Assembly (NCBI GenBank): GCA_024704765.1
Contig: JAKMXF010000266.1
Location: forward strand, 186,001 to 250,000
DNA length: 64,000 bases
Direction of reading: 5' to 3'
Source: Oopsacas minuta
Lineage: Eukaryota; Animalia; Porifera
Shown here: positions 1 to 64,000 of the stretch, in pieces
Layout: each line of letters begins with the position of its first letter
Numbering within the stretch: the first letter of the stretch is position 1
Made by a program: the position numbers and the translations under genes
Notes under the pieces: generated by a model
The model's database searches: none
The model's input: only the letters and a program-made list of their open reading frames with translations
Told to the model about the DNA's origin: nothing

Positions 1-239
1 TATATTATATTCAATAAGAACAATAGATTATTGGAATTTCTTTCTCTATTGTTAATACCTTGTTTAGTTAATAGAGTGATTATTTATTCGACATATAATG
101 ATTCCTATTGTATTTCCTATATACTAACGCGTCAGTTTTCACGATTCTTGTCATTACCAATCGAAACCTTGTCATAACCTGATTAACTATTTGAAATTGG
201 TTCACCTTTGATCTTATTTATTTTATTTCGGCTATTAAC

Positions 240-1352
240 TTACCTACTTGTCAACGCTTTTACTAAATTCCCAGGGATTTTCGTTGCCAACTCCTGGGTT
301 TCACAATTTCCCCCTACTTCACCCGAAACTATCAGAAATATGAGATTCCTGGTGGTATGTGCGTACATTATTTATTAATTGACTTACCTCGTGATAACTC
401 CACAAGAAGGATGGTAGCTTGGGTATACTGGGTAAGCATTGGTGACAAAGGCAACGCTGGGCTGTATGGCGTTCAGAAACTTCTGGGAGTTAGAATCATT
501 GAAATCTCCGTGTCTTGAAAGCTTCATGTGTGTGTGAGTCATATTCCAGCCTGCGACACTCCATTCGTTCACCAGCAGACACTCGATATCCACACCTTTG
601 AAATCTCCGGGTAGTAGCATTTTGAAATTGTTCGCTTCAATTGAGATGGTTATACTTCTGCCCTTCTTATTGTTTCCAAGATTAGCTCCTAGATACTTGA
701 AAGTTACTCCGTCCAAACCGTTGTTGCACAATGGGGGTTTAGAGTAGCAATCAGTGATACAGGGTTTTTGTTTATTCACATACTCTACGATGTCTGAACG
801 TCTATTCAGCCAATTTATGAATGTTGTGTCTGTGTAGTCTGATTCTTTCCCGGCAAGAATTATTCTCTCGAGGCCAGTTGAGCTATTTCCCTAAAGAAAG
901 ATGTATAAATTAAAATTGTCCTTAAAAATAGTTGTATTTAAACTTACAGTGAAAACTTCTGAGATAAAATTGAAATGTGCTTCCCCTGGATGGGTTATAA
1001 CGATAGTTTTCACTTGATCAACTGTATTTCTCATATAAGCCTGTACCATTCCGACATTCCAGCCTTCTACAACCTTTGTAGATTGTCCCATGTTGAAAAC
1101 TATTACTTCTCCGCTTGGACATTGAACCATGGTCGCATCTCCTTCTCCAAGGGGTAGCGAGTACACCAGTAATTGTCCTGAGGATTTAGGCATTGTTACC
1201 ATCCCACTTTCAATATCCCATTTACTCACTGAGGTGAGATGTGTCTCTGGCTCTTTTGCATACTGAATTATTTCATCAGGGTTGGGTAGAGATGCTGCCA
1301 AAATTAATTTTATGAATACTACCGCTATGAATATTGTACGGAGTTTTGCCAT
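240..1352 (-). CDS. Secreted ComEC/Rec2-like metallo-beta-lactamase-fold protein with degenerate metal motifs (exons 1352-948, 890-388, tentative 348-240)
   Basis: ORFs 891..1352 and 384..779 join in frame across a 57-nt GT-AG intron (947..891). N-terminus is hydrophobic and signal-like (MAKLRTIFIAVVFIKLILAAS). ComEC-like motifs: LPLGEGDATMVQCP, IVITHPGEAH, MLLPGDF, KLSRHGD, FLNAIQPSVA. The last exon (39-nt intron 387..349) is tentative. Confidence 0.6.
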
Positions 1353-2343
1353 TTTGAAGTTTGTTGTGATCTGAATGTGTGTAAGAATGAAGTTAGGTTT
1401 GTTCTATTTATATCCTGCTAAACTACTCTGAATTGTAACAATTCTAATTATCTGATAATTTGAGTTCATCTGTTGCTAATTACTGATCGCACTTTTGTTT
1501 TTCAATCTCTGTTACAAAGATACCCAAATCCCATTATGAATAGTAATGAACAGCTGTGTGCTTAGAAATAATAATAATCTATACTTAGCGAGGCTTCACG
1601 GCCTGCTAAAATATAATTCATTCTATTCTCACAGATCTAGTCAACCACAAACTTCGCATCGTACATTACCTGTAATGTTCTTATCCAACTGTAAAATAAT
1701 ACTTTAATGTTAGAAAATGGATTCAACATTCAGTTTACTCTGACCATGTGTAAGTAGTTCTGGCTTCAAACCACATATCTATTGTTTGGAACCTGATTTT
1801 ATATTCACTGTATATATTTCAATTGTTTTATCTATTACCGGGTGGCCAGAATGATGATTTTCGCTGAAAATTATTGCTTACGAACTTGTCAACCAATTCT
1901 GCTCTAACTTTGTATTTCTTATCTTTTTTATTTGGCCTCGTATATTTCCCATTTGAATTACTTGTGAATTATTGGAAGTTTGTAATGGTGAAAGGGAATA
2001 CTTTCTCACCATGGTGGTAAGAAGCTATTGTAAGCCATCCAAAATCTTAGACTCATACGAGCCACAATTATTCAGCAGGTATCTAATTATCCCATTGCGA
2101 TAACTGAAATTTGTCTTGCAAATAATACGCGAAAACATTCTTTTATTTTATTGGTTTCTAATTTAATATTTCAAAAAGGAATTCATGAGAAAGCGCAAGT
2201 CTAAATGCACTAATTTGTACTTAATTACAGCACATGGATGCTTTAATTCAATTCTCGTATCCATGCTATTCTTTGCTAACTTTTAACGTTTCTTAACTTG
2301 AAATATTGTCATGTTATAGGTACGTATTTTACTGTGAATTAGA

Positions 2344-5300
2344 ATGGCCAGTGGTTATGGTAGCAGTTGTCATCTACCAGTATTCTGCATTCCATTCCCT
2401 GAAACTCGTCGTATAGCAAATTCAACTGGAAATCTCCACAATGTTAACGTTAATCCCGCTCCAGAAAATGATTTTAAAATCCCCACTACTTTGAATACAG
2501 AACTCTATCATGAATATTCTGACAATTATAAGAATGCTATCTGCGAAGACCCCGCTAGAAAAATATCTGATACTAGCACATGGAGAGGTGATGAAGAATT
2601 TGTTAACAAGATTGATTATAACTTGAATAATGGAGACGAGGCCTCGATTACACAGATAGAGGATTCTGTATTTTCAGAATCAATCCGACCTGTCAAACGT
2701 CATACACCACCTAATGATATTTTACGCTCAGATAGAACAATACATAACGATACATACAATATTCCTAATGGAAACAGTAACTTGAAATTATCAAAGCTCT
2801 TCAATAGGTTTAGCAAACGACGTAAATCTGCTTGTGATTTGAGAGAGTATTACTCTGACACAGAACGTGAAGTTAAGGAAAAGAACAAGGGGAAAATAAG
2901 GTATATATTAGCAACACTATAACACATTTGGAATTTGATATTCGGCCTTGATTTTTGACATAATTTTTGCCATTAATTTGAATATTAATAATTAATATTA
3001 TATTAATATAGGTGGGGAAATAAAGAAGAGAAAACTTCGACTTGGAGACACAGTAATAGTCGAGAAAAGCTATCTAGTTTATCTCGTCTATCATCAGTTG
3101 ATATGAAGGGTTATTTGTCAGAAGAATTGCCGTATCGTCGTGACGTCAAAGGTAGGCGGATTAGGAAATCAATTAGCTTTGATTATCTTAAAGATAGAAT
3201 GTTTAATTCCACGTCTACACCTCCAAGATCTCGACCTGGTTCTCAGGTTAATATCCACGAAATTTCACACACAAATCAATCGAATTCAATATCGTTTATT
3301 TCTGATGATGAATCTGTTGGGAGTAGAGTTGGATCAGTTTCTATGCTCGGACGCAAACAAAATGCTATTTTATCTAAACTTTGGATTGCAGTTTGTCAGG
3401 CAAATTTTAACCGTGTTAAACATCTGGTGGAAACTTCCAATCTATCACAATCACTTTTTACTGAGAACATTCAACATGATGATTTAACCTTATTCGATCT
3501 TTCTTTACTAACGAATCATGACAGTATTATATCTCTTCTCGCAGCAAATGGATTTAGAGAAAGTCAGCGCTATTCACGCGACCCTCTTCTCAGAATCGCG
3601 AAATTTAAAGATATAATAATCGCAATTGAGCGGCAATTAATGGATTTATCCGAGACAATTACATCTAGTGAAAACCAAAGAGATATAGAGCGTAGAATAA
3701 ATAACAATGAAAATAAGCTGAGATTTTACCGTGTAGTAAATTTTGCCATACAAACAATAGGTTCACCTTCCCCTCCTACGCAAGTTATACTGACTGTCCG
3801 TTCAAATTCATCTTTACAAATTTCCTGGAGACAGCCATTACAATTCAATGAAGCTATAGTTACCAAATACCTAATACAATGGGAAAGGCGAGAATCGAAT
3901 TTTGGATTTGAAGGAGAACATTTGATTACAAACTTTACTGAGCAAAAGAGTGAAATGAGCTTTACTATCCCAGATTTGTGTCCTGGTGTTAAGTATTTTG
4001 TTTGTGTTTTTGCCGCGAATGTGAAAGGTTGGTCTGAGCCTGCTAACTCTAACCCAGCAGCAGCTGCTCCCTCAAATTGGAGAGAATGGAATGGTGCAAA
4101 TAAACATAGAATCGACCCGTACGATATCAATAACATAACTCGGTTACAAAAACAGACAAATCAAATAATTGAGGGATGCAAGGAATATTGTTGGAGACTT
4201 GCAAATAATGACAGACATAATAGTAACCATAAAATAGTCAATAAGTTAAAAAATAAAGGATCGGCTATCACACGGTTTTTCAAAGCTCCACTCAAATTCA
4301 CTCGACAAGTACAAGCATCATTTTACATTGGTATTCTAGTGTATACTGAGCACGAGTATACTTCCAAAAAAGATCATTATCAAATACTTCTAACTCCAGA
4401 AGGCTCTGTCCCAATTATACAATTAGATCAGAGTGTATCTAACTCGCTATTGACCGATATGAGTGTATTTCAATGGCTTTCTCTTGTCATAACTCAATGG
4501 AATTGTATTAAAGATATAGTCTATGAAATAGCTGGCATGGGAGATTCAAATTCAGTTATTTTACGGAGAAAACTGCTTAAAATATTATTTGACATCCAAG
4601 AAAGTTTAGGGCTTAAGACCATCGGGTCTTTGCATTATATTCCTATTGAACAGTCAGATGGTGCTACGATATACTGTCTAGTCAGTAAAGTTGAAGATTT
4701 GAGATATTTTCAACCAACAGGGGGTCTAAAATGGTCGTATATACCATCTAATGCTAACAAGCACGCAATACACTCTAACAGTCTGAAAGATGGAACAGAT
4801 TATCACAGTTTATTCTCTTTTATGAGTATTTGTCCAGAAATGGTAGAATTCCATAGAAATTCTAAAGCAAGGCCATCACCTGGTTTATACCTGTCTCTGT
4901 ATAAGCTAAGAACAAACATGAATTATTTGTCGATTTTAAGTGAATTGGAGAGTGTCATTCTCTTCCCTAGTGTTAAAATCCGCGAAAATTCCAACGTATC
5001 CAAAGAAGAATGGATTTGGATTCAAAATCTTGGAACTCTAAAACAACCAAAATCAGGAAAGAGAAGACAAGTCCCTGATGTAAATGGTGTAGGTTCGAAC
5101 TTGCAAACTCTAATAAAACAAGCTTGGCACTGTCTACGATCTAAGCTAGGCATTACAGCAGAACTAACTCAAGACTATTTACTCTATACGAATGAAATCA
5201 TTGAATTACACGATGATATTTCGATCTTATTTGTGATACCTCCTCCTTCACACGTTGTCACATCTCCTGGTGTTCAAGATGAGTTCGTATTTAACTCTAA

Positions 5301-6021
5301 ATTAACCACAATACCTCTGTCATCTGTCAAATTATCCCAATTAGCATTATTCCATTCTGATTACTTCGCTAAACATACGTATGTATCATGTGTATTAGAT
5401 TTGCTTGGACTTATCATAGGACAAAAAAGTAAAGAAGCAATCTCCAGTGAAGATTTATCCGAAGCAACTAATATATTACATCAACATGCACTACTCAATG
5501 AAATGCTTGCTGAGATGCGAAATGAGACAAACTGGATTGCCAACGTGTTAAAAGCCGCAAGGGATCAAGATAAACCCTGTGGAGTACCATTTACAATTTT
5601 AAACAGACAAATAAAAATGGTTCCAAAAGAAAAACAACAAACAAAGAAATCACCAACTCTCCCTGAAAAGAAAAACGCAAATCACGATACCAAACCTGGG
5701 GTCATTAGAGTATATCCAATGTATGAAACAGGATTAGTCAGAGGTACGAGCGTAAAAATATCATGCACACATTTAACAACATCAAGAGAGATAGTACGCT
5801 TAGTAGTGCAACAACTGCATACTGCTTCTGAAGAAGCTGGCCTCTCAAAGCTAGAATTAACTCATGATCAGTTAGATAACTTCTCACTTATCTCATCTGT
5901 TGGAAGTAAAGTTAGACTTCTTGATGACTCTGAACAGCCTCTTAATCTCAATGATCCATGGAAAAATGGGAAACTTTATGTAACTTCCAAGTCAGACGAG
6001 CCAACATCAACCACGGTTTAA
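2344..6021 (+). CDS. ANKFN1: Ankyrin-repeat, fibronectin type III and C-terminal RA-like domain protein (ANKFN1/wide awake family); exons 2344-2900, 3012-6021
   Basis: Intron 2901..3011 (GT-AG) joins the two ORFs in frame. Two ankyrin-like repeats (KLWIAVCQAN..., DLTLFDLSLLTNH), an FN3 domain (PSPPTQVILTVRSNSSLQISW...YFVCVFAANVKGWS) and the family-typical C-terminal GVIRVYPMYETGLVRGTSVKI motif. Confidence 0.85.
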
Positions 6022-6899
6022 CAGCTACCAAACACGAATGTATATTTTTATCGGTTAAATCAGTTGCTGTCGCGCGCTAACGAATGTATATAACAGTATA
6101 GTTGTCAACAGACATTTCAATCCTCACATTTTAAATCTCTGTTATCTCTTCTTTTATTCTAAATTCCAATGAACACTTACTATTATCGTGTATTTCTTTG
6201 TGTATTCAGTTTACCATAGATAACTCGCATCATTTTGACATATATTCTCCCGGGGTATTAATGTATTTATCCTTTATACCACGAGCAGTTTATATGAAGA
6301 GAGTTAGTTTCATTTTTTGCTCATTTTTTGCTCTCAAAATTGGATACATGGATCTAAAGTTCTAGCAAATTGCCAATTACCTTCGTGTAATACTAGAGAG
6401 TTAGCCAAAGAATAATACGCTGAATTAAGTAACTCACAATGGATTTGCTATATTACAGACATAATAATTCAATGTTATATCTGTATATTAATCGTACTCG
6501 AATAATAGTTTACTGAATGATAGTCATAGTGATACCTCTACTTTCTCTACCGGAATAAGTCAATACGTCACGGTGAGGAGTTTATTTCTATTATATAATT
6601 ATCGCATTAATTCATATTGGCAAAGATATCTATCAGTTTTACTACCAGACACTTGTTCATTACTACCTTTTGATCATTTATTGTAATCTACGATAGTTAG
6701 ATTATGAATACATTTGTAATTATTAAGTATACCGCAATATATCTTGAGTTGTACAATCTATGTAATTAAAGAAAAAATAATCGGGTTGTGGATTTATATT
6801 TCTATAGCTGAATTTATCTCTTTGTCTCTTCTTAATTAAATTATTTTCATAAATATTTATTTGCTCCATGAATTTCGCTCGTGCAATTCATTTGGTATC

Positions 6900-9800
6900 C
6901 TTTATAATTATTTTTAGAATATGGCTATATTTGGGATCTGGCATTATTGAGAATATTTTTTATATATCTAAAAGTTTTTCCTCAAAGAAAGGCGATATAT
7001 AAGTAATAATGAAGTCTCTGATTTGTTGAAATATTTTTAAAGATTATAATTAGCGATTTTAATAGAAAATATTTTGGAATTTTTCGATGATTCTAAAGCT
7101 GTGTGGCAGTGATTATTCCCGATTATCAACCAAACTCTTTAATCATACAAACAACATAATTTAATATAGAATTATCAAAGATAATATCTTGGGGTTTATG
7201 TAATTGATTGGTGTCCTTGTGTTTGCTCATTCGTCAAAATATCCTTAATAATTGTTTGACGATTATTTAGGCTATCTATGTATTACATTGTATATGATTA
7301 TTGCCTGAGGATGAGGTCAGGATGCGATATATTAAACTCAAGATTGGGGCGTTTCAACGGTAAATTAAATATTTCGAATTCATTTCTGGCAAAATCTATT
7401 GAATCAATAAATTCAAGTTGGCTTTCTAATTTTGGATTAAACTCTTACGAATTAATTACTACAGTTGTGCAATAAATTGGTGGATGCGTACAATGTATAA
7501 AGCACATTTTTGTATTTACATAGCTATCACTTTCTAATTTAGTAATATGTAATTATCGCAATGTTTATGTCCTCTGACGCAATTCAATCAATATTGCCAA
7601 TTTTTCTATAGACTGATTACCTCACATGAAACTGTAAATTCATTTTAGCCTGCAAACTATTTCCAGGCTAGTTTGTTGTCACACTCTGCGATTGTCTCGA
7701 AAATCTTTTCCATAATTGTTGTGGCGAAATTGCTGAATAAAATCCACGAAATTTGCTGTTTGTGTTTAGTAATTTTCGCATCTGAGTAGATCTTGGAATT
7801 CTTGCTCTCTTTCTATAATAATCACCTGATTAAGTCAACAATTCGGTTCTTTAGTATTTTGCCTATGTTTTACACCAAGGTTCCATGTATCGAAAAGATG
7901 CCAACTATCCTACATTTTTCTCTTGTGGAGAACTTTTAATATATTCTCCACTTCAATAATGTGGTTTAATTATTATCAGCTGTTTTAGGCTTGCTCCATC
8001 TGCACAATTGCTTATTTGAATTTATTGGCTTACAGGTAAGATATCTGAAATATACAGATCTTTCCTTTTCCATTTTCTAATTAGAATAACAATGTATTTC
8101 AATAGAATTACACAAAGCAAAATCATTTACAAACGATTTTAATACTCAATAATTAATTGTACATCGAAAATAATTTTTTCAGAATTCAGTGATTAAAATG
8201 TATCCCCAGAAATTTACTGATGATACCCTTTTTATTTTCAGTAGCCATTATTTGACGTAATTGATGCATTTTAATTTTGATTCATTGCAAATTTGCCTTA
8301 TCAAAAGTTTCATTTTTTTGTCCTGCAATCGATTTCTTGGGTATTATTTTCAAAAATATATTTGAAATTTGTATACATGTAAACATAGCAATTTAGTTAA
8401 TGATATATATTAAAGAAATCAATTGATTTTGCAGAGTACAGTTGACATCAGCAATCTCGAATCCACATCTCTGGTTATTATAATCTCCTAATATAGTTAG
8501 ATTAACGTATAATGCATTATTTTCATTTGAGAAATAAATATAGTTACAGAATTTGAAACACTCACGGTCACATTTTTCATAATATTTCCATTATGACCCC
8601 CCTGCAGGCCGAACTGTCTGGTCATGTTGCTCATCGCTTTAACTTGTCTAAAATTTCATATATATTATCTCTGTGACCACAGGGGTTGAGAAAAGCTGTA
8701 CTACATTAAAATTTGAATTTACATAATTGAACTTGATTTCGACACCACCGTCATTAGTTATACCTCCATACTGTTAGTAATTCTTCCCAGAAATTTCCTA
8801 TCAGTCTATTAAGAGCCAAAAAATTGTTTAAAATATTCTTCTCTCTATGATATACAGATTCCTCATTCCTTGTTGTCCTAAAGGTAATGAATGATTATTT
8901 TTAGAACAAATTGAACTATGTTTACTGAGCATACATATGGCTAAATAAATCCTTTTGAATTTCGCGTTGTCGTATTAATGGTTTCACATAGGTATATATT
9001 AATGAGAGTAAATTATTTTATATCTAGGAAATTTCGCGATTATTATGACGCTTAAAAGATTATCGTTTCTTCCCATATTTAATTTTCCAGTAATTTTCAC
9101 AATTATTCCGACATTTTTGCACAATATATTTGGGTTTGATTTAGATAAGATTTCTATGGTCTAGTGTTACTCAGCTCTCGCCTACGTTATTATGCAAATT
9201 TCCATCCAAGTTGAAATTTAATTAGAAACCACATTCATGTTCTGGGTTATTTGCGTGTTTTTGTCTCTTTATTGATTTAATTGTTTCGTACTACTATTAT
9301 TGACAGTATCCATCTGTTTACTGGTCAAGGCTATTCAATAATTTTATTTTTATTTTGGCTTATTTTTTCTCAAAATGGGCAAAATTTACATGAGAACATT
9401 TAATCTTTTGATCTATCCCTTTCATGCCATTCTGAATTTCTACTTACTTTCAGTCAAATTTATGCTAGTTAATACAAAATTTATATGTATTTCTGATATT
9501 GGGACGAATTTTTGTGTCATTTATTGGTATAATCTTCGAGATAATAAATAAATTTATTAACCCAAGTTAAAATCTTCATTTGTAACTAAAATATAGGCCT
9601 TGTTTAGGTGAATTCAATCAATCTCGTATTTCTATAAAACACACTACTATTTGTATTTTCTTAACTTCCCATTCAGATCTTCTATTTATCAAGTTTTATT
9701 TGCCGAGTTTATTTCCACAACTAAAAGAGAATTTTATTGCGCTTGTCACCGTGACGTGCATAAGATTAAATATATATATAAATCGAATTTATGGTATTTG

Positions 9801-10150
9801 TTAAAATCTTATTTATTAACTATTTTTAACGCTATTCGGCTCAAAATATTCTAGTTAGAATTCTTATAATATTATTAAATATTTCAGGAATATTATCCTC
9901 TAATTAACTAAAATAATTCATTTTATTAACCAAAGTTTTTTCCGAATTTATTTATTTCCCATTTTATAATTCTTAAAATTTATTTCAAGAATTTTATATG
10001 ATTTTCGTTTTACATTTTTCCATCATTTTGTTTGTCAAATTCTTTATCAAGAAATTCTAATGCCTCAAATATAATTACACATCCTTTGTCACAAGAATTA
10101 AAGCATTTTTCGTTTAATCAGATTCTGAAGTATGGTTCGTTGGTTTCACT
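6900..10150 (-). pseudogene. Possible decayed protein-coding or transposon remnants of unknown family
   Basis: Hand translation of the minus strand gives protein-like stretches broken by many stops, e.g. FNPKLESQLEFIDSIDFARNEFEIFNLPLKRPNLEFNISHPDLILRQ* (~7440-7300) and LNEKCFNSCDKGCVIIFEALEFLDKEFDKQ (~10120-10030). No family recognised. Confidence 0.2.
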
Positions 10151-10275
10151 TAACTTAGTCAAAACTCCTAAAATTATGAAATTATGAATATAGGCTAATA
10201 CAATCTATATAAATACAACAATAATCAATTAAATACGAATATCAAAAACACGTAGAAATACAAAAGCAAGTTAGC

Positions 10276-13200
10276 ATGTCAGATCTCATCCTTCCACTGA
10301 CTCCACTTTCTGATGTCCGTCGCGATCCTGAATACTTTGTCAAACCATTGACTCCCAGTGATAATCAACCTAATCCGATTACAGATATTTTAGTTATTCA
10401 TACTGCCGAGACAACTGAACTCCCACCAGCTAGTACCCCTACAGAATCAACAGCTACTGTCATTCTACAAGCACAAGATCCTGATATAAATAACGACTAT
10501 CATTGTTCAGATGAACATGTACAATTACCTTTGAAACGAGGAATTGACAGTGAAAGCGATACTTCCAACAAAAAATTGAAATTACAACATCCTCGTAGTC
10601 CACCCCATGAGCTACTTTTCTACAACAATATCTCTGGAAATAAAATGCGAATAAACTCACTATCTTATGCGACATCACCACTACATCACAATTCTAGGAA
10701 AAGTTTTACAGATTATCCCATCGAACATCTCAATTCTTCTTCCACAAGGAAGCCAGGCCGACCTTTAGGTAGCCTTAATTCTAAATCAAATAATCATCTA
10801 CACCTACCATTGGCTATTACCCCAACAGACGAGCACAATTTGAAACGAGGCCCAGGTAGGCCTAGGAAAATTTCCTTAGCCCACAGTCCTATTAGTTACG
10901 AAGCGAATAAACCAAAGAATCATCGCGGCCGCGGCCGTCCAAGACTGAACGCCAACAAATGCCGAACCCCTTCTAATAGCACAACTGCTTCGGTCCCTTA
11001 CGAGATCGGCAGTCTAGTCTGGGGTAAGATTAAGAGTTGTGAATGGTGGCCTGGGATGATTATCGCTCCCACCGTAATAGGTAAAACACATACTCCTATA
11101 GGATGTCAATGGATTACATGGCATGGAGAATACCAATACTCAGATGTTTTATATAAAAATATAAAACATATTACAAATTTCCTACAACTGTTTACTCCAT
11201 TGAGTGCTGCTAACTCAAACTATTGCGAGGCTATTTTCAAATGTATTAATATTGCGAAAAATCGAACTGAACTTCATAAATCAAAGTTAGCAGATAAGCA
11301 AGAATATGATTTCTCTGTTCCTGCTAATTTTGAGGATTTATTGAAAGATCGTAAGGATAAACAGAGAGAAATTAGAACTTTATCCAGTTTAACTCAAGAA
11401 CAACAGAATAAGCTAGCCTGGGCACTCAAGGGATTTCCTCCTTATGGTTTAGCCGGGCTGGCTACACGTTGTGAGGATGAATTAAGCCCTTATGATCCTT
11501 GCATACAAATGATCGATTCTGGCAGTGAGAATGATTCAATTGAAGAACTTGTAGTTATGGATATGAGCCGGTATGAAGAAGGACAATCATATGGATTTCC
11601 TAATAGAAATATTCCACAAGAATCAAAAACTGAAAAAGATAGAAAAAATAATCAGATGAATGTTGAACTCCTAAGACAGGGCCAAATTCAACTTCAACAT
11701 TTCTGCCTTGGCTGTCGCAAGTAAGTTTCAATTCATTACAAAAGCTAAAATTGGATAAATTACAAAAATACGATTTCAATAAGATAGCATATGTTCCATA
11801 GACCAAAAATTGCTTTTTATTCATTTCTTTTCATTGTATGCGAATTACGTATCATTATGTAATCAATAAATTTACTCGTTATCTATTGTCCAACAAATCT
11901 AATTTATGTATAACATCAAGTTATTAAGCTCCAAATGAACTAATTGAAGTATAATTTGCACTTAAGTAAGAACGTAACTTTTTGATCGAATTATGAATGA
12001 ATGTGTTTGTGTATATTCCTAGAATTGACAACATTATTGTTTGCAAATGTGTGTATTCTTTGGAACTGATTGAACCCATTTATTCTGTCTATGTCGTTAA
12101 TACCTTAGCACTCAAATTGCCTTTGAAATATATACATAAGTCCAATTTACTGATAGTTATTGTTTATTAAAATAATTATAAGAAGATGGAATGTTGAGAA
12201 ACTGGATTAATTAATGTTTCAATGAGTTAATTATCCCGTAATATAATTAATTATATATGGCTTATTGTCAGGCTGTACTTCAATATTGATGGATCATTCT
12301 GTTAATTTCTGATTAAAATTCTCAATAAATTTTAATAAATGAGAATATTAATTAAAATTAGTTTGAAATTTTATATTTATTATATTTAGGAATGATGAGG
12401 ACCTTAAGGAGCATCCCTTGATTGAAGGTGGGTTTTGTGATAATTGTTTCCTAGAATTTCGAGCTTGTTTCTACTTGTTTGATGAGAATGGCGAGCAAGA
12501 ATATTGTTCTATTTGTGCTGGCGGTGATAATGTTGTTATTTGTAATAACTCTTCATGTTTCTCATTCTGTCAGAGTTGTATTCAAGATTTAATTTCTAGT
12601 GAAGAAAAGGAAGCAATTATTAATCGAACAAATTGGCATTGCTTTCTCTGTCAACAAGCAGAATCTCAGGATAATCTGGAACTTAATTTTCTCAAAGTTC
12701 GACCAGATTGGAATGAGAGATTACACGCGGTATTTAACAGTACACAAAAGAAGCACATGTTTAGTTACAGAGCAAACTCTATACCACCACCTGTTCCCGC
12801 GAAATTTCGCACTTCCATTCGCGTACTCGGACTATTTGATGGAATATCAACAAGTATGCTAGCACTTAAAGAACTTGGATTTGAAATAGATTACTACATA
12901 GCTTCAGAGATCAACACCAATGCACATAAAGTCGTGCATCTTAACCACATGAGTGTAAAAAATGTTGGCGATATCAAGAAAATTAATCTCAGGGACATTC
13001 AAAACTGGGGGCCATTTGATCTCGTCTGCGGTGGACCTCCTTCACAAGATATTTCTCTAGACAATCCGAACAGAAAAGGTTTATATGACCAGAAGGGCAC
13101 TGGTCCGCTATTCTTTGAATTTTATCGAATATTGAATTATTGTCTGCCGAAGAAAGGCGATGATCGACCATTTTTCTGGTTTTTCGAAACAACAGCTTCA

Positions 13201-13689
13201 ATGAAACAGGAAGATAGAGACACTATTTCGCGGTTTTTAGCCCTTGAACCGATTATTATTAACATGAAAGATTTCTCGGCTCTAGAAGACTGCAGTTATT
13301 TCTGGAGTAATTTGCCTGGACTGAATAGGCCCAAAGTTGCCGGACACAGTGCTAAACTTCGTCTCCAAGACTGCCTTACTAAAGGAATGGGCCGGATTGC
13401 AAAAGTCGAAAAGGTAAAACCATCTGCTTACAAGGGCAGTAAATCAAGAGAACACATTTATCCAGTGAGAGTTAGAATCCCAGAATCCGACCCTGAAGAT
13501 GATAACCTATTCATAAACGAACTGGAAGAAATACACAGTTTACCAAAGCACTATACAGACGTTGCCAATAATAGCATTGAGGATCGACAAACTCTAGTCG
13601 AAAATTCTTGGTGTGTTCCAGCTATCAAATACATCCTTGCCCCTCTCAAAGGCTATTTTAAATCTAATCCCCCATTAATCGCTCAATAA
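10276..13689 (+). CDS. DNMT3: DNMT3-family protein (AT-hooks, PWWP, ADD, C5-methyltransferase fold), predicted catalytically inactive; exons 10276-11720, 12390-13689, about 914 aa
   Basis: The 669-nt intron 11721..12389 (GTAAGT...TTTAG) joins CLGCRK|NDEDLKEHPLIEGGFCDNC in frame. PWWP: LVWGKIKSCEWWPG. ADD: YCSICAGG...WHCFLC. MTase: IRVLGLFDGIS, ASEI, WGPFDLVCGGPPSQDIS, RPFFWFFETT, YFWSNLPG, SWCVPAIKYILAPLKGYF. Confidence 0.93.
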
Positions 13690-13974
13690 CCTCATCTACA
13701 TTATCGGCTATTAGACAGTCAGTTTTCACTTCATTTTTAACGTAATATATTTGTAGCAATATATCTTGTATTTTCATCTGGTGACTAGCTTCAAATTTAG
13801 ATTATATCTGTATTCCCCTTTTGATAAATTGTTTTATTGATTTAATTTATATTTCTGCTATCACCAATATATTTTGAATTTTGCTCTCTGAATTATACTT
13901 CTTATATTTGTACTTTACTGCTCTAATTCTATTTCCCGTAGTATGTGATATAATCGAACGAAATAATATTTTAT

Positions 13975-14814
13975 TTGAATGATTACTTTTCCATTCCAAG
14001 CCTCATGCAGGTTGGAAAGCACGGCAGTGCTCCGTGTGAGTTTGATCATCCCCGTGCAATGAGGATCGATAAGCTAACAGGACATGTATACATTATTGAT
14101 ACGAACAACAGTCGTATACAAGTATGGGATGAAAATCTAGACTATCTCACTCAATTTGGTAAAGGTATACTCCATTATCCTCGGGCTATAACTATAATCG
14201 ATGGAAACATATTTGTAACTGACTTTTTCAAAGATTTTCTATATAAATTCAGTCTACCCAATTATGTTCTGATCAAATCGAAACTGCAAGACAAACCCCT
14301 ACCAAAGCTGCATAACCCTACAGCTATTGATGATGAAAACAATGAACTATTTGTATTAGAAGCAGATAAGCGGAGAATCCTTGTATTCACCGAAAACCTT
14401 GAATTTTTGAGATCTCTAGCCAAAGGTGTAATCAACGTTGCTTTTGATCTACAAGTTAAGCAAGGTATAATTCATGTATTAGAGGTGGACACAAATTTAA
14501 TACAATTATTAAATTCACAAAACGGTCAGCTGATTGCATCAGTTTTGACTAATCATAATTCTATGTCCTTTTACAATGCTTGCCATTTTTCCCTTAATCC
14601 TGAAACCAATCAATACTATATTACAGATTGGAAACTAAATAAAGTTAAAATAATATCAGGTACTGGTGCATTCATTCGTATAATAGATACGTCATATTAT
14701 CAGTGCCTACAACCACGAGGGATCGTTTCTTACCCCAACAAGGATATTATTATCACCTTCCAGGAGGGAAAAAACGCTCTGGCTAAGTTACCAACAGTAT
14801 TCTCCACCGATTAG
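13975..14814 (+). CDS. NHL-repeat beta-propeller protein
   Basis: NHL-type repeats: GKHGSAPCEFDHPRAMRID...VYIIDTNNSRIQVWD, GKGILHYPRAITI, LHNPTAID, LQPRGIV. Start uncertain (first in-frame ATG is at 14005; an upstream exon is possible). Confidence 0.75.
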   Translation: MNDYFSIPSLMQVGKHGSAPCEFDHPRAMRIDKLTGHVYIIDTNNSRIQVWDENLDYLTQFGKGILHYPRAITIIDGNIFVTDFFKDFLYKFSLPNYVLIKSKLQDKPLPKLHNPTAIDDENNELFVLEADKRRILVFTENLEFLRSLAKGVINVAFDLQVKQGIIHVLEVDTNLIQLLNSQNGQLIASVLTNHNSMSFYNACHFSLNPETNQYYITDWKLNKVKIISGTGAFIRIIDTSYYQCLQPRGIVSYPNKDIIITFQEGKNALAKLPTVFSTD

Positions 14815-14959
14815 TTCACTTTGTATTACTTACTATTTGAATCACTAATATTTGCTAGTATGTTTCACTATTGCTCTATGACATATCTTTCAATTTATCA
14901 ATGATTTTACATAGCTATTTATATCATTTATCGTTTTGTTGATTAGTTTAATATTCAAG

Positions 14960-17900
14960 ATGTTAGAGAGTGTAATAGCATACATCCTACGGAGTTATCT
15001 AGGGGAATACCTTGAAAATGTAGCAACAGACCAGCTCAGTTTCTTGCTATTAAGTGGCTGCGTAGAAATCGAGAATCTCCCAGTAAAAACTGATGGTATA
15101 CGAAAACTTCGATTGCCAATAGGGATAAAGGGTGGATTTGTTAGCAAATTGAAACTAAAGATTCCATTGAGTGCTATGAAGTCTCAACCTTGGGAAGTAG
15201 TTATACAAGGACTATATGTTATAATTGAGCCTGAGGAATTAGCTAAAATAAATGAAGAAGATGAAATCCAGTTTGAGAAAGCTAACAAAATGAAGAGACT
15301 CAAAAAAATGGAAGAAAGTTGGAAGGAAGAACAAAAACAACAGAATTCTGACGGATCATGGACTTCCAAACTTTTTGCTACAATTTTAGAAAACTTGCAG
15401 GTTAGCATAGAACAAGTACATATACGTTATGAAGAGCGAAATTCCGCAGATTTGCCTTATTCGTTAGGTGTGAGGATAGCTAAGTTAGCTGCACATTCTA
15501 CCGATGAAAACTGGAATCAGAACTTCACATCAAATCGTGCTAAATCATGGAAATTAGTTGAGTTGACTAACCTTGAAGTTTACACTGATAACATATCTCA
15601 TCATAATATCACCTTCCTACCATTAGATCTTCCTCATATAATGGATTCGTTGGGGCTAATTCAGGATTCAAATATTCCCTATAAAGGTCCTGGTAAATGC
15701 TCACATCATGACAAACTATACAGCTTCAGTAGTCTGCTAGAACCTGTATCTTGCAGGGCTAAGGTCATCCGAAATCGCAACCCACATCCATTGCAAATCG
15801 ATAATGGGCCTCGATACCAACTATACATTGAGCTTCCTAACGTTAAAATGTCTCTTAGCAAACTCCAATATCAAAGCTTTATAGGAACAGGCAATGCATT
15901 TGATATGTATTATAGATCTATAGCTGTAAGGAAATGGAGACCAGATGTACCGGTTAAAGAAAATCCCAGAGCTTGGTGGCATTTTGCAGTTAAAGTTCAT
16001 CAAACTCGAATTTCTGAGCGTAATTACAGGAAAAGTTGGGAATTTATTCTAAATCGAGTCTCTACAATTATTTTCTACACAAAAACTTATAAACAATATT
16101 TACTAGGATCTGTTTGGTTGGATTCGACTCAACAATCCAAGTTAGCTGCGATAGAAGACGAATTATCCTATGACGAGATATCTATACTAAGACGCATTGT
16201 GATGTCACAGGTCGAGGAGATATTATTAGCTGACGGCTCTAACTCTGGTTCGGTTTACAGTAACTACGCGTCATATTGGAGCTCCTGGCTTCCGTCAAAC
16301 TGGGGTGGAGCACCAACACTATCTGAAGCACCTTCAAAGGCCGCAAGTCCAGATCAAATTTCTAGTGAACTACCAAACTTTTCTCGTTCAGAATTCGAAG
16401 AGGAATTAGATGAATTCCTAGAACTAGACTCCCAAACCTCGAATAGCTTTCTATTTCGTGATCACCAATTCGCTAGTGCATGTTTCTCCATGCAAGAGGG
16501 CTCTCTATCCTTATACGACCCTTCTAATACAATACAAGGTATAATTGATATGAATTTCAGTCATCTAAAGCTTGTAATGGCTGTAAGACCTAGGATTAAC
16601 TACTACAGATTTGATTTATCACTCGCATCTATACAGATCCTTGACAAACACCATTTGACTTCTTTTTTCCCTGTTTTGGTTGGACCAATTCGAACTAAAT
16701 CCTGCTCTGCTTCTGAACTATTTTCACTATGTATTGTGAAGAGAAAATCTAAGAAATTCGCGGATTTAAGTATATCAGGCCGTTCCCAACCGCTTGAAGC
16801 AATATGCAACATGAATATAGTTAGTCTGCTACAGGAATTCTTCAAACTACCATTTATACCGAGCGGATCAAACCTTGAGGAGAATTTGACTCATATAATG
16901 CGTGAAAAGATAAAAGCTCTAAAGTCATACACTATGAAGGAAATACGGCCTGTTATTGCTGAGGCTCTACAAGATGACAGATGGTGGAGTTCTAAACATC
17001 TCAATCTTGATCTAGAGATATCAGCTCCTCTATTCGTACTCCCAGAAGATTTCTGGTTGGAAGAGAGCAGAGCTATCATTATCGATCTTGGGCTATTCTC
17101 TTTGAAAACGCTTCAAGAAAATAATGTTGTATCTTCCTCCATGGAGCTTGATAATGAATCAGATGATGACTTCGGAACTCCCGTCGGGACCATAACTCCA
17201 CAAGAACTACCCACATCGCCTGCTAATAAGACTGATGCATTTGAGGAATATTTTACAAAAGTAGTATTGAATACACTATACGATCGTTATCAGCTAGATG
17301 TTAAGAATCTACAAATCCTCGTTACTAATAATTATAATTCAGAATCTTGCAAACTAGCTTACAACCAATCTTCTACTCCCTTACACGTTCTCGACAAGTT
17401 AACGGTTAGTCTACAGCTGTGTAGGAGGCTGAGATTCACATGTGATCCTTCTGAGTCTAATATTGCTATTACCGGGGCGTTACCCAGGCTAGATATCCAT
17501 ATTGACGAGGCAAAGTTCAATACTATTCTACGCATCCAGGAGAATTTCATGAAAACATTAATAAATAATCCGAGAAAGCATTCTACCACTGTTGTAACGA
17601 TTCCTAAGATCACAAGCCATGTTGACTGCTCGCCATCAAAGCAAATGAGTACGAGTATCCTATGGGTTCAAGATCAGAATTATAGTTGGGATGTTGAGAA
17701 GAAAAACTTTCTCATGGAGACGAAGCTACTTGATGCTAGCTTCACTCTCCAAGAGGTTACACTATCATTTTCTCATCACAATAGAACTATTATACAACTA
17801 CGTGTACCTGGAATTCAACTTACTCATATACAACGTCCTTACGACTATAACCAGTCGCTTTCTATTCAGGATGTTTTCGTAGCAGATGTATTGCAAAGAT

Positions 17901-20900
17901 TTGGTACACAGTATGAATTATTGATTTATAGCCAAGGTAGAGAGAAATACTACAGTGAAGAGAATGGAAACTTAATTTACTCGTCTAGCATTTCACATAT
18001 TGATAAGAGTGTCTCAAATGAAATGTTCTACTCTATTGCACAAGATAAAGTCTGTGAGTCGAATGCCTTACTTAAATTGGACAGGCAAGTTATTTTTAAA
18101 GAGTCTCCGAACTCAAAATACCCTTATGACATAGTGAAGATAAACGCTGCATTTACTTCACTGGATATTATAGCAAATCAAGAGACCCTTGTAGAATTGT
18201 TAGCTTTTTTCAATTCTCTACCAATCCAAAATATCAACAAACAACCAATTCATATACAAGATACGCAAGTTGTGGCTCAAACTCAACCAGATCCTGACCA
18301 AACCCTGACAGAAATGTCTGCAAAGTTCCAATGTTTAACTGCTAAATTTGTATGCAGTGAGGGTCCTAACGATTTAAAAGAGGTCGGAATTATAAGAGGA
18401 TACGGATTGAACCTGGAATTAGTTGCTCATGAAGAAATCAGTATGACTGGACATTTGAGAGGTATTTCTCTAGAGAGTATCATGGAAAATGACGTGAATC
18501 ATAAAAGATTGTTGAGTGTGGGACAGTTAGATCAAAGTAGTTCTGAGAACAATATTGAGAATGCATTCAATTTCAAAGTTCTCTATAAATCACTTTCAAA
18601 ACAGCTTGCACTTGATTTTGAGTTGGCTTCTGTTCATTATACACATTCCTCGATTTTCCTTTCAAGTGTACAACAATGTTTCTCTGAATTTCAATACTAC
18701 TTCACCAGAGCACGTGAATCTTTGGAATCTGCAGCCAAAGACATGGCTTATTCTCTATTCCACAAAGTGGAAAGTCTAGAACCTCTTTCTCCTGAGAACA
18801 CTCCAACGAACGTGTTTGTTGATAACATCCAGATATCATATAATATTCTAGTGAATGCTCCTACATTACAACTTGAAAATCAAGAAAATTGTGCAGATAA
18901 ATTCATTTTCAATCTTGGTGAGATCACTATCACAAATCGGTCTGCTAGCAATAACAATCCAAACTTCGAACATATAATTATATCTGTTCGCAATGTATTC
19001 ATGCTAGCAAAGATACAGAATCAATCGTATCGGATATTGGAGAATACTAACAGCAAAATATCTGTTGTTCGAAAACTCAACACGAGTGTTTCTATGCTTG
19101 AATGTGAATTCTTGTCCGAAATTCCAATCCCAGACTTCAATATATCACCTCAAGTCGAGTTGGTGATATTTTCAAACTTTGATGAAGATATTCAAGTAAC
19201 TCTTCACAAAATGTGTTTTGATACGTTAATGGAAATCCTCCAACAAAATTCAAACCCAAGCAAAACTCTTTTAACCGCCAAATCAGTTTCAGAATCTCAA
19301 ATACTCGGATCTGATACCGTCATTGAAGATGAAGATTTTAAATCCATCTTCTTTTGGGCGGGTTGTCAAATACACAATATAACATTAACAATCTCACAAG
19401 ACATTGGCTTGGAAACTAAGAAAATAGTTGCATTTTCAACAAGCGACTTTTCAGCTTCTATATATCAAGAACAACCCTACCTATACACTATAGATACTAA
19501 ACTAGGCGGAGTACGGGGTTATGACCTATTGAACGACAAGAAAAGGACATTTCTGGTTACGTCATACCTACAAGATTACACTACATACCCCGAGGCTTTC
19601 TGCCAGTACTCAACTCTACCGGAAACTATCTCGTATAAATCACCGTTGAGGGCCTACGAACTGAGTCTAAACGAAATAAACATTAGCTCACATAAACCAG
19701 AGCAACCTCCTTTAAAAACGCAAGATTTAGTTTCTACAAAGATTACTCTCGTTGATTCCAACCATCCAGAGTATTCTAATGTATATCAGGATATTCCTAC
19801 ACACGCTACCATCAATATGAATCACATCCATATAATAATAAATCTACAAACTTGGGTTCTATTGCTTGATTTCTTTGATATTACACCGCATAATGATAAT
19901 CTAATAACTCCACTACCTTCTGTTATCAAATCTCCAATTTTATCTCCTCAGCCTCTCATCCCATTCAAGCCTCTATCTTCCCTCAGTCCGTTGAGTAGCC
20001 AGGTATTCACAGAATATTCGATTCCGCCGCTGCCATTACGCGACCCCGATGAAGATGAGATTATATCAATCCCAGCTTCTGCCTGTAGCTCAGTCAGATC
20101 AAACTCTATTCCTCTCAATAACAGAAGTAAATTCTCTATAATGGTAGATGTCTCTATCAACTCTCTTATCGCTATATTCAATAAATCAATCTACCCATTA
20201 ACTTGTAACTCAGCTACTGGCTTTAAATCCTCTATCAAAATGGAGAAAGGAGATGTTAATATTGTGGGTGAGCTAGGTAAAGCTAGTCTAATTGATTTAT
20301 CCCCACATGGTGAGTTGTACAGGGAAAAGTTTGTCACTCATGGCGAAAATGCATTATACTTTGAATTTTTCAAATACGGAGAATCAGACAATAATCTTGT
20401 GAGAGAATTTGACATGCGAGCGAATTTCAGAATGGCTTCAGTCCGGTATGTTCACACGAAGAGGTTTATGAATGAGAATCTAGCGTTCTGTCAGCATTTC
20501 TTCCAATTAATCGATGCCTTCCAAAGAATGAAAGCTAATTCAAATGGAAACGTGTCATTTTCAGGACCTGAGAGACATCCTCGTATCAAGTTAGACGTTT
20601 CAGCCGCTAGTCCAATTATTTTCATACCCTCTCATGGTCTCTCTCCTTACCTATTTATTGGAGAACTTGGACACATCACTGTGTCAAACGTCTTCCTGTT
20701 TGATGGCAGAAAAGGTACTTGGACGCAGCGAAACAGAAACTCCCCTTATCGTTCACCTGAAAAATCATACAAAGTTTCTCCTCTACATATTAAGGAACAT
20801 TCTCTGATTGAAGACTCTCAGTACAAAGGACCTTGTCTTCTTGACCTCATGCGGATTGAGCTGCAGGGTAATGACGTATTCACAGCTATGTTTGATGTTG

Positions 20901-23900
20901 AAAACAGTGTATTCGTAAGAGAAGATTCTAAAATATTGAAAGAAAAACTAAATTATAGGGTAGTATTCGAGCATAACCTTCATATGCCAATGTGTCATAC
21001 AGTACCGAATTTCAGGTTTGAGATTTACATTTCAGATTCACACTGTATGCTAGACAAGAAACAAATGGACGCTTTCAAAACCTTTCTTGGCAAGAACTTG
21101 GGGGAAGATTTAGGTGAATTTGAACGTCCTACGAGTGTCATTAGAGATCCGATTGTTTTTGAGGATTTTGAAGATAGATGGGTTGAACTGAGTTTCTGTT
21201 TCAATTTTCAGCATGTATGTTTGGAGTTTGTTTCCTCGCGTGCTACACACAAAGACGATATCGACCAGTTTCTCTCTCGATTCTATATGCACAATACCAC
21301 TCTACAAATCGAATTGTATTCTGATTCTACCAAAGATATTGATTTTATAAGCCGAGAGATGTCAATAGTTGATGTACGGTACGATGATTACGTTGAGTCA
21401 CAAAAACCTTCTATTTATAGAAAAGTTCTTCTAACCAGGAATGCTTTCGAAAACGACCCTTCTACTTCTAGTTTGCAGGTCGAGGTTCATGTAAAGCTAA
21501 ATCCTCAACGAATGGAGTATACCATCATTTTGAATAATTTGAGGATGATTTTTATGATGGACTTGGCTCTTTTGTGTTGGAGTTTTGTTGCTGATAGTAG
21601 TGAAGAGTTTCATCATTTATTCGATATTCCGAAATTGCCCAAACACTCCACCCTCTCATCTTCCATGCAATCTCCTCCATCACAGAAGAGCAGAGATCTC
21701 CAGATTAAAGTTAGCGTTACAGAAACAGATTTTGTCATAATAGAAGACTTGACGTCACCTGACTCGCAAGCTCTCGTTTGTAAAGGAATAACTGTAATGA
21801 CATTCACTAGCAACCCCACATATGAATTTACCTGGAATATGCATGGAGTTGAGTTGTTTTCCTGTTGCTTTGCAAGCGAAGAAGAAACAGCTCTTTCAAT
21901 TATCGACCCTCTTAATATAACTATAGAAATACCTAGGAATCATAAATTGTGTCATTCTTACCCGCTCCATATTGAAGTACAGACAGTAAATACTAGATTA
22001 TCCTATAACGACATGAAACTATTTGCTGCTATTTTCAAGTCAATTTCTAGCATACTTCATGTCCATCAAATGTCTTCAAGTAGTTATGAAACTCCTGAGA
22101 ATACAATGGCGGAATCTAATGTAATAGATTCTAGTACAAGGCCAGATATTTTCGACTCGTATGTAATGGTTGAAAAAGTCCCTAAAGCTAAGTTGAGAGA
22201 GAAATCAAATGAAAAGAAGAGCGAGCATAGTACATTTGGTGAGATAACAGTGCATATTAATGAGTTTAAGCTTGTTCTGATAGACGATTGTGGAAATTGT
22301 GATATTCCATTGGGAGAACTGAACGTGGATCATTTATCAGTTATCCAATCGCTTTATCCCCCGTACATCGGACATTCTAATGTAAAACTTGCTACCAACT
22401 ATTATAATCGTAACAATTCCGCGTGGGAGCCTTTAGTAGAGCCGTTTAAGGTTACAAGTGAATGGAAGAGAGAGATTAAAAGTAAACTAGCGAGGGGTGA
22501 GGAAGATGTTCGATATCCGTATTATACGTATACACTTCTGAGTGATGAAATTATATTGTTAAATTTTACAAGCTCATTTTTGGATATTCTCAAGGACACG
22601 CAGAGCAGTTGGGGAGAAGATCTCACTCAATCAATTGACCAACAGCCTCTAGGTCTGCCAATGACTGGCTCAATGTCAAATCAAGGCAAACTACAATCAC
22701 ACGGCTCTGCTACTCAATTGAGTTCCCTAGCTGTACGTAGTATATCCGGGTTTAATTTCCGTAAGAGAAAACCTTTCATCCCATTTAGACTGGAGAATAA
22801 CACAGGGCTACCGTTAAGATTTGCTACACTCACTAAAAACCCGTATAAAGTAAGTCATCATAGTTCAATGTTGTACGAACCATCCATGCATTATCTCAAC
22901 TCAGAATTGAGAGGTTGGCTAGATGTGCCAGCTGGTAGCAGCTTGTCATTTGCGTTCGAGAAGAAGAGTAAAATACGTCATCAACATTTACAGATAAAAA
23001 CGATTCATTTGTTAGTTGTTGAAGTTGAGGGTTGGAAAGAGACTAAAACCCCTGTATCAGCTGATCAAGTCGGAATCGTATTTCGTGATCTAAAACCCCG
23101 AAATACTTCTTATCCATCTGTTAAACTGATATTCTCAATCAAACTAGATGGAGCTCAAAAAGTTATAAATGTTCGCACACCAATCGCAGTAAAGAATGAA
23201 TTGAAATTTGAAATGGAAATAAAGTTAACCGGTGAGCTACCGAACCAAACCACACACGAATTTTCGCTAAAACCGGATTGTTTCGCCTCAATCCCATTAA
23301 ACCGGCAGCAATCGAATATATTTATACGTCCCAGAGGTTGGGGAGCTCAATACCCCTCGCATCCTCTCAACTTAGACGCAGTTGAAAGATCTGACCTTTG
23401 GAGAGTGTGTGTGCCTTTTGGTCCGAAAGACCACAAAGCTCATAAACAAAGTTTCATTTACACTTATTCAGTGACAGAGATTAGGAAAGCTGGTCTAACC
23501 TCGACTCCTCTCGTTTTCAAAACAATTATGCTTACACATCCGTTTATAATAGAGAACTTACTCCCTCATGATATTTCTGTAGAAATATGTGACTTGAACC
23601 AGACTAAGAATATTAAGCCAGGTGCTAGCATGCCTATAATCAGCTTCACTCCCTCGAGAGGATTCTCCTTCTATCTGCATATGGACAATTTCCAGCCGAG
23701 CCACAAGATTAACATATCTCCATTCTACAGTGAGTCCCCTACAGTTCAACACGAAATTATCAGAGACGTTGATAATCGGCAGTTACAGTTAACTGTTTCA
23801 GTGTCTGTGGAGAAATGTCCCGCAAGGAAAATATCAATAATGGCTCCATACTGGTTAATAAATAGATCAAATCTACCGCTAATATTCCGAGAAGACAACA

Positions 23901-26900
23901 GTGAGTCAGAAGCTGCTGGACAATTCCAAGCCCACGAGACAGCACGTTCTATTATAGCATTACCGTTTTCGTTTATTAGCTCAGATGCAACTGTGGCCCA
24001 ATGTCAAATGCGATTAGGAAAATCTCCTCTAATACCGGATGGAAGGCCGAGTTGGAGCGGAAACTTTAGACTACACAGTCAAGGGGGTGTTGTCCTACTT
24101 TACGTACTAGTATCTTCCAATACTGTCCCTATTGAGTACCAATTGGCTGTAGAAATAACTAAAGGTTCTGGAAAATATAAAGATATTTCAATGGTTACTT
24201 TTATTAATAGATTCCAATTAGAGAATCTTACTTCACTTCCTATACGTTACTTACAGAACTGTCAATTTGAGAATGATCATGAATTAATTGAGTTTACCGA
24301 TAGTACAAAACAAATAATCATGCCAAATTCTATCACATCATTTAATTGGCCGAGGTCAGATCGAGATAATTTCCTGAGAGTAAAATATGAGGAAATCGCA
24401 GGTGTATTTTGGTCTGGCCCTTTCAAAGTAGTAGAAGAAGATACTTTCGTTTTGAGCCTGAAATCGAAAGAAGACAATTTATATTTCATTCGTGTTAACA
24501 TCCGTCAGAAAAACTATGCCTACATCATTCGTTTCTCAGATACACAGAATATTCCACCGCCATTTATCATTCAAAATTATTCCCAAGTACCAATCTATTA
24601 CATACAGCGTTCCATAGCTCTGTCACACAAACACTGTATCAAGCCAGGTCAAAGCAAGGCATACGCTTGGGATGAAATTCTCTCTGAACAGAAGTTAAAG
24701 ATATTTGTAGATGACATTGATCAGAATGTAATCTATGATCCTGTAATCCAGAGTGAACAACACAAGCTAGGTTATGAAAATTTCTTCTATATAGCGCTAT
24801 ATGACACATTTTGTAAAGAATCACCTATTCCTGGTGAACAACTTGTACTCAGCATTGAACCGAAAACACATAAAGTTATATTCACTAGAAAATCCAATCA
24901 CCATTCCCAACAATGGAGAATGACAGGAGCTGGAAGAATACAGCATGTAAGCTCACTGAAACAAGGTTACAACTTAGTACTGGATATTAATGATAGTCGG
25001 AAATCAGGTATATTATCTGCCGCGTGTATACCATTAGTTCTGAAGGATAAAGATGAAAAGCGTGACCTTACACAGAAGTGGGAATTTAACGATGGACTTT
25101 TGACCTTAGCTAATCCACCACATCAGTGTGTTTGCGCTAAAATGGTATCAGTTAGTGTTCTGCCATACGACGCGGTTCTTGTAGCTAATCCAAAGGCTGT
25201 ACACTCTCTTAAGGAAGGATTGTCACTGCCACCAAATCACCACATACGTACACTCAAGTGTAAGCCAGGATCTGGCATGTTATCAGTTAGAATCTCAACC
25301 AAAGGCCCGTCTAACATTATACGGATAACAGACAATAATCCAATATACCACCATTTGAATATTTCCCCTCATAACTGGAACAAGCCAGAATCTAAAGTGA
25401 ATTCTATTATGAAACTGCTAATTGATGAAGAATCCCTTGGATCACCATATGAATTTTTATTCATTTGTGAGTCAATGAAAGGCATTGGCCTTTCTCTCAT
25501 TAGCAATGGAGAAGAGTTGACATATAATTCATTCGATAATGTCATAGCTCTATACAAACGTACGAATAAATCTGAAATATTTGAAATTAATATCGCGGAT
25601 GTTCAGGTTGATGATCAAACAGCTGGCATACACACTAATACAATATTTTACGTGGAAGATAGCGAGGATAATCGCAAACAAGCGTTCAGCATTTCCTTAG
25701 AAAGATTATTCGATAGTTCACCTGGATTCTACTTTTTTAAATTCTTACACATTCAGTTGAAAAATTATGTGTTAACAATCGATGAAAGAATTCTGTTTAA
25801 ACTCTTACTACTCTTCGGTCTTGGTCAGATGTCATCTAGTGACCAACAGCCTTCTAGTGACCTTATTAGGACATTCCCCATTGAAAACCCTTCGGACACA
25901 AAATATTTCTATTTTAGAGACATTTTCATTGACTCTACCAAGCTAAATACCAGCGTAATCACTGTATCAAACTTATCACCTCAACTACAGGCAATAAAGT
26001 CACAACTGGGCATAAAGATGGTTAAATTCCAAGCTACCATCTCGTTGACAGACTACCAACGAAAACACAATTTTGATCGCTTGCAAGAACATATAGCCTC
26101 TATCTGCTATCATTACAAAACTTGTTTAACAGGTCAAGCTCTCAAAGTTCTAGGTTCAGTGGATTTCTTAGGGAATCCAGTCGGTTTATTTAATGACCTT
26201 ACCAAGGGTATAACTGGGCTGATAATGTTCCGTCATGGATTCAGCGGTCTGTTGCGAGACGTTACTCACGGACTGTCTGATTCCACAAGCAAGCTTACTG
26301 GTAGTGCCGGTAACTTGGTTTCATATATGACATTTGATAAACAGTACCAGAAGGAGAGAGAAGATCTGAATCCTGTTTTGGCTAGCTCTGCACAGCACTT
26401 AGGAGCAGGTAAGCTTTGCATAGTCTATTATTTTCTCAGGGTGTATTATCTCGACATTACGTTTCAAAATACATCTGTGTAACCTCCTAATATACGTTTT
26501 CTGCTACGCTGGTGGAGGTTACGTATATTTATACGTTGGTGTTTGTGCAGGATAAAATGTGCTTTTTATAAGTGATTTTTGCTAGGTTTAAACAGCTTTG
26601 CATCTGGTATGTTCGGAGGCATAACTTCAATCATAACTTCTCCATATCAAGGAGCTCAGGATGGACTACTTGGATTTATGACTGGAGTAGGTAAGGGAGT
26701 AGTAGGAACAATAGCTAAACCAATAGCAGGTACACTAGACCTAGTTAGTAATACATCAGCTGCTTTGAGGGTGCAGACACTCTCATCTAATGAACCACAC
26801 GAGAGAAAACGTCTTCCTAGATGTTGTGCAGGAGCAGGAGGGGTCCTCCCAATATATACAGGTAGGAGTGCGAAAGGAGTCCATTATTTCAGCCAGTTTT

Positions 26901-27310
26901 GTGAATGGGAGTCCGCTGGGGGCTCTTTCATCTCATTAGAAGACGTACGTCATGACACAAACGAGTATATCCAAGTAGTGATATCAACATGCGCATTATA
27001 CTTCATAAACGTAACACGTAAACAGAAAAATCTTCTAACTACAGATGTACAAGTCATAATTAGACTTTCTCGGCTAAAAAGCATAAATATATGCTCCAAG
27101 CCTATGGCGTGTGATAAAGATCATATAGTGTATCTTCACCATCTAGAATTTGAAGTATTATACGATGATGATAAACCGAAAATATACCAGATACCTTGTC
27201 ATTCACACGAAGTTGCTATTAAACTTAACCAGATAGTGGAATATGCTAAACATCTCCGTGAAGAAGAGAAGCAGGTTATCCCCACAACAAGTTTTGAAGA
27301 CTACTGGTAA
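14960..27310 (+). CDS. VPS13D: Vacuolar protein sorting 13D (bridge-like lipid transfer protein); exons 14960-26408 and 26586-27310, about 4057 aa
   Basis: Chorein N-terminus MLESVIAYILRSYLGEYLEN, SHR-binding/VAB region (APYWLINRSNLPL), ricin-type segment (SQQWRMTGAGRI...TQKWEFNDG) typical of VPS13D, ATG2-like C-terminus (KVLGSVDFLGNPVGLFND, GVGKGVVGTIAKP) and PH-like tail. Intron 26409..26585 joins the ORFs in frame. Confidence 0.92.
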
Positions 27311-27665
27311 CTTGCTTCAATTTATAATTGCACTTATTTCTATATACTTTTTAATGATGGATCAGTACACTCCCATTGTGACACACATGAATATAGTAGT
27401 CTGTAATATGTAGTAATTGAGTCAAATATTATCAGTTTAATGAGAATATATTAGAGTTTACTTTCGTATATTTTATTTATCTTTCAATTCTTTAATTAAT
27501 ACACAGTTTCAAGGAATTAGCACTTTAGAACTTCCAAAGTTTGCGTATATATGTCAGTAATATTTATACATTGAGGTGTTAGGAATATTTCCATTCAACT
27601 TTATTATACTCAAATATAGAGATCGGTAAATATCAGTTATATATTTATTTAATCTGTAGCTAAGT

Positions 27666-29192
27666 ATGAAAATGCCTACCCCCAGAGAATGTTACGTTAC
27701 TTCTCTAAAGCTGATTAAATCCAATCTCCTCGTTATCTTCACTATAACTGCGGTATTTTCAGGTCTCATGCTTGGTATCATTCTACAACAATTCCACATA
27801 GACAATCAGGGACTAATGATAATAGGATTCCCTGGAGAGATTCTATTACGCTTATTGAAGTTGTTGATAGTCCCACTCATAATTACCTCTATAATAACTG
27901 GAATTACTTCGCTTGAGATTAAGAGTTCAAGCAAGATCGCACTGCGTGGTCTCACATACTATTTCTCTACCACACTATTTGCTATCCTTCTCGGTCTGAT
28001 TCTTGTCGTAACAATCAAACCTGGTCTTAGGAATGAGGCCCCCGCATTTTTAGAAGAATCCCCGCTCGGAGCTGAAACACGTTCTACTGTAGACGCTGCG
28101 CTAGACATGATCCGTAACTTATTCCCTGATAATTTCGTTAAAGCATGCTTCACTAATACGAAAACCGTTTACAGCTATAGATTAACTAACGGTACAAACG
28201 GTACTGTCACTAACACTACAATGCGTGAGCTCTCGGATACCTCAGGTATAAATATGTCTGGACTAGTTTGTATTGCTTTTATTATCGGAATTGCTCTACT
28301 CACAATGAAGGAGGAAGGAGAATCATTAATTGCACTTATTAAGGTGTCTAATACGCTTGTTATGAAGCTTGTAATATGTGTTCTTTGGTATTCACCCATT
28401 GGGATTCTATCTTTGATAGCTAAAAATGTCGCAGAGACGGATGATATAGGACAAATGCTTGAGCAACTTGGATGGCTGATTTTAACAGTTTTATTAGGTC
28501 TTTCGATTCATGGGTTCATCACACTCCCCTTGTTATACGTCATTATTTCAATGAGAAACCCGTTTAAATTATTTTACAATTTGTTACCAGCATTGTTAGT
28601 GGCATTTGGCACATCTTCAAGCTCTGGTGCTATGCCTGTAACGATGCGCTGCTTGGAGGGAAGGGTTAAGATCGATAAACGGATTACACAGTTTCTTATA
28701 CCAATTGGTACTACTATTAACATGGATGGTACAGCATTGTATGAAGCAATCGCTGCTATTTTCATTGCACAGCTCTACCGACTTGATCTCACATTTATAC
28801 AATATATTCTCGTTGTTTTGACGGCTACAATCGCATCAGTTGGAGCTGCAGCTATTCCATCATCTGGTCTTATCACCATCATGATTGTACTCAATATCTT
28901 AGGCATACCATATAATAGTGTGTTTATTATATTCTCTATTGATTGGTTCTTAGACAGATTTAGAACTACTGTAAATGTGTGGGGAGATAGTATAGGAGCA
29001 GGGATAGTTGAATCCTTATCAGCTAGCGATTTGGACCTTTCAAACGAGAAGGAAGGGATTTCTAAGTTCTGTACTACCTCGTTTTGTAGATTCGGGTATC
29101 AGAGACAATCTATGGAAAGTCAACCTATAATTAAGTATACGGCAGCTCCTGATACAGACGAAGAAGGGAAGGAAAAGGAAATTGAAGTGTAA
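27666..29192 (+). CDS. SLC1 / excitatory amino acid transporter (dicarboxylate/amino acid:cation symporter)
   Basis: Intronless 508-aa ORF with GFPGEILLRLLKLLIVPLI, serine motif TSSSSGAMP, TTINMDGTALYE and DWFLDRFRTTVNVWGD. The TM8 Arg is typical of acidic-amino-acid specificity. Confidence 0.93.
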   Translation: MKMPTPRECYVTSLKLIKSNLLVIFTITAVFSGLMLGIILQQFHIDNQGLMIIGFPGEILLRLLKLLIVPLIITSIITGITSLEIKSSSKIALRGLTYYFSTTLFAILLGLILVVTIKPGLRNEAPAFLEESPLGAETRSTVDAALDMIRNLFPDNFVKACFTNTKTVYSYRLTNGTNGTVTNTTMRELSDTSGINMSGLVCIAFIIGIALLTMKEEGESLIALIKVSNTLVMKLVICVLWYSPIGILSLIAKNVAETDDIGQMLEQLGWLILTVLLGLSIHGFITLPLLYVIISMRNPFKLFYNLLPALLVAFGTSSSSGAMPVTMRCLEGRVKIDKRITQFLIPIGTTINMDGTALYEAIAAIFIAQLYRLDLTFIQYILVVLTATIASVGAAAIPSSGLITIMIVLNILGIPYNSVFIIFSIDWFLDRFRTTVNVWGDSIGAGIVESLSASDLDLSNEKEGISKFCTTSFCRFGYQRQSMESQPIIKYTAAPDTDEEGKEKEIEV

Positions 29193-29318
29193 ATACTGAT
29201 TTTTATAACTTTTGAATTAATCAAGTTTGAATTCTCTTGTATAATATATTATATTTTCAATTTAGAAACTATTCATTCATTTATTTTAAGATTTCTTTTT
29301 CTTATACTCAGTGAAGCA

Positions 29319-30464
29319 ATGACATCATCATACGATACTATAGTGGTGGGTGCAGGTATAGAGGGATCAGCTACTGCTATGTACTTGGCTATCAAAGGCA
29401 GTAGAACTCTGTTATTGGAACAATTCGAGCTGGAGCACACACGAGGAAGTTCCCACGGAGGTAGTAGGATAATTAGGTACAATTATCCTGAGTCATTCTA
29501 TGTTGAAATGATGAAGAAAGCATATCCGTTATGGAGTGATATTGAGAAGCAGGCTGGAGTTAAATTAGTTGAAAAGTGTGGTGGTATTACCTTTGGGCAT
29601 CGTGATCACGTGGAAATAAGGAACGGCATTGAATCTCTGTCGAGAGAGAATATTCCCCATTCTGTAATCGAGAGTGACGAAATTCAGAAAAGGTATCCAT
29701 TCTTGAATCTACCAGATGATTTTGTAGTCGTAGCAGAACCTGATTCAGGTTATGTATATGCTAGAAAATCCTTGAAAGCAATGCAGAAAATATTCGTATC
29801 TAATGGAGGAACTATTCTTGATATGCATAAAGTAGTTGGTATTACTCCAGGGAGAATAATCAGGGTAAAAACACTGAAAGGTTCCTTTCAATGTAAATCA
29901 TTGATTATATGTGCTGGTCCATGGACTAACAATGTATTAACAGACACTGGGCTAAAACTTCCTATTACACCTCATAGAGTTTGCATTTCTTTCTATAAAC
30001 AAACAGATTCTGCATTTGATAATATTCCTATCTTTATTTACAGAGCTCAGAATGATCCCGGCTTCCATTACTATGGCATGCCGGATTCTGAATATCCGGG
30101 TTTATTCAAAATTTGTGCTCACAATGGTGTGGCATTGTCCAACCCAGATGATCGTGACACGAATAGTGATTATTCATTCCTTGAATATACAACTAATTTC
30201 ATTGCCTCAAAACTTCGTGGAGTTTCATCTAAGCCTAGTATCCTTGAGACTTGTATTTATACGCTTGCACCAGATCATAATCCATTTCTTGACAGACATC
30301 CTCATTTTCATAATATTGTAATTGGAGCAGGATTCTCTGGTCACGGATTTAAGCTTGCTCCTGTTGTTGGTTCTATTCTCTCAGGCTTAGCTTTACATGA
30401 AGAGATCGATTACGATATTTCTCATTTCAAGATTTCACGTTTCAAATCAAATTCTAAACTATGA
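29319..30464 (+). CDS. PIPOX: Peroxisomal sarcosine/pipecolate oxidase, copy 1
   Basis: FAD motif IVVGAGIEG, RGSSHGGSRIIR, flavinylation Cys in ETCIY, GAGFSGHGFKLAPVVG, C-terminal PTS1 SKL. Confidence 0.92.
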   Translation: MTSSYDTIVVGAGIEGSATAMYLAIKGSRTLLLEQFELEHTRGSSHGGSRIIRYNYPESFYVEMMKKAYPLWSDIEKQAGVKLVEKCGGITFGHRDHVEIRNGIESLSRENIPHSVIESDEIQKRYPFLNLPDDFVVVAEPDSGYVYARKSLKAMQKIFVSNGGTILDMHKVVGITPGRIIRVKTLKGSFQCKSLIICAGPWTNNVLTDTGLKLPITPHRVCISFYKQTDSAFDNIPIFIYRAQNDPGFHYYGMPDSEYPGLFKICAHNGVALSNPDDRDTNSDYSFLEYTTNFIASKLRGVSSKPSILETCIYTLAPDHNPFLDRHPHFHNIVIGAGFSGHGFKLAPVVGSILSGLALHEEIDYDISHFKISRFKSNSKL

Positions 30465-30933
30465 ACATATGATTTCTATGATGTCATCTTTATATTGTAT
30501 TGCTGCTCCTATAGGGAGAGTGTAGTCCTACCTCTTTATATTGATGAGGTTAGTTTAGCCCGGTCGCCCGCGTTACTTTGAAATTCTGCGATCTGAATTT
30601 CCTAAAAATTCCTAACATGGTATCATCAGCACATTTGGGGTGTAGTCAGTAGATTTGGTCCAGGAGTACGACTTTGGTAAATATTTCACACCTAGAGGCG
30701 AGTCATTTAATTTTGATGCATTTATTATGTAAATGCGAAAAGATAATAGAGATTAGGTTCCACATCTTGTAAGGTGTAATTCTAAGATGTTTTAGTATAC
30801 GTAAACTATTGAATTTTGTCTTTCATAATAAAGTCTTTATTTAAAGCTGAGTGTACTAGTTTCTCAATTTTGTAGGAAAGGTAATTGCTTAGACTAAAAA
30901 TTCTAAAACGATTCACTTCTTGAATTCTTAGCG

Positions 30934-32076
30934 ATGACATCCTCATACGATACTATAGTGGTGGGTGCAGGTATAGAGGGATCAGCTACTGCTATGTACT
31001 TGGCTATCAAAGGCAGTAGAACTCTGTTATTGGAACAATTCGAGCTGGAGCACACACGAGGAAGTTCCCACGGAGGTAGTAGGATAATTAGGTACAATTA
31101 TCCTGAGTCATTCTATGTTGAAATGATGAAGAAAGCATATCCGTTATGGAGTGATATTGAGAAGCAGGCTGAAGTTAAACTAGTTGAAAAGTGTGGTGGT
31201 ATTACCTTTGGGCATCGTGATCACGTGGAAATAAGGAACGGCATTGAATCTCTGTCGAGAGAGAATATTCCCTATTCTGTAATCGAGAGTGACGAAATTC
31301 AGAAAAGGTATCCATTCTTGAATCTACCAGATGATTTTGTAGTCGTAGCAGAACCTGATTCAGGTTATGTATATGCTAGAAAATCCTTGAAAGCAATGCA
31401 GAAAATATTCGTATCTAATGGAGGAACTATTCTTGATATGCATAAAGTAGTTGGCATTACTCCAGGGAGAATAATCAGGGTAAAAACACTGAAAGGTTCC
31501 TTTCAATGTAAATCATTGATTATATGTGCTGGTCCATGGACTAACACTGTATTAGCATACACTGAGTTAAGACTTCCTATTACACCTCATAGAGTTTGCA
31601 TTTCGTTCTATAAACAAACACATCCAGTATTTGATAATATTCCTATCTTTATTTACAGAGCTCAGAATGATCCCGTATACTATTATTTCGGAATGCCAGA
31701 CTCTGAATATCCGGGTTTATTCAAAATTTGTGCTCATGATGGTGTAGTTTCAGATCCAGATGATCGTGATTTAGATAATCAGTATTCATTCCTGAAATAT
31801 ACTTCAGCCTTCATTGCCTCAAAACTTCGTGGAGTTTCATCTAAACCTAGTATCTTAGAGACATGTATGTACTCAATTACACCAGATTACCATCCATTTC
31901 TTGACAGACATCCTCATTTTCATAATATTGTAATTGAAGCAGGATTCTCTGGTCACGGATTTAAGCTTGCTCCTGTTGTTGGTTCTATTCTCTCAGGCTT
32001 AGCTTTACATGAAGAGATCGATTACGATATTTCTCATTTCAAGATTTCACGTTTCAAATCAAATTCTAAACTATGA
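30934..32076 (+). CDS. PIPOX: Peroxisomal sarcosine/pipecolate oxidase, copy 2 (tandem paralog)
   Basis: Same motifs as copy 1 (ETCMY, GFSGHGFK, SKL). Near-identical to copy 1 except in codons ~205-320. Confidence 0.9.
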   Translation: MTSSYDTIVVGAGIEGSATAMYLAIKGSRTLLLEQFELEHTRGSSHGGSRIIRYNYPESFYVEMMKKAYPLWSDIEKQAEVKLVEKCGGITFGHRDHVEIRNGIESLSRENIPYSVIESDEIQKRYPFLNLPDDFVVVAEPDSGYVYARKSLKAMQKIFVSNGGTILDMHKVVGITPGRIIRVKTLKGSFQCKSLIICAGPWTNTVLAYTELRLPITPHRVCISFYKQTHPVFDNIPIFIYRAQNDPVYYYFGMPDSEYPGLFKICAHDGVVSDPDDRDLDNQYSFLKYTSAFIASKLRGVSSKPSILETCMYSITPDYHPFLDRHPHFHNIVIEAGFSGHGFKLAPVVGSILSGLALHEEIDYDISHFKISRFKSNSKL

Positions 32077-32443
32077 GTATAGGACTTCCATAGATAGCGT
32101 CACTTAATTAATATACTTATATAACTCGAATTGGCCGAGTTCTTTGTGGAATGTTGAGTTGTATATCAATTTATACTACTTGGATCGATTTTCATGTATT
32201 TTCTCAGCTTAGTAACTCTATTGTGTTTGATTAAAACATATTTGTATACAATTTACTGATAATTTTCATTAATCAACTACTTCTAAATTGTATGGTAGCT
32301 CTTGCACTTGTACTTCTACTTATTGGAATCTCATTTAACTCAATCCTTGCGAAATCTTATACCTATTAATTATACGGCTAATTAATTTGGTATAAAATAC
32401 AATGTATCCTTTTAATCGATAAAACCCTATAAGGTTTGTTAAA

Positions 32444-33646
32444 ATGGCCAAGGAAATATTTGATTCAAAATGGGACGATTTGGAGTACCAAGTAAATACT
32501 TTTTGTAATCATTTAATCGCGAAAGCAAATGAAAAGAGGTGTTACTTACTTCAAAAAATACAAGATTCTAAATTTCAAGCTAAACACATTGAAGATTCAG
32601 TAGGACAGTTGAAAAATGGGATTGCTGTATTAGAAACAGAATTGAAAGGGAATAGTATAAAGGAATGCCAAGAAAAAATGTTGAAAGAGATGAATACAGA
32701 GATAAAATCCCTCCTTCTTACTGAGCCTACCCCTTCAGATTTTATGCTAGTGACAGTAAAAAGTGAGATTCTAAATTCAACTATAGATAACCTAGCTTCT
32801 ATAGTTAAAATCCCCAAGCAATATTCATGTAAAGATCTCCCAAAGTACACGATTGCAAAAAATCAAAATTTTGTATTGAAATATCCACGTAGCATTTCTG
32901 TAGATGAATCACTCGATTTGATTGCTATAGTTGATAAAGGCTGTAAGTCCATATTTCTTTTCACTCTATCGGGTAAATTCATTAATCAGTTTGGTGAGAA
33001 AGTGCTCGACTACCCAGTTTCCGTTAAGATCGCTAATAATCAAGATATCTACGTAACAGACGCCCGTGCAAGTAATAGTATTGTTAAATTCAGGGCTGCG
33101 AAGGGTAAATTCTCTGAAAAGATTCATCTTGTAAGTACTGTCAATGGGAAATATGAATATCCCACTGGATTAGATTACGATCCCTTCACCAACCTCCTCT
33201 ACGTCACATTATCTACTGAACATGCAATTGCTATATTTTCACAAAATCTAGCCATAAAAGAAAAGTTCAACTCTTCTATATATTTTCCACAAGATATAAA
33301 AGTTACTAAAGATGAAATATTTGTATTAGATTTCAATAATCCTTGCTTGCATGTAATTTCTAAGTTAACATATGCTACCATTAGGTCAATACTACCACGA
33401 GGAATATCACTACCATTACAAACAGCTGCGTTCTTCTGTTTAGACAGAATAGGCAATATTGTTTTATCTGATGCTCAGAACCATAACGTACAAATATATT
33501 CCCCATCAGGGCTTCTATTGCATACTTTAAGCCAAAAAGGGCATTCAATCGGTGAAGTATTTGTACCATCAGGAGTATATGTAACGAAAAATGATGACGT
33601 AATTGTTGCCTCTCAGAATTCTAATTACCCAATCCAGATTTTCTAA
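32444..33646 (+). CDS. Coiled-coil + NHL-repeat protein (TRIM-NHL-like, without RING/B-box)
   Basis: N-terminal helical segment, then NHL repeats (LKYPRSISVD, FGEKVLDYPVSV, YPTGLDYD, FPQDIKV, IVLSDAQNHNVQIYSPSG, FVPSGVYV). Confidence 0.8.
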   Translation: MAKEIFDSKWDDLEYQVNTFCNHLIAKANEKRCYLLQKIQDSKFQAKHIEDSVGQLKNGIAVLETELKGNSIKECQEKMLKEMNTEIKSLLLTEPTPSDFMLVTVKSEILNSTIDNLASIVKIPKQYSCKDLPKYTIAKNQNFVLKYPRSISVDESLDLIAIVDKGCKSIFLFTLSGKFINQFGEKVLDYPVSVKIANNQDIYVTDARASNSIVKFRAAKGKFSEKIHLVSTVNGKYEYPTGLDYDPFTNLLYVTLSTEHAIAIFSQNLAIKEKFNSSIYFPQDIKVTKDEIFVLDFNNPCLHVISKLTYATIRSILPRGISLPLQTAAFFCLDRIGNIVLSDAQNHNVQIYSPSGLLLHTLSQKGHSIGEVFVPSGVYVTKNDDVIVASQNSNYPIQIF

Positions 33647-33709
33647 TAATTGTTGATAATTCTTATTTATTTATTCCAACTATTATATTAAGTGTTCCTT
33701 ACTAGATCT

Positions 33710-35218
33710 ATGAATTATCCCATATACACTGAATTACCCATACAAGATGCGTTTGTAATTGAGTACAGAGCTTTTAGCGATAGCAGGGGGTATTTAGCTG
33801 AGTTATATAATTCAAATAAATACAAGCAAGCAGAAACTGAGAATCTACAACAAATTACTCTATCGCAATCAAAAAAGAACGTATTACGCGGTATCCATAA
33901 GGTCCCATACTCTAAATTGGTAACCTGTGTAAGGGGGGCGATTTATGACGTCATTGTTGACCTACGTCATAATTCACCAACATTTCTGATGTGGGTGAGT
34001 ATAGTACTGACTCAATCAAATCATAAACAACTGTATATACCTGCAGACTGTGGACACGCGTTTCTATCTCTAGAGAATGATACTCTAGTCGTTTACGGTC
34101 AAAGCCAGCCATTTAATCCAGCACTTGAAGACAATTGTAGATTTGATGATCCATTCGTTAATGTATACTGGCATCTTGATATAGCTAAGCTTGAGATTTC
34201 TCCTAAGGATAGAGATACTGCATTATTGATACCTGACAATCTTCCCAAAGGATTATCTCCTCATAGAACTCGCATCTTGATTATAGGAGCTTCAGGCCAG
34301 TTGGGAAGTATTTTAACTTATAAATTACAGAAATATTACCAATTGCAGTACGTTGTATACGGAACATATTGTAATAACAAAGTTGATACTCATTGTGTTA
34401 AAATGGATCTGAATTCTTCTTCTACTGAGAATACCTTTAGTTACCATTCCTTATTGCAACTATGTCACCCGAATATAGTGATAATTTGTGCAGCCATGAC
34501 ATGGGTAGACGGCTGTGAAAAGTCGCAGAATAAAGCTTATGATATAAACTGTAATGCTGTATTTTCGTTATCCTTAGAAGCGAAAAAGATTGGCGCAAAG
34601 ACCATATACATTTCAACAGATTACGTGTTTGGCGGTGTGCTTCCTATCTATGGAGATAAATACATGGAAGAGGATACCATTTCTCCATTGAATGTGTACG
34701 GAAAAACTAAGCATAGAGGAGAGCAATTTGTGTTATCCATAAGCAAAGATAATCTTGTGGTGAGAACAAGCTCACTATTCGGACCTGATAAGTTAAACAA
34801 GAATTTTCCATGTCAAGTTGTAAGAAAGTTGAAGGATAATCTGAAATTTCCAGCATTCAGTCATGTAGTAAGTACACCCACGTACACAGTAGACCTTGCA
34901 GAGTGTATTATTCAGTTGTTAGTACATGACTGTAGTGGTGTAATGCATTTAGCTGGACCTGAATCAGCTAGCAAGTATGATTGGGCATTAAAAATAGCGA
35001 ATAGCTTCAACTTGGAAAACACCTTGATTGAGAAAGTGGACTCTTTTCCTGCGCTTGTTGCGAAACGACCTCTCAACTCGAGTTTAGCGAATAACCGCAT
35101 TGGTTATATTTTGCCTGAGTTTAAGTTCAGAGGGATACAGGATGCTCTGGAGGACTGGATGATTAATTTTCCAGATTCTCTTGATGACATTGTTAATCCG
35201 ACTAAATCTAAGCTTTGA
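33710..35218 (+). CDS. rmlCD: Bifunctional RmlC-RmlD fusion: NDP-4-keto-6-deoxyglucose 3,5-epimerase + 4-reductase (L-rhamnose pathway)
   Basis: N-half RmlC cupin: DSRGYLAELY, VLRGIH, KLVTCVRGAIYDVIVDLRHNSPTF, LYIPADCGHAF, TLVVY. C-half RmlD SDR: IIGASGQLG, AAMTWVDGCE, YISTDYVF, NVYGKTK. ATG at 33710; ends KSKL. Confidence 0.9.
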   Translation: MNYPIYTELPIQDAFVIEYRAFSDSRGYLAELYNSNKYKQAETENLQQITLSQSKKNVLRGIHKVPYSKLVTCVRGAIYDVIVDLRHNSPTFLMWVSIVLTQSNHKQLYIPADCGHAFLSLENDTLVVYGQSQPFNPALEDNCRFDDPFVNVYWHLDIAKLEISPKDRDTALLIPDNLPKGLSPHRTRILIIGASGQLGSILTYKLQKYYQLQYVVYGTYCNNKVDTHCVKMDLNSSSTENTFSYHSLLQLCHPNIVIICAAMTWVDGCEKSQNKAYDINCNAVFSLSLEAKKIGAKTIYISTDYVFGGVLPIYGDKYMEEDTISPLNVYGKTKHRGEQFVLSISKDNLVVRTSSLFGPDKLNKNFPCQVVRKLKDNLKFPAFSHVVSTPTYTVDLAECIIQLLVHDCSGVMHLAGPESASKYDWALKIANSFNLENTLIEKVDSFPALVAKRPLNSSLANNRIGYILPEFKFRGIQDALEDWMINFPDSLDDIVNPTKSKL

Positions 35219-35407
35219 TTGTTTATTTATGAATGTATTTTTAGTATAATTATTAATTATATTTTGCCCCCTTGCCCAATTGCATTACCAGAACATTGCA
35301 TATGGGAATTTATCGTTTAGATTTGCCTATCGTCTCGTTTTCCATATTTCGATTTTGCGTTTAACAGAATTAATGCATTAACTTATTTATTTCTTAAAAC
35401 TGTAGCA

Positions 35408-36232
35408 ATGCATGATTCTCATAGCGATGATGACGAGTTCTGGGGTATAGGGAAATCATCTCCCAAGGCATCTCATATTGTAGCTCCATCTCCTGTAAAG
35501 AAAGGAGACATCAAATTAAGTTTTTCAATACCTAGTCTCACAACTTCTCCAGTCTCTACCACTGCTTTTGAATCAACACCTAGACGATACAGCCCTCTAT
35601 CTCAAAGCATTGATAAGATAGCTCCCAAATACATAAGTCCATCAACCAACAAACCTCTAAGCTACAGCAACGAATCCTCTTTAGATACTAGCATATCAGA
35701 TTCAAATGTTGAGTTTAAAACTTCATCATTATACCCAGATGAAGATAAGTCAGATTTGCATGATATTTTGGATGCGTTGCTTAATTTCGAATCCACCATT
35801 GAACCATCTAATGACGTCACATTGAGTAATCCTTACACACATTCTTTAACACAAGCACCAGTTGACAATTACGGAAATACATCTCGGCGTCAGGAGGTTG
35901 AGAGAGAAAACTCACGACTTGCTAAACAGATAAAACAGAGCAAACCTTGTGTAGTTAGATCTTCTCATGGACAAGTTAGCATTATTAAATCAACAGCTGC
36001 TCCAGCAAGTATAAATAGAACACGCTTGACTCGAATTGAACAGGAAAATTTAAATCTCTTAAAACGCATCCAGTCAGCGAAAACTAGCAAGGCGATCTCC
36101 AGAAGGGAACATGAGAGGCATTATGAAAGCCATAAGGTATACGGAAAAATATCTTCCAAGCAAAGATCCTTGGATTCTTCACCGGGCATAAAATCTATGT
36201 CTAACTTGTCAAAACCTGAATGGATAGCATAA
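35408..36232 (+). CDS. CFAP97: CFAP97/KIAA1430 (hemingway)-domain protein
   Basis: Ser-rich N-terminus followed by the two motif halves RQEVERENSRLAKQI and ASINRTRLTRIEQENLNLLKRIQSAK. Confidence 0.75.
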   Translation: MHDSHSDDDEFWGIGKSSPKASHIVAPSPVKKGDIKLSFSIPSLTTSPVSTTAFESTPRRYSPLSQSIDKIAPKYISPSTNKPLSYSNESSLDTSISDSNVEFKTSSLYPDEDKSDLHDILDALLNFESTIEPSNDVTLSNPYTHSLTQAPVDNYGNTSRRQEVERENSRLAKQIKQSKPCVVRSSHGQVSIIKSTAAPASINRTRLTRIEQENLNLLKRIQSAKTSKAISRREHERHYESHKVYGKISSKQRSLDSSPGIKSMSNLSKPEWIA

Positions 36233-36446
36233 TATTATAACTCCTCTCATGCGATATTAACATTCTCACTTATTACATGTATTATGTCTAAGGAAGTACT
36301 AATCATATTGAAATATTAAATAACCGTGTATTGCGTATCTTGTCAGCCCATAATTAGATTTTCTTTCACTTTATATATTAGCTATTATCACTGTTTTACT
36401 CCCTAAACAATTAGTACTTACGTGGACGCTCTACTAATAGTAATTG

Positions 36447-39400
36447 ATGGCAACGGGCAGTTCTGGTACCAATGAATCTGGCATGGAGCAACGATTTGAG
36501 GTATTTATATACTATTTACAATGATGTGTAACAATCTTAACCGATTACGGTCGAATTCTACCTTGATAGTGAAAAGGAACACCAAAATTTTACCACTTTG
36601 TTTTAAACAATTCCCGCACCAAAACGAGATTTTAGCACCTAGCACCTTCTTGAAGTTATAAAATAACACATTTTCCCAGCCGTATTCGGTTAAGTTTATG
36701 AATTTAATTATTTTGGCCCATCTAATCTGGCATGTAATGCATTCCATAGGATATCCAGCTGTTTTCAACAGATCAACAAGATGGAGAAGCTGGAGTTTAC
36801 ATTGAAATTGATACAGATTATCTTGAGTCCCAGAACGAAGATGATATTCCCGATTCCGACTTCCCAGAAGAGAATATTTCATCGCTTGAAGAGAATTTAG
36901 ATACTTCTTTCCAGGTATCAAGTAATTCTTCTATTTTTGATATTTCAAAATATTTTTCACCATATTCTAAGGGTTGTTCAAAAGATGCTAAAGGTTGGTT
37001 ATCAATATTATTTGCCTTGGTTCATCACCTTTAGATTTGACACACATTACGTATTTAGGTTATATTGAATTATCAGAATTACTTACCAATCAAAAGGATC
37101 TTCTAAATCTGAAGCCCATTGGGCAAACTCACCACATATCTGGTATAAATATACAAAAAGGAGATGTTGAAAAAATCGACACATCCAATTTGTTGAATCT
37201 GCTGGATGTCATGCTTAGGAAGATTATCCTCGTGGATCATTCAAGTCGTGAAATTTCTATTGAATCCCCATCTACCGAAATTGATTCTTCTAGTACAAGT
37301 GAGAATTTTTGGGATTCAATGGGTGGGCCACAGATTGAACTAAATACACAGATATACCCAATGGATGTATTTTTGATTCTTTATCTTTCCGCAGACCCTC
37401 TATTTCAACGAAAAATATTGCAAAAACTAGCAAAATGCAAACTCTCATTGCCCCTAATAATTTCTGATCCATCAGCATGTCAACCTAAAATATTTGCTTT
37501 TCCGTTCCAATCTCTTTCTAGTGAATGGAAGAAAGATGCAGGCGACGAGAAAGCAAGAGAATCCATATTATTTAATGAGCCGATGCCAATAATTAGCTTT
37601 ATTCGATTTGGAAAGCACTCATCAGACAAATTTTCCAAATCTAAAATTCTCAACAACATCCTTGGGTTTAATCATGACTGCTTTATCCATCGCAATAGTC
37701 CTGGAAGTACAAAATCTCGTGTTCTATTTAATGGGACAGTAGAGCTTGCTTGGTTTCTTCCAAAAAGGGGTGACGAAAATAGGTTTGCTAACCCAATTAC
37801 TTTTCTAAATTTGAGGGGCAATGCAGCTGAACATTTGAAACAATTAAATTTCATACAACTATTATCTAATAAGATATTTCTTATTTTATGGTCTGATGAC
37901 ATGCAAGAAAGTGAAATTGAATCGCTGAAAGAGCTATATAATAAAGCGGGGGATAAAATTGTATGTTTGTTCCCCAGTTTTACTCAGGAAGCCAAAAAGA
38001 TTATACAATCATGCCCAAATGTAAAAGGAGATAATAAACATGCGGTTATGTTAGGAAAAGGAAATTTAGCAGCAGATACTACTGCTTTGTGTCGTTTAAT
38101 CGATCTCCACTCTCAAGATCCTTCTGAGAAATTGTGCTCATTAGCTGAGCATATTGATCAAATTAACCACGGACTGGAAATAGACTGTAACGAATTGTAT
38201 TTCAAGGAAGCTGAACTTGAAATTGATTTATATACGAAACCATTACTGATTGACTCGGATCAATACTGTACAAAAGCCCTTCGTCATATAAAAGATACAT
38301 ATCTGGTGCTTCAGGGTAAACATTGGGAAGATTGGTGCAAGTTTCATACAGAAGGGTACCGTTTGAAGAATTTGGATAATGTTAATCTGGAGGAGTATAG
38401 GAGCCAACTACGTACTCAAATGAATGAGTGTAGGAACGCACAAATCGATATTTTGAATAATATTAATAATATGAAATTCCTCTATGAAATTTTAAAAATA
38501 TGTAGGTTTAGTTTCATCAAACCATTTTACTCCGAACTTTTCTGGAATAAATTACAACTTTCTCTTGATAGGATATGTGCAGAGCATTTACCAGCACTCT
38601 ATGAAGAGCATAATATGATATCAAAGCTTAAGAATATACGTGGTCACGTCGAATCTAACCCATCTAGTCCTTATGCAAATCTCACTCAAGCTCAACTAAA
38701 AACTGAATTCCACAAGTCAGCAAGGAATCTTAGCAAATCCTCTCTTGGTATGGAGCATATATTTCGTGAATTATCCCAAGTATTTGAAGCTTATTCATCA
38801 GCTTCTGCTGAACAAAGAAAATCATTGGATCAAAAGTTGCCAATTGATATAAATAATTTACCAATATTCGCAGCAAACTTTCTACTCCAGGGCTACCCAC
38901 TAGAAATTCTAGATGGAGACGTATCCCATGTGCCAACTGTGTGGCTATCTAAGGTATTGGAACATCTCAAGATCATTATAGGGAATAAACTTATTTATGT
39001 CGTGTCAATCCTCGGTGTTCAAAGCAGTGGGAAAAGTACTTTACTGAATACAATGTTTGGATTGCATTTTGCTGTATCTGCTGGTCGGTGTACTAAGGGT
39101 ATTTTCATGCAAATGATTCCAGTTAGTCCTGATTTAGTTGACTCACTTGGTTACGATTACTTGGTAGTCCTCGACACTGAAGGATTGCGAGCTCCAGAGT
39201 TGGATAATGAGGTTAACAGATTCCATGATAATGAGTTAGCCACTTTTGCAATTGGGCTGAGTCACTTGACTATTATCAATATCATGGGCGAGAACCCAAC
39301 TGATATGGAGGACATTCTTCAAATCACTGTTCATGCATTTTTACGCATGAATCTAGCTTGGATTAAACCGCGTTGTATTTTCGTCCACCAAAATGTCACT

Positions 39401-41932
39401 AGTGTAAGTTCTGTGGAATTGCTAGCTCCTGTAAGGAATGCTCTAATTTCAAAGCTTAATGAAATGACTGAGGCAGCAGCCAAGCATGAAGGCCTTTGCT
39501 ATAAATACTTCTCTGATTTAATCCAATTTAATCCCGAACAAGACGTTTACTATTTTCCAGGACTATATATAGGAAGCCCTCCTATGGCGCCAATAAACAT
39601 CGAATACAGTTTGGAATCTTCAAAATTAAAATCAAATATACTGAAAATGTTCACACAATCCCCAAATATAAAGGGTAAGAAGATTTCTTCATTTATAACC
39701 AGTATCAATCAACTTTGGACTGCCATTTTACATGAAAATTTTATTTTTCATTTCAAGAACATTCAGGAAGTGAATGCACAACGGGAATTGGATTATGCTC
39801 TAACTGAATGGTACTATAATTATAGCCAAAAGGTCTATGAATGCCAAATAGAAACATTCGCTCGTTTGTCCAACGCAACAGATATTACGATACCGATTCA
39901 TGACCTTGAAGAAAGTATCCAACACTTGTGTGATGTGTCATATAGAGAGGAACAATCTAGGATCATTCATGATTTCTTCGAAGTTGGTGACAAAGTGGAA
40001 TTATTTGATCAATGGGAGAGTAAAACGAAGCACCATTTTGAAGAGTCAAGGAAAAGTTTGCAAAAAGAATTAATTTATAAATGTCGAACAGAGTACGATT
40101 TAATTTTGAATCAAAACCGGTTATCTAAAAAGATCAGAGAAACTGAAAGTTCTCTTGTAGTGAAAGTGAAAGAATTTCTAAAGGATACTCATCATTCACA
40201 AAACTTTGATGATAATACTATCAATAATAATTTTGAAAGGTTTTGGCAACAATGGTTGAGTTCTCTAAATATTCAGCAGCCACAAATTCAAAATTCTAAT
40301 ATTCCATGTGACTTATACGACTATTTCAACAGTACCCTTAGGTATACTCGCACTCGATCATCCTTTCTCAATCACATCAGAGATTATAATAAATATATCC
40401 AGGTAGGTAAGAAATTTTATTTTCGTAAAAACCATATACGATTACTCGGAAACTATGATGTGACGAGTGAATTATATCCTCCCTTATTCAGTGCTCTTTT
40501 AAAACGTGATATTCGACATCTTGATTACAATGCGAAAAAACTATACTACTCAATTATGAACCACCTTACAACCATTTCTCAATACTGCAAACATTTTATT
40601 TCACACCTCCCACAAAATTCTAACTATGATAAGAATTATTTCAGCCAATTAAGTAGACTTATTTGTGAAAATATCGAGGAAATAAACGAGCAAGAATCTT
40701 ATGACAATCGAATTGCAATCGAATTTACTGATCTTTTTAGAAGAGACTATGAATTCTACCACTGTTGCAAAGCAATACCTGCTTTTTCCAATCTACAAAA
40801 AAATTATATAGAAAGTTATTGTATTCAAACGCAATTAGCAACTTTGAAAGAAAAATATTTTCTTACATTTAAGAACTCCATAAAAGCGTCACAAAATGAG
40901 AAAGCATGCTCCGAACATTTAGCAGACATTGTTCTAGGAGGGATGAGAGCATATCTTGTTGCAATTCTGAACAAAATTGCAGTTGATCAATTCTTATTTG
41001 CTAACCATGATCTTGTCAGGAGCAAAGGTACTATTCAACTCTCAATTTTGAAAGGTTTAATTAATGCTAGGCATCAAATCTTTAGCAAGTACCTCCACTA
41101 TATTCGAAATCCTAATAAATGCATCAATAATTGGTTCCGAACTCAATTTTTCAATTATTCAAACCTTTCCACTTCTCTGAATCGCATTCTTCGAAAATTA
41201 CAACTACAGATTAATGCATCACTTGATTGTTTCATACGAGCAGCTAGATCATCTATGCATGTTTCATCTTGGCATAATTGGAAAATCACTTTCCAATCTA
41301 AAATTTACAACCGAGTTTACAATTTACCATTCCATAATTTCACAGTACTAGATAGTTATGATGTTGAGAATTTTGGTCATCTGGTTACGTTTTTCGAGAA
41401 GGCTATTAACACAAAATCTCAAGATTATAATTGGTTAAATTGGATCAAATCGAATATATCAGAATATTGCGACCCACTAAAACAAATCATGAAAACTAAG
41501 TTAGAATGTACAGCTATGTGTCCATTTTGTCGAGAACCATGCCAATTAAGTGTTGGGAACCACAAGAAACACTATTGTGGTTCATTGCATAGAGTGGATG
41601 CTGTTAATGGAGGCCGTGAATGCGATTCCGCGATGATGTTCAACTATGAATGTACAGTTTCTGTGCGAGATGGTAACACATTTGTACGTAATGGGGTATG
41701 TTATTCTTTTTCCGAGATGCATAAAGCTGGAGCTCCATATAATACATGGACTATCCTTGCAGACGATGCTTTAGAATCGAAATATTGGCAATGGTTCACT
41801 TGTAATTTTGAAAAGAAGTTGATAAAACATTATGGTTACATTTCTAATCCAAATATTAGATTTTGGAGGAATATTACTAAGCAGCAAGTTCTCCAAGATA
41901 TGGATCAACATTATCAACAATTTGATGTCTAA
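36447..41932 (+). CDS. Interferon-induced very large GTPase (GVIN/VLIG, URGCP-like), copy 1; exons 36447-36500, 36750-36993, 37059-41932, about 1723 aa
   Basis: P-loop SILGVQSSGKSTLLNTMFG, SAGRCTKG, VLDTEGLRAPE, FVHQNV, and C-terminal CPFCREPC...HYCGSLH. Splice phases 0 and 1 reconstruct an open frame, and the last intron position matches copy 2. Confidence 0.88.
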
Positions 41933-42232
41933 TATTGTGTGTATGGTTTGTTTTACTTAAGTTGGTGCTCATTTCTATACTATCTAGTTTTTGTATTTTT
42001 CTATTCGGCTCTTTATAGTTATAGTAGTATACATGCTTTCGAATTTGTAGATAACTACTATCGAAACTATAGAATATTTTGTTTTTCTATTTCCCAATAA
42101 TTATAATATATACATTCAACAGGGATTCTAACTTCACCGTGATTTTCTAGCGTAATTCATCGATATCCATTAATATTAAATTTATTGAATCCAATATTTA
42201 CAGTATAGTTTGAATACATAATATTTGGCAAC

Positions 42233-43027
42233 ATGTCAAAATGCGAAGATGTTCTCTCAAAAAATGTTGTTGAGGCAGACAAATCAGCGAAAGTACAAAG
42301 AAAGCGTAAGTCCTGTGCTGATGAAGATATGAGTGACCATGAAGACGAAGTGGAAAAGGTTGAAAATCGTCCCAAAATGTTGACGCAGACAAAACCATGT
42401 CAAAATGTGGAGATATTCCATCAGAAAATGTTGACGCAGACAAAACTACGGGAAAAAAACGTAAGTTCTGTACTGATGAAGATATGAGTGACCATGAAGA
42501 CGAAGTGGAAAAGGTTGAATCGTCCCGAAAGAAAGCCAAAATTGAATCTTTTGTGACAGTGTTAGACGGAGGTATGGGAAGAGAATTAGATGTCAACTAT
42601 CCAGATCTAGATTTCAAAGATATTTGGAGTGCTGCGCATTTGCTAAACCAGCCAGGATCTGTCTATCATGCTCATTTGTCATTCATCAGTGCTGGGGCTG
42701 AGGTAATCACAACCAGTAACTATGCTTGTGTCCCAGCTTTCCTTGCAAAAATGGATATCACTGATAAAATGTATGACTTGATAAAAGTTTCAGGAGAGCA
42801 AGCACAAAAGGCTAAAATATCATTTGAAAATTCTTCCAGCATTAGAGTCGCGGGATCAATTCCTCCCTATGGATTCAGTTACATGGGCATGAAGATCCCT
42901 GATAATTCTGAGATTATATCAAGTTACGCTAAGATTGCTATCCATACATTGACAAATTTCTATGCGAGACTATGTCTAGCATTGACGAGGCTGTAACTGC
43001 ACTGAGTGGTGTGCAGACTGCTAAAAA
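42233..43027 (+). pseudogene. Truncated, frameshifted copy of the homocysteine S-methyltransferase gene
   Basis: Near-identical to 48945ff. It has a 10-nt deletion at 42940/42941 (GTGTATTATA, = 49807..49816 of the intact copy), homology ends at ~43027 before the Zn-binding Cys residues, and the start region is duplicated (ATGs at 42233 and 42397). Confidence 0.88.
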
Positions 43028-43401
43028 CATATTGAAATATTAAATACGTACATACATTTATCTATTTTGCCGTCATTGACATATATGTCTAAATGTTCAA
43101 CAATTGTGGACGAGTTTAGTCATCTGTCTAACCGTCTGTAACTAGTGCTAAATAAACTTCCATAGAGTTAACCATTGAAATTCTAGCTATGCTATCTTAA
43201 TCCGTACTTTGCTATTGACATTAGGGCGTTGTGTCTAAATATGTCAAATTATGAAAATTAGTTAAATTATATGCGCCTAATAGAATATATTACAGATCTT
43301 AGCCGTTCGATATTAATTTTCAACCCATAATTCACTATATAATTGTCTTGCATAATATCTTCTTCATTACAAAATTTAATTTTATACATTAGCATCTAAC
43401 T

Positions 43402-46400
43402 ATGGCGAGTTCTCATGCTGAATCTGATGGCCAATTTCCTGGAACTGTGATAGAACCTGGTTCGGAAGCTGATACTACTAAAATTCCAATAAATCCCGAA
43501 GATACAAGTTTTCTAGAAGGTGATGAAAATGATATATCTACAGAGGCTGAAGATTTGTCTGTTGTTTGTGAAGAGACTTCTGTAATTAATCCAGAAACAG
43601 TTGAATCGTCCCAACAAATCGAATTTAATATATCTCAGTTAAATTCACCTCATTTTAAGAATTGTTCCGTTCAAGCTAAAGGTAAGTTAGCGAATTAATA
43701 TAGAATTTTCTTTTTAACATTTTTACTTCGCGACTTTTATTCTTATGATTAACTATGTTTAGGTTACATTGAATTACATGAACTCCTAAATTTGGACCAA
43801 AATCAAATGCTTCTAGGATTGACCCACTACATTTCCGGTATTAGCATTAAAAGGCAGGACATTGATACCAGAATTCCCCATAGTTTGGCTAATTTGACTC
43901 AAGTTATGCTGCAAAAGATAATCCTTGAAGATGCATCAAGTCGTAAAATTGACATCCCAGAATTCGTACAAGACTTGCCTCCCGTTCCTGCAAGCGATGA
44001 TCTTGATAGTTTTTTCGATTCAATCGGTGGAGAAGCAATTACAGAGACAGGTAGAGAAATTCATCCAATGGATATTTTTCTTCTTCTTTATCTCTCAATT
44101 GATCCTCTATTTCAACGGAAAATACTAAAAAAACTAGACAAATGCAAACTTTCTCTACCCTTAATTGTCCTTGATCCATCAACTTGTCAGCCTAAGATTT
44201 TTGCTTTTCCATTCCGATCCCTTTCAAGTGAATGGAAGAAAGATGCTGAGAACGAGAAAGCGAGAGAATCCATATTATTTAATGAACCAATGCCGATTAT
44301 CAGTTTTATTCGATTTGGTAGGCATTCATCGAACGAATTTTCAAAGTCTAAAATCCTCAATGACATCCTTGAGTTTGACCATGACTGTTTTCTTCATTGT
44401 AATAGCCCAGGAAGTACGAAATCTCGTCTGTTATTGGACGGCACAGTTGAACTATCTTGGTATCTGCCACGTAACAAGGCCAAAGGCACGAATGCCATTG
44501 CCAATCCTATAACTTTTTTAAATTTGAGAGGTAATGCTGCGCAGCACCTCAAACAGCTTAAATTCCTTCAAACAATTTCTAACAAAATATTTCTTTTTTT
44601 CTGGTCTGACGGCATAAATGAAACTGAGATAGATTCACTGAGAAATCTCTACGATAAATCAAGTAGTAAAATTGTGTGTGTATTTCCTGCTTTAACTGCT
44701 GATGCAAAACAGATACTTAAGTCTTGTCCAAATGTGAAAGCTGACAAAGAACATACCATTGTCTTAGGAAGAAGTAACTGGTCCAAAGATATAGATAATT
44801 TTTGCGGCCTAATTAATCTACATTCTCAGAATACCCCAGTAGAAGATTTGTGTTCGTTAGCTACTCATGTATTTGAATGTGACCATGGCATAGATTTGGA
44901 TTGTAACGCATCTTACATTAAGGAAACAGAAGCTGAAATATGTTTAATTTTGAAGCAGTTGATAGCTGATTCCAATCAAACAACCAAAGATCCAATGCGT
45001 TTCATTAAGGAGAAGTATTTTCCATTGCAAAGTAAACCCTGGGAAGACTGGTCAAAATACTATGCAGAGTCTATTCGATTGAAAAAGCGAGGAGATCAAA
45101 ATATAGAAAAATACAAGAGTGAATTGAGAGATAAAATGAACGAATGTAGGCAATCACAAATGGATCATTTACTTGATAAAACTAGATCTAATTTTCTTTA
45201 CGAGCTTCTTCGGATATGTAACTTAAGTTTTGTCAAACCTTTCCACACTGAGCTCTTATGGAATAAATTAGGACTTGAACTAAATGCAATCTGTGGTGAA
45301 CAAATGCCTGCTCTTTATCAAGCACATAAAGATATTTCTAAAGTTCTTCATTCGTCTTTAGCTGATGATCTCAATAAAAAAGAACTTCGCAAACTTGAGA
45401 ACGATTATCTAGAATCTGCCAAGAACTTAAGTAAATCCTCATTGGGTATTGAGCATATTTTTCGAGAATTTTCCCAGGTTTATGAGTCGTTTATACAAGC
45501 TTCTCTCAAACAACGGGAATGCATAAATACAAATTTTGGCATAGATTTTTGCCTATTACCAAAGTTTGCTGCTAACATCCTCGTTCAAGGTTATCCAATT
45601 GAGATTCTAGATGGGGATGCGTCACATGTACCAATTGTATGGCTGTCTCAAGTGTTGCATGAGTTGGAAACGAAAATAGGAAATAAACGTTTATATATAA
45701 TCTCAATCCTTGGAGTTCAGAGTAGTGGCAAGAGTACCTTACTTAATACTATGTTTGGCTTGCACTTTGCTGTTTCAGCTGGACGTTGTACCAAAGGGAT
45801 ATTTATGCAGATGATACCAGTCGCTGAGGATATAATTGATACACTTGGTTATGACTATCTAGTTGTTCTTGATACAGAGGGATTACGTGCACCAGAATTA
45901 GACTCTAAAACTAGCAGATTTCATGACAATGAACTCGCGACTTTCGCTATTGGACTTAGTCATTTGACAATAATTAACATCATGGGCGAAGCTTCCACTG
46001 AGATTGAAGATATCCTGCCAATCGCGATTCACGCATTCCTTCGAATGAAACTGACATGGATTAAGCCCAAATGTGTGTTTGTTCATCAAAATGTCACTTC
46101 AATAGGTTCTAACGAAAAACTGGGCCCAGCCAGGGCCGCGTTAATCCATAAACTCAATGAAATGACTTGTGCTGCTGCCAAGCTCGAGAATAAATCATCC
46201 ACGATTAAACGTTTCTCTGACCTGATTGAGTTTCACCCCGATGAAGATGTATTGTATTTCCCAGCTTTGTTTCGAGGTGATCCACCAATGGCTCCTGTAA
46301 ACTCTTCCTATAGTGCTAATGCATTCGATCTCAAGCTTAGGATACTGCAAATACTCAAACTTAATCTCTCATTCAAACCAAAATCTATATCTTCTCTGAT

Positions 46401-48642
46401 AACAAGTATTACACAGTTATGGGCCGCTATACTTAATGAAAACTTCGTTTTCCATTTTCAAAATGTTCAAGAAATTAATGCTTCTCGGGAATTAGACAAT
46501 GCAGTTAATATGTGGCAATTTGAATTCTCTAAGAAAATCTCTACTTGGCAAATGGGTGCTCTGAATCAGTTATCAAATTGTAGTGTTATTTATCAAACGT
46601 TGCAAGAACTTTTTGAAGATCTTAATCAAGTCTCCCTGGAGTTTTGTAGAGAAGAGGAGTATAAAATTATTGATGATTTTTTTGATCCCGCAAATCCTAT
46701 GTATGATATCTTTAGCCAATGGCAACAAAGAACAGTCGAAAATTTTAAATACACAAGGGAAAAACTTAGAAATCTTACTAACGAGAAGTGTAAGAAGGAA
46801 GGGGAATCAATTGAGAACCATCGGAAGCTGTTAGATGGCTTCGATAAAATCGAGAGTAAATTGATACAATGTACAAAGGTTTTTTTCGAAAATCATAAAG
46901 ATTCGGAATCGCTTGTTTCTAAACAAAAAATACAGGAGAGATTTGATGGCATTTGGGCTGAATGGGTTGCCTCTCTTGGCATTAAAGAGATTGCCATCGA
47001 AAAAAGAAATGTTAGCGAGGATTTATATCGATTATTGTTTAACGATTGGACTGAATTCACTCGTTTTCGTTATCTTAATAGGCAAGCTATTTACTATGAA
47101 TACAAGGGTTTCAAAGATATTGGGATGGATTATTTTTATATTGAGCATGACCATTTTACTTTACATTATCACCATCGTACTATCGATTACTTCCCATATG
47201 TGTGGAATGCACTGCTTAGAAGAAAAGGTCATATTGATAACACTACCAGGGAATTAATTACTACATTTTATGACTATTTAAATTATTTTTCCAAAAAATG
47301 TGATGACATATTTCGCCAATTTGATTTACATCACAACTATAACCCACTTCTCTTTGTTGACATTGCTAAGGAAGTGAAAAAAATTTTACATGGAATAAAT
47401 GTCGATGAACATTCTATTGGCAGCCCTATATACTATGAGTTTTCACCTCTGTTTCAATTTGATATGACATTTTACCAATGTTGCAGAGCAATACCTCATT
47501 TAGAAGAGATTCAAGATAAATTCATTCAGAAATATTCCATTCAATTCCATCTTACTCAATCTAAGGCAAAATTCCATTCAATCTTTCAAAATCTTACTGA
47601 ATCCATCCAAACTGATATGGCATGTGCTGTTCACTTGGCACGAATATTATTGGAAGGCATGACGGCATACATGGTAGACAAATTGAATATATCTGTCGTT
47701 GAAACCTTTTTTCAAGACAATTATCAAAGATTTCGAAATAAAGCTGCAATACAATTCAGTATTCTCGAGGAACTTTGCTTATCTAGAAAGTTTTATCAAC
47801 ATATCAAGTATATTAAACGTCCTAACTACTATATTCGTAATTGGGTATCAGTAAAGTTACAGAATTACATCGAACAATCATATAATTTTGAGAAAATCAG
47901 CAAAAACATGAAAAAGGTTGCAGAATTTCTACAAAAAGATTATATTAGTCATGCAAATGATGCTTTAGATGCGTCCAAGGATTGGGATAATTGGAAATCG
48001 GAATTTCACAAACGGATTTGTAAATACATTAAAGATGTGAGGTTGGTTGATTTAGATATTTTGGACACTTATGCCGTTGAAAACGTTGTTGTAGTATGTG
48101 CTAACTTGAGCGAGCAATTGGAAAAACAAAGTATGAATTTCGGTTGGACACATTGGATCAAATCCAATTTGGGTTATGATGGGCCATTCAACACTCTTAT
48201 GGATAATTTATTGCAGTGTCAGGCCTGTTGTCCGTTATGTAATGAACCCTGTCAGCTAAGTAGTGGGAGCCATGAAAAACATTACTGTGGTTCACTACAC
48301 CGTGTTCCTGCAGTAAATGGCAGACGTAATCCTAGGACTAGAGTGATGTCTATCGATCAGTGCACTATAGGTGTACGTGACGATTTAGTATTTCAAGTTC
48401 ACTGGAGGGAATATCGATTCAGGGAGTTTTACAAAGCCGGATCTGAATTTTGTAAATGGCGGATCTTGGCTGATGATGCAGTCGAATCCATTTATTGGCA
48501 ATGGTTTACATACCAATTTGAATCAGTACTCCTAAAAAGATATAATTATCTTCGTAATCCAGACCTTGGTTATTGGGGGAACTATTCACAACGTGAAGTT
48601 CTCTTGAATCTAAAAGAACATTTTGATTTGATCAGCCCTTAA
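43402..48642 (+). CDS. Interferon-induced very large GTPase (GVIN/VLIG, URGCP-like), copy 2; exons 43402-43681, 43763-48642, about 1719 aa
   Basis: Same GTPase motifs (GVQSSGKS, DTEGLRAPE, FVHQNV) and C-terminal CPLCNEPC...HYCGSLH. Intron 43682..43762 joins in frame (VQAK|GYIELHELL). Confidence 0.88.
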
Positions 48643-48944
48643 GGCTGAAATATAATTAAATATATATTTGTTGATGAACATATTTGATTTTGTTTAGGTC
48701 ATCTTTAGGATATTAGTTGAGTTTTACTCATTAAGAGTTTCTTTAGAAGTTTATGTTTTGTTATCCATAGCTTTGTATTAGCTTATTTCTTGATATTTGT
48801 GATCATAGTGTTTGTTATTTCGTTTATATTGGATATGCTAATTAAGCACTAGGACCTAAGGGGAATATAAGTTGATTGATTAACGAAGTCGAAAGTATAT
48901 TTTATCCATAACAGTATAATTTTTAGTGCATAATAGCTTCTAAC

Positions 48945-50393
48945 ATGTCGAAATGTGAAGATATTCCATCAGAAAATGTTGACGCAGACAAAACTATGGG
49001 AAGAAAACGTAAGTTCAGTACTGATGAAGATGTGAGTGACCATAAAGACGAAGTGGAAAAGGTTGAAGAATCGTCCCAAAATGTTGACGCAGACAAAACT
49101 ATGGGAAGAAAACGTAAGTTCAGTACTGATGAAGATGTGAGTGACCATAAAGACGAAGTGGAAAAGGTTGAAGAATCGTCCCAAAATGTTGACGCAGACA
49201 AAACTATGGGAAGAAAACGTAAGTTCTGTACTGATGAAGATGTGAGTGACCATAAAGACGAAGTGGAAAAGATTGAAGAATCGTCCCAAAATGTTGACCC
49301 AGACAAAACTATGGGAAGAAAACGTAAGTTCTGTACTGATGAAGATGTGAGTGACCATGAAGACGAAGTGGAAAAGGTTGAAGAATCGTCCCGAAAGAAA
49401 GCCAAAATTGAATCTTTTGTGACAGTGTTAGACGGAGGTATGGGAAGAGAATTAGATGTCAACTATCCAGATCCAGATTTCAAAGATATTTGGAGTGCTG
49501 CGCATTTGCTAAACCAGCCAGGATCTGTCTATCATGCTCATTTGTCATTCATCAGCGCTGGGGCTGAGGTAATCACAACCAGTAACTATGCTTGTGTCCC
49601 AGCTTTCCTTGCAAAAATGGATATCACTGATAAAATGTATGACTTGATAAAAGTTGCAGGAGAGCAAGCACAAAAGGCTAAAATATCATTTGAAAATCCT
49701 TCCAGCATTAGAGTCGCGGGATCAATTCCTCCCTATGGATTCAGTTACATGGGCATGAAGATCCCTGATAATTCTGAGATTATATCAAGTTACGCTAAGA
49801 TTGCTAGTGTATTATATCCATACATTGACATATTTCTATGCGAGACTATGTCTAGCATTGACGAGGCTGTAACTGCACTGAGTGGTGTGCAGACTGCTAA
49901 AAAAGATGGTATGTTAGGTGATAGAGATTTACCTGTTTGGCTATCATTCTCTCTTCTAAACATTGATAATGTGGAGCTTCATAGTGGTGAAAAGTTGGAA
50001 GATGCACTTGAGAAAATATTAGGTAAGTTTCCTGGATTTATCAATGGGTTATTCCTGAATTGTACTGGACCGGATATCATCACAGCTGCTCTACCAGTGC
50101 TGATTAGAATAGGCAAAGAACATGGAGTTGATGTATTTGGAGCTTATGCAAATAGATTTTCTCCTATTACTAATAAATCATCTAATTCTATTGAAAAAAG
50201 TTTTAAGAAAGATACACACGTTCGCAAACTTATTGATATTCCTGAAGAGGACTATTTGGAGCAGGTTAAGACTTGGATAAAGTTAGGATGTGTTGTAGTG
50301 GGAGGTTGTTGTGGGATGGGGCCAAAATACATTAAAAAGATCAGTGAATATGTTGAGAGTAGTGCTTTGGGCATTGAATCTCAACTTCCATAA
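48945..50393 (+). CDS. Zn-dependent homocysteine S-methyltransferase (MmuM/HMT-like) with N-terminal 4x35-aa repeat
   Basis: VLDGGMGREL, AGAEVITTSNY, VAGSIPPYG, LCETMSS, FLNC, GAYAN and VVGGCCGMGP (the three Zn-binding Cys are present). Intronless. Confidence 0.88.
   Translation: MSKCEDIPSENVDADKTMGRKRKFSTDEDVSDHKDEVEKVEESSQNVDADKTMGRKRKFSTDEDVSDHKDEVEKVEESSQNVDADKTMGRKRKFCTDEDVSDHKDEVEKIEESSQNVDPDKTMGRKRKFCTDEDVSDHEDEVEKVEESSRKKAKIESFVTVLDGGMGRELDVNYPDPDFKDIWSAAHLLNQPGSVYHAHLSFISAGAEVITTSNYACVPAFLAKMDITDKMYDLIKVAGEQAQKAKISFENPSSIRVAGSIPPYGFSYMGMKIPDNSEIISSYAKIASVLYPYIDIFLCETMSSIDEAVTALSGVQTAKKDGMLGDRDLPVWLSFSLLNIDNVELHSGEKLEDALEKILGKFPGFINGLFLNCTGPDIITAALPVLIRIGKEHGVDVFGAYANRFSPITNKSSNSIEKSFKKDTHVRKLIDIPEEDYLEQVKTWIKLGCVVVGGCCGMGPKYIKKISEYVESSALGIESQLP
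48973..49392 (+). repeat. Coding tandem repeat, 4 x 105 nt (35 aa: NVDADKTMGRKRKF[S/C]TDEDVSDHKDEVEKVEESSQ)
   Basis: Unit starts AAAATGTTGAC at 48973, 49078, 49183 and 49288, with only a few substitutions between units. Confidence 0.95.
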
Positions 50394-50670
50394 TGCTGGT
50401 AGATTGCTATCGCTTAGTTGTCCTTCCAACTCACTTGTGTTTCATGTTAAGTATATTTAGAATTTTCAATATTTTCGATAATTCAGCAACATTTCACTCC
50501 TCCGGAGTCTAGAACTTTAGATTTTTTCTTTTATAGAATCCTATTGTTTTTTCATTTGCCAGTATTTGTTTGCAATCAAATGCCTCTACTAATCATTACT
50601 TTCCAGTTTGATATTTGATTATTTTTTATTACAATTACTACTAGCGGAGCGGCAAAAATTTAAATTTTCA

Positions 50671-50815
50671 ATCTCTGCCGACAGCTTGGTATTTAATTAA
50701 ATTTGTTTGAATTAACACTATAAATTGGAGGCACTATGCGTATTGGGTTTTGTAGTGCCTCCAATTAAAGTGCTACTTTAAGCATTAATTAATATACTAA
50801 GCTGTCGGCACAGAT
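50671..50815. repeat. 145-nt fold-back inverted repeat (MITE-like or long RNA hairpin)
   Basis: Outer arms ATCTCTGCCGACAGCTT (50671-50687) / AAGCTGTCGGCACAGAT (50799-50815) with 1 mismatch, extended by TTAATTAA; perfect 14-bp inner stem AATTGGAGGCACTA (50723-50736) / TAGTGCCTCCAATT (50753-50766). Confidence 0.85.
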
Positions 50816-50861
50816 CGAATCCTAGACCTTTTAACGATCTTTGTCTGGAATTTCAATTAGC

Positions 50862-51182
50862 ATGGCTTATTCCCCCAATTACTTCTTCAATAAAGTTAGT
50901 CCACATGTCCGACTGTCTCATCTCGAGATTCAAACAGTTCGCAAGTTTATTCAAGGTCTTTTCTACCCAACAACTCCCATTATGATTAACTGCAAGCCTA
51001 ACCAAATGATAGTGACGTTTGGGGTGTATTTTAACAGCAAATTCTTCACTCAGAATGCATTTTTAGTAAGTTTTGCTGAAACCATCATCTCACGATGGAT
51101 GTCAACTCGTGTTAAGATATTTGTTTACAAAATACCAGCATATCAGGCGAAGAATTGGATTACTGTTCCCAAACGAATTTAG
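50862..51182 (+). CDS. MRPS24: Short, divergent mitochondrial ribosomal protein S24 (uS3m)-like protein, 106 aa
   Basis: EIQTVRKFIQGLF, NCKPNQMIV and FLVSFAETIISRWMSTRVKI resemble, from memory, the animal MRPS24 core (EDVFLRKFMWGTF, KRRGNQLEI, FLVGYSETLLS...PVRL). Resemblance judged by eye only. Confidence 0.5.
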   Translation: MAYSPNYFFNKVSPHVRLSHLEIQTVRKFIQGLFYPTTPIMINCKPNQMIVTFGVYFNSKFFTQNAFLVSFAETIISRWMSTRVKIFVYKIPAYQAKNWITVPKRI

Positions 51183-51297
51183 CGATTTTGTATGTAGTAA
51201 TAATGAATAATGTTGTATCAATGTTTTAAAGTTGGGTTTAAGAGGATGTTTATGTAATTCAAATACAATAAACTTTGCATTGTTTAAGCTAGTCGTT

Positions 51298-54288
51298 ATG
51301 GATACAACAACCTCCCATGATTCAGAGGACACTGATACACCACCATCTCGAATGGATCTGAGTGAGAACTATTCTGTTGAAATCAAGACAGAGGCAATTG
51401 ATTCTACTATATGTCCACTAATGGATATGGAGCTGCCAGACTGCATAACTCCAGACAGTTCAAGTCACATATATCAATCTGAAACACTAATTTCACAAGC
51501 ATTCGGGAAAATGAAAGCCCTGAGAGATAGCAATATGTTGTGTGACGTAATACTTGTAGTTGGTTCCAAGAGGATTAGTGCTCATAGACTTGTACTAGCT
51601 TCTACTTTTGATTACTTTTCATCTATGTTTACTCAGGTTTAGGTTAAAATACTCTCTTAATAGAAAAATATACTTTTAGTACAGTTCCTTAATGGCATGG
51701 ACGATGTTTGACGGCGATGCGAATTATATTTTAATTTCTTGTTTCTTATAGGATATGATGGAGAAGAGTCAGAGAGAAATAATCATCAGAGATATTGATG
51801 AGGATGCAGTAGAGAATCTTGTAAATTTCGCATACACCAGTCAGTTAGAGATTACCACCAATAATGTACAATCACTACTCACTGCTTCTGCCATACTACA
51901 GATGCAGTGTGTACTTGGTGCATGTGCTGAATTTCTAAGCAAGCACCTATCTTCCTACAATTGTCTGGCTATAAGGAATTTTGCTGAATCACATGGATGT
52001 TTATCCCTTGTGGAGCAGGCTAATATGTTTTTCAAGACACATTTTAAGGTTCGAATTTGCATAGTTTATTGAAATTTTATACTCTCACGAACAATATATT
52101 TATTATCCATGGCTGTATGTGATAAAAGACTGTATCTAGAGATTGAAACATGACTAAACACACCTTGGCTTGTATAGTAAATCAGCTATACATGCGTGCC
52201 TCTAATTCTAAGAATTTTAGACAAGTATAATTTACAAAATTTTCTTTCAAAACTTGAGAAAAAACTGAGAGATCCTCAGAACTGACTTTTGGCATCCAGA
52301 AGGCCAAATATTAGTCCTGTGGGTCTTTAATCAATTATTGACATAACACATACCAAATATATGAACACCATAGCCTATGATGTACACACATACTTGTACA
52401 CACAAGTGTTCTTTTGTATTGAAATTTTACAAATAGTAAAATTCATTCAATAAAGAAGCCAACCTTAGCAATGCTTTATTCATATGAATCCGATCCACTT
52501 CGATTGCATTTTTGTGTATATAAGGAGAATTTTTATGTACATAAATATTGCTCTTACATGGCTGACAAGAAAGAAACTAAGAAAGAAATTGCAAGATATA
52601 GGGAGGCGTTCCGCTCCTTCGACAAAGATGGAAATGGTTCAATTTCTATTCAGGAGTTGGGTACACTTCTTCGTTCCTTAGGCCACGCCCCGACCCCAGA
52701 AGAACTGGAGCAAATCATAATTGAGGTGGACACTGACAAAAGTGGGAATATTGAATTTGAAGAATTCTTAGTTATGATGGTGAGAAAAGATAGAGTAGGA
52801 AATGATTTAGAGGAGATTGAAAAAGCATTTAAACTGTTTGATATAAACGGGGATGGTTTCATAAGTGAAGGAGAATTAAGGGAAGTTATGGAGAAAATGG
52901 GGGAAAATCTGAGTAGTAAGCAGATTAATACTATGATGAAGGTAGCTGATTTGGATGAAGATGGGAAAGTAGGTTATCAAGACTTCCTAGCACTCATGAC
53001 TGAATCATCTAATACCTAGATTTACCGATAGATTGATACATATTCATATAATACTATAATGCAATTGAATAATTTTGCCTTTACTTGCTCAAATGGTTAT
53101 GTTATAATTCTATTGAATGTGTAGGACAACTGCTAATTATATTATATACTCCATCTTCGATTATGAAGCGAACACTCCAGATCGAAAGCACAATTATTAC
53201 ATTTGTTAACGTTCAATTACCAACAAATGGAGGGGTCACTTGACCATATTAGGAGGTTTAACCCTAGCAACCTTGGAATGCGGCAACATTCCATTCTCAA
53301 ATTGTGTCCTAATCCCATCGAGTGACCCCTTGTTCGACGCCTGAGTCTAGTTAGATTTATTTTGTTGTCCCTATAAAGAGGGAATTTATTTGTTGATCAC
53401 ACGACACCTTGGCACAATACCATGTATGGCAATGTTCCTATATACTTGTACTTTATTTAGGATTGCATCAAAACTGATGAATTTTTCCAACTGCCTATCA
53501 GTACACTTGCTCGACTCATTGACTCAGATGATTTGAATGTAGACAGTGAAGAGTTTGTATTCCAGACGATAGAGTCTTGGATTGAACGCCAGTCAAAGAA
53601 TAATCCAGATCTTGTAACTAAGTTCTCAACACTTCTCTGTAATGTGAGATTACCACTGCTCAACCCTGCATTTCTCACTTCTGCAGTGGATAAAAGCAGA
53701 TTTATCAAAACGGATTTATCCTGTCGTGATTTAGTGGATGAGGCTAAGAACTTCCATTTATTCTCAAAGACACAGTTCTCTTCCGATTGCACTACAAAGA
53801 CTTATCCAAGGAAATCTACTGCTGGCAAACTCTACGCTATAGGTAACCTTAACAGAAAATTTTGGTATTTTTGTGGGACAAAAAAGTGTCAAAATGGCCA
53901 TTTATTATTGGAATTGTAAAACGTCGCACTAGAAATTTAACAAATATTCGAGGGTAACAAACTAGATATTATGTAAATATGAATGTAGGAGGACGTGGTA
54001 AAGCAGGGGATCCTTTCCAGAGTGTAGAGCGGTATGACTACCACACAGACACTTGGCATGAAGTCACCCCTCTAAATAGTAGGAGGAGACATGTGGGTGT
54101 GGCTTATATGGACCGTAAGATATGGGCCGTTGGGGGACATGATGGTGAAGTTCATCTGAACACTGTAGAGTATTACGACCCTATACTTAATCAATGGGAG
54201 TATGCTGCTCCTATGATCTCATATAGGAGAGGAATAGCTGTAGCTGCACTCAATAGTTCAGATGAAAAAGGCCCACTTTATGCAATCG
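51298..54288 (+). CDS. KLHL8: Kelch-like protein 8 (BTB-BACK-Kelch), 5' part; exons 51298-51636, 51752-52048, 53461-53842, 53989-54288; remaining Kelch exons not found in window
   Basis: [39 protein letters not shown] (DEFFQLP...[12 protein letters not shown]) and KLHL8-like Kelch repeats [42 protein letters not shown]...GPLYAIG. All splice phases are consistent; a phase-1 donor GTAAGC at 54289 is left open. Confidence 0.85.
52558..53019 (+). CDS. Calmodulin-like protein (4 EF-hands, 153 aa), nested in KLHL8 intron 2
   Basis: EF loops [48 protein letters not shown]. Intronless; ATG at 52558. Confidence 0.9.
53231..53330. repeat. 100-nt imperfect inverted repeat / hairpin
   Basis: AGGGGTCACTTGA (53231-53243) / TCGAGTGACCCCT (53318-53330), ATTAGGA/TCCTAAT, and inner GGAATG/CATTCC. 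Confidence 0.65.
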
Positions 54289-54787
54289 GTAAGCTTTCTA
54301 TTCTGTAGTATTCTATGAATTCTAATTACTACTCTACGCAATCTTGTAGATATACGAAAATAGATTTTCTACGTATTTCAGTTTACCGATAGCTAAAACT
54401 ACAATTTTATTAAGCTGCAAGCTAATTTGTAAATTATGCAATGTTGCATTGAAACTACCAGCTCTCATTAAGTGTGGAATTCTTACAATCACGAATGGCT
54501 CCTAATGTATTATTAATAGTAACATTGAAATTGTTAATTCATTTACTAAGAATATAGTTCATTACGTATTCTCTTTTATACTTCTTATTTGCATTTATTA
54601 TCACACAAATATATTATCTTTTGTTAATATATTTGTGTGATAAGAAAGCCGCTAGTGTTGATATAAACATTTCTAGGTGAATTTAGCCCAAAATCTCGTA
54701 TATTGTTTGTTGTATAACCAGCTACATTTCTAATAAATAGCTTATGTTATCAAAGTGAGCTATTGAGAATTTACTTAATCTGTTCTA

Positions 54788-56035
54788 ATGGACTTTTCGC
54801 TTGTATGTTTGGCCAATAAGGCAGTTACCCAATTCCAAGAATTGTTTTTGAGTAAGAAAGACGATCCAACTATTTTGTCTGTTTATTTGTCGGCTTTTTC
54901 TATCGCTTCTATTAAACCATGTTTCCAACAAGGCCTCCATATGAGTAATTTTCCCCAAATAATAGTTGAAATTTGCCAGCTGCATACATTGAAAGGAAAT
55001 GAAGTAGTGTTGAGAAAAGGTATCCAGCTTTTGGGGAATATAACCGTGCAGAATGAACCTGGTAAGGAAAAAGTTTGGAATCTTTGTTATCCTGAATTTA
55101 TCACAGAAATGCTAGATTCTTCTTACGATCTCACTGAGCTAATATGCTTTTTAATTTTTAACTGTCTCGATTGTTCCCGCGCTACAAAGCTATTCTCGTC
55201 TCCTCGCGGAATCGGTTTGATTTCACAACTCTTGTTTGAATTGACTAAGGAAGGTTCTGGTGATTTCTGTCAGCTTTTGCTCTCTCGTATTCTCTTAGAT
55301 TATAAGGGATCTGTCATGCTGTACTCATTATTCAACGAGACCAAAAAGTTCACATCTCTTTTACTATTGCTAGACTTCGTCTTTCAATCTAACGAATTTC
55401 ATATACTTAGCATGCATGAGTCATCTCATCTTGAAGTTTGCACTAATTTGATTGAAATGTTCTACAAAGATTTTCTCATTCTAAAACCGATTCTATACCA
55501 AGCTATTTCCATACTTGAAGAAAGAGCAATCGATCAACACGATATTATCACGAAAGCTGAGATTTTCAAAAGTATTCTAGCAATACTCGCGCTTTTCAGC
55601 GGATTTTCTGAATTACTTACACACTTACAATCTTTGGAAATTTTGCTGAGAGAATGTTTGACAATATTAGACAGCTTAATTAAATATTCTCAACCGAAAA
55701 TTGTGTCTAATTCCTCTCCAGCGCCACACCCTCCCATATCCAAATTCCTATACGGTATCAAACAGAACATAATGCAGATAGTAGCAAACATGCTTTACTC
55801 TAACTACCACAACGTTAACTTGGTTTATGAAGACAAAACATTATTAATACTAATATTAAACCATTGCAGTCCTGACATGTCGAATCCATTCCTTACCCAA
55901 TGGACTATTCTTGCCATCCGTAATCTCTGTCAGGATCCACGTGTGCAGTTATTGATTAGCGAGCTTAAGAAGCTTGGTATTGACCCCAACTCTGTTATGA
56001 GTAAAAGAGGTTTCAATAGTGACGCTAATACATAG
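54788..56035 (+). CDS. ATXN10: Ataxin-10
   Basis: ARM-like helical protein with GIQLLGNITV and the C-terminal ataxin-10 domain (GIKQNIMQIVANMLY...ILNHCSPDMSNPFLTQWTILAIRNLC). Intronless. Confidence 0.85.
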   Translation: MDFSLVCLANKAVTQFQELFLSKKDDPTILSVYLSAFSIASIKPCFQQGLHMSNFPQIIVEICQLHTLKGNEVVLRKGIQLLGNITVQNEPGKEKVWNLCYPEFITEMLDSSYDLTELICFLIFNCLDCSRATKLFSSPRGIGLISQLLFELTKEGSGDFCQLLLSRILLDYKGSVMLYSLFNETKKFTSLLLLLDFVFQSNEFHILSMHESSHLEVCTNLIEMFYKDFLILKPILYQAISILEERAIDQHDIITKAEIFKSILAILALFSGFSELLTHLQSLEILLRECLTILDSLIKYSQPKIVSNSSPAPHPPISKFLYGIKQNIMQIVANMLYSNYHNVNLVYEDKTLLILILNHCSPDMSNPFLTQWTILAIRNLCQDPRVQLLISELKKLGIDPNSVMSKRGFNSDANT

Positions 56036-56452
56036 GGTATGCGACAGTATAACGCTAACTCTATGGCAATATAGTTTCTATACTGTGTTATATTTTCCCA
56101 TCTTACAACTATTAAATATATAGCATGTTCTAATTTAAGAAATTTATAATGTTCATATCCTTTTCCACTATTAGATTAATTGCTATCTTACTATTTATTA
56201 ATTAAGTTAAGCTCCCTATGAACGTAATACATTTCATGATTCATTTACCTCAACCGCTATGACGTATTGAAAATCATACTTTCAGTTTGGACTGTTAACC
56301 AATCTTTAAGCTATATTGTGGCTAATATGAATTTGTATTGTATTACAAGATTGCATTGCTTTATTTGATGTAATAATCAATTAATATATACAAGTAATAT
56401 TATAGTTGCAGAGCCGCCGTTATGCGCATTTAATCTATTATTAAAATTGAGA

Positions 56453-56920
56453 TCATTGATTGAGAAATGATTCTGCGTATAGATGTATTTCACTTAAGAG
56501 TTGGTGTTTTTCTGCTATGAGAGATTGTCTGAATTCTAGAAGGTTATTTACTTCTATCTCCAAACCATCCAATTCGTTGTTCATTAAAATTCTTGATTTC
56601 TTTGCTGAAAGTCTGTTAATAAACTTTCTCCTTGCTTCACGGATGAATTCTTTCTCTCTCATTGAAAAACACTTTTTGTCAATTACTCTCCCAAGATGTG
56701 TGGCTTTCATATTAACTAGTTTTCGTACTGATACTAGTTTAAGGAAAGGTTCTCCTAGGTGGTCAGAGAAATCCTCAATTAGAATATCTCTCGCGAAATG
56801 GCATTTTTCACTTGTGGCCTCAGTTACTATTCTTTCATCATTTTGATTAAGAACACTGAATATATCAGATTCACTTTTTAGCTCAATGTTTAGAATCGGT
56901 AATGCAACTTTTGCTGCCAT
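56453..56920 (-). CDS. Divergent Maf/CNC-like bZIP protein (paralog 1)
   Basis: EHR-like segment, basic region EKEFIREARRKFINRLSAKKSR and leucine zipper LDGLEIEVNNLLEFRQSLIAEKHQL. Confidence 0.75.
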   Translation of the reverse strand: MAAKVALPILNIELKSESDIFSVLNQNDERIVTEATSEKCHFARDILIEDFSDHLGEPFLKLVSVRKLVNMKATHLGRVIDKKCFSMREKEFIREARRKFINRLSAKKSRILMNNELDGLEIEVNNLLEFRQSLIAEKHQLLSEIHLYAESFLNQ

Positions 56921-57312
56921 TTTATTATCTCTTTATCTACCTTTGGGGATATGTATTGTTATTTCTTTTGTGCCCTGAGTATTTATACATTTACATTATT
57001 TTCAATTTTGATGTATCGAAACTTGTGAAAGTTCTCATGTTCTAAATGAATCTATCAATCATTGTTGAGACAAAGTATTTTGTGTTCCGAAAATGAAAAC
57101 GGTAGATATGTTTACTGCAGTATCTTTCTTAGAGCAGGCGACCTCTAATTCATATACTATTCGCTTATGTTGACGTTTCATTCTTTCTAGTTATTCTGGT
57201 AATTCTTGTATATTGTGACTCTGTCCTATCGACAATTTTCGTCTGAGATTAAGATTTTCAATAATTAGATATTTTAATGCAATATTTTTATTTCGATTCA
57301 TTTCTATTAATA

Positions 57313-57692
57313 GATTTTCAACGATTTTCCATTACAAAATTTCACTATCAGTTTTGATTTCTCGTAATTTTAATGTTTACGTCTGGTTACACAATGTTTA
57401 CTGCTCGAAGTTTCAAATTCTGTAACCCCATATCTTTGAATTTGCGACTATGTCATTTCGGTTTATTTCTAATAATAGATTCTCACAATTTTCTTGTTCG
57501 GATGAAAATGCAAATGCTTCGGTATCAAATCTGAATTTATCCAAATTATTCCCTCTTTATTTATGATTCCAACGATTTTCAAGTAATTCTCAATTCGAAA
57601 CTTTCCCCATCTGTCTTGAATTCTCGTGTTTTTATGTCTACGTAAGATTACGTATGTTGAACTGCCTCAAGGGTTCAAATTTTGTAACCCCA
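57313..57692. repeat. Diverged local duplication (57313-57430 vs 57565-57692)
   Basis: Collinear blocks CAACGATTTTC, TTCTCGT, ATGT[T/C]TACGT and TTCAAATT[C/T]TGTAACCCCA occur in both copies. Confidence 0.6.
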
Positions 57693-59950
57693 GTTTTCTA
57701 ATGTTCATTCAATGCATTCGCCTCCAGCCTCATTATGCGAACCTTGATGCATGATGGCTGCCAGTAACCATTTGACTGTTTTAGCACCTTGATTACACAC
57801 TATATACAATTATAATATCCAATTACACTATACAGTAAAACTCAGATAAAACATATCCCTTCAGGGGATCAAAAATTAATACGTACTATCTGAGTGTACG
57901 TCTTATCTTAATATGGACTGTATTAAGTGAAGTATATGTTAACCGAGTGTACGGCCTATCCGAGCTTTACTTTATAAATATTTCTCAGTAACGATACTTG
58001 TTATTCATCATCACCTGTTCAGCAGTTTTATTAATAGGACTATCAATCTGACGTCTCATACCCAAATAGGTCACATTTCCTATGCTCATCCATCGTAACT
58101 AACAAGCAAAAACATGCCTTAATTTACATCATGAGCATCTAAACATATATCGTTTTACAGTGTCCCGGATAACGATCACGTTATGTCTGCAATCCATTTT
58201 CCAAAGTATCTGAGCTACAAATTGTAAGTTGATGTATAACGATAGGGTGCTATAGTTCTCTTCTCCTTAAACCTACATAATATGGGTCTGTCCAATTAGT
58301 TAAATTCTCTATAATAAAGATGTAAAATAGGTTACAGGTTAGCTTTATAACAATTAATTCTGATAATTGAAATTTATACTGGGTATTGTACCTAGTAATT
58401 ATATCAATAATCAATGTTAATATAGATGACCCATATATGGAGATTTTTTGTTACGAATAATTTACTTTTAGTTAGATTATTCTTAAAACACAGCATTTCT
58501 ACAGTATACAGAATTTACATTCACAGAGAAGACCTTTACAAAATTATGTAAATAATATACACGAATTTATCTATTTATCTTTTCATTTTCAGTTCAAAGT
58601 TTCAGCTTATTTTTAATGACAGTTTTCAATTATTGTTATATACGTTAATGAATCTTCAATATTATATATCTAATATGTGGTTTGTGAACATATAGTGATA
58701 TTTTTTACAATTCATCAAGTGGTAAACCATACCATAGACTATGTTCAATACTTAAACTATTTGCAAAGATATAAGGTTAATTTGAAATTTGTTTGCATCT
58801 GCTTATCAGGTAAAACCCAACAGGTTTAGTATTACATTAGTGGTGATTTTCTTGTAATAAATAGGAGATAGTAAGTGTTGTGTACGTCCACGAAATTCCT
58901 GAATAGTAAGTTTATGGTTTAACCCTATTTCGAAATGGTCCAGGCGGAGTACAATACATTTTCAAATAATATAGGCTCAATAAGTCAATGTTCTATCTAT
59001 TAACCGCACTTAAATCTGGCCTTAAATGACATCATTCGGCTGTACCACCCTTTGAAGGGGGTATGTCGTCAATACGTATCTATTAGTTCCTTTAGGTATC
59101 ACCTCATCAAATTACCTTATTTAATTTGTTATATCTTGAAATATTGCATCTCTAGCAAGGAGAGAATTATTCTCGTATGCATTCGAACAAATCAGCATGA
59201 ATTTAATTGGGATGTATGACGAAGCATCTTCGAAATTCTACTTGTGCTTACTTATGAATTAACTAGGGTTGTATTATCAGGATTGATAGGTCCATGATGC
59301 TGAGGTTTCAGAGATAGCAAAAATCTAACAAGCAGTGAGGCTAGTAAGACCTAGGGGCCTTATGTGTTTGTCATGCACATGTATATAATACCTGTATAGC
59401 AATTAGCCATTCCGAATTTGATTACATGTAATTGTAACCGGTCTCACATTTCAGTACACAATTATTTATTATCATTATTGCCAGTATTCGATTTGGTTAA
59501 TTTGGCTATATCATTTATTTCTGAATAAACGCTCTGACCCTTGTATTATTTTCCTTGTAAACTAATCTTTCCAGCCCCTATTCTGTGAAAAACTGTAGTT
59601 CTCTTAGGGACAGATCTCTAATTCGTAATTTGAAAACAACTAAGGCAATTTTCAGTGTCGATTAATTTCCTCTATCTAGCTGTATATACCGAAATTCATT
59701 ATTTTCTATTTTGAACCTTAAAAAGAAATTCAGATTTGATCATCTTATTGATGTTTATAGCTTTGCAATCGTTGATCTTTGAAATTTATAAAATACATCC
59801 CTGTAATATTATTACTGCGCACCCAAACGTTAATTATTAATACCACACTGGCAAACTATATAAACTCCTAGATATATCCTTTCTTAAATTTTAATTTTTG
59901 GTATCCTCTGGATAAATATCTCTCGAATATTTTACCCTATTCCACTGATA

Positions 59951-60349
59951 ATGGCAATGGAGCCCTGGGATATGCGAGTGAGCATTGAGAAATGCAGATC
60001 CGCGAAAGAAATACTGAAAGTTGGTTTCTTAGAAATGAAATGCAGTTCATTTTTGGACATTATCGATGAAGAAAAGTTGGTTAAGATCTCAGGGTGTTAT
60101 CTCAATCAGCTGATGGAAAATGATCATTTTAGCTATTTTGAAAGAAAAAATATTCGGGAATTGAGAAGAATCAATGTAAATCGCGGTACTGCGAAAAAGT
60201 CAGGCTTGAAGAAGAAAAATGCTTATAAATTTCTCGAAGATGAAATAACTGAGTTACAAAAAGTACGAAGAAACCTAAGAATCGAAAAGATTGAACTACA
60301 AAGAGAAATAAACGAGATGAGTGTTGGTTTAATTAGTGGACATTTGTAG
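59951..60349 (+). CDS. Divergent Maf/CNC-like bZIP protein (paralog 2), basic-region Arg replaced by Gly
   Basis: DEEKLVKISGCYLNQLM, ERKNIRELRRINVNRGTAKKSG, and zipper LEDEITELQKVRRNLRIEKIEL. Confidence 0.72.
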   Translation: MAMEPWDMRVSIEKCRSAKEILKVGFLEMKCSSFLDIIDEEKLVKISGCYLNQLMENDHFSYFERKNIRELRRINVNRGTAKKSGLKKKNAYKFLEDEITELQKVRRNLRIEKIELQREINEMSVGLISGHL

Positions 60350-62154
60350 GGAAAATAATATTGAAATTATCCCCTCGTATAACCACTTGTCCTGTAAAAG
60401 AATTTAGTTCTACAATCTTGTGAATAAACTGTATGTTACCATTATATCCCATTATCATGAAACCTCAAAATCTAATATCAGCGAAAATTGCTTAAGCTTT
60501 ACTTATATGAACATTCATGGTTTTATCCGGGTATAGCAGATATGCCAACTCTCACCGATTTGTCTAACACAAATTTTAACCATGCTCATACGAGAGAGAA
60601 TCACACATATTATGTTTTTGTATTTACCAAAAATATTTTACCATCTTATGATCACAATAGATATTAGCACCTTGATTGTAAGTTCTATTTTCCAGTTAAT
60701 ATTCTGATTATCCTACAATATTATATAAGACATATTTGAATAGAAACACATATTTCTGATAATAAATTATTGAAAACGTACTAAGACCCAGGTTTAATTA
60801 TCTATAATTTCACAACCATAGACAATGTATTTGCCAGATTAGATTTGTTATTCAGTGATTATTTTGTCATCTGCATACAAGCCACATGGTTTTGCGCTAA
60901 TGTAATACAACAGCCTTGTTTGTTATAGAGTAATCAGTAATTCCATGAAAATATCACTAATATATTTGATTGATAAGAAATATTCCAACGATTCAATTAA
61001 ATGATATATTGATATATTGATAATTATATGATAAACAATGAATGATTAAAATAGTGTTTAATAACTTTACCGTAGCCTTTTCACATATTTAACATAAGGA
61101 AGTTACAGTACCAATTGATATTGCTACATAATGTTATTGTAAAAAATGTTTGAAACCGAATTATATTAAACCAAATGGATGGTTCAATTCCAATAATCAT
61201 CCTTCATGGTTGATAAATTCATATTAATATGATTTTAATTTTTATAATACACAACACGAATTCACCTTTATTATTATTTACCTTATACGTATATGCTCCT
61301 GTTTGTATACATGACTAATCAAGCTATAATCACTTTTAATTATAAATTCCTAAAATAGCCAGCTAAGTACTACTGAAATATTTACTAGAAATGGTCTCTT
61401 GTTTTGACCTTGGAATTGTGCACAAATTCTTGATTTTAAGCAGATCTTTGGGTGTAAAGTGGAGTTCGTCTATTAGCAATCGTACACATGTACGAATTTT
61501 CCTTTGTAATTCTCGAATTCACTAGATTCTGACTGGTTCTGGCCGGTTCTTAGTTGCACTCTGGAATGACGCCACTATTTCAATCCTGATCTCCAACTAT
61601 ATTAATATGAAAAGTATACGTATATACTCCGCCAGGTGATCGATTTGTCCCCCTGTGGTCAAAAATCGGGCAAAGTTATTTTTTCTATTCGCTGTGTCAA
61701 AATATATACTTTGACTGGCCTAGACCTGTCCCTAGAAAATGTTTTAATTAAGCAAGTCTCTTTATCAGTACATAAGCAACCGTCTGGAATATATGCACTT
61801 GAAAGGAATTTTTCCTGTAAGAGGGACCCGACAGAAATATTTTAAAGTGAGCGTATTTCCACAAAGCACTCCATTGACTAGTTAGAGCCCTTTAAAACAA
61901 TTTGGAAACTACTGTGAGAGGGATTACCCTCACCAATACTCTGGAAAAATTCTATCAATTATTCCTAGCCTCAATTTTTTCATTGGGGTCGCAATATTCA
62001 TGAAGAAGAACAATAATAATTGCCAAAAAATTTATTATATAAAATGCTTGAATTGTTTTCAAAATATTCAATAATCTAAAGTGTATAATTCATGTACGAT
62101 TTGCTAGTAAGCCGCTGCATATTCTCAGATTTGTGAGGCGATTTGAGCTGAGAC

Positions 62155-62550
62155 TTACTCCGGATTAATTAATTTAGTAGCGATGTCATTAATTTCTTTG
62201 TGTAAAACGTGCTTTTCTGCCCTCAATTTTTGCCGAATTTTCATCAAATCATCGAGCTCATATTCGAGTGCATTCATTTCTGTCTTCATTCTGATACGAG
62301 ATTCCTTGGCTGAGATGCGGTTTATGAATTTCCTCCTTTCTCTACGAATGAAATTTCTCTCTTCAACTGAGAAGCATTCATTCTCGAGCATTTTATTCAG
62401 TGTTGTCGCTTTTGTATTTATCAATTTATCAATGTCGACCAGGTCGAAGAAAATCTCTGTGTCCAGGTTATTCGAGCCGTTCTTGAGGATTGTTTTAGCT
62501 TTCTTGCATTTTTCATCCATATTTTTTGGTGAAATATCAATATAATCCAC
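62155..62550 (-). CDS. Divergent Maf/CNC-like bZIP protein (paralog 3)
   Basis: DIDKLINTKATTLNKML, ERNFIRRERRKFINRISAKESR, and zipper LEYELDDLMKIRQKLRAEKHVL. Confidence 0.75.
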   Translation of the reverse strand: MDYIDISPKNMDEKCKKAKTILKNGSNNLDTEIFFDLVDIDKLINTKATTLNKMLENECFSVEERNFIRRERRKFINRISAKESRIRMKTEMNALEYELDDLMKIRQKLRAEKHVLHKEINDIATKLINPE

Positions 62551-63260
62551 TAATCAGTTCAAATTGTTTTTATATCTTGTCTAGTAGAGTAACTAACCAA
62601 TCTCATGTATAGGCAGCTCGAACTAAATGTTATATTTTCATTTCCTATACTTTTATACAAGTTGTTTGTTCAGCGAACCCCACAAGACAATATTTTGCAT
62701 ACATAATTAAACTAATTCAGTTTTACTGTTTACTTTATTTCTTAAGTCCGTCATCGGTTGTTTCATAAAACATTTGATGTAGAAATTGGAACATAGTGCG
62801 TATTATTTGTGTCACAGTTTGATTACTATTTACTCAAAAAGAATAATATTTTCACTAGCTGTACATAATTAATATATGAAATATTTTCCTTTCGGTTGCG
62901 AGATCTCACTAAGGTGATTTCCTATCATCCAAGTTTTGTTTTATTTCCACGTCATGACTCAAGGTTTTGTCAATATCAAATTTCTAAATCTCTCTGTTGG
63001 TCAATGATTATATAGAACTCCAAAATGTTTATTTAAGCTCTCGGGACATGGCCCTAGGAGATAGTTCGGTTGGTCAGTTTAAATCTTACCAACATTTAGA
63101 CTGCTAATAGAATTAGCATTAGTCAACCAGGCTAACTTTGTTTTGTAATTTTATATATTTTACCCGGCTCTATACAAGTAATTTTTATTTTACCATACGA
63201 ACAGTATATAACATTAGTGATAAATGGGAGTTTGATTCTTTAACTAAATTCTGTCTCACA

Positions 63261-64000
63261 ATGCACTATCCAGATAAGATGCAGTTTCTATTGAATACTA
63301 ATTTGCAAAAACGTTCATTGGTTGTTCTCATATTATTCACTATGTTTGGGACCATTTTATTGAATTTTGATTTTGTCCGGGATTACAATTACTATTACAA
63401 CCTAACCAAATTAAAGTACAATGGAGAAATAGAAGAGATTGATAGCTTTTCAGAATACAGTAAGAATTGGGATGGAGAGATTCTTATTATCAACAATCCT
63501 AAACAGAAAGCAATTAATTTTACAGACGAATATCGCTGGAAAATGATATCAAAAGGTCTGCATCCACTCAACATAGAACATGAACGTTTGCACGATAGAC
63601 ATGATAGAATAGAGAAATATTGTAGCACATTCAAATCTCAAAGTAATGGACTATACCGATTTAATGGATACTATTCTATGCTATTCAATGACAGATTCCA
63701 GTTGCTGCAGTGTGTTATACAGAAAGTTAGCTCTTCTACCTGGGTCAGCATATTCTTAGAATTGGGAGGATTTGATAGCCAATATTTACCGGAATCACAT
63801 CCAATATGGCAAAAAATATCACTTGTGAATAATCTGGCGGATTCTAGACTACTAGCACAGAGATTCCAGACATACACCAAGTTTCTGTTAACAAGACATC
63901 CATTCGAGAGATTATTGTCTGCTTACAAAGACAAGTTCATTCTACATAGTTATGGAGATCAATTCGCATACGATATCATAGTTAAAAATTATCTATCCAA
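63261..64000 (+). CDS. Golgi carbohydrate sulfotransferase (Sulfotransfer_2 / CHST8-14 family), 3'-truncated by the window edge
   Basis: Open frame from ATG 63261 to the window end (absent from the ORF track because it has no stop). Type II anchor SLVVLILFTMFGTILL, 5'-PSB-like LLQCVIQKVSSSTW and 3'-PB KFLLTRHPFERLLSAYKDKF. Confidence 0.85.
   Translation, partial: MHYPDKMQFLLNTNLQKRSLVVLILFTMFGTILLNFDFVRDYNYYYNLTKLKYNGEIEEIDSFSEYSKNWDGEILIINNPKQKAINFTDEYRWKMISKGLHPLNIEHERLHDRHDRIEKYCSTFKSQSNGLYRFNGYYSMLFNDRFQLLQCVIQKVSSSTWVSIFLELGGFDSQYLPESHPIWQKISLVNNLADSRLLAQRFQTYTKFLLTRHPFERLLSAYKDKFILHSYGDQFAYDIIVKNYLS

What the first reader, a model, noticed from the sequence alone, without database searches (positions are those of the whole stretch)
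12775..13689. DNMT3 pseudo-methyltransferase: intact gene with most of the catalytic residues replaced
Seen: the ORF is open, correctly spliced and keeps the fold and SAM-binding motif I (LFDGI) and ASE. Motif IV reads GGPPSQD (TCA at 13042-13044, two changes from either Cys codon), motif VI reads FETT, motif VIII reads EDCSYFW and motif X reads ENSW. Known: human DNMT3A uses GGSPC710ND, FE756NV, HR790AR792YFW and G890R891SW; the R882-equivalent position here is Ile. Inference: the protein cannot form the covalent cytosine intermediate. It would be a DNMT3L-like or DRM3-like non-catalytic regulator, or a DNA/chromatin-binding scaffold, that arose independently in an early-branching animal and, unlike DNMT3L, kept PWWP. 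Several coordinated substitutions without frameshift argue for selection on a non-catalytic role rather than decay.
Basis: partly seen in the sequence, partly recalled or inferred. Interest (0 to 1): 0.85.

Follow-up and report, generated by a model that had tools for sequence, protein, structure and literature searches.

The report
Catalytically dead DNMT3 of glass sponges
The only DNMT3 DNA-methyltransferase gene I could detect in the glass sponge Oopsacas minuta is intact and strongly conserved across glass sponges, yet it has lost the residues needed to methylate DNA, so it most likely survives as a non-enzymatic chromatin-binding protein.

Summary
The window comes from Oopsacas minuta (Hexactinellida). 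A two-exon gene (10276-11720 and 12390-13689) encodes a 914-aa PWWP-ADD-MTase protein identical to GenBank KAI6653550.1, which is annotated as 'DNMT3A isoform d'.

Aligned to solved DNMT3A (E=1.6e-109), four motifs are replaced:
- Motif IV reads GGPPSQD instead of GGSPCND.
- Motif VI reads FETT instead of FENV.
- Motif VIII reads EDCS instead of HRAR.
- Motif X reads ENSW instead of GRSW.

R882 is Ile and V716 is Asp.

Eight syntenic orthologues from other glass-sponge assemblies are all intact, share the intron position, and all lack the cysteine (Ser, Thr or Asn). Selection is strongly purifying: omega is 0.07 for the MTase-like domain, and neutrality is rejected with 2dlnL=957. The clade sits on a long stem branch with short crown branches.

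The SAM-binding motifs I-III, both oligomerisation interfaces and all 12 ADD zinc-ligand cysteines are kept. Three AT-hook-like motifs were gained. One PWWP cage aromatic is lost.

Homoscleromorph, demosponge and calcareous sponges keep intact motifs. I found no second O. minuta DNMT3, and CpG sites are only about 1.4x hypermutable.

Best reading: a DNMT3-derived pseudoenzyme that acts as a chromatin reader or scaffold. Whether an active DNMT partner or any 5mC exists in glass sponges remains untested.

The parts
10276..11720 (+). Exon 1 (aa 1-481 plus two bases of codon 482). It holds the N-terminal low-complexity region, three AT-hook-like motifs, the PWWP domain, a linker and the first two Cys of the ADD GATA-like finger.
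   Evidence: The ORF and GTAAGT donor at 11721 are read from the sequence. The spliced product is identical to KAI6653550.1.
10744..10776 (+). AT-hook-like motif 1 (TRKPGRPLGSL, aa 157-167).
   Evidence: The GRP core is conserved in all hexactinellid orthologues and absent from the other sponge and cnidarian DNMT3s examined.
10843..10875 (+). AT-hook-like motif 2 (KRGPGRPRKIS, aa 190-200).
10921..10953 (+). AT-hook-like motif 3 (HRGRGRPRLNA, aa 216-226).
10999..11280 (+). PWWP domain (aa 242-335). The cage reads KSCEWWP...WITWHGE: the first aromatic is replaced by Cys and Asp by Glu.
   Evidence: Pfam PF00855 E=2e-6. PDB DNMT3A and DNMT3B PWWP hits at E=2e-13 and 1e-11.
11721..12389 (+). The single intron (669 nt, GTAAGT...TTTAG, phase 2), which splits the ADD GATA-like zinc finger.
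   Evidence: Position, phase and splice signals are conserved in all 10 orthologous haplotypes.
12390..13689 (+). Exon 2 (aa 482-914 plus the TAA stop). It holds the rest of ADD and the whole MTase-like domain.
12390..12735 (+). ADD domain, main part (the domain begins at 11695 in exon 1). All 12 zinc-ligand Cys are present. The D531-equivalent is Asn (FDENGEQ, 12478-12498).
   Evidence: Pfam PF21255 and PF17980. Alignment to 4u7t. Invariant Cys columns. D531N and F509I.
12814..13659 (+). C5-MTase-like domain (aa 624-905), with the fold retained and the catalytic residues replaced.
   Evidence: PF00145 E=3e-14. Foldseek TM 0.93-0.95 to DNMT3A and DNMT3B catalytic domains. Omega is 0.071.
12832..12852 (+). 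Motif I, LFDGIST (SAM binding), retained. Motif II IASE (12898-12909) and motif III VGDI (12964-12975) are also retained.
   Evidence: All three are invariant in the eight orthologues.
13030..13050 (+). Motif IV, GGPPSQD. Ser (TCA, 13042-13044) replaces the nucleophile Cys710. S708 is Pro and N711 is Gln.
   Evidence: Orthologues have Ser(AGY), Thr(ACC) or Asn(AAT) at this position.
13051..13077 (+). Catalytic loop, ISLDNPNRK. Asp replaces the DNA-intercalating V716 (Glu in the other seven species).
   Evidence: The role of V716 is from my own knowledge of the DNMT3A-DNA structures.
13111..13134 (+). FFEFYRIL, the FF (tetramer) interface helix, retained. SRFL (13228-13239, the F772 equivalent) is also retained.
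   Evidence: The interface definition is from PMC5062992.
13183..13194 (+). Motif VI, FETT. Glu is kept; Asn757 and Val758 are both Thr.
   Evidence: L003 still has ENT.
13285..13305 (+). Motif VIII, EDCSYFW. R790 is Asp (invariant in the clade). R792 is Ser (Asn or Arg in others).
   Evidence: Both Arg are essential according to PMC4802922.
13417..13452 (+). Target-recognition loop, KPSAYKGSKSRE. It has a 3-residue deletion relative to DNMT3A, T835 is Tyr, and a basic residue is kept at the R836 position.
13546..13611 (+). RD-interface and motif X region, KHYTDVANNSIEDRQTLVENSW. H873, D876 and R885 are kept. R882 is Ile. G890-R891 is Glu-Asn.

Best explanation
This is the glass-sponge orthologue of the de novo DNA methyltransferase DNMT3. 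In the stem lineage of Hexactinellida its cytosine-methylating chemistry was dismantled:
- The Cys nucleophile became Ser, Thr or Asn.
- ENV became ETT.
- The first motif VIII Arg became Asp.
- Motif X Gly-Arg became Glu-Asn or Glu-Ser.
- The DNA-intercalating Val became Asp or Glu.
- R882 became Ile.

Three of these changes place acidic side chains in the former DNA and cytosine cleft.

Since then the whole protein has been held under strong purifying selection. It therefore works as a pseudoenzyme, most likely a chromatin reader or scaffold, along these lines:
- It reads histone tails through an intact ADD and a modified PWWP.
- It binds AT-rich DNA through three newly acquired AT-hook-like motifs rather than through the catalytic cleft.
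- It self-associates, or binds partners, through the conserved FF and RD interfaces.
- It probably still binds SAM or SAH, because motifs I-III are intact.

Shown: loss of the catalytic residues, retention of the fold, selection, and restriction to the hexactinellid clade. Inferred: inactivity, AT-hook DNA binding, oligomerisation, SAM binding and the chromatin role.
For: - Motif replacements against solved DNMT3A.
- The same replacements occur in eight intact, syntenic orthologues with a conserved intron.
- Pairwise dN/dS for the MTase-like domain is 0.04-0.09 at dS 0.45-0.9.
- The codon model gives omega 0.071 (MTase), 0.044 (ADD) and 0.071 (PWWP). Omega=1 is rejected with 2dlnL 957, 519 and 307.
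- The stem branch is 1.09 substitutions per site against crown branches of 0.006-0.2.
- 19 of 95 otherwise conserved columns are changed, concentrated in motifs IV, VI, VIII, X and the TRD. F640, D641, G642, E664, D686, F732, F772, D876 and R885 are kept.
- The former Cys codon has turned over among AGY, ACC, AAT and TCA, and the R792 site among R, S and N. That is relaxed identity at former catalytic sites.
- Fold confidence and TM-scores.
- Motif VIII Arg substitutions, including Arg to Glu, abolish Dnmt3a activity, base flipping and covalent complex formation (PMC4802922).
- The AT-hook-like motifs are specific to hexactinellids.
- Other sponge classes keep intact motifs.
- No second O. minuta DNMT3 appears among the best 120 profile hits, nor in the 238-756 aa search.
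- CpG transitions are only 1.4x non-CpG, with transversions equally raised. CpG o/e is 0.72, without a low mode, across nine genes.
Against: - No biochemical assay has been done.
- From my own recollection of Reither et al. 2003 (not retrieved here), Dnmt3a Cys-to-Ala mutants keep some activity, so Cys loss alone would not prove inactivity. The argument rests on the combined loss, above all R790D.
- Retention of a complete SAM-binding motif set is unusual for a dead MTase and could mean residual or altered catalysis.
- I could not search the O. minuta genome for DNMT1, UHRF1, MBD or TET, so a cofactor role is not excluded.
- The CpG tests cover only about 13 kb of mostly coding sequence.
- Expression rests on the public RNA-seq-guided annotation. 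I did not see reads.
- The species identities of the ENA orthologues are unknown, apart from a Vazella-like link.
Confidence: 0.6

Rival explanations
1. It is a DNMT3L- or DNMT3B3-like accessory subunit. It is itself inactive, but it docks through the FF and/or RD interface onto a catalytically active DNMT encoded elsewhere in the glass-sponge genome. It then targets or stimulates that enzyme on chromatin.
For: - FF-interface residues (FFEFYR, SRFL) and the RD residues H873, D876 and R885 are conserved.
- Inactive DNMT3 family members act this way in mammals (PMC5062992).
- A dead-MTase, PWWP-bearing DNMT3.1 coexists with an intact DNMT3.2 in Daphnia (PMC8016896).
- Other Cys-less DNMT3 paralogues in Ptychodera, Dreissena, Liolophura and Blattella come from phyla that have active DNMT3s.
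Against: - No intact DNMT3 from O. minuta or from any hexactinellid assembly appeared in three protein searches covering 238-1144 aa.
- The one intact ENA candidate I checked is a calcareous sponge.
- The gene is the orthologue, with conserved synteny across the class, not an extra paralogue.
- CpG sites show no strong hypermutability.
- DNMT1 could not be searched for.
Confidence: 0.22
2. It is still a methyltransferase, using the retained SAM pocket with a non-canonical mechanism or a different substrate. Examples would be non-covalent C5 methylation, or RNA, protein or another base as the target.
For: - Motifs I, II and III, the motif IV Pro and the motif VI Glu are invariant under omega of about 0.07.
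- Other dead DNMT3 paralogues (Ptychodera, Blattella, DNMT3L-like) have lost motif III Asp or more.
- New invariant Cys at the I705-equivalent, and Cys at the A791-equivalent in 6 of 8 species, lie near the old active site.
Against: - R790 is Asp in all eight. Changing that Arg to Ala, Glu or Lys destroys activity and covalent complex formation, and base flipping is undetectable with Ala or Glu (PMC4802922).
- G890E, V716D/E and R882I add acidic or non-basic residues where DNA binds.
- The former nucleophile site varies among Ser, Thr and Asn, and the R792 site among Arg, Ser and Asn. That is not expected for catalytic residues.
- GPP[S/T/N] lacks the aromatic residue of the amino-MTase (D/N/S)PP(Y/F/W) motif, so a switch to N-methylation is not indicated.
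- Cys791 is Gln or Ser in two species.
Confidence: 0.1
3. It is a decaying pseudogene, or the substitutions are assembly or sequencing errors.
For: Many catalytic residues are lost. Nothing else supports this reading.
Against: - The reading frames (898-914 aa in nine of ten haplotypes; L003 resolved only as 660 aa) carry no stop or frameshift in any of ten haplotypes from eight independent assemblies.
- Splice signals are conserved.
- Omega is 0.07-0.11 with neutrality rejected.
- The same substitutions appear in independent PacBio HiFi assemblies.
- The model is identical to the public annotated protein.
Confidence: 0.01

Closest known systems
Vertebrate DNMT3A / DNMT3B (active de novo DNA cytosine-5 methyltransferases)
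   Same: The PWWP-ADD-C5-MTase architecture is the same. Identity is 43-45% over ADD plus MTase, E=1e-109 to 4u7t, and TM is 0.86-0.95. Motifs I-III, the FF and RD interface residues and the ADD zinc ligands are kept.
   Different: The nucleophile Cys, ENV Asn-Val, motif VIII Arg790 (and Arg792 in half the species), motif X Gly-Arg, V716 and R882 are replaced. The TRD loop is 3 residues shorter. A PWWP cage aromatic is lost. D531 is Asn. Three N-terminal AT-hook-like motifs are present.
DNMT3 of the other sponge classes (Oscarella, Corticium, Dysidea, Sycon)
   Same: They are orthologous. They are among the best hits (44-46% identity), and the hexactinellid clade joins Oscarella in the same unresolved part of the DNMT3 tree.
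   Different: Those proteins keep GGSPC[NT][DE], ENV, RxR and the motif X Gly (G[RKQ][AS]W), and have F/Y in the PWWP cage and no GRP motifs. The demosponge and calcareous sponges studied have 5mC methylomes (PMC9246332).
Mammalian DNMT3L
   Same: Both are DNMT3-derived, catalytically dead, ADD-containing proteins that keep the FF interface.
   Different: DNMT3L lacks PWWP, cannot bind AdoMet and lacks the RD interface (PMC5062992). The sponge protein keeps all three. DNMT3L matches the query far more weakly (E=1e-40, covering query residues 7-312 only) and is a vertebrate paralogue, so the two are independent in origin.
DNMT3B3-type inactive isoforms and catalytically inactive DNMT3B functions
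   Same: These are full-length-like inactive DNMT3s that keep PWWP and ADD and act through interfaces and chromatin binding. Structures such as 6pa7 and 9e00 were among the matches. Non-catalytic DNMT3B function is cited in PMC8016896.
   Different: DNMT3B3 is a splice isoform lacking part of the catalytic domain, and it coexists with active enzymes. Here the only gene copy is altered by point substitutions.
Daphnia magna DNMT3.1
   Same: It is an invertebrate DNMT3 with PWWP and a diverged, presumably inactive MTase domain, and it has a demonstrated physiological role (PMC8016896).
   Different: DNMT3.1 lacks five of six MTase motifs and coexists with DNMT3.2, which has all motifs. The sponge protein keeps motifs I-III and the Glu of motif VI, and no intact paralogue was found.
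Plant DRM3
   Same: The analogy is functional only: a catalytically mutated de novo MTase paralogue required for methylation by an active partner (from my own knowledge).
   Different: It belongs to a different lineage of the family, with rearranged motifs, UBA domains and no PWWP or ADD. It was not tested here and is not a relative in any close sense.

Membership tests
DNMT3 family (by descent) | C-terminal C5-MTase fold most similar to DNMT3A/B | tested here: met
   phmmer against the PDB gives E=1.6e-109 to DNMT3A. Foldseek TM is 0.93-0.95 for the catalytic domain.
DNMT3 family (by descent) | ADD (GATA-like plus PHD) zinc-finger domain preceding the MTase domain | tested here: met
   Pfam PF21255 scores 38.3 bits against a 27-bit cut-off. 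PF17980 scores 19.4, below its 26-bit cut-off, because the finger is split by the intron. All zinc-ligand Cys columns are invariant, together with CLGC in exon 1.
DNMT3 family (by descent) | PWWP domain N-terminal to ADD | tested here: met
   PF00855 scores 28.6 bits against a 25.6-bit cut-off. DNMT3A and DNMT3B PWWP structures match at E=2e-13 and 1e-11. The first cage aromatic is replaced by Cys.
DNMT3 family (by descent) | Groups with DNMT3 orthologues of other animals in a tree | tested here: met
   It is a monophyletic hexactinellid clade (SH-aLRT 100) inside the DNMT3 set, next to Oscarella. The exact sister is unresolved.
Active DNA (cytosine-5)-methyltransferase (EC 2.1.1.37), as the public record names it | Motif IV Pro-Cys nucleophile | tested here: not met
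   Ser here; Ser, Thr or Asn in the orthologues.
Active DNA (cytosine-5)-methyltransferase (EC 2.1.1.37), as the public record names it | Motif VI Glu-Asn-Val | tested here: not met
   ETT here; ENT only in L003.
Active DNA (cytosine-5)-methyltransferase (EC 2.1.1.37), as the public record names it | Motif VIII Arg-x-Arg | tested here: not met
   The first Arg is Asp in all eight species. The second Arg is Ser, Asn or Arg. Both are essential according to PMC4802922.
Active DNA (cytosine-5)-methyltransferase (EC 2.1.1.37), as the public record names it | SAM-binding motifs I-III | tested here: met
   FDGI, ASE and GD are invariant. Actual SAM binding was not tested.
Active DNA (cytosine-5)-methyltransferase (EC 2.1.1.37), as the public record names it | Methyl transfer to DNA cytosine C5 | not testable with these tools
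   This needs an enzyme assay.
DNMT3L | No PWWP domain | tested here: not met
   PWWP is present.
DNMT3L | Degenerate SAM-binding motifs (cannot bind AdoMet) | tested here: not met
   Motifs I-III are intact. The DNMT3L property is from PMC5062992.
DNMT3L | FF interface only, RD-interface region absent | tested here: not met
   The C-terminal region with H873, D876 and R885 is present. DNMT3L aligns only to query residues 7-312.
DNMT3L | Stimulates an active DNMT3A/B partner | not testable with these tools
   No partner was found. The genome as a whole was not searchable.
AT-hook DNA-binding motif | Arg-Gly-Arg-Pro core flanked by basic residues | tested here: inconclusive
   HRGRGRPRL fits the core. 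KRGPGRPRK and RKPGRPLG have Pro-Gly-Arg-Pro. All three GRP cores are conserved in seven orthologues. No profile test was done and no DNA-binding data exist.

The most novel reading that the evidence does not exclude
Glass sponges as a class have no de novo (perhaps no) cytosine-methylation machinery. Their sole DNMT3 has been converted into a partner-less, SAM-binding chromatin reader that swapped the catalytic DNA cleft for AT-hooks. That would be a whole animal class retaining a DNMT3 pseudoenzyme for hundreds of millions of years without DNA methylation, showing that DNMT3 has an ancient methylation-independent function.
Probability: 0.35. Interest if true: 0.8.

Novelty: new variant of a known kind. 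Interest (0 to 1): 0.62.

Why it matters
Catalytically dead DNMT3 relatives are known (DNMT3L, DNMT3B3, Daphnia DNMT3.1), but always as extra copies or isoforms beside an active enzyme.

Here the orthologue itself appears to have been converted across an entire early-branching animal class, and no intact DNMT3 copy was found beside it. It keeps the reader domains, the oligomerisation surfaces and the SAM pocket, and it is under strong constraint.

This matters in three ways:
- It gives a natural separation-of-function allele for asking what DNMT3 does apart from methylating DNA.
- It predicts that Hexactinellida, the one sponge class without a methylome, lack de novo methylation or perform it unconventionally.
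- It flags a public annotation (KAI6653550.1 / A0AAV7JXL0, named as an enzyme) that would mislead presence/absence surveys of DNA-methylation machinery.

Tried and rejected
1. Pseudogene or assembly artefact. Rejected because the reading frames are open in ten haplotypes and omega is far below 1.

2. An intact paralogue in glass sponges. I looked in three places:
- Three protein searches gave none.
- The only intact ENA-only candidate I could look up (P0438) is a calcareous-sponge gene: 64% identity to Sycon, GC 45-50%, from a different sample. P0425 was not on record.
- The JGI metagenome scan returned only matches of at most 40% identity covering the MTase domain alone, and no glass-sponge contigs.

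3. Literature. No paper in the library links Hexactinellida, Oopsacas, Aphrocallistes or Vazella with DNMTs or 5mC. Neither genome paper mentions them. The Oopsacas supplements list DNA methylases only for the archaeal symbiont.

4. CpG o/e as a methylation proxy. A value of 0.72 is ambiguous on its own. I therefore added haplotype and three-taxon substitution counts. These argue against strong CpG hypermutability, but they cover only about 13 kb.

5. A switch to amino-methyltransferase chemistry suggested by the new Pro-Pro in motif IV. Rejected because there is no aromatic residue after PP and the next residue varies.

6. A relocated nucleophile (new Cys at the I705 and A791 equivalents). 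Considered unlikely: Cys791 is not conserved and R790 is Asp. It was not tested structurally.

7. Reaching a full-length Vazella transcript for expression evidence. None was listed within the length limits of the searches.

8. The first IQ-TREE omega parsing failed and was redone.


Full report
**What is in the sequence.**
The region lies in an AT-rich (35% GC), gene-dense stretch in which almost all long ORFs are on the + strand. Two ORFs in the same genomic frame, 10276-11724 and 12418-13689, are joined by one intron. The donor GTAAGT starts at 11721, the acceptor TTTAG ends at 12389, and the intron is phase 2. The spliced product is 914 aa.

Pfam finds PWWP in exon 1 and the DNMT3 ADD fingers plus a C5 DNA-methylase domain in exon 2. 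The exon-2 protein matches solved human DNMT3A at E=1.6e-109 over residues 7-423.

**Check of the observation.**
In that alignment the replacements are as follows:
- Motif IV GGSPC710ND is GGPPSQD, with Ser encoded by TCA at 13042-13044.
- Motif VI FE756NV is FETT.
- Motif VIII HR790AR792YFW is EDCSYFW.
- Motif X G890R891SW is ENSW.
- R882 is Ile.

Motif I (LFDGIST), motif II (IASE) and motif III (VGDI) are kept. Residue numbers follow a 912-aa DNMT3A (P0498) whose named residues sit at the human positions.

The fold is also kept. An AlphaFold2 model built on a 58-sequence alignment has pLDDT 89.7 and pTM 0.91. It superposes on DNMT3A 4u7t with TM 0.86-0.89 (rmsd 2.2 Å over ADD plus MTase) and on isolated DNMT3A/B catalytic domains with TM 0.93-0.95.

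**Whose gene it is.**
A neighbouring amino-acid transporter is 78% identical to a transcript of the glass sponge Vazella pourtalesii in EukProt. A profile search then returned a 914-aa protein on a 574,913-bp contig: GenBank KAI6653550.1 / UniProt A0AAV7JXL0, 'DNA (cytosine-5)-methyltransferase 3A isoform d [Oopsacas minuta]'. It is identical over all 914 residues to my spliced model.

The window is therefore from O. minuta (Hexactinellida). Its published genome is 61 Mb, 36% G+C, with 1.59 introns per gene (PMC10280926). The gene is publicly annotated as an enzyme. Neither that paper, its supplements, nor the Aphrocallistes vastus genome paper mentions DNMTs or DNA methylation. No paper in the library links hexactinellids with DNMTs or 5mC.

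**Orthologues.**
Exact-protein look-ups brought in the same locus from seven other assemblies, ten haplotypes in all. Wherever the fetched flanks reach, gene order is the same: fn3 protein, PWWP exon, ADD/MTase exon, NHL protein, VPS13.

In every one of them:
- Exon 1 ends ...C-L-G-C-[RH]-AA|GTAAGT.
- Exon 2 starts after a T-A-G acceptor in the same phase.
- The spliced frame is open. It is 898-914 aa, except that the N-terminus of L003 was not resolved.

The proteins fall into four lineages at 65-90% identity: O. minuta; L004/L008/L009 (Vazella-like); L001/L005/L007; and L003.

All of them lack the cysteine. The codon is AGC or AGT (Ser) in four, ACC (Thr) in two, AAT (Asn) in one and TCA (Ser) in O. 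minuta. The ancestral loss was therefore probably the single step TGY to AGY, followed by further turnover among small polar residues.

The other former catalytic sites behave as follows:

| DNMT3A site | State in the eight orthologues |
|---|---|
| R790 | Asp in all eight |
| G890 | Glu in all eight |
| V716 | Asp or Glu in all eight |
| R882 | Ile in all eight |
| V758 | Thr in all eight |
| N757 | Thr in seven, Asn in L003 |
| R792 | Arg in four, Ser or Asn in four |

The picture is one old inactivation followed by drift at sites that mattered only for catalysis.

**Selection.**
Within-lineage pairs, where dS is 0.45-0.9, give these dN/dS values (Nei-Gojobori with bootstrap):

| Region | Pairwise dN/dS |
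|---|---|
| MTase-like domain | 0.04-0.09 |
| ADD | 0.03-0.05 |
| PWWP | 0.04-0.10 |
| N-terminus | 0.16-0.36 |

A Goldman-Yang codon model on the eight-taxon tree gives these values:

| Region | Omega | 2dlnL against omega=1 |
|---|---|---|
| MTase-like domain | 0.071 | 957 |
| ADD | 0.044 | 519 |
| PWWP | 0.071 | 307 |
| Whole gene | 0.112 | 2301 |

In a protein tree the hexactinellid clade (support 100) hangs on a stem of 1.09 substitutions per site, while its internal and terminal branches are 0.006-0.2. That is a burst of change followed by tight conservation. It is the signature of a functional shift, not of decay.

**What was lost and what was kept.**
Of 95 alignment columns that are at least 90% conserved in 57 other DNMT3s, 76 are unchanged. 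The 19 that are changed in at least seven of eight hexactinellids are F509I, D531N, G646S, S708P, C710S/T/N, N711Q/H, N757T, V758T, D781x, R790D, G796S, T834x, T835Y, S839R, W860F, F868H, G869S, G890E and S894C/P. They cluster in the cytosine pocket, the catalytic loop, the target-recognition loop (which is also three residues shorter) and motif X.

These features are kept:
- the SAM-contact residues of motifs I-III;
- Pro709 and Glu756;
- the FF-interface helix FFEFYR and SRFL(F772);
- the RD-interface residues H873, D876 and R885;
- a basic residue at the R836 position;
- all twelve ADD zinc-ligand cysteines.

Three substitutions (V716D/E, R790D, G890E) put acidic side chains where DNA and the flipped cytosine would lie.

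Biochemistry on mouse Dnmt3a shows that replacing the motif VIII arginines, including Arg to Glu and even Arg to Lys, abolishes methylation and covalent-complex formation. Base flipping is undetectable with Ala or Glu and falls to 16% with Lys (PMC4802922). So inactivity does not rest on the cysteine alone. This matters because, as I recall but did not retrieve, Reither et al. 2003 reported that Dnmt3a Cys mutants keep some activity.

**Reader domains.**
The ADD is intact, but D531 is Asn. D531 is one of the acidic residues that, to my knowledge, contacts both H3K4me0 and, in the autoinhibited state, R790/R792. Its partner R790 is Asp, so both sides of that autoinhibitory contact have changed (role of the ADD from PMC5062992).

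The AF2 model places ADD as in the H3-bound 4u7t arrangement rather than as in the autoinhibited 4u7p (TM 0.86 versus 0.62). I give this little weight.

In the PWWP, the residue before [DS]WWP is Phe or Tyr in every other DNMT3 examined (four sponges, four cnidarians, amphioxus, vertebrates) but Cys in hexactinellids. The following W-F-G-D is W-H-G-E. One wall of the methyl-lysine cage is therefore altered.

N-terminal to the PWWP there are three GRP-core, AT-hook-like motifs (aa 157-167, 190-200 and 216-226). They are conserved in all orthologues with a resolved N-terminus and absent from the other sponge and cnidarian DNMT3s.

**Is there an active partner, and is there 5mC?**
Other sponge classes keep intact motifs: Oscarella pearsei and O. 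lobularis, Corticium, Dysidea and Sycon. Methylomes exist for a demosponge and a calcareous sponge, but not for any glass sponge (PMC9246332).

The searches for an intact glass-sponge DNMT3 gave the following:
- The profile search covered proteins of 360-1144 aa and listed everything down to 498 bits. Intact DNMT3s of other phyla score 498-548 bits. The only O. minuta protein listed is the dead one.
- The earlier search (238-756 aa) found only the three hexactinellid ORFs plus DNMT3s of other animals.
- An intact ENA-only candidate turned out to be calcarean.
- The JGI metagenome scan found no glass-sponge contigs.

I had no means of searching for DNMT1.

As indirect evidence on 5mC:
- CpG o/e is 0.72 in the window (0.59-0.86 per 4 kb, 0.67-0.78 in nine genes), and GpC o/e is 0.98.
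- Between haplotypes, transitions per CpG site are 1.6x those per non-CpG C/G site, but on only 14 events.
- With three-taxon polarisation the ratio is 1.43 (118/688 against 534/4451), and transversions are raised by the same factor.

That is far from the roughly ten-fold excess I know from methylated genomes. However, it covers only about 13 kb of mostly coding DNA. Absence of germline methylation at this locus is therefore likely. Absence genome-wide is only suggested.

**Interpretation.**
The best-supported account is a DNMT3-derived pseudoenzyme fixed in stem Hexactinellida and conserved since as a chromatin-binding module. Histone reading would go through ADD and a modified PWWP. DNA binding would move from the acidified catalytic cleft to the AT-hooks. 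Self-association or partner binding would use the FF and RD interfaces. The retained SAM pocket could be structural or ligand-sensing.

The main rival is a DNMT3L- or DNMT3B3-like accessory role for an active DNMT that I could not find. A smaller possibility is altered catalysis using the intact SAM pocket. Decay and artefact are excluded.

**Comparison with what is known.**
By descent this is a DNMT3: architecture, similarity, tree position and fold were all tested and met. It fails the defining catalytic motifs of an active C5-MTase, so the public enzyme name should not be read as function.

It is not DNMT3L, which lacks PWWP, AdoMet binding and the RD interface (PMC5062992). It differs from Daphnia DNMT3.1, which lacks five of six motifs and has an intact paralogue beside it (PMC8016896).

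Cys-less DNMT3 paralogues also exist, unstudied, in Ptychodera flava (three), Dreissena, Liolophura and Blattella. DNMT3 pseudoenzymes therefore arise recurrently. The distinctive points here are conversion of the orthologue itself across a whole class, with no intact copy found, and retention of SAM motifs, both interfaces and both reader domains, together with the gained AT-hooks.

**Verdict.**
It is a new variant of a known kind, of moderate to high interest. The decisive open questions are whether glass sponges have DNMT1 or any 5mC, and what the protein binds.

Noticed in passing
window 2344-56035: About 25 long ORFs lie on the + strand with very short spacers, for example 46 nt between 33646 and 33692 and 97 nt between 26482 and 26579. 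VPS13 is a single 3848-aa ORF (14936-26482) that seems to continue after a short intron. The layout is operon-like and co-oriented; the A. vastus genome paper's reference list includes work on trans-splicing and operons.
   Followed up: partly
window 29319-30464 and 30934-32076: Two tandem paralogues of an FAD-dependent oxidoreductase (Pfam DAO, E=1e-45 and 1e-42).
   Followed up: no
window 36995-41932 and 43792-48642: Two tandem, single-exon, roughly 1,600-aa URGCP-like GTPase genes (Pfam URGCP_GTPase, E=1e-113 and 1e-121).
   Followed up: no
window 42397-42996 and 48945-50393: One short (199 aa) and one full (482 aa) homocysteine S-methyltransferase ORF follow the two URGCP-like genes, one after each. 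They belong to the methionine/SAM cycle; any link to the SAM-binding pseudo-MTase is pure speculation.
   Followed up: no
window 33692-35218: A fused dTDP-4-dehydrorhamnose 3,5-epimerase plus reductase (RmlC-RmlD type, 508 aa). It is a rhamnose-synthesis enzyme in an animal genome, and its origin was not examined.
   Followed up: no
window 13975-14814 and 32444-33646: Two NHL-repeat proteins. The first is the conserved downstream neighbour of the DNMT3 gene in all glass-sponge loci.
   Followed up: partly
L003 9014-9703: In the most divergent orthologue the exon-1 ORF is only 229 aa and starts inside the PWWP. The N-terminal part (AT-hooks, start of PWWP) was not resolved. This could be an extra intron, a frameshift or a real truncation.
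   Followed up: partly
window 13027-13029 and 13291-13293 (aa 695 and 783): There are new cysteines next to the old active site. The I705-equivalent is Cys in all eight species. The A791-equivalent is Cys in six of eight. Their significance is unknown.
   Followed up: partly
P0319, P0332, P0352 (Ptychodera flava); P0369 (Dreissena); P0380 (Liolophura); P0381 (Blattella): Other DNMT3 paralogues without the catalytic Cys and with degenerate ENV and RxR motifs. Together they show recurrent, mostly undescribed DNMT3 pseudoenzymes across animal phyla.
   Followed up: partly
GenBank KAI6653550.1 / UniProt A0AAV7JXL0 (= window 10276-13689): The public records name this protein as a DNA (cytosine-5)-methyltransferase. 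Presence/absence surveys based on names or domain hits would score glass sponges as DNMT3-positive.
   Followed up: yes
model m4ed4583d9644 against 4u7t and 4u7p: AlphaFold2 places the ADD domain in the histone-bound 'active' arrangement (TM 0.86), not the autoinhibited one (TM 0.62). This fits with both sides of the autoinhibitory contact (D531, R790) having changed, but it may only reflect model bias.
   Followed up: partly

Follow-up and report, generated by a model that had tools for sequence, protein, structure and literature searches.

Does an animal own an enzyme that unites the last two steps of rhamnose synthesis in one polypeptide and, if so, where did the gene come from? This question is raised by a locus of the glass sponge Oopsacas minuta, located in a stretch of 64,000 nucleotides (contig JAKMXF010000266.1, positions 186,001 to 250,000), which is referred to here as the window. 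An earlier, sequence-only reading had found in it a complete bifunctional RmlC-RmlD enzyme among animal genes, and had regarded the fusion as a probable horizontal acquisition of this lineage. The first of these claims is supported by our analysis, the enzyme being apparently functional as judged from its sequence; the second is not. As a whole, the data are on balance best explained by a working enzyme of the RmlCD fusion type known from eukaryotes, whose gene would be an old animal one and, in glass sponges, encodes a C-terminal tripeptide (PTS1) that is predicted to direct the protein into peroxisomes.

An intact gene resident in the sponge genome

The ORF extends from 33692 to 35218 on the plus strand. 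With the start codon placed at the ATG at 33710 it encodes 502 aa with two complete domains (Table 1), confirming the single intact RmlC-RmlD ORF described before. The chosen start agrees with the N-termini of orthologs (MNYPIYT compared to MSHPIYT and MSFPIYT). The flanking PIPOX, NHL and CFAP97 genes, on which the animal character of the neighbourhood had been based, were verified by profile or structure matches, and VPS13 and URGCP/GVIN-type GTPases are encoded further out.

Table 1. Position of RmlCD, of its parts and of the neighbouring genes, numbered from the first nucleotide of the window
Feature	Position	Strand	Basis or remark
RmlCD gene	33710..35218	+	single-exon, 502 codons and TGA stop; profile, structure and ortholog matches
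RmlC-type cupin domain, aa 9-172	33734..34225	+	Pfam PF00908, PDB RmlC chains, fold, invariant columns
Short interdomain linker, aa 173-187	34226..34270	+	gap between the two Pfam envelopes
RmlD-type SDR domain, aa 188-482	34271..35155	+	PF04321, TIGR01214, PDB 2ggs, fold, invariant columns
C-terminal tail, disordered and sequence-variable, aa 491-502	35180..35215	+	pLDDT, ortholog columns
Ser-Lys-Leu C-terminus, canonical PTS1 tripeptide	35207..35215	+	conserved in orthologs
Two tandem sarcosine-oxidase/PIPOX-like DAO genes	29319..32076 (29319-30464, 30934-32076)	+	both end in -SKL; PDB 7exs, 9e-61
NHL-repeat gene, upstream	32444..33646	+	stop 63 nt before the RmlCD start
CFAP97/Hemingway-family gene, downstream	35408..36232	+	same position in L001, L002 and L011

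Since sponges host many microbes and eat algae, and since the ORF is free of introns, it might be suspected that symbiont or food DNA was misjoined to animal DNA in the assembly. The lack of introns is true of the RmlCD ORF, as noted earlier, but it is not distinctive, because every neighbour also consists of a single ORF, including the gene encoding a VPS13 of 3,848 aa; we therefore rejected it as a mark of foreign origin. On average, the O. minuta genome contains 1.59 introns per gene (PMC10280926). GC content (0.374), GC3 (0.336) and codon use (r 0.81) of RmlCD all lie inside the range of the neighbours. A foreign composition or codon usage indicative of a transfer was thus not detected, host-like values being also compatible with an old transfer.

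The contiguity of the locus, for which a check had been proposed, is supported by short-read contigs: record 10 of X2 spans 33102-35228 and record 17 of X3 spans 32083-33940, bridging the junction of the NHL gene and RmlCD, and the junction on the other side is covered by short-read contigs as well. In a second study (X5) a copy of RmlCD with 90-95% similarity is present. Furthermore, SDF, DAO, NHL, RmlCD and CFAP97 follow each other in this order in four additional assemblies from diverged species (ERZ25069837, ERZ20067936, ERZ25072730 and ERZ25072740), whose orthologs are 65-76% identical. Contamination or an assembly chimera was rejected on the grounds of composition, bridging contigs and this synteny, and the probability of such an artefact is negligible. 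RmlCD resides in the animal genome, and it is under purifying selection (dN/dS about 0.10 in comparison to the ortholog in L001). The ORF is also covered by contigs of run X1 (run type unrecorded, contigs only), which exhibit an RNA-like profile with zero depth at the sampled intergenic positions 35238-35380, a depth that rises about 40-fold in the gene that follows, and a GT..AG joint.

Domains, catalytic residues and predicted product

The N-terminal part of the protein matches PF00908 (dTDP_sugar_isom, aa 9-172, E 3e-48) and the C-terminal part PF04321 (RmlD_sub_bind, aa 188-465, E 1e-54) in Pfam; the RmlD domain also matches TIGR01214 (2e-58) in NCBIfam. The best PDB match of the RmlD part is 2ggs (7e-36). 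For the RmlC part, 9kyn and 1ep0 were matched at about 1e-26 to 1e-27, and other PDB matches were NovW, the 3-epimerase of the D-allose pathway and heptose epimerases. With 136.5 bits for NCBIfam rmlC (TIGR01221, equivalog cut-off 155.75) and 197.6 bits for rmlD (TIGR01214, cut-off 224.05), neither domain reaches the equivalog level. According to these profiles, the protein is a homolog of bacterial RmlC and RmlD outside the strict NCBIfam equivalogs. The SDR fold and the RmlD homology are shared by MAT2B, the regulatory subunit of MAT2A (PDB 4ndn, 100.9 bits), which has neither a cupin nor a role in sugar metabolism. An identity with MAT2B was rejected because of the fused cupin, the higher score of a true RmlD (127 bits vs 101 for MAT2B) and the nesting of the protein in the RmlCD clade.

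All motifs listed in the sequence-only reading were recovered in invariant or near-invariant columns of the family. In the cupin, RGIH, SKLV and VVY provide His63, Lys69 and Tyr129, and Asp167 is part of SPKD. In the SDR domain, the GxxGxxG motif is present as GASGQLG (Gly193, Gly196, Gly199), STD corresponds to Ser302-Thr303-Asp304 and the YxxxK motif YGKTK contains Tyr330 and Lys334. His63, Lys69, Tyr129, Asp167, Gly193, Gly199, Ser302, Tyr330 and Lys334 are invariant across 59 fusions, and in the columns conserved to at least 85% the sponge RmlCD does not deviate at all. The AF2 model (pLDDT 94.4, pTM 0.93) matches known folds with a TM of 0.90 for RmlD and 0.87 for RmlC (6c46, 1ep0). The linker (aa 173-187) was modelled with a pLDDT of about 91, and the pTM implies a fixed arrangement of the two domains. 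With the cupin preceding the SDR in one polypeptide, the protein exhibits the C-D order of the eukaryotic RmlCD enzymes.

From these residues a two-step reaction can be predicted. The cupin would catalyze the C3/C5 epimerisation of NDP-4-keto-6-deoxy-D-glucose with His63 as base and Tyr129 as acid, aided by Lys69 and Asp167. The SDR domain would bind NAD(P)H by its GxxGxxG motif and reduce the 4-keto group by means of Thr303, Tyr330 and Lys334. The same overall chemistry is known from NRS/ER (UER1) and RHM of plants, fungi and giant viruses, which perform 3,5-epimerisation and 4-reduction of UDP-4-keto-6-deoxyglucose in one SDR site and without a cupin, whereas the sponge enzyme has a separate RmlC cupin. 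By analogy with the enzyme of Prymnesium parvum, the product would be NDP-beta-L-rhamnose: the RmlCD of this alga takes UDP- and TDP-bound substrate and was found in assays to make UDP- and TDP-L-rhamnose (PMC6556577). The retained residues and this assayed analogue support the earlier suggestion that the enzyme completes the synthesis of an NDP-6-deoxyhexose, probably L-rhamnose, as the most likely function, the exact product (L-rhamnose or e.g. 6-deoxy-L-talose) not being fixed by the sequence. The substrate would be supplied by a 4,6-dehydratase of TGDS/UGD type, an enzyme known to occur in animals, which must be encoded elsewhere; in the neighbourhoods of the RmlCD genes of amphioxus, Owenia and Styela no dehydratase was found. 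UDP-4-keto-6-deoxyglucose was identified in 2025 as the product of vertebrate TGDS (PMC12488480, PMC13080230).

Alternatively, it might be that the enzyme has a different job. It could form another 6-deoxyhexose nucleotide or, in glass sponges, serve the use or detoxification of 4-keto-6-deoxyglucose nucleotides or of another peroxisomal substrate instead of providing rhamnose for glycans. The scores below both equivalog cut-offs would fit this possibility, as would the existence of RmlC- and RmlD-related epimerases and reductases whose products differ in stereochemistry (NovW, the D-allose-pathway 3-epimerase, heptose epimerases) and the conserved PTS1, which one would not expect in an enzyme that serves glycosylation in the Golgi. 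In addition, our search of the literature on rhamnose in Hexactinellida, RmlCD in animals and peroxisomal rhamnose enzymes yielded nothing relevant, including no report of rhamnose in glass sponges. We nevertheless consider a different job rather improbable, since no catalytic or near-invariant residue of genuine RmlC and RmlD has been lost, the sole assayed member of the family yields L-rhamnose nucleotides, and PTS1 is absent from the other animal copies.

Distribution and origin of the fusion

The fusion is not a product of this animal but corresponds to the known eukaryotic RmlCD fusion of microalgae, described in P. parvum, other haptophytes and Gymnodiniaceae dinoflagellates (Wagstaff et al. 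2019, PMC6556577). Like the sponge protein, the algal enzymes are single chains of about 500 aa, with the cupin in front of the SDR and with identical residues at the invariant catalytic positions. A fusion in which no catalytic residue is missing is also present in Branchiostoma belcheri, B. floridae and B. lanceolatum, in the annelid Owenia fusiformis and in the tunicate Styela clava. In the exhaustive search the scores drop from 837 to 365 bits. Neither among the unicellular relatives of animals nor in other classes of sponges was a copy identified. Other than in the sponge, the genes of amphioxus, Owenia and Styela are spliced (1, 10 and 8 introns, respectively); they are located on scaffolds of considerable size (1.4 to 62 Mb). 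So far these genes are known from database entries alone, are unstudied and in some cases are named MAT2B or SpsK-like. P0149 is 72% identical to the Owenia copy, P0152 is sister to the annelids and P0025 is a further relative.

The absence from other animals that would be expected for a sponge-specific transfer is thus not observed. Widespread orthologous fusions in animals had been named beforehand as evidence against a transfer, and they exist in part, i.e. in amphioxus, an annelid and a tunicate. Owenia and Styela have 5 introns in common with respect to column and phase, compared to 0.05 expected by chance (P about 4e-9), and none of these occurs in the two algal genes, from Prymnesium and Cymbomonas. 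The single amphioxus intron was not shared with the others in this comparison. As the sponge genes have no introns, the argument is limited to the annelid and the tunicate.

In the full-length tree, the eukaryotic fusions form one clade (support 100/100) with the sponges inside and the bacterial fusions outside. The sponges belong to the eukaryotic fusion group in the tree of the RmlC domain (support 81) as well as in that of the RmlD domain (94), the bacterial fusions being placed elsewhere in both. These topologies bear on the possibility that this animal lineage received the gene straight from bacteria, be it as a bacterial rmlCD fusion or as individual rmlC and rmlD genes that became fused later. 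Such a transfer could be assumed since the two domains belong to the Rml type of bacteria and not to the NRS/ER type of plants and fungi, since RmlC-RmlD fusions occur in bacteria, and since nematodes are documented to have acquired rml-3 from bacteria (PMC10473587). Apart from the trees, it is contradicted by the identity of the sponge RmlCD to the best bacterial proteins of about 30-34%, compared to 36-41% for eukaryotic fusions, and we regard it as highly improbable. A recent bacterial transfer was rejected by the full-length, the RmlC and the RmlD tree. According to the phylogenies the fusion is older than the sponges, and its domains, ultimately of bacterial type, were likely acquired very long ago.

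A more serious alternative is that RmlCD, already fused, was transferred from a eukaryotic source, e.g. an alga or a different protist, or from a giant virus into the ancestor of the glass sponges, independently of the bilaterian copies; any introns would have been lost later, the composition would have become host-like, and -SKL would have been gained. The distribution among animals is indeed very patchy, and microalgae, which belong to the filter-feed diet of sponges, share the fusion at 36-40% identity and are thus at a distance similar to that of the other animals (33-39%). Moreover, the compact, viral- or bacterial-looking contig L008 encodes an RmlCD fusion among glycosyltransferases. 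The stem branch of the sponges is long (1.2), so that their basal position is perhaps an artefact, and a tree in which sponges and algae were constrained as a clade was not rejected (p-AU 0.18). However, its lnL fell short of that of the free tree by 8.8 and of that of the all-animal tree by about 16; with all 13 animal rows constrained as one clade, the free tree was surpassed by 7.3 lnL (p-AU 0.61). The sampled algal clade excludes all animals, including the sponges, with a support of 100/98 in the full-length tree. Both domain trees join the sponges to amphioxus and annelids with moderate SH-aLRT support (87 for RmlC only, 81 for RmlD only). The sponge clade is not nested in a bacterial, algal or viral donor group, and a donor lineage is not identifiable. 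In our opinion, a separate transfer is possible but doubtful.

The separate domain phylogenies suggested earlier place the sponges with other animals in both cases and reveal neither a bacterial nor an algal donor. With Branchiostoma, Owenia and Styela sharing the fusion and trees without a donor group, a horizontal acquisition by this lineage is the less likely reading. Vertical descent of the sponge copy is the explanation we lean towards. From the trees, which group the sponge with the Branchiostoma, Owenia and Styela copies in the full-length (AU), RmlC and RmlD analyses, RmlCD most likely dates back to animals that lived before sponges and bilaterians diverged. Glass sponges, Oweniid annelids, amphioxus and a tunicate would have retained the gene, and the remaining animals would have lost it. 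The patchy distribution implies that many losses are needed under vertical descent.

The C-terminal signal and the place of RmlCD in animals

The usual C-terminus of the algal proteins, '...NPRGKxLxx', is replaced in the sponge, an animal host in which the activity is predicted, by a variable tail and -SKL. Among the sponge orthologs, -SKL was found in 6 of 7 and -SKI in the remaining one. The columns in front of the tripeptide are variable (agreement in only 2-4 of 7 orthologs at columns -9 to -5), and in the final two blocks of 10 residues the pLDDT is down to 54 and 34, respectively. The terminus therefore corresponds to the PTS1 pattern [SAC][KRH][LMI], is conserved in orthologs and is situated on an exposed tail. 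Such an ending was detected among 460 proteins only in the sponge clade and in one dinoflagellate subclade; the copies of amphioxus, annelid and tunicate end differently. The exposed -SKL would mediate PEX5-dependent import, and a peroxisomal location of the sponge RmlCD is reasonably probable considering the conserved motif. To our knowledge, no peroxisomal nucleotide-sugar step has been described in animals, and neither a transporter nor a dehydratase that would deliver the substrate to this organelle was encountered. The glycosomes of trypanosomatids contain sugar-nucleotide enzymes bearing PTS1. They provide a precedent for nucleotide-sugar synthesis in a peroxisome-derived organelle, although enzymes and lineage are different, and we know of no such case from an animal. 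While the core enzyme is of an already characterised kind, the conserved peroxisomal signal was unexpected.

A tentative scenario, less likely than not, is that early animals possessed a full UDP-L-rhamnose pathway, in which a TGDS-type UDP-glucose 4,6-dehydratase fed RmlCD. This pathway might still be run in glass sponges, amphioxus, Oweniid annelids and some tunicates, its last two steps having moved into peroxisomes in glass sponges and, convergently, in dinoflagellates. If this is true, vertebrate TGDS would be the surviving first step of a lost pathway, and a nucleotide-sugar step would take place in an animal peroxisome. TGDS gains an evolutionary context, as UDP-4-keto-6-deoxyglucose is the exact substrate predicted for RmlCD. 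The assumed absence of the rhamnose pathway from animals other than nematodes is the reason why it is pursued as an antimicrobial target.

A dTDP-rhamnose pathway comprising RML-1 to RML-5 was reportedly described in nematodes by Feng et al. in 2016, and these animals, like the sponge, have the steps of an Rml-type 3,5-epimerase and 4-reductase. Nematodes have been called unique among known metazoans for rhamnose synthesis, their rml-3 originating from Chlamydiales-like bacteria and being confined to Chromadoria (PMC10473587). In contrast to the separate nematode genes, the sponge gene is pre-fused, of the eukaryotic type and of a different history. Judging from these homologies, animals possess another set of rhamnose-type enzymes, which is unrelated to that of the nematodes and probably old.

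Domain structure and family of the sponge RmlCD

The sponge RmlCD, a fusion of an RmlC cupin and an RmlD SDR protein, starts with the ATG at 33710, in agreement with the N-termini of all orthologs, and comprises 502 amino acids. Both halves scored below the equivalog cut-offs of NCBIfam (rmlC 136.5 bits, rmlD 197.6 bits); they are clear homologs of rmlC and rmlD but not strict bacterial Rml equivalogs. Solved structures were matched by the RmlD half (2ggs, 7e-36) and the RmlC half (9kyn and 1ep0, ~1e-27). An AlphaFold model of very high confidence, with 59 family members as input (pLDDT 94.4, pTM 0.93), superposed with TM 0.90 on RmlD and 0.87 on RmlC; there was no solved chain spanning both halves.

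Features of the RmlCD locus
Feature	Position	Strand	Remarks
RmlCD ORF	33692-35218	+	single ORF in the ORF listing
dTDP_sugar_isom (RmlC) domain	aa 9-172		Pfam 3e-48
RmlD_sub_bind domain	aa 188-465		Pfam 1e-54
RmlCD neighbours	window	+	VPS13; SDF transporter; two DAO genes; NHL-repeat gene; CFAP97; large URGCP/GVIN-type GTPases
Tandem sarcosine-oxidase/PIPOX-like DAO genes	29319-32076	+	two copies, both ending -SKL
Multi-copy repeat	36509-36700		between CFAP97 and URGCP/GVIN GTPase gene

The RmlC and RmlD motifs named in the sequence-only reading are present. The key residues (His63, Lys69, Tyr129, Asp167, GASGQLG, Ser302-Thr303-Asp304 and Tyr330-x3-Lys334) occupy columns invariant or nearly so in 59 fusions, 48 stand-alone RmlC and 44 stand-alone RmlD proteins, and no deviation from the consensus was detected at columns conserved to at least 85%. 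The protein shows every testable feature of the eukaryotic RmlCD fusion family; it is neither an NRS/ER-type enzyme nor MAT2B. Some animal RmlCD entries are labelled "SpsK-like" or MAT2B, the latter e.g. P0309 (B. lanceolatum) and P0310 (Owenia fusiformis).

This kind of enzyme is already known. RmlCD of Prymnesium parvum converts both UDP- and TDP-4-keto-6-deoxyglucose to L-rhamnose nucleotides, and the fusion occurs in haptophytes and Gymnodiniaceae (Wagstaff et al., PMC6556577); in bacteria, 69 of 21,964 genomes encode one (bioRxiv 10.1101/854612). In a word-index search the top matches after the sponge clade were algal fusions (36-40% identity), followed by bacterial fusions (~32%). In an exhaustive HMMER search against 1.84 billion representatives, scores dropped from 837 bits for the sponge representative to 365 bits, with roughly a dozen eukaryote-type fusion representatives below the gap. 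The P. parvum gene (locus L007, 3001-5563) is wrongly split in the public annotation, into a 346-aa model and an adjoining 154-aa RmlD fragment. RmlCD of Cymbomonas tetramitiformis (P0012/P0141) carries an additional DegT-type aminotransferase domain in a single product (861-885 aa); this points to an enzyme for three steps of amino-deoxy-sugar synthesis, unless gene models were merged.

Residence in the sponge genome and signs of transcription

The flanking animal genes reported earlier (PIPOX, NHL, CFAP97) were found as described, and all neighbours are of eukaryotic, animal type. GC content (0.374), GC3 (0.336) and codon usage (r 0.81 against the pooled neighbours) of RmlCD lie inside the range of the flanking genes. 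Contigs from two public runs of the same sample connect NHL to RmlCD (X2, covering 33102-35228; X3, covering 32083-33940), and in a run from a different study and organism code (X5) a copy with 90-95% similarity shows the same flanks. Orthologs in four other assemblies (502 aa, 65-76% identity) keep the order SDF-DAO-NHL-RmlCD-CFAP97, which refutes a chimeric assembly join. Against the closest ortholog having DNA, dN/dS was 0.10 at a dS of ~1.4; against the most distant one, synonymous sites were saturated. The conserved gene order and the low dN/dS show that RmlCD is old within the sponge group and under purifying selection. That the gene is intronless, as noticed before, is correct in so far as it is one ORF, but it is uninformative because all neighbours are single ORFs, even the 3,848-aa VPS13. 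The O. minuta genome has a mean of 1.59 introns per gene (PMC10280926).

Run X1, which has no recorded type, was judged from its contigs and summed contig depth. Depth was 242-335 over NHL, 457 over RmlCD and ~17,000 over CFAP97; between the latter two it was zero at sampled positions 35238-35380, the bin 35173-35339 averaging 153. A GT..AG joint lies upstream of the following gene. Unlike X1, X2 and X3 were flat. The X1 profile is RNA-like and consistent with transcription of RmlCD, which it does not prove.

Further downstream, the first bin of the multi-copy repeat reached a summed contig depth of ~1,270-2,800 in all four runs, including that of the other organism, with many loose ends. An X1 GT..AG joint from 36498 to 36748 bypasses this repeat, so the repeat may be part of an intron in the 5' UTR of the gene that follows. 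A GT31-type galactosyltransferase gene directly follows CFAP97 in ortholog loci L009 (6681-8461) and L011 (6575-7519), whereas large URGCP/GVIN GTPase genes occupy this space in the window; the conserved block is thus followed by a remodelled region. In assembly ERZ25072730 the NHL gene beside RmlCD is split into two ORFs in L009 (2684-3891) and intact (402 aa) in L010 (487-1695); the two contigs are probably haplotigs, with a frameshift in one.

Occurrence in other animals and origin

The fusion was also detected in Branchiostoma belcheri, B. floridae, B. lanceolatum, the annelid Owenia fusiformis and the tunicate Styela clava; one further sequence shares 72% identity with Owenia RmlCD. The bilaterian copies are genuine animal genes; they sit on large scaffolds of 1.4 to 62 Mb and contain spliceosomal introns (amphioxus 1, Owenia 10, Styela 8). 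Five introns are common to Owenia and Styela in column and phase (sponge residues 132, 198, 239, 387 and 465 by alignment), where 0.05 coincidences are expected by chance (P ~4e-9). None of these sites was found among six mapped introns of Prymnesium or the single one of Cymbomonas, one Prymnesium intron lying 1 nt off the site at residue 198. The shared introns show that the genes of annelid and tunicate go back to a single ancestral gene with introns, so that the fusion is at least as old as the protostome-deuterostome last common ancestor.

A full-length ML tree (LG+C20+F+G4, 56 fusions) separated the eukaryotic fusions, as a single clade, from the bacterial ones (100/100). Within it, 35 algal rows formed a clade without any animal (100/98) and amphioxus grouped with the annelids (95/94); the branching order at the base, among the sponge clade, Styela and one metagenomic row, was not resolved. 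Uniting the 13 animal rows gave a lnL 7.3 better than the free tree (p-AU 0.61). Separate trees of both domains, proposed in the sequence-only reading, also included stand-alone RmlC or RmlD proteins from bacteria. In both, sponges grouped with amphioxus and annelids (SH-aLRT 87 for RmlC, 81 for RmlD), this group was sister to the algal fusions, and bacterial fusions were placed elsewhere. With this position and that in the full-length tree, a direct bacterial origin of the sponge gene is highly improbable.

We consider it probable that sponge RmlCD is an old animal gene lost in most lineages. It appears rather unlikely that the stem lineage of glass sponges separately received the already fused gene from a eukaryotic or viral donor outside the sampling: a tree constrained to sponges plus algae, bilaterians apart, was not rejected (p-AU 0.18), but it was 8.8 lnL worse than the free tree, and both domain trees pair sponges with other animals. 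The horizontal acquisition claimed earlier thus holds only distantly, the domains being of bacterial type; orthologous fusions across animals, named beforehand as speaking against it, exist in part, in amphioxus, annelid and tunicate.

A metagenome contig (L008, 3199-4650) carries the fusion as well. It is compact, intron-free (GC 0.39) and looks viral (giant virus) or bacterial, with two GT11 genes, a GT10 glycosyltransferase and a 2OG-Fe(II) oxygenase flanking RmlCD. It could be a vehicle that spreads the fusion among eukaryotes.

Proposed reaction and C-terminal signal

A TGDS/UGD-type dehydratase would supply UDP- or dTDP-4-keto-6-deoxy-D-glucose; vertebrate TGDS makes UDP-4-keto-6-deoxyglucose (PMC12488480, PMC13080230). 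The cupin domain would epimerise C3 and C5 and the SDR domain reduce C4 with NAD(P)H, releasing NDP-beta-L-rhamnose, and the fusion would hold the unstable intermediate between two adjoining sites.

The last three residues of the seven sponge orthologs are Ser-Lys-Leu, except for Ser-Lys-Ile in the most distant ortholog, whereas the five preceding residues agree in only 2-5 of the seven sequences; the last ~10 residues are the sole disordered part of the model. This end is the canonical peroxisomal import signal (PTS1), by which PEX5 would direct the folded protein to peroxisomes. In contrast, RmlCD of amphioxus, annelid, tunicate and most algae shares the ending "...NPRGKxLxx". Among 460 collected proteins (176 fusions), other [SAC][KRH][LMI] endings (-SRL, -ARL, -AKL, -SRM) were confined to one subclade, which is dinoflagellate since it includes Biecheleria, Gymnodinium smaydae and Amphidinium. 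These endings originated independently of the sponge -SKL, so a PTS1-like end has arisen at least twice in the family, an argument for its being functional. The literature searched yielded no paper on RmlCD in peroxisomes or on a rhamnose step there. New or scarcely noticed are the presence of RmlCD in animals, the evidence for its age there and the peroxisomal signal conserved among glass sponges.

Members of the dinoflagellate subclade, with mostly PTS1-like ends, are P0339, P0332, P0016, P0018, P0023, P0157, P0325, P0328, P0331 and P0340. The -SKL end of the PIPOX-like genes two positions upstream of RmlCD is probably a coincidence. These DAO genes share the identical C-terminus RFKSNSKL and number two in the window and at least four at the most distant ortholog locus (L002, 1-4370).
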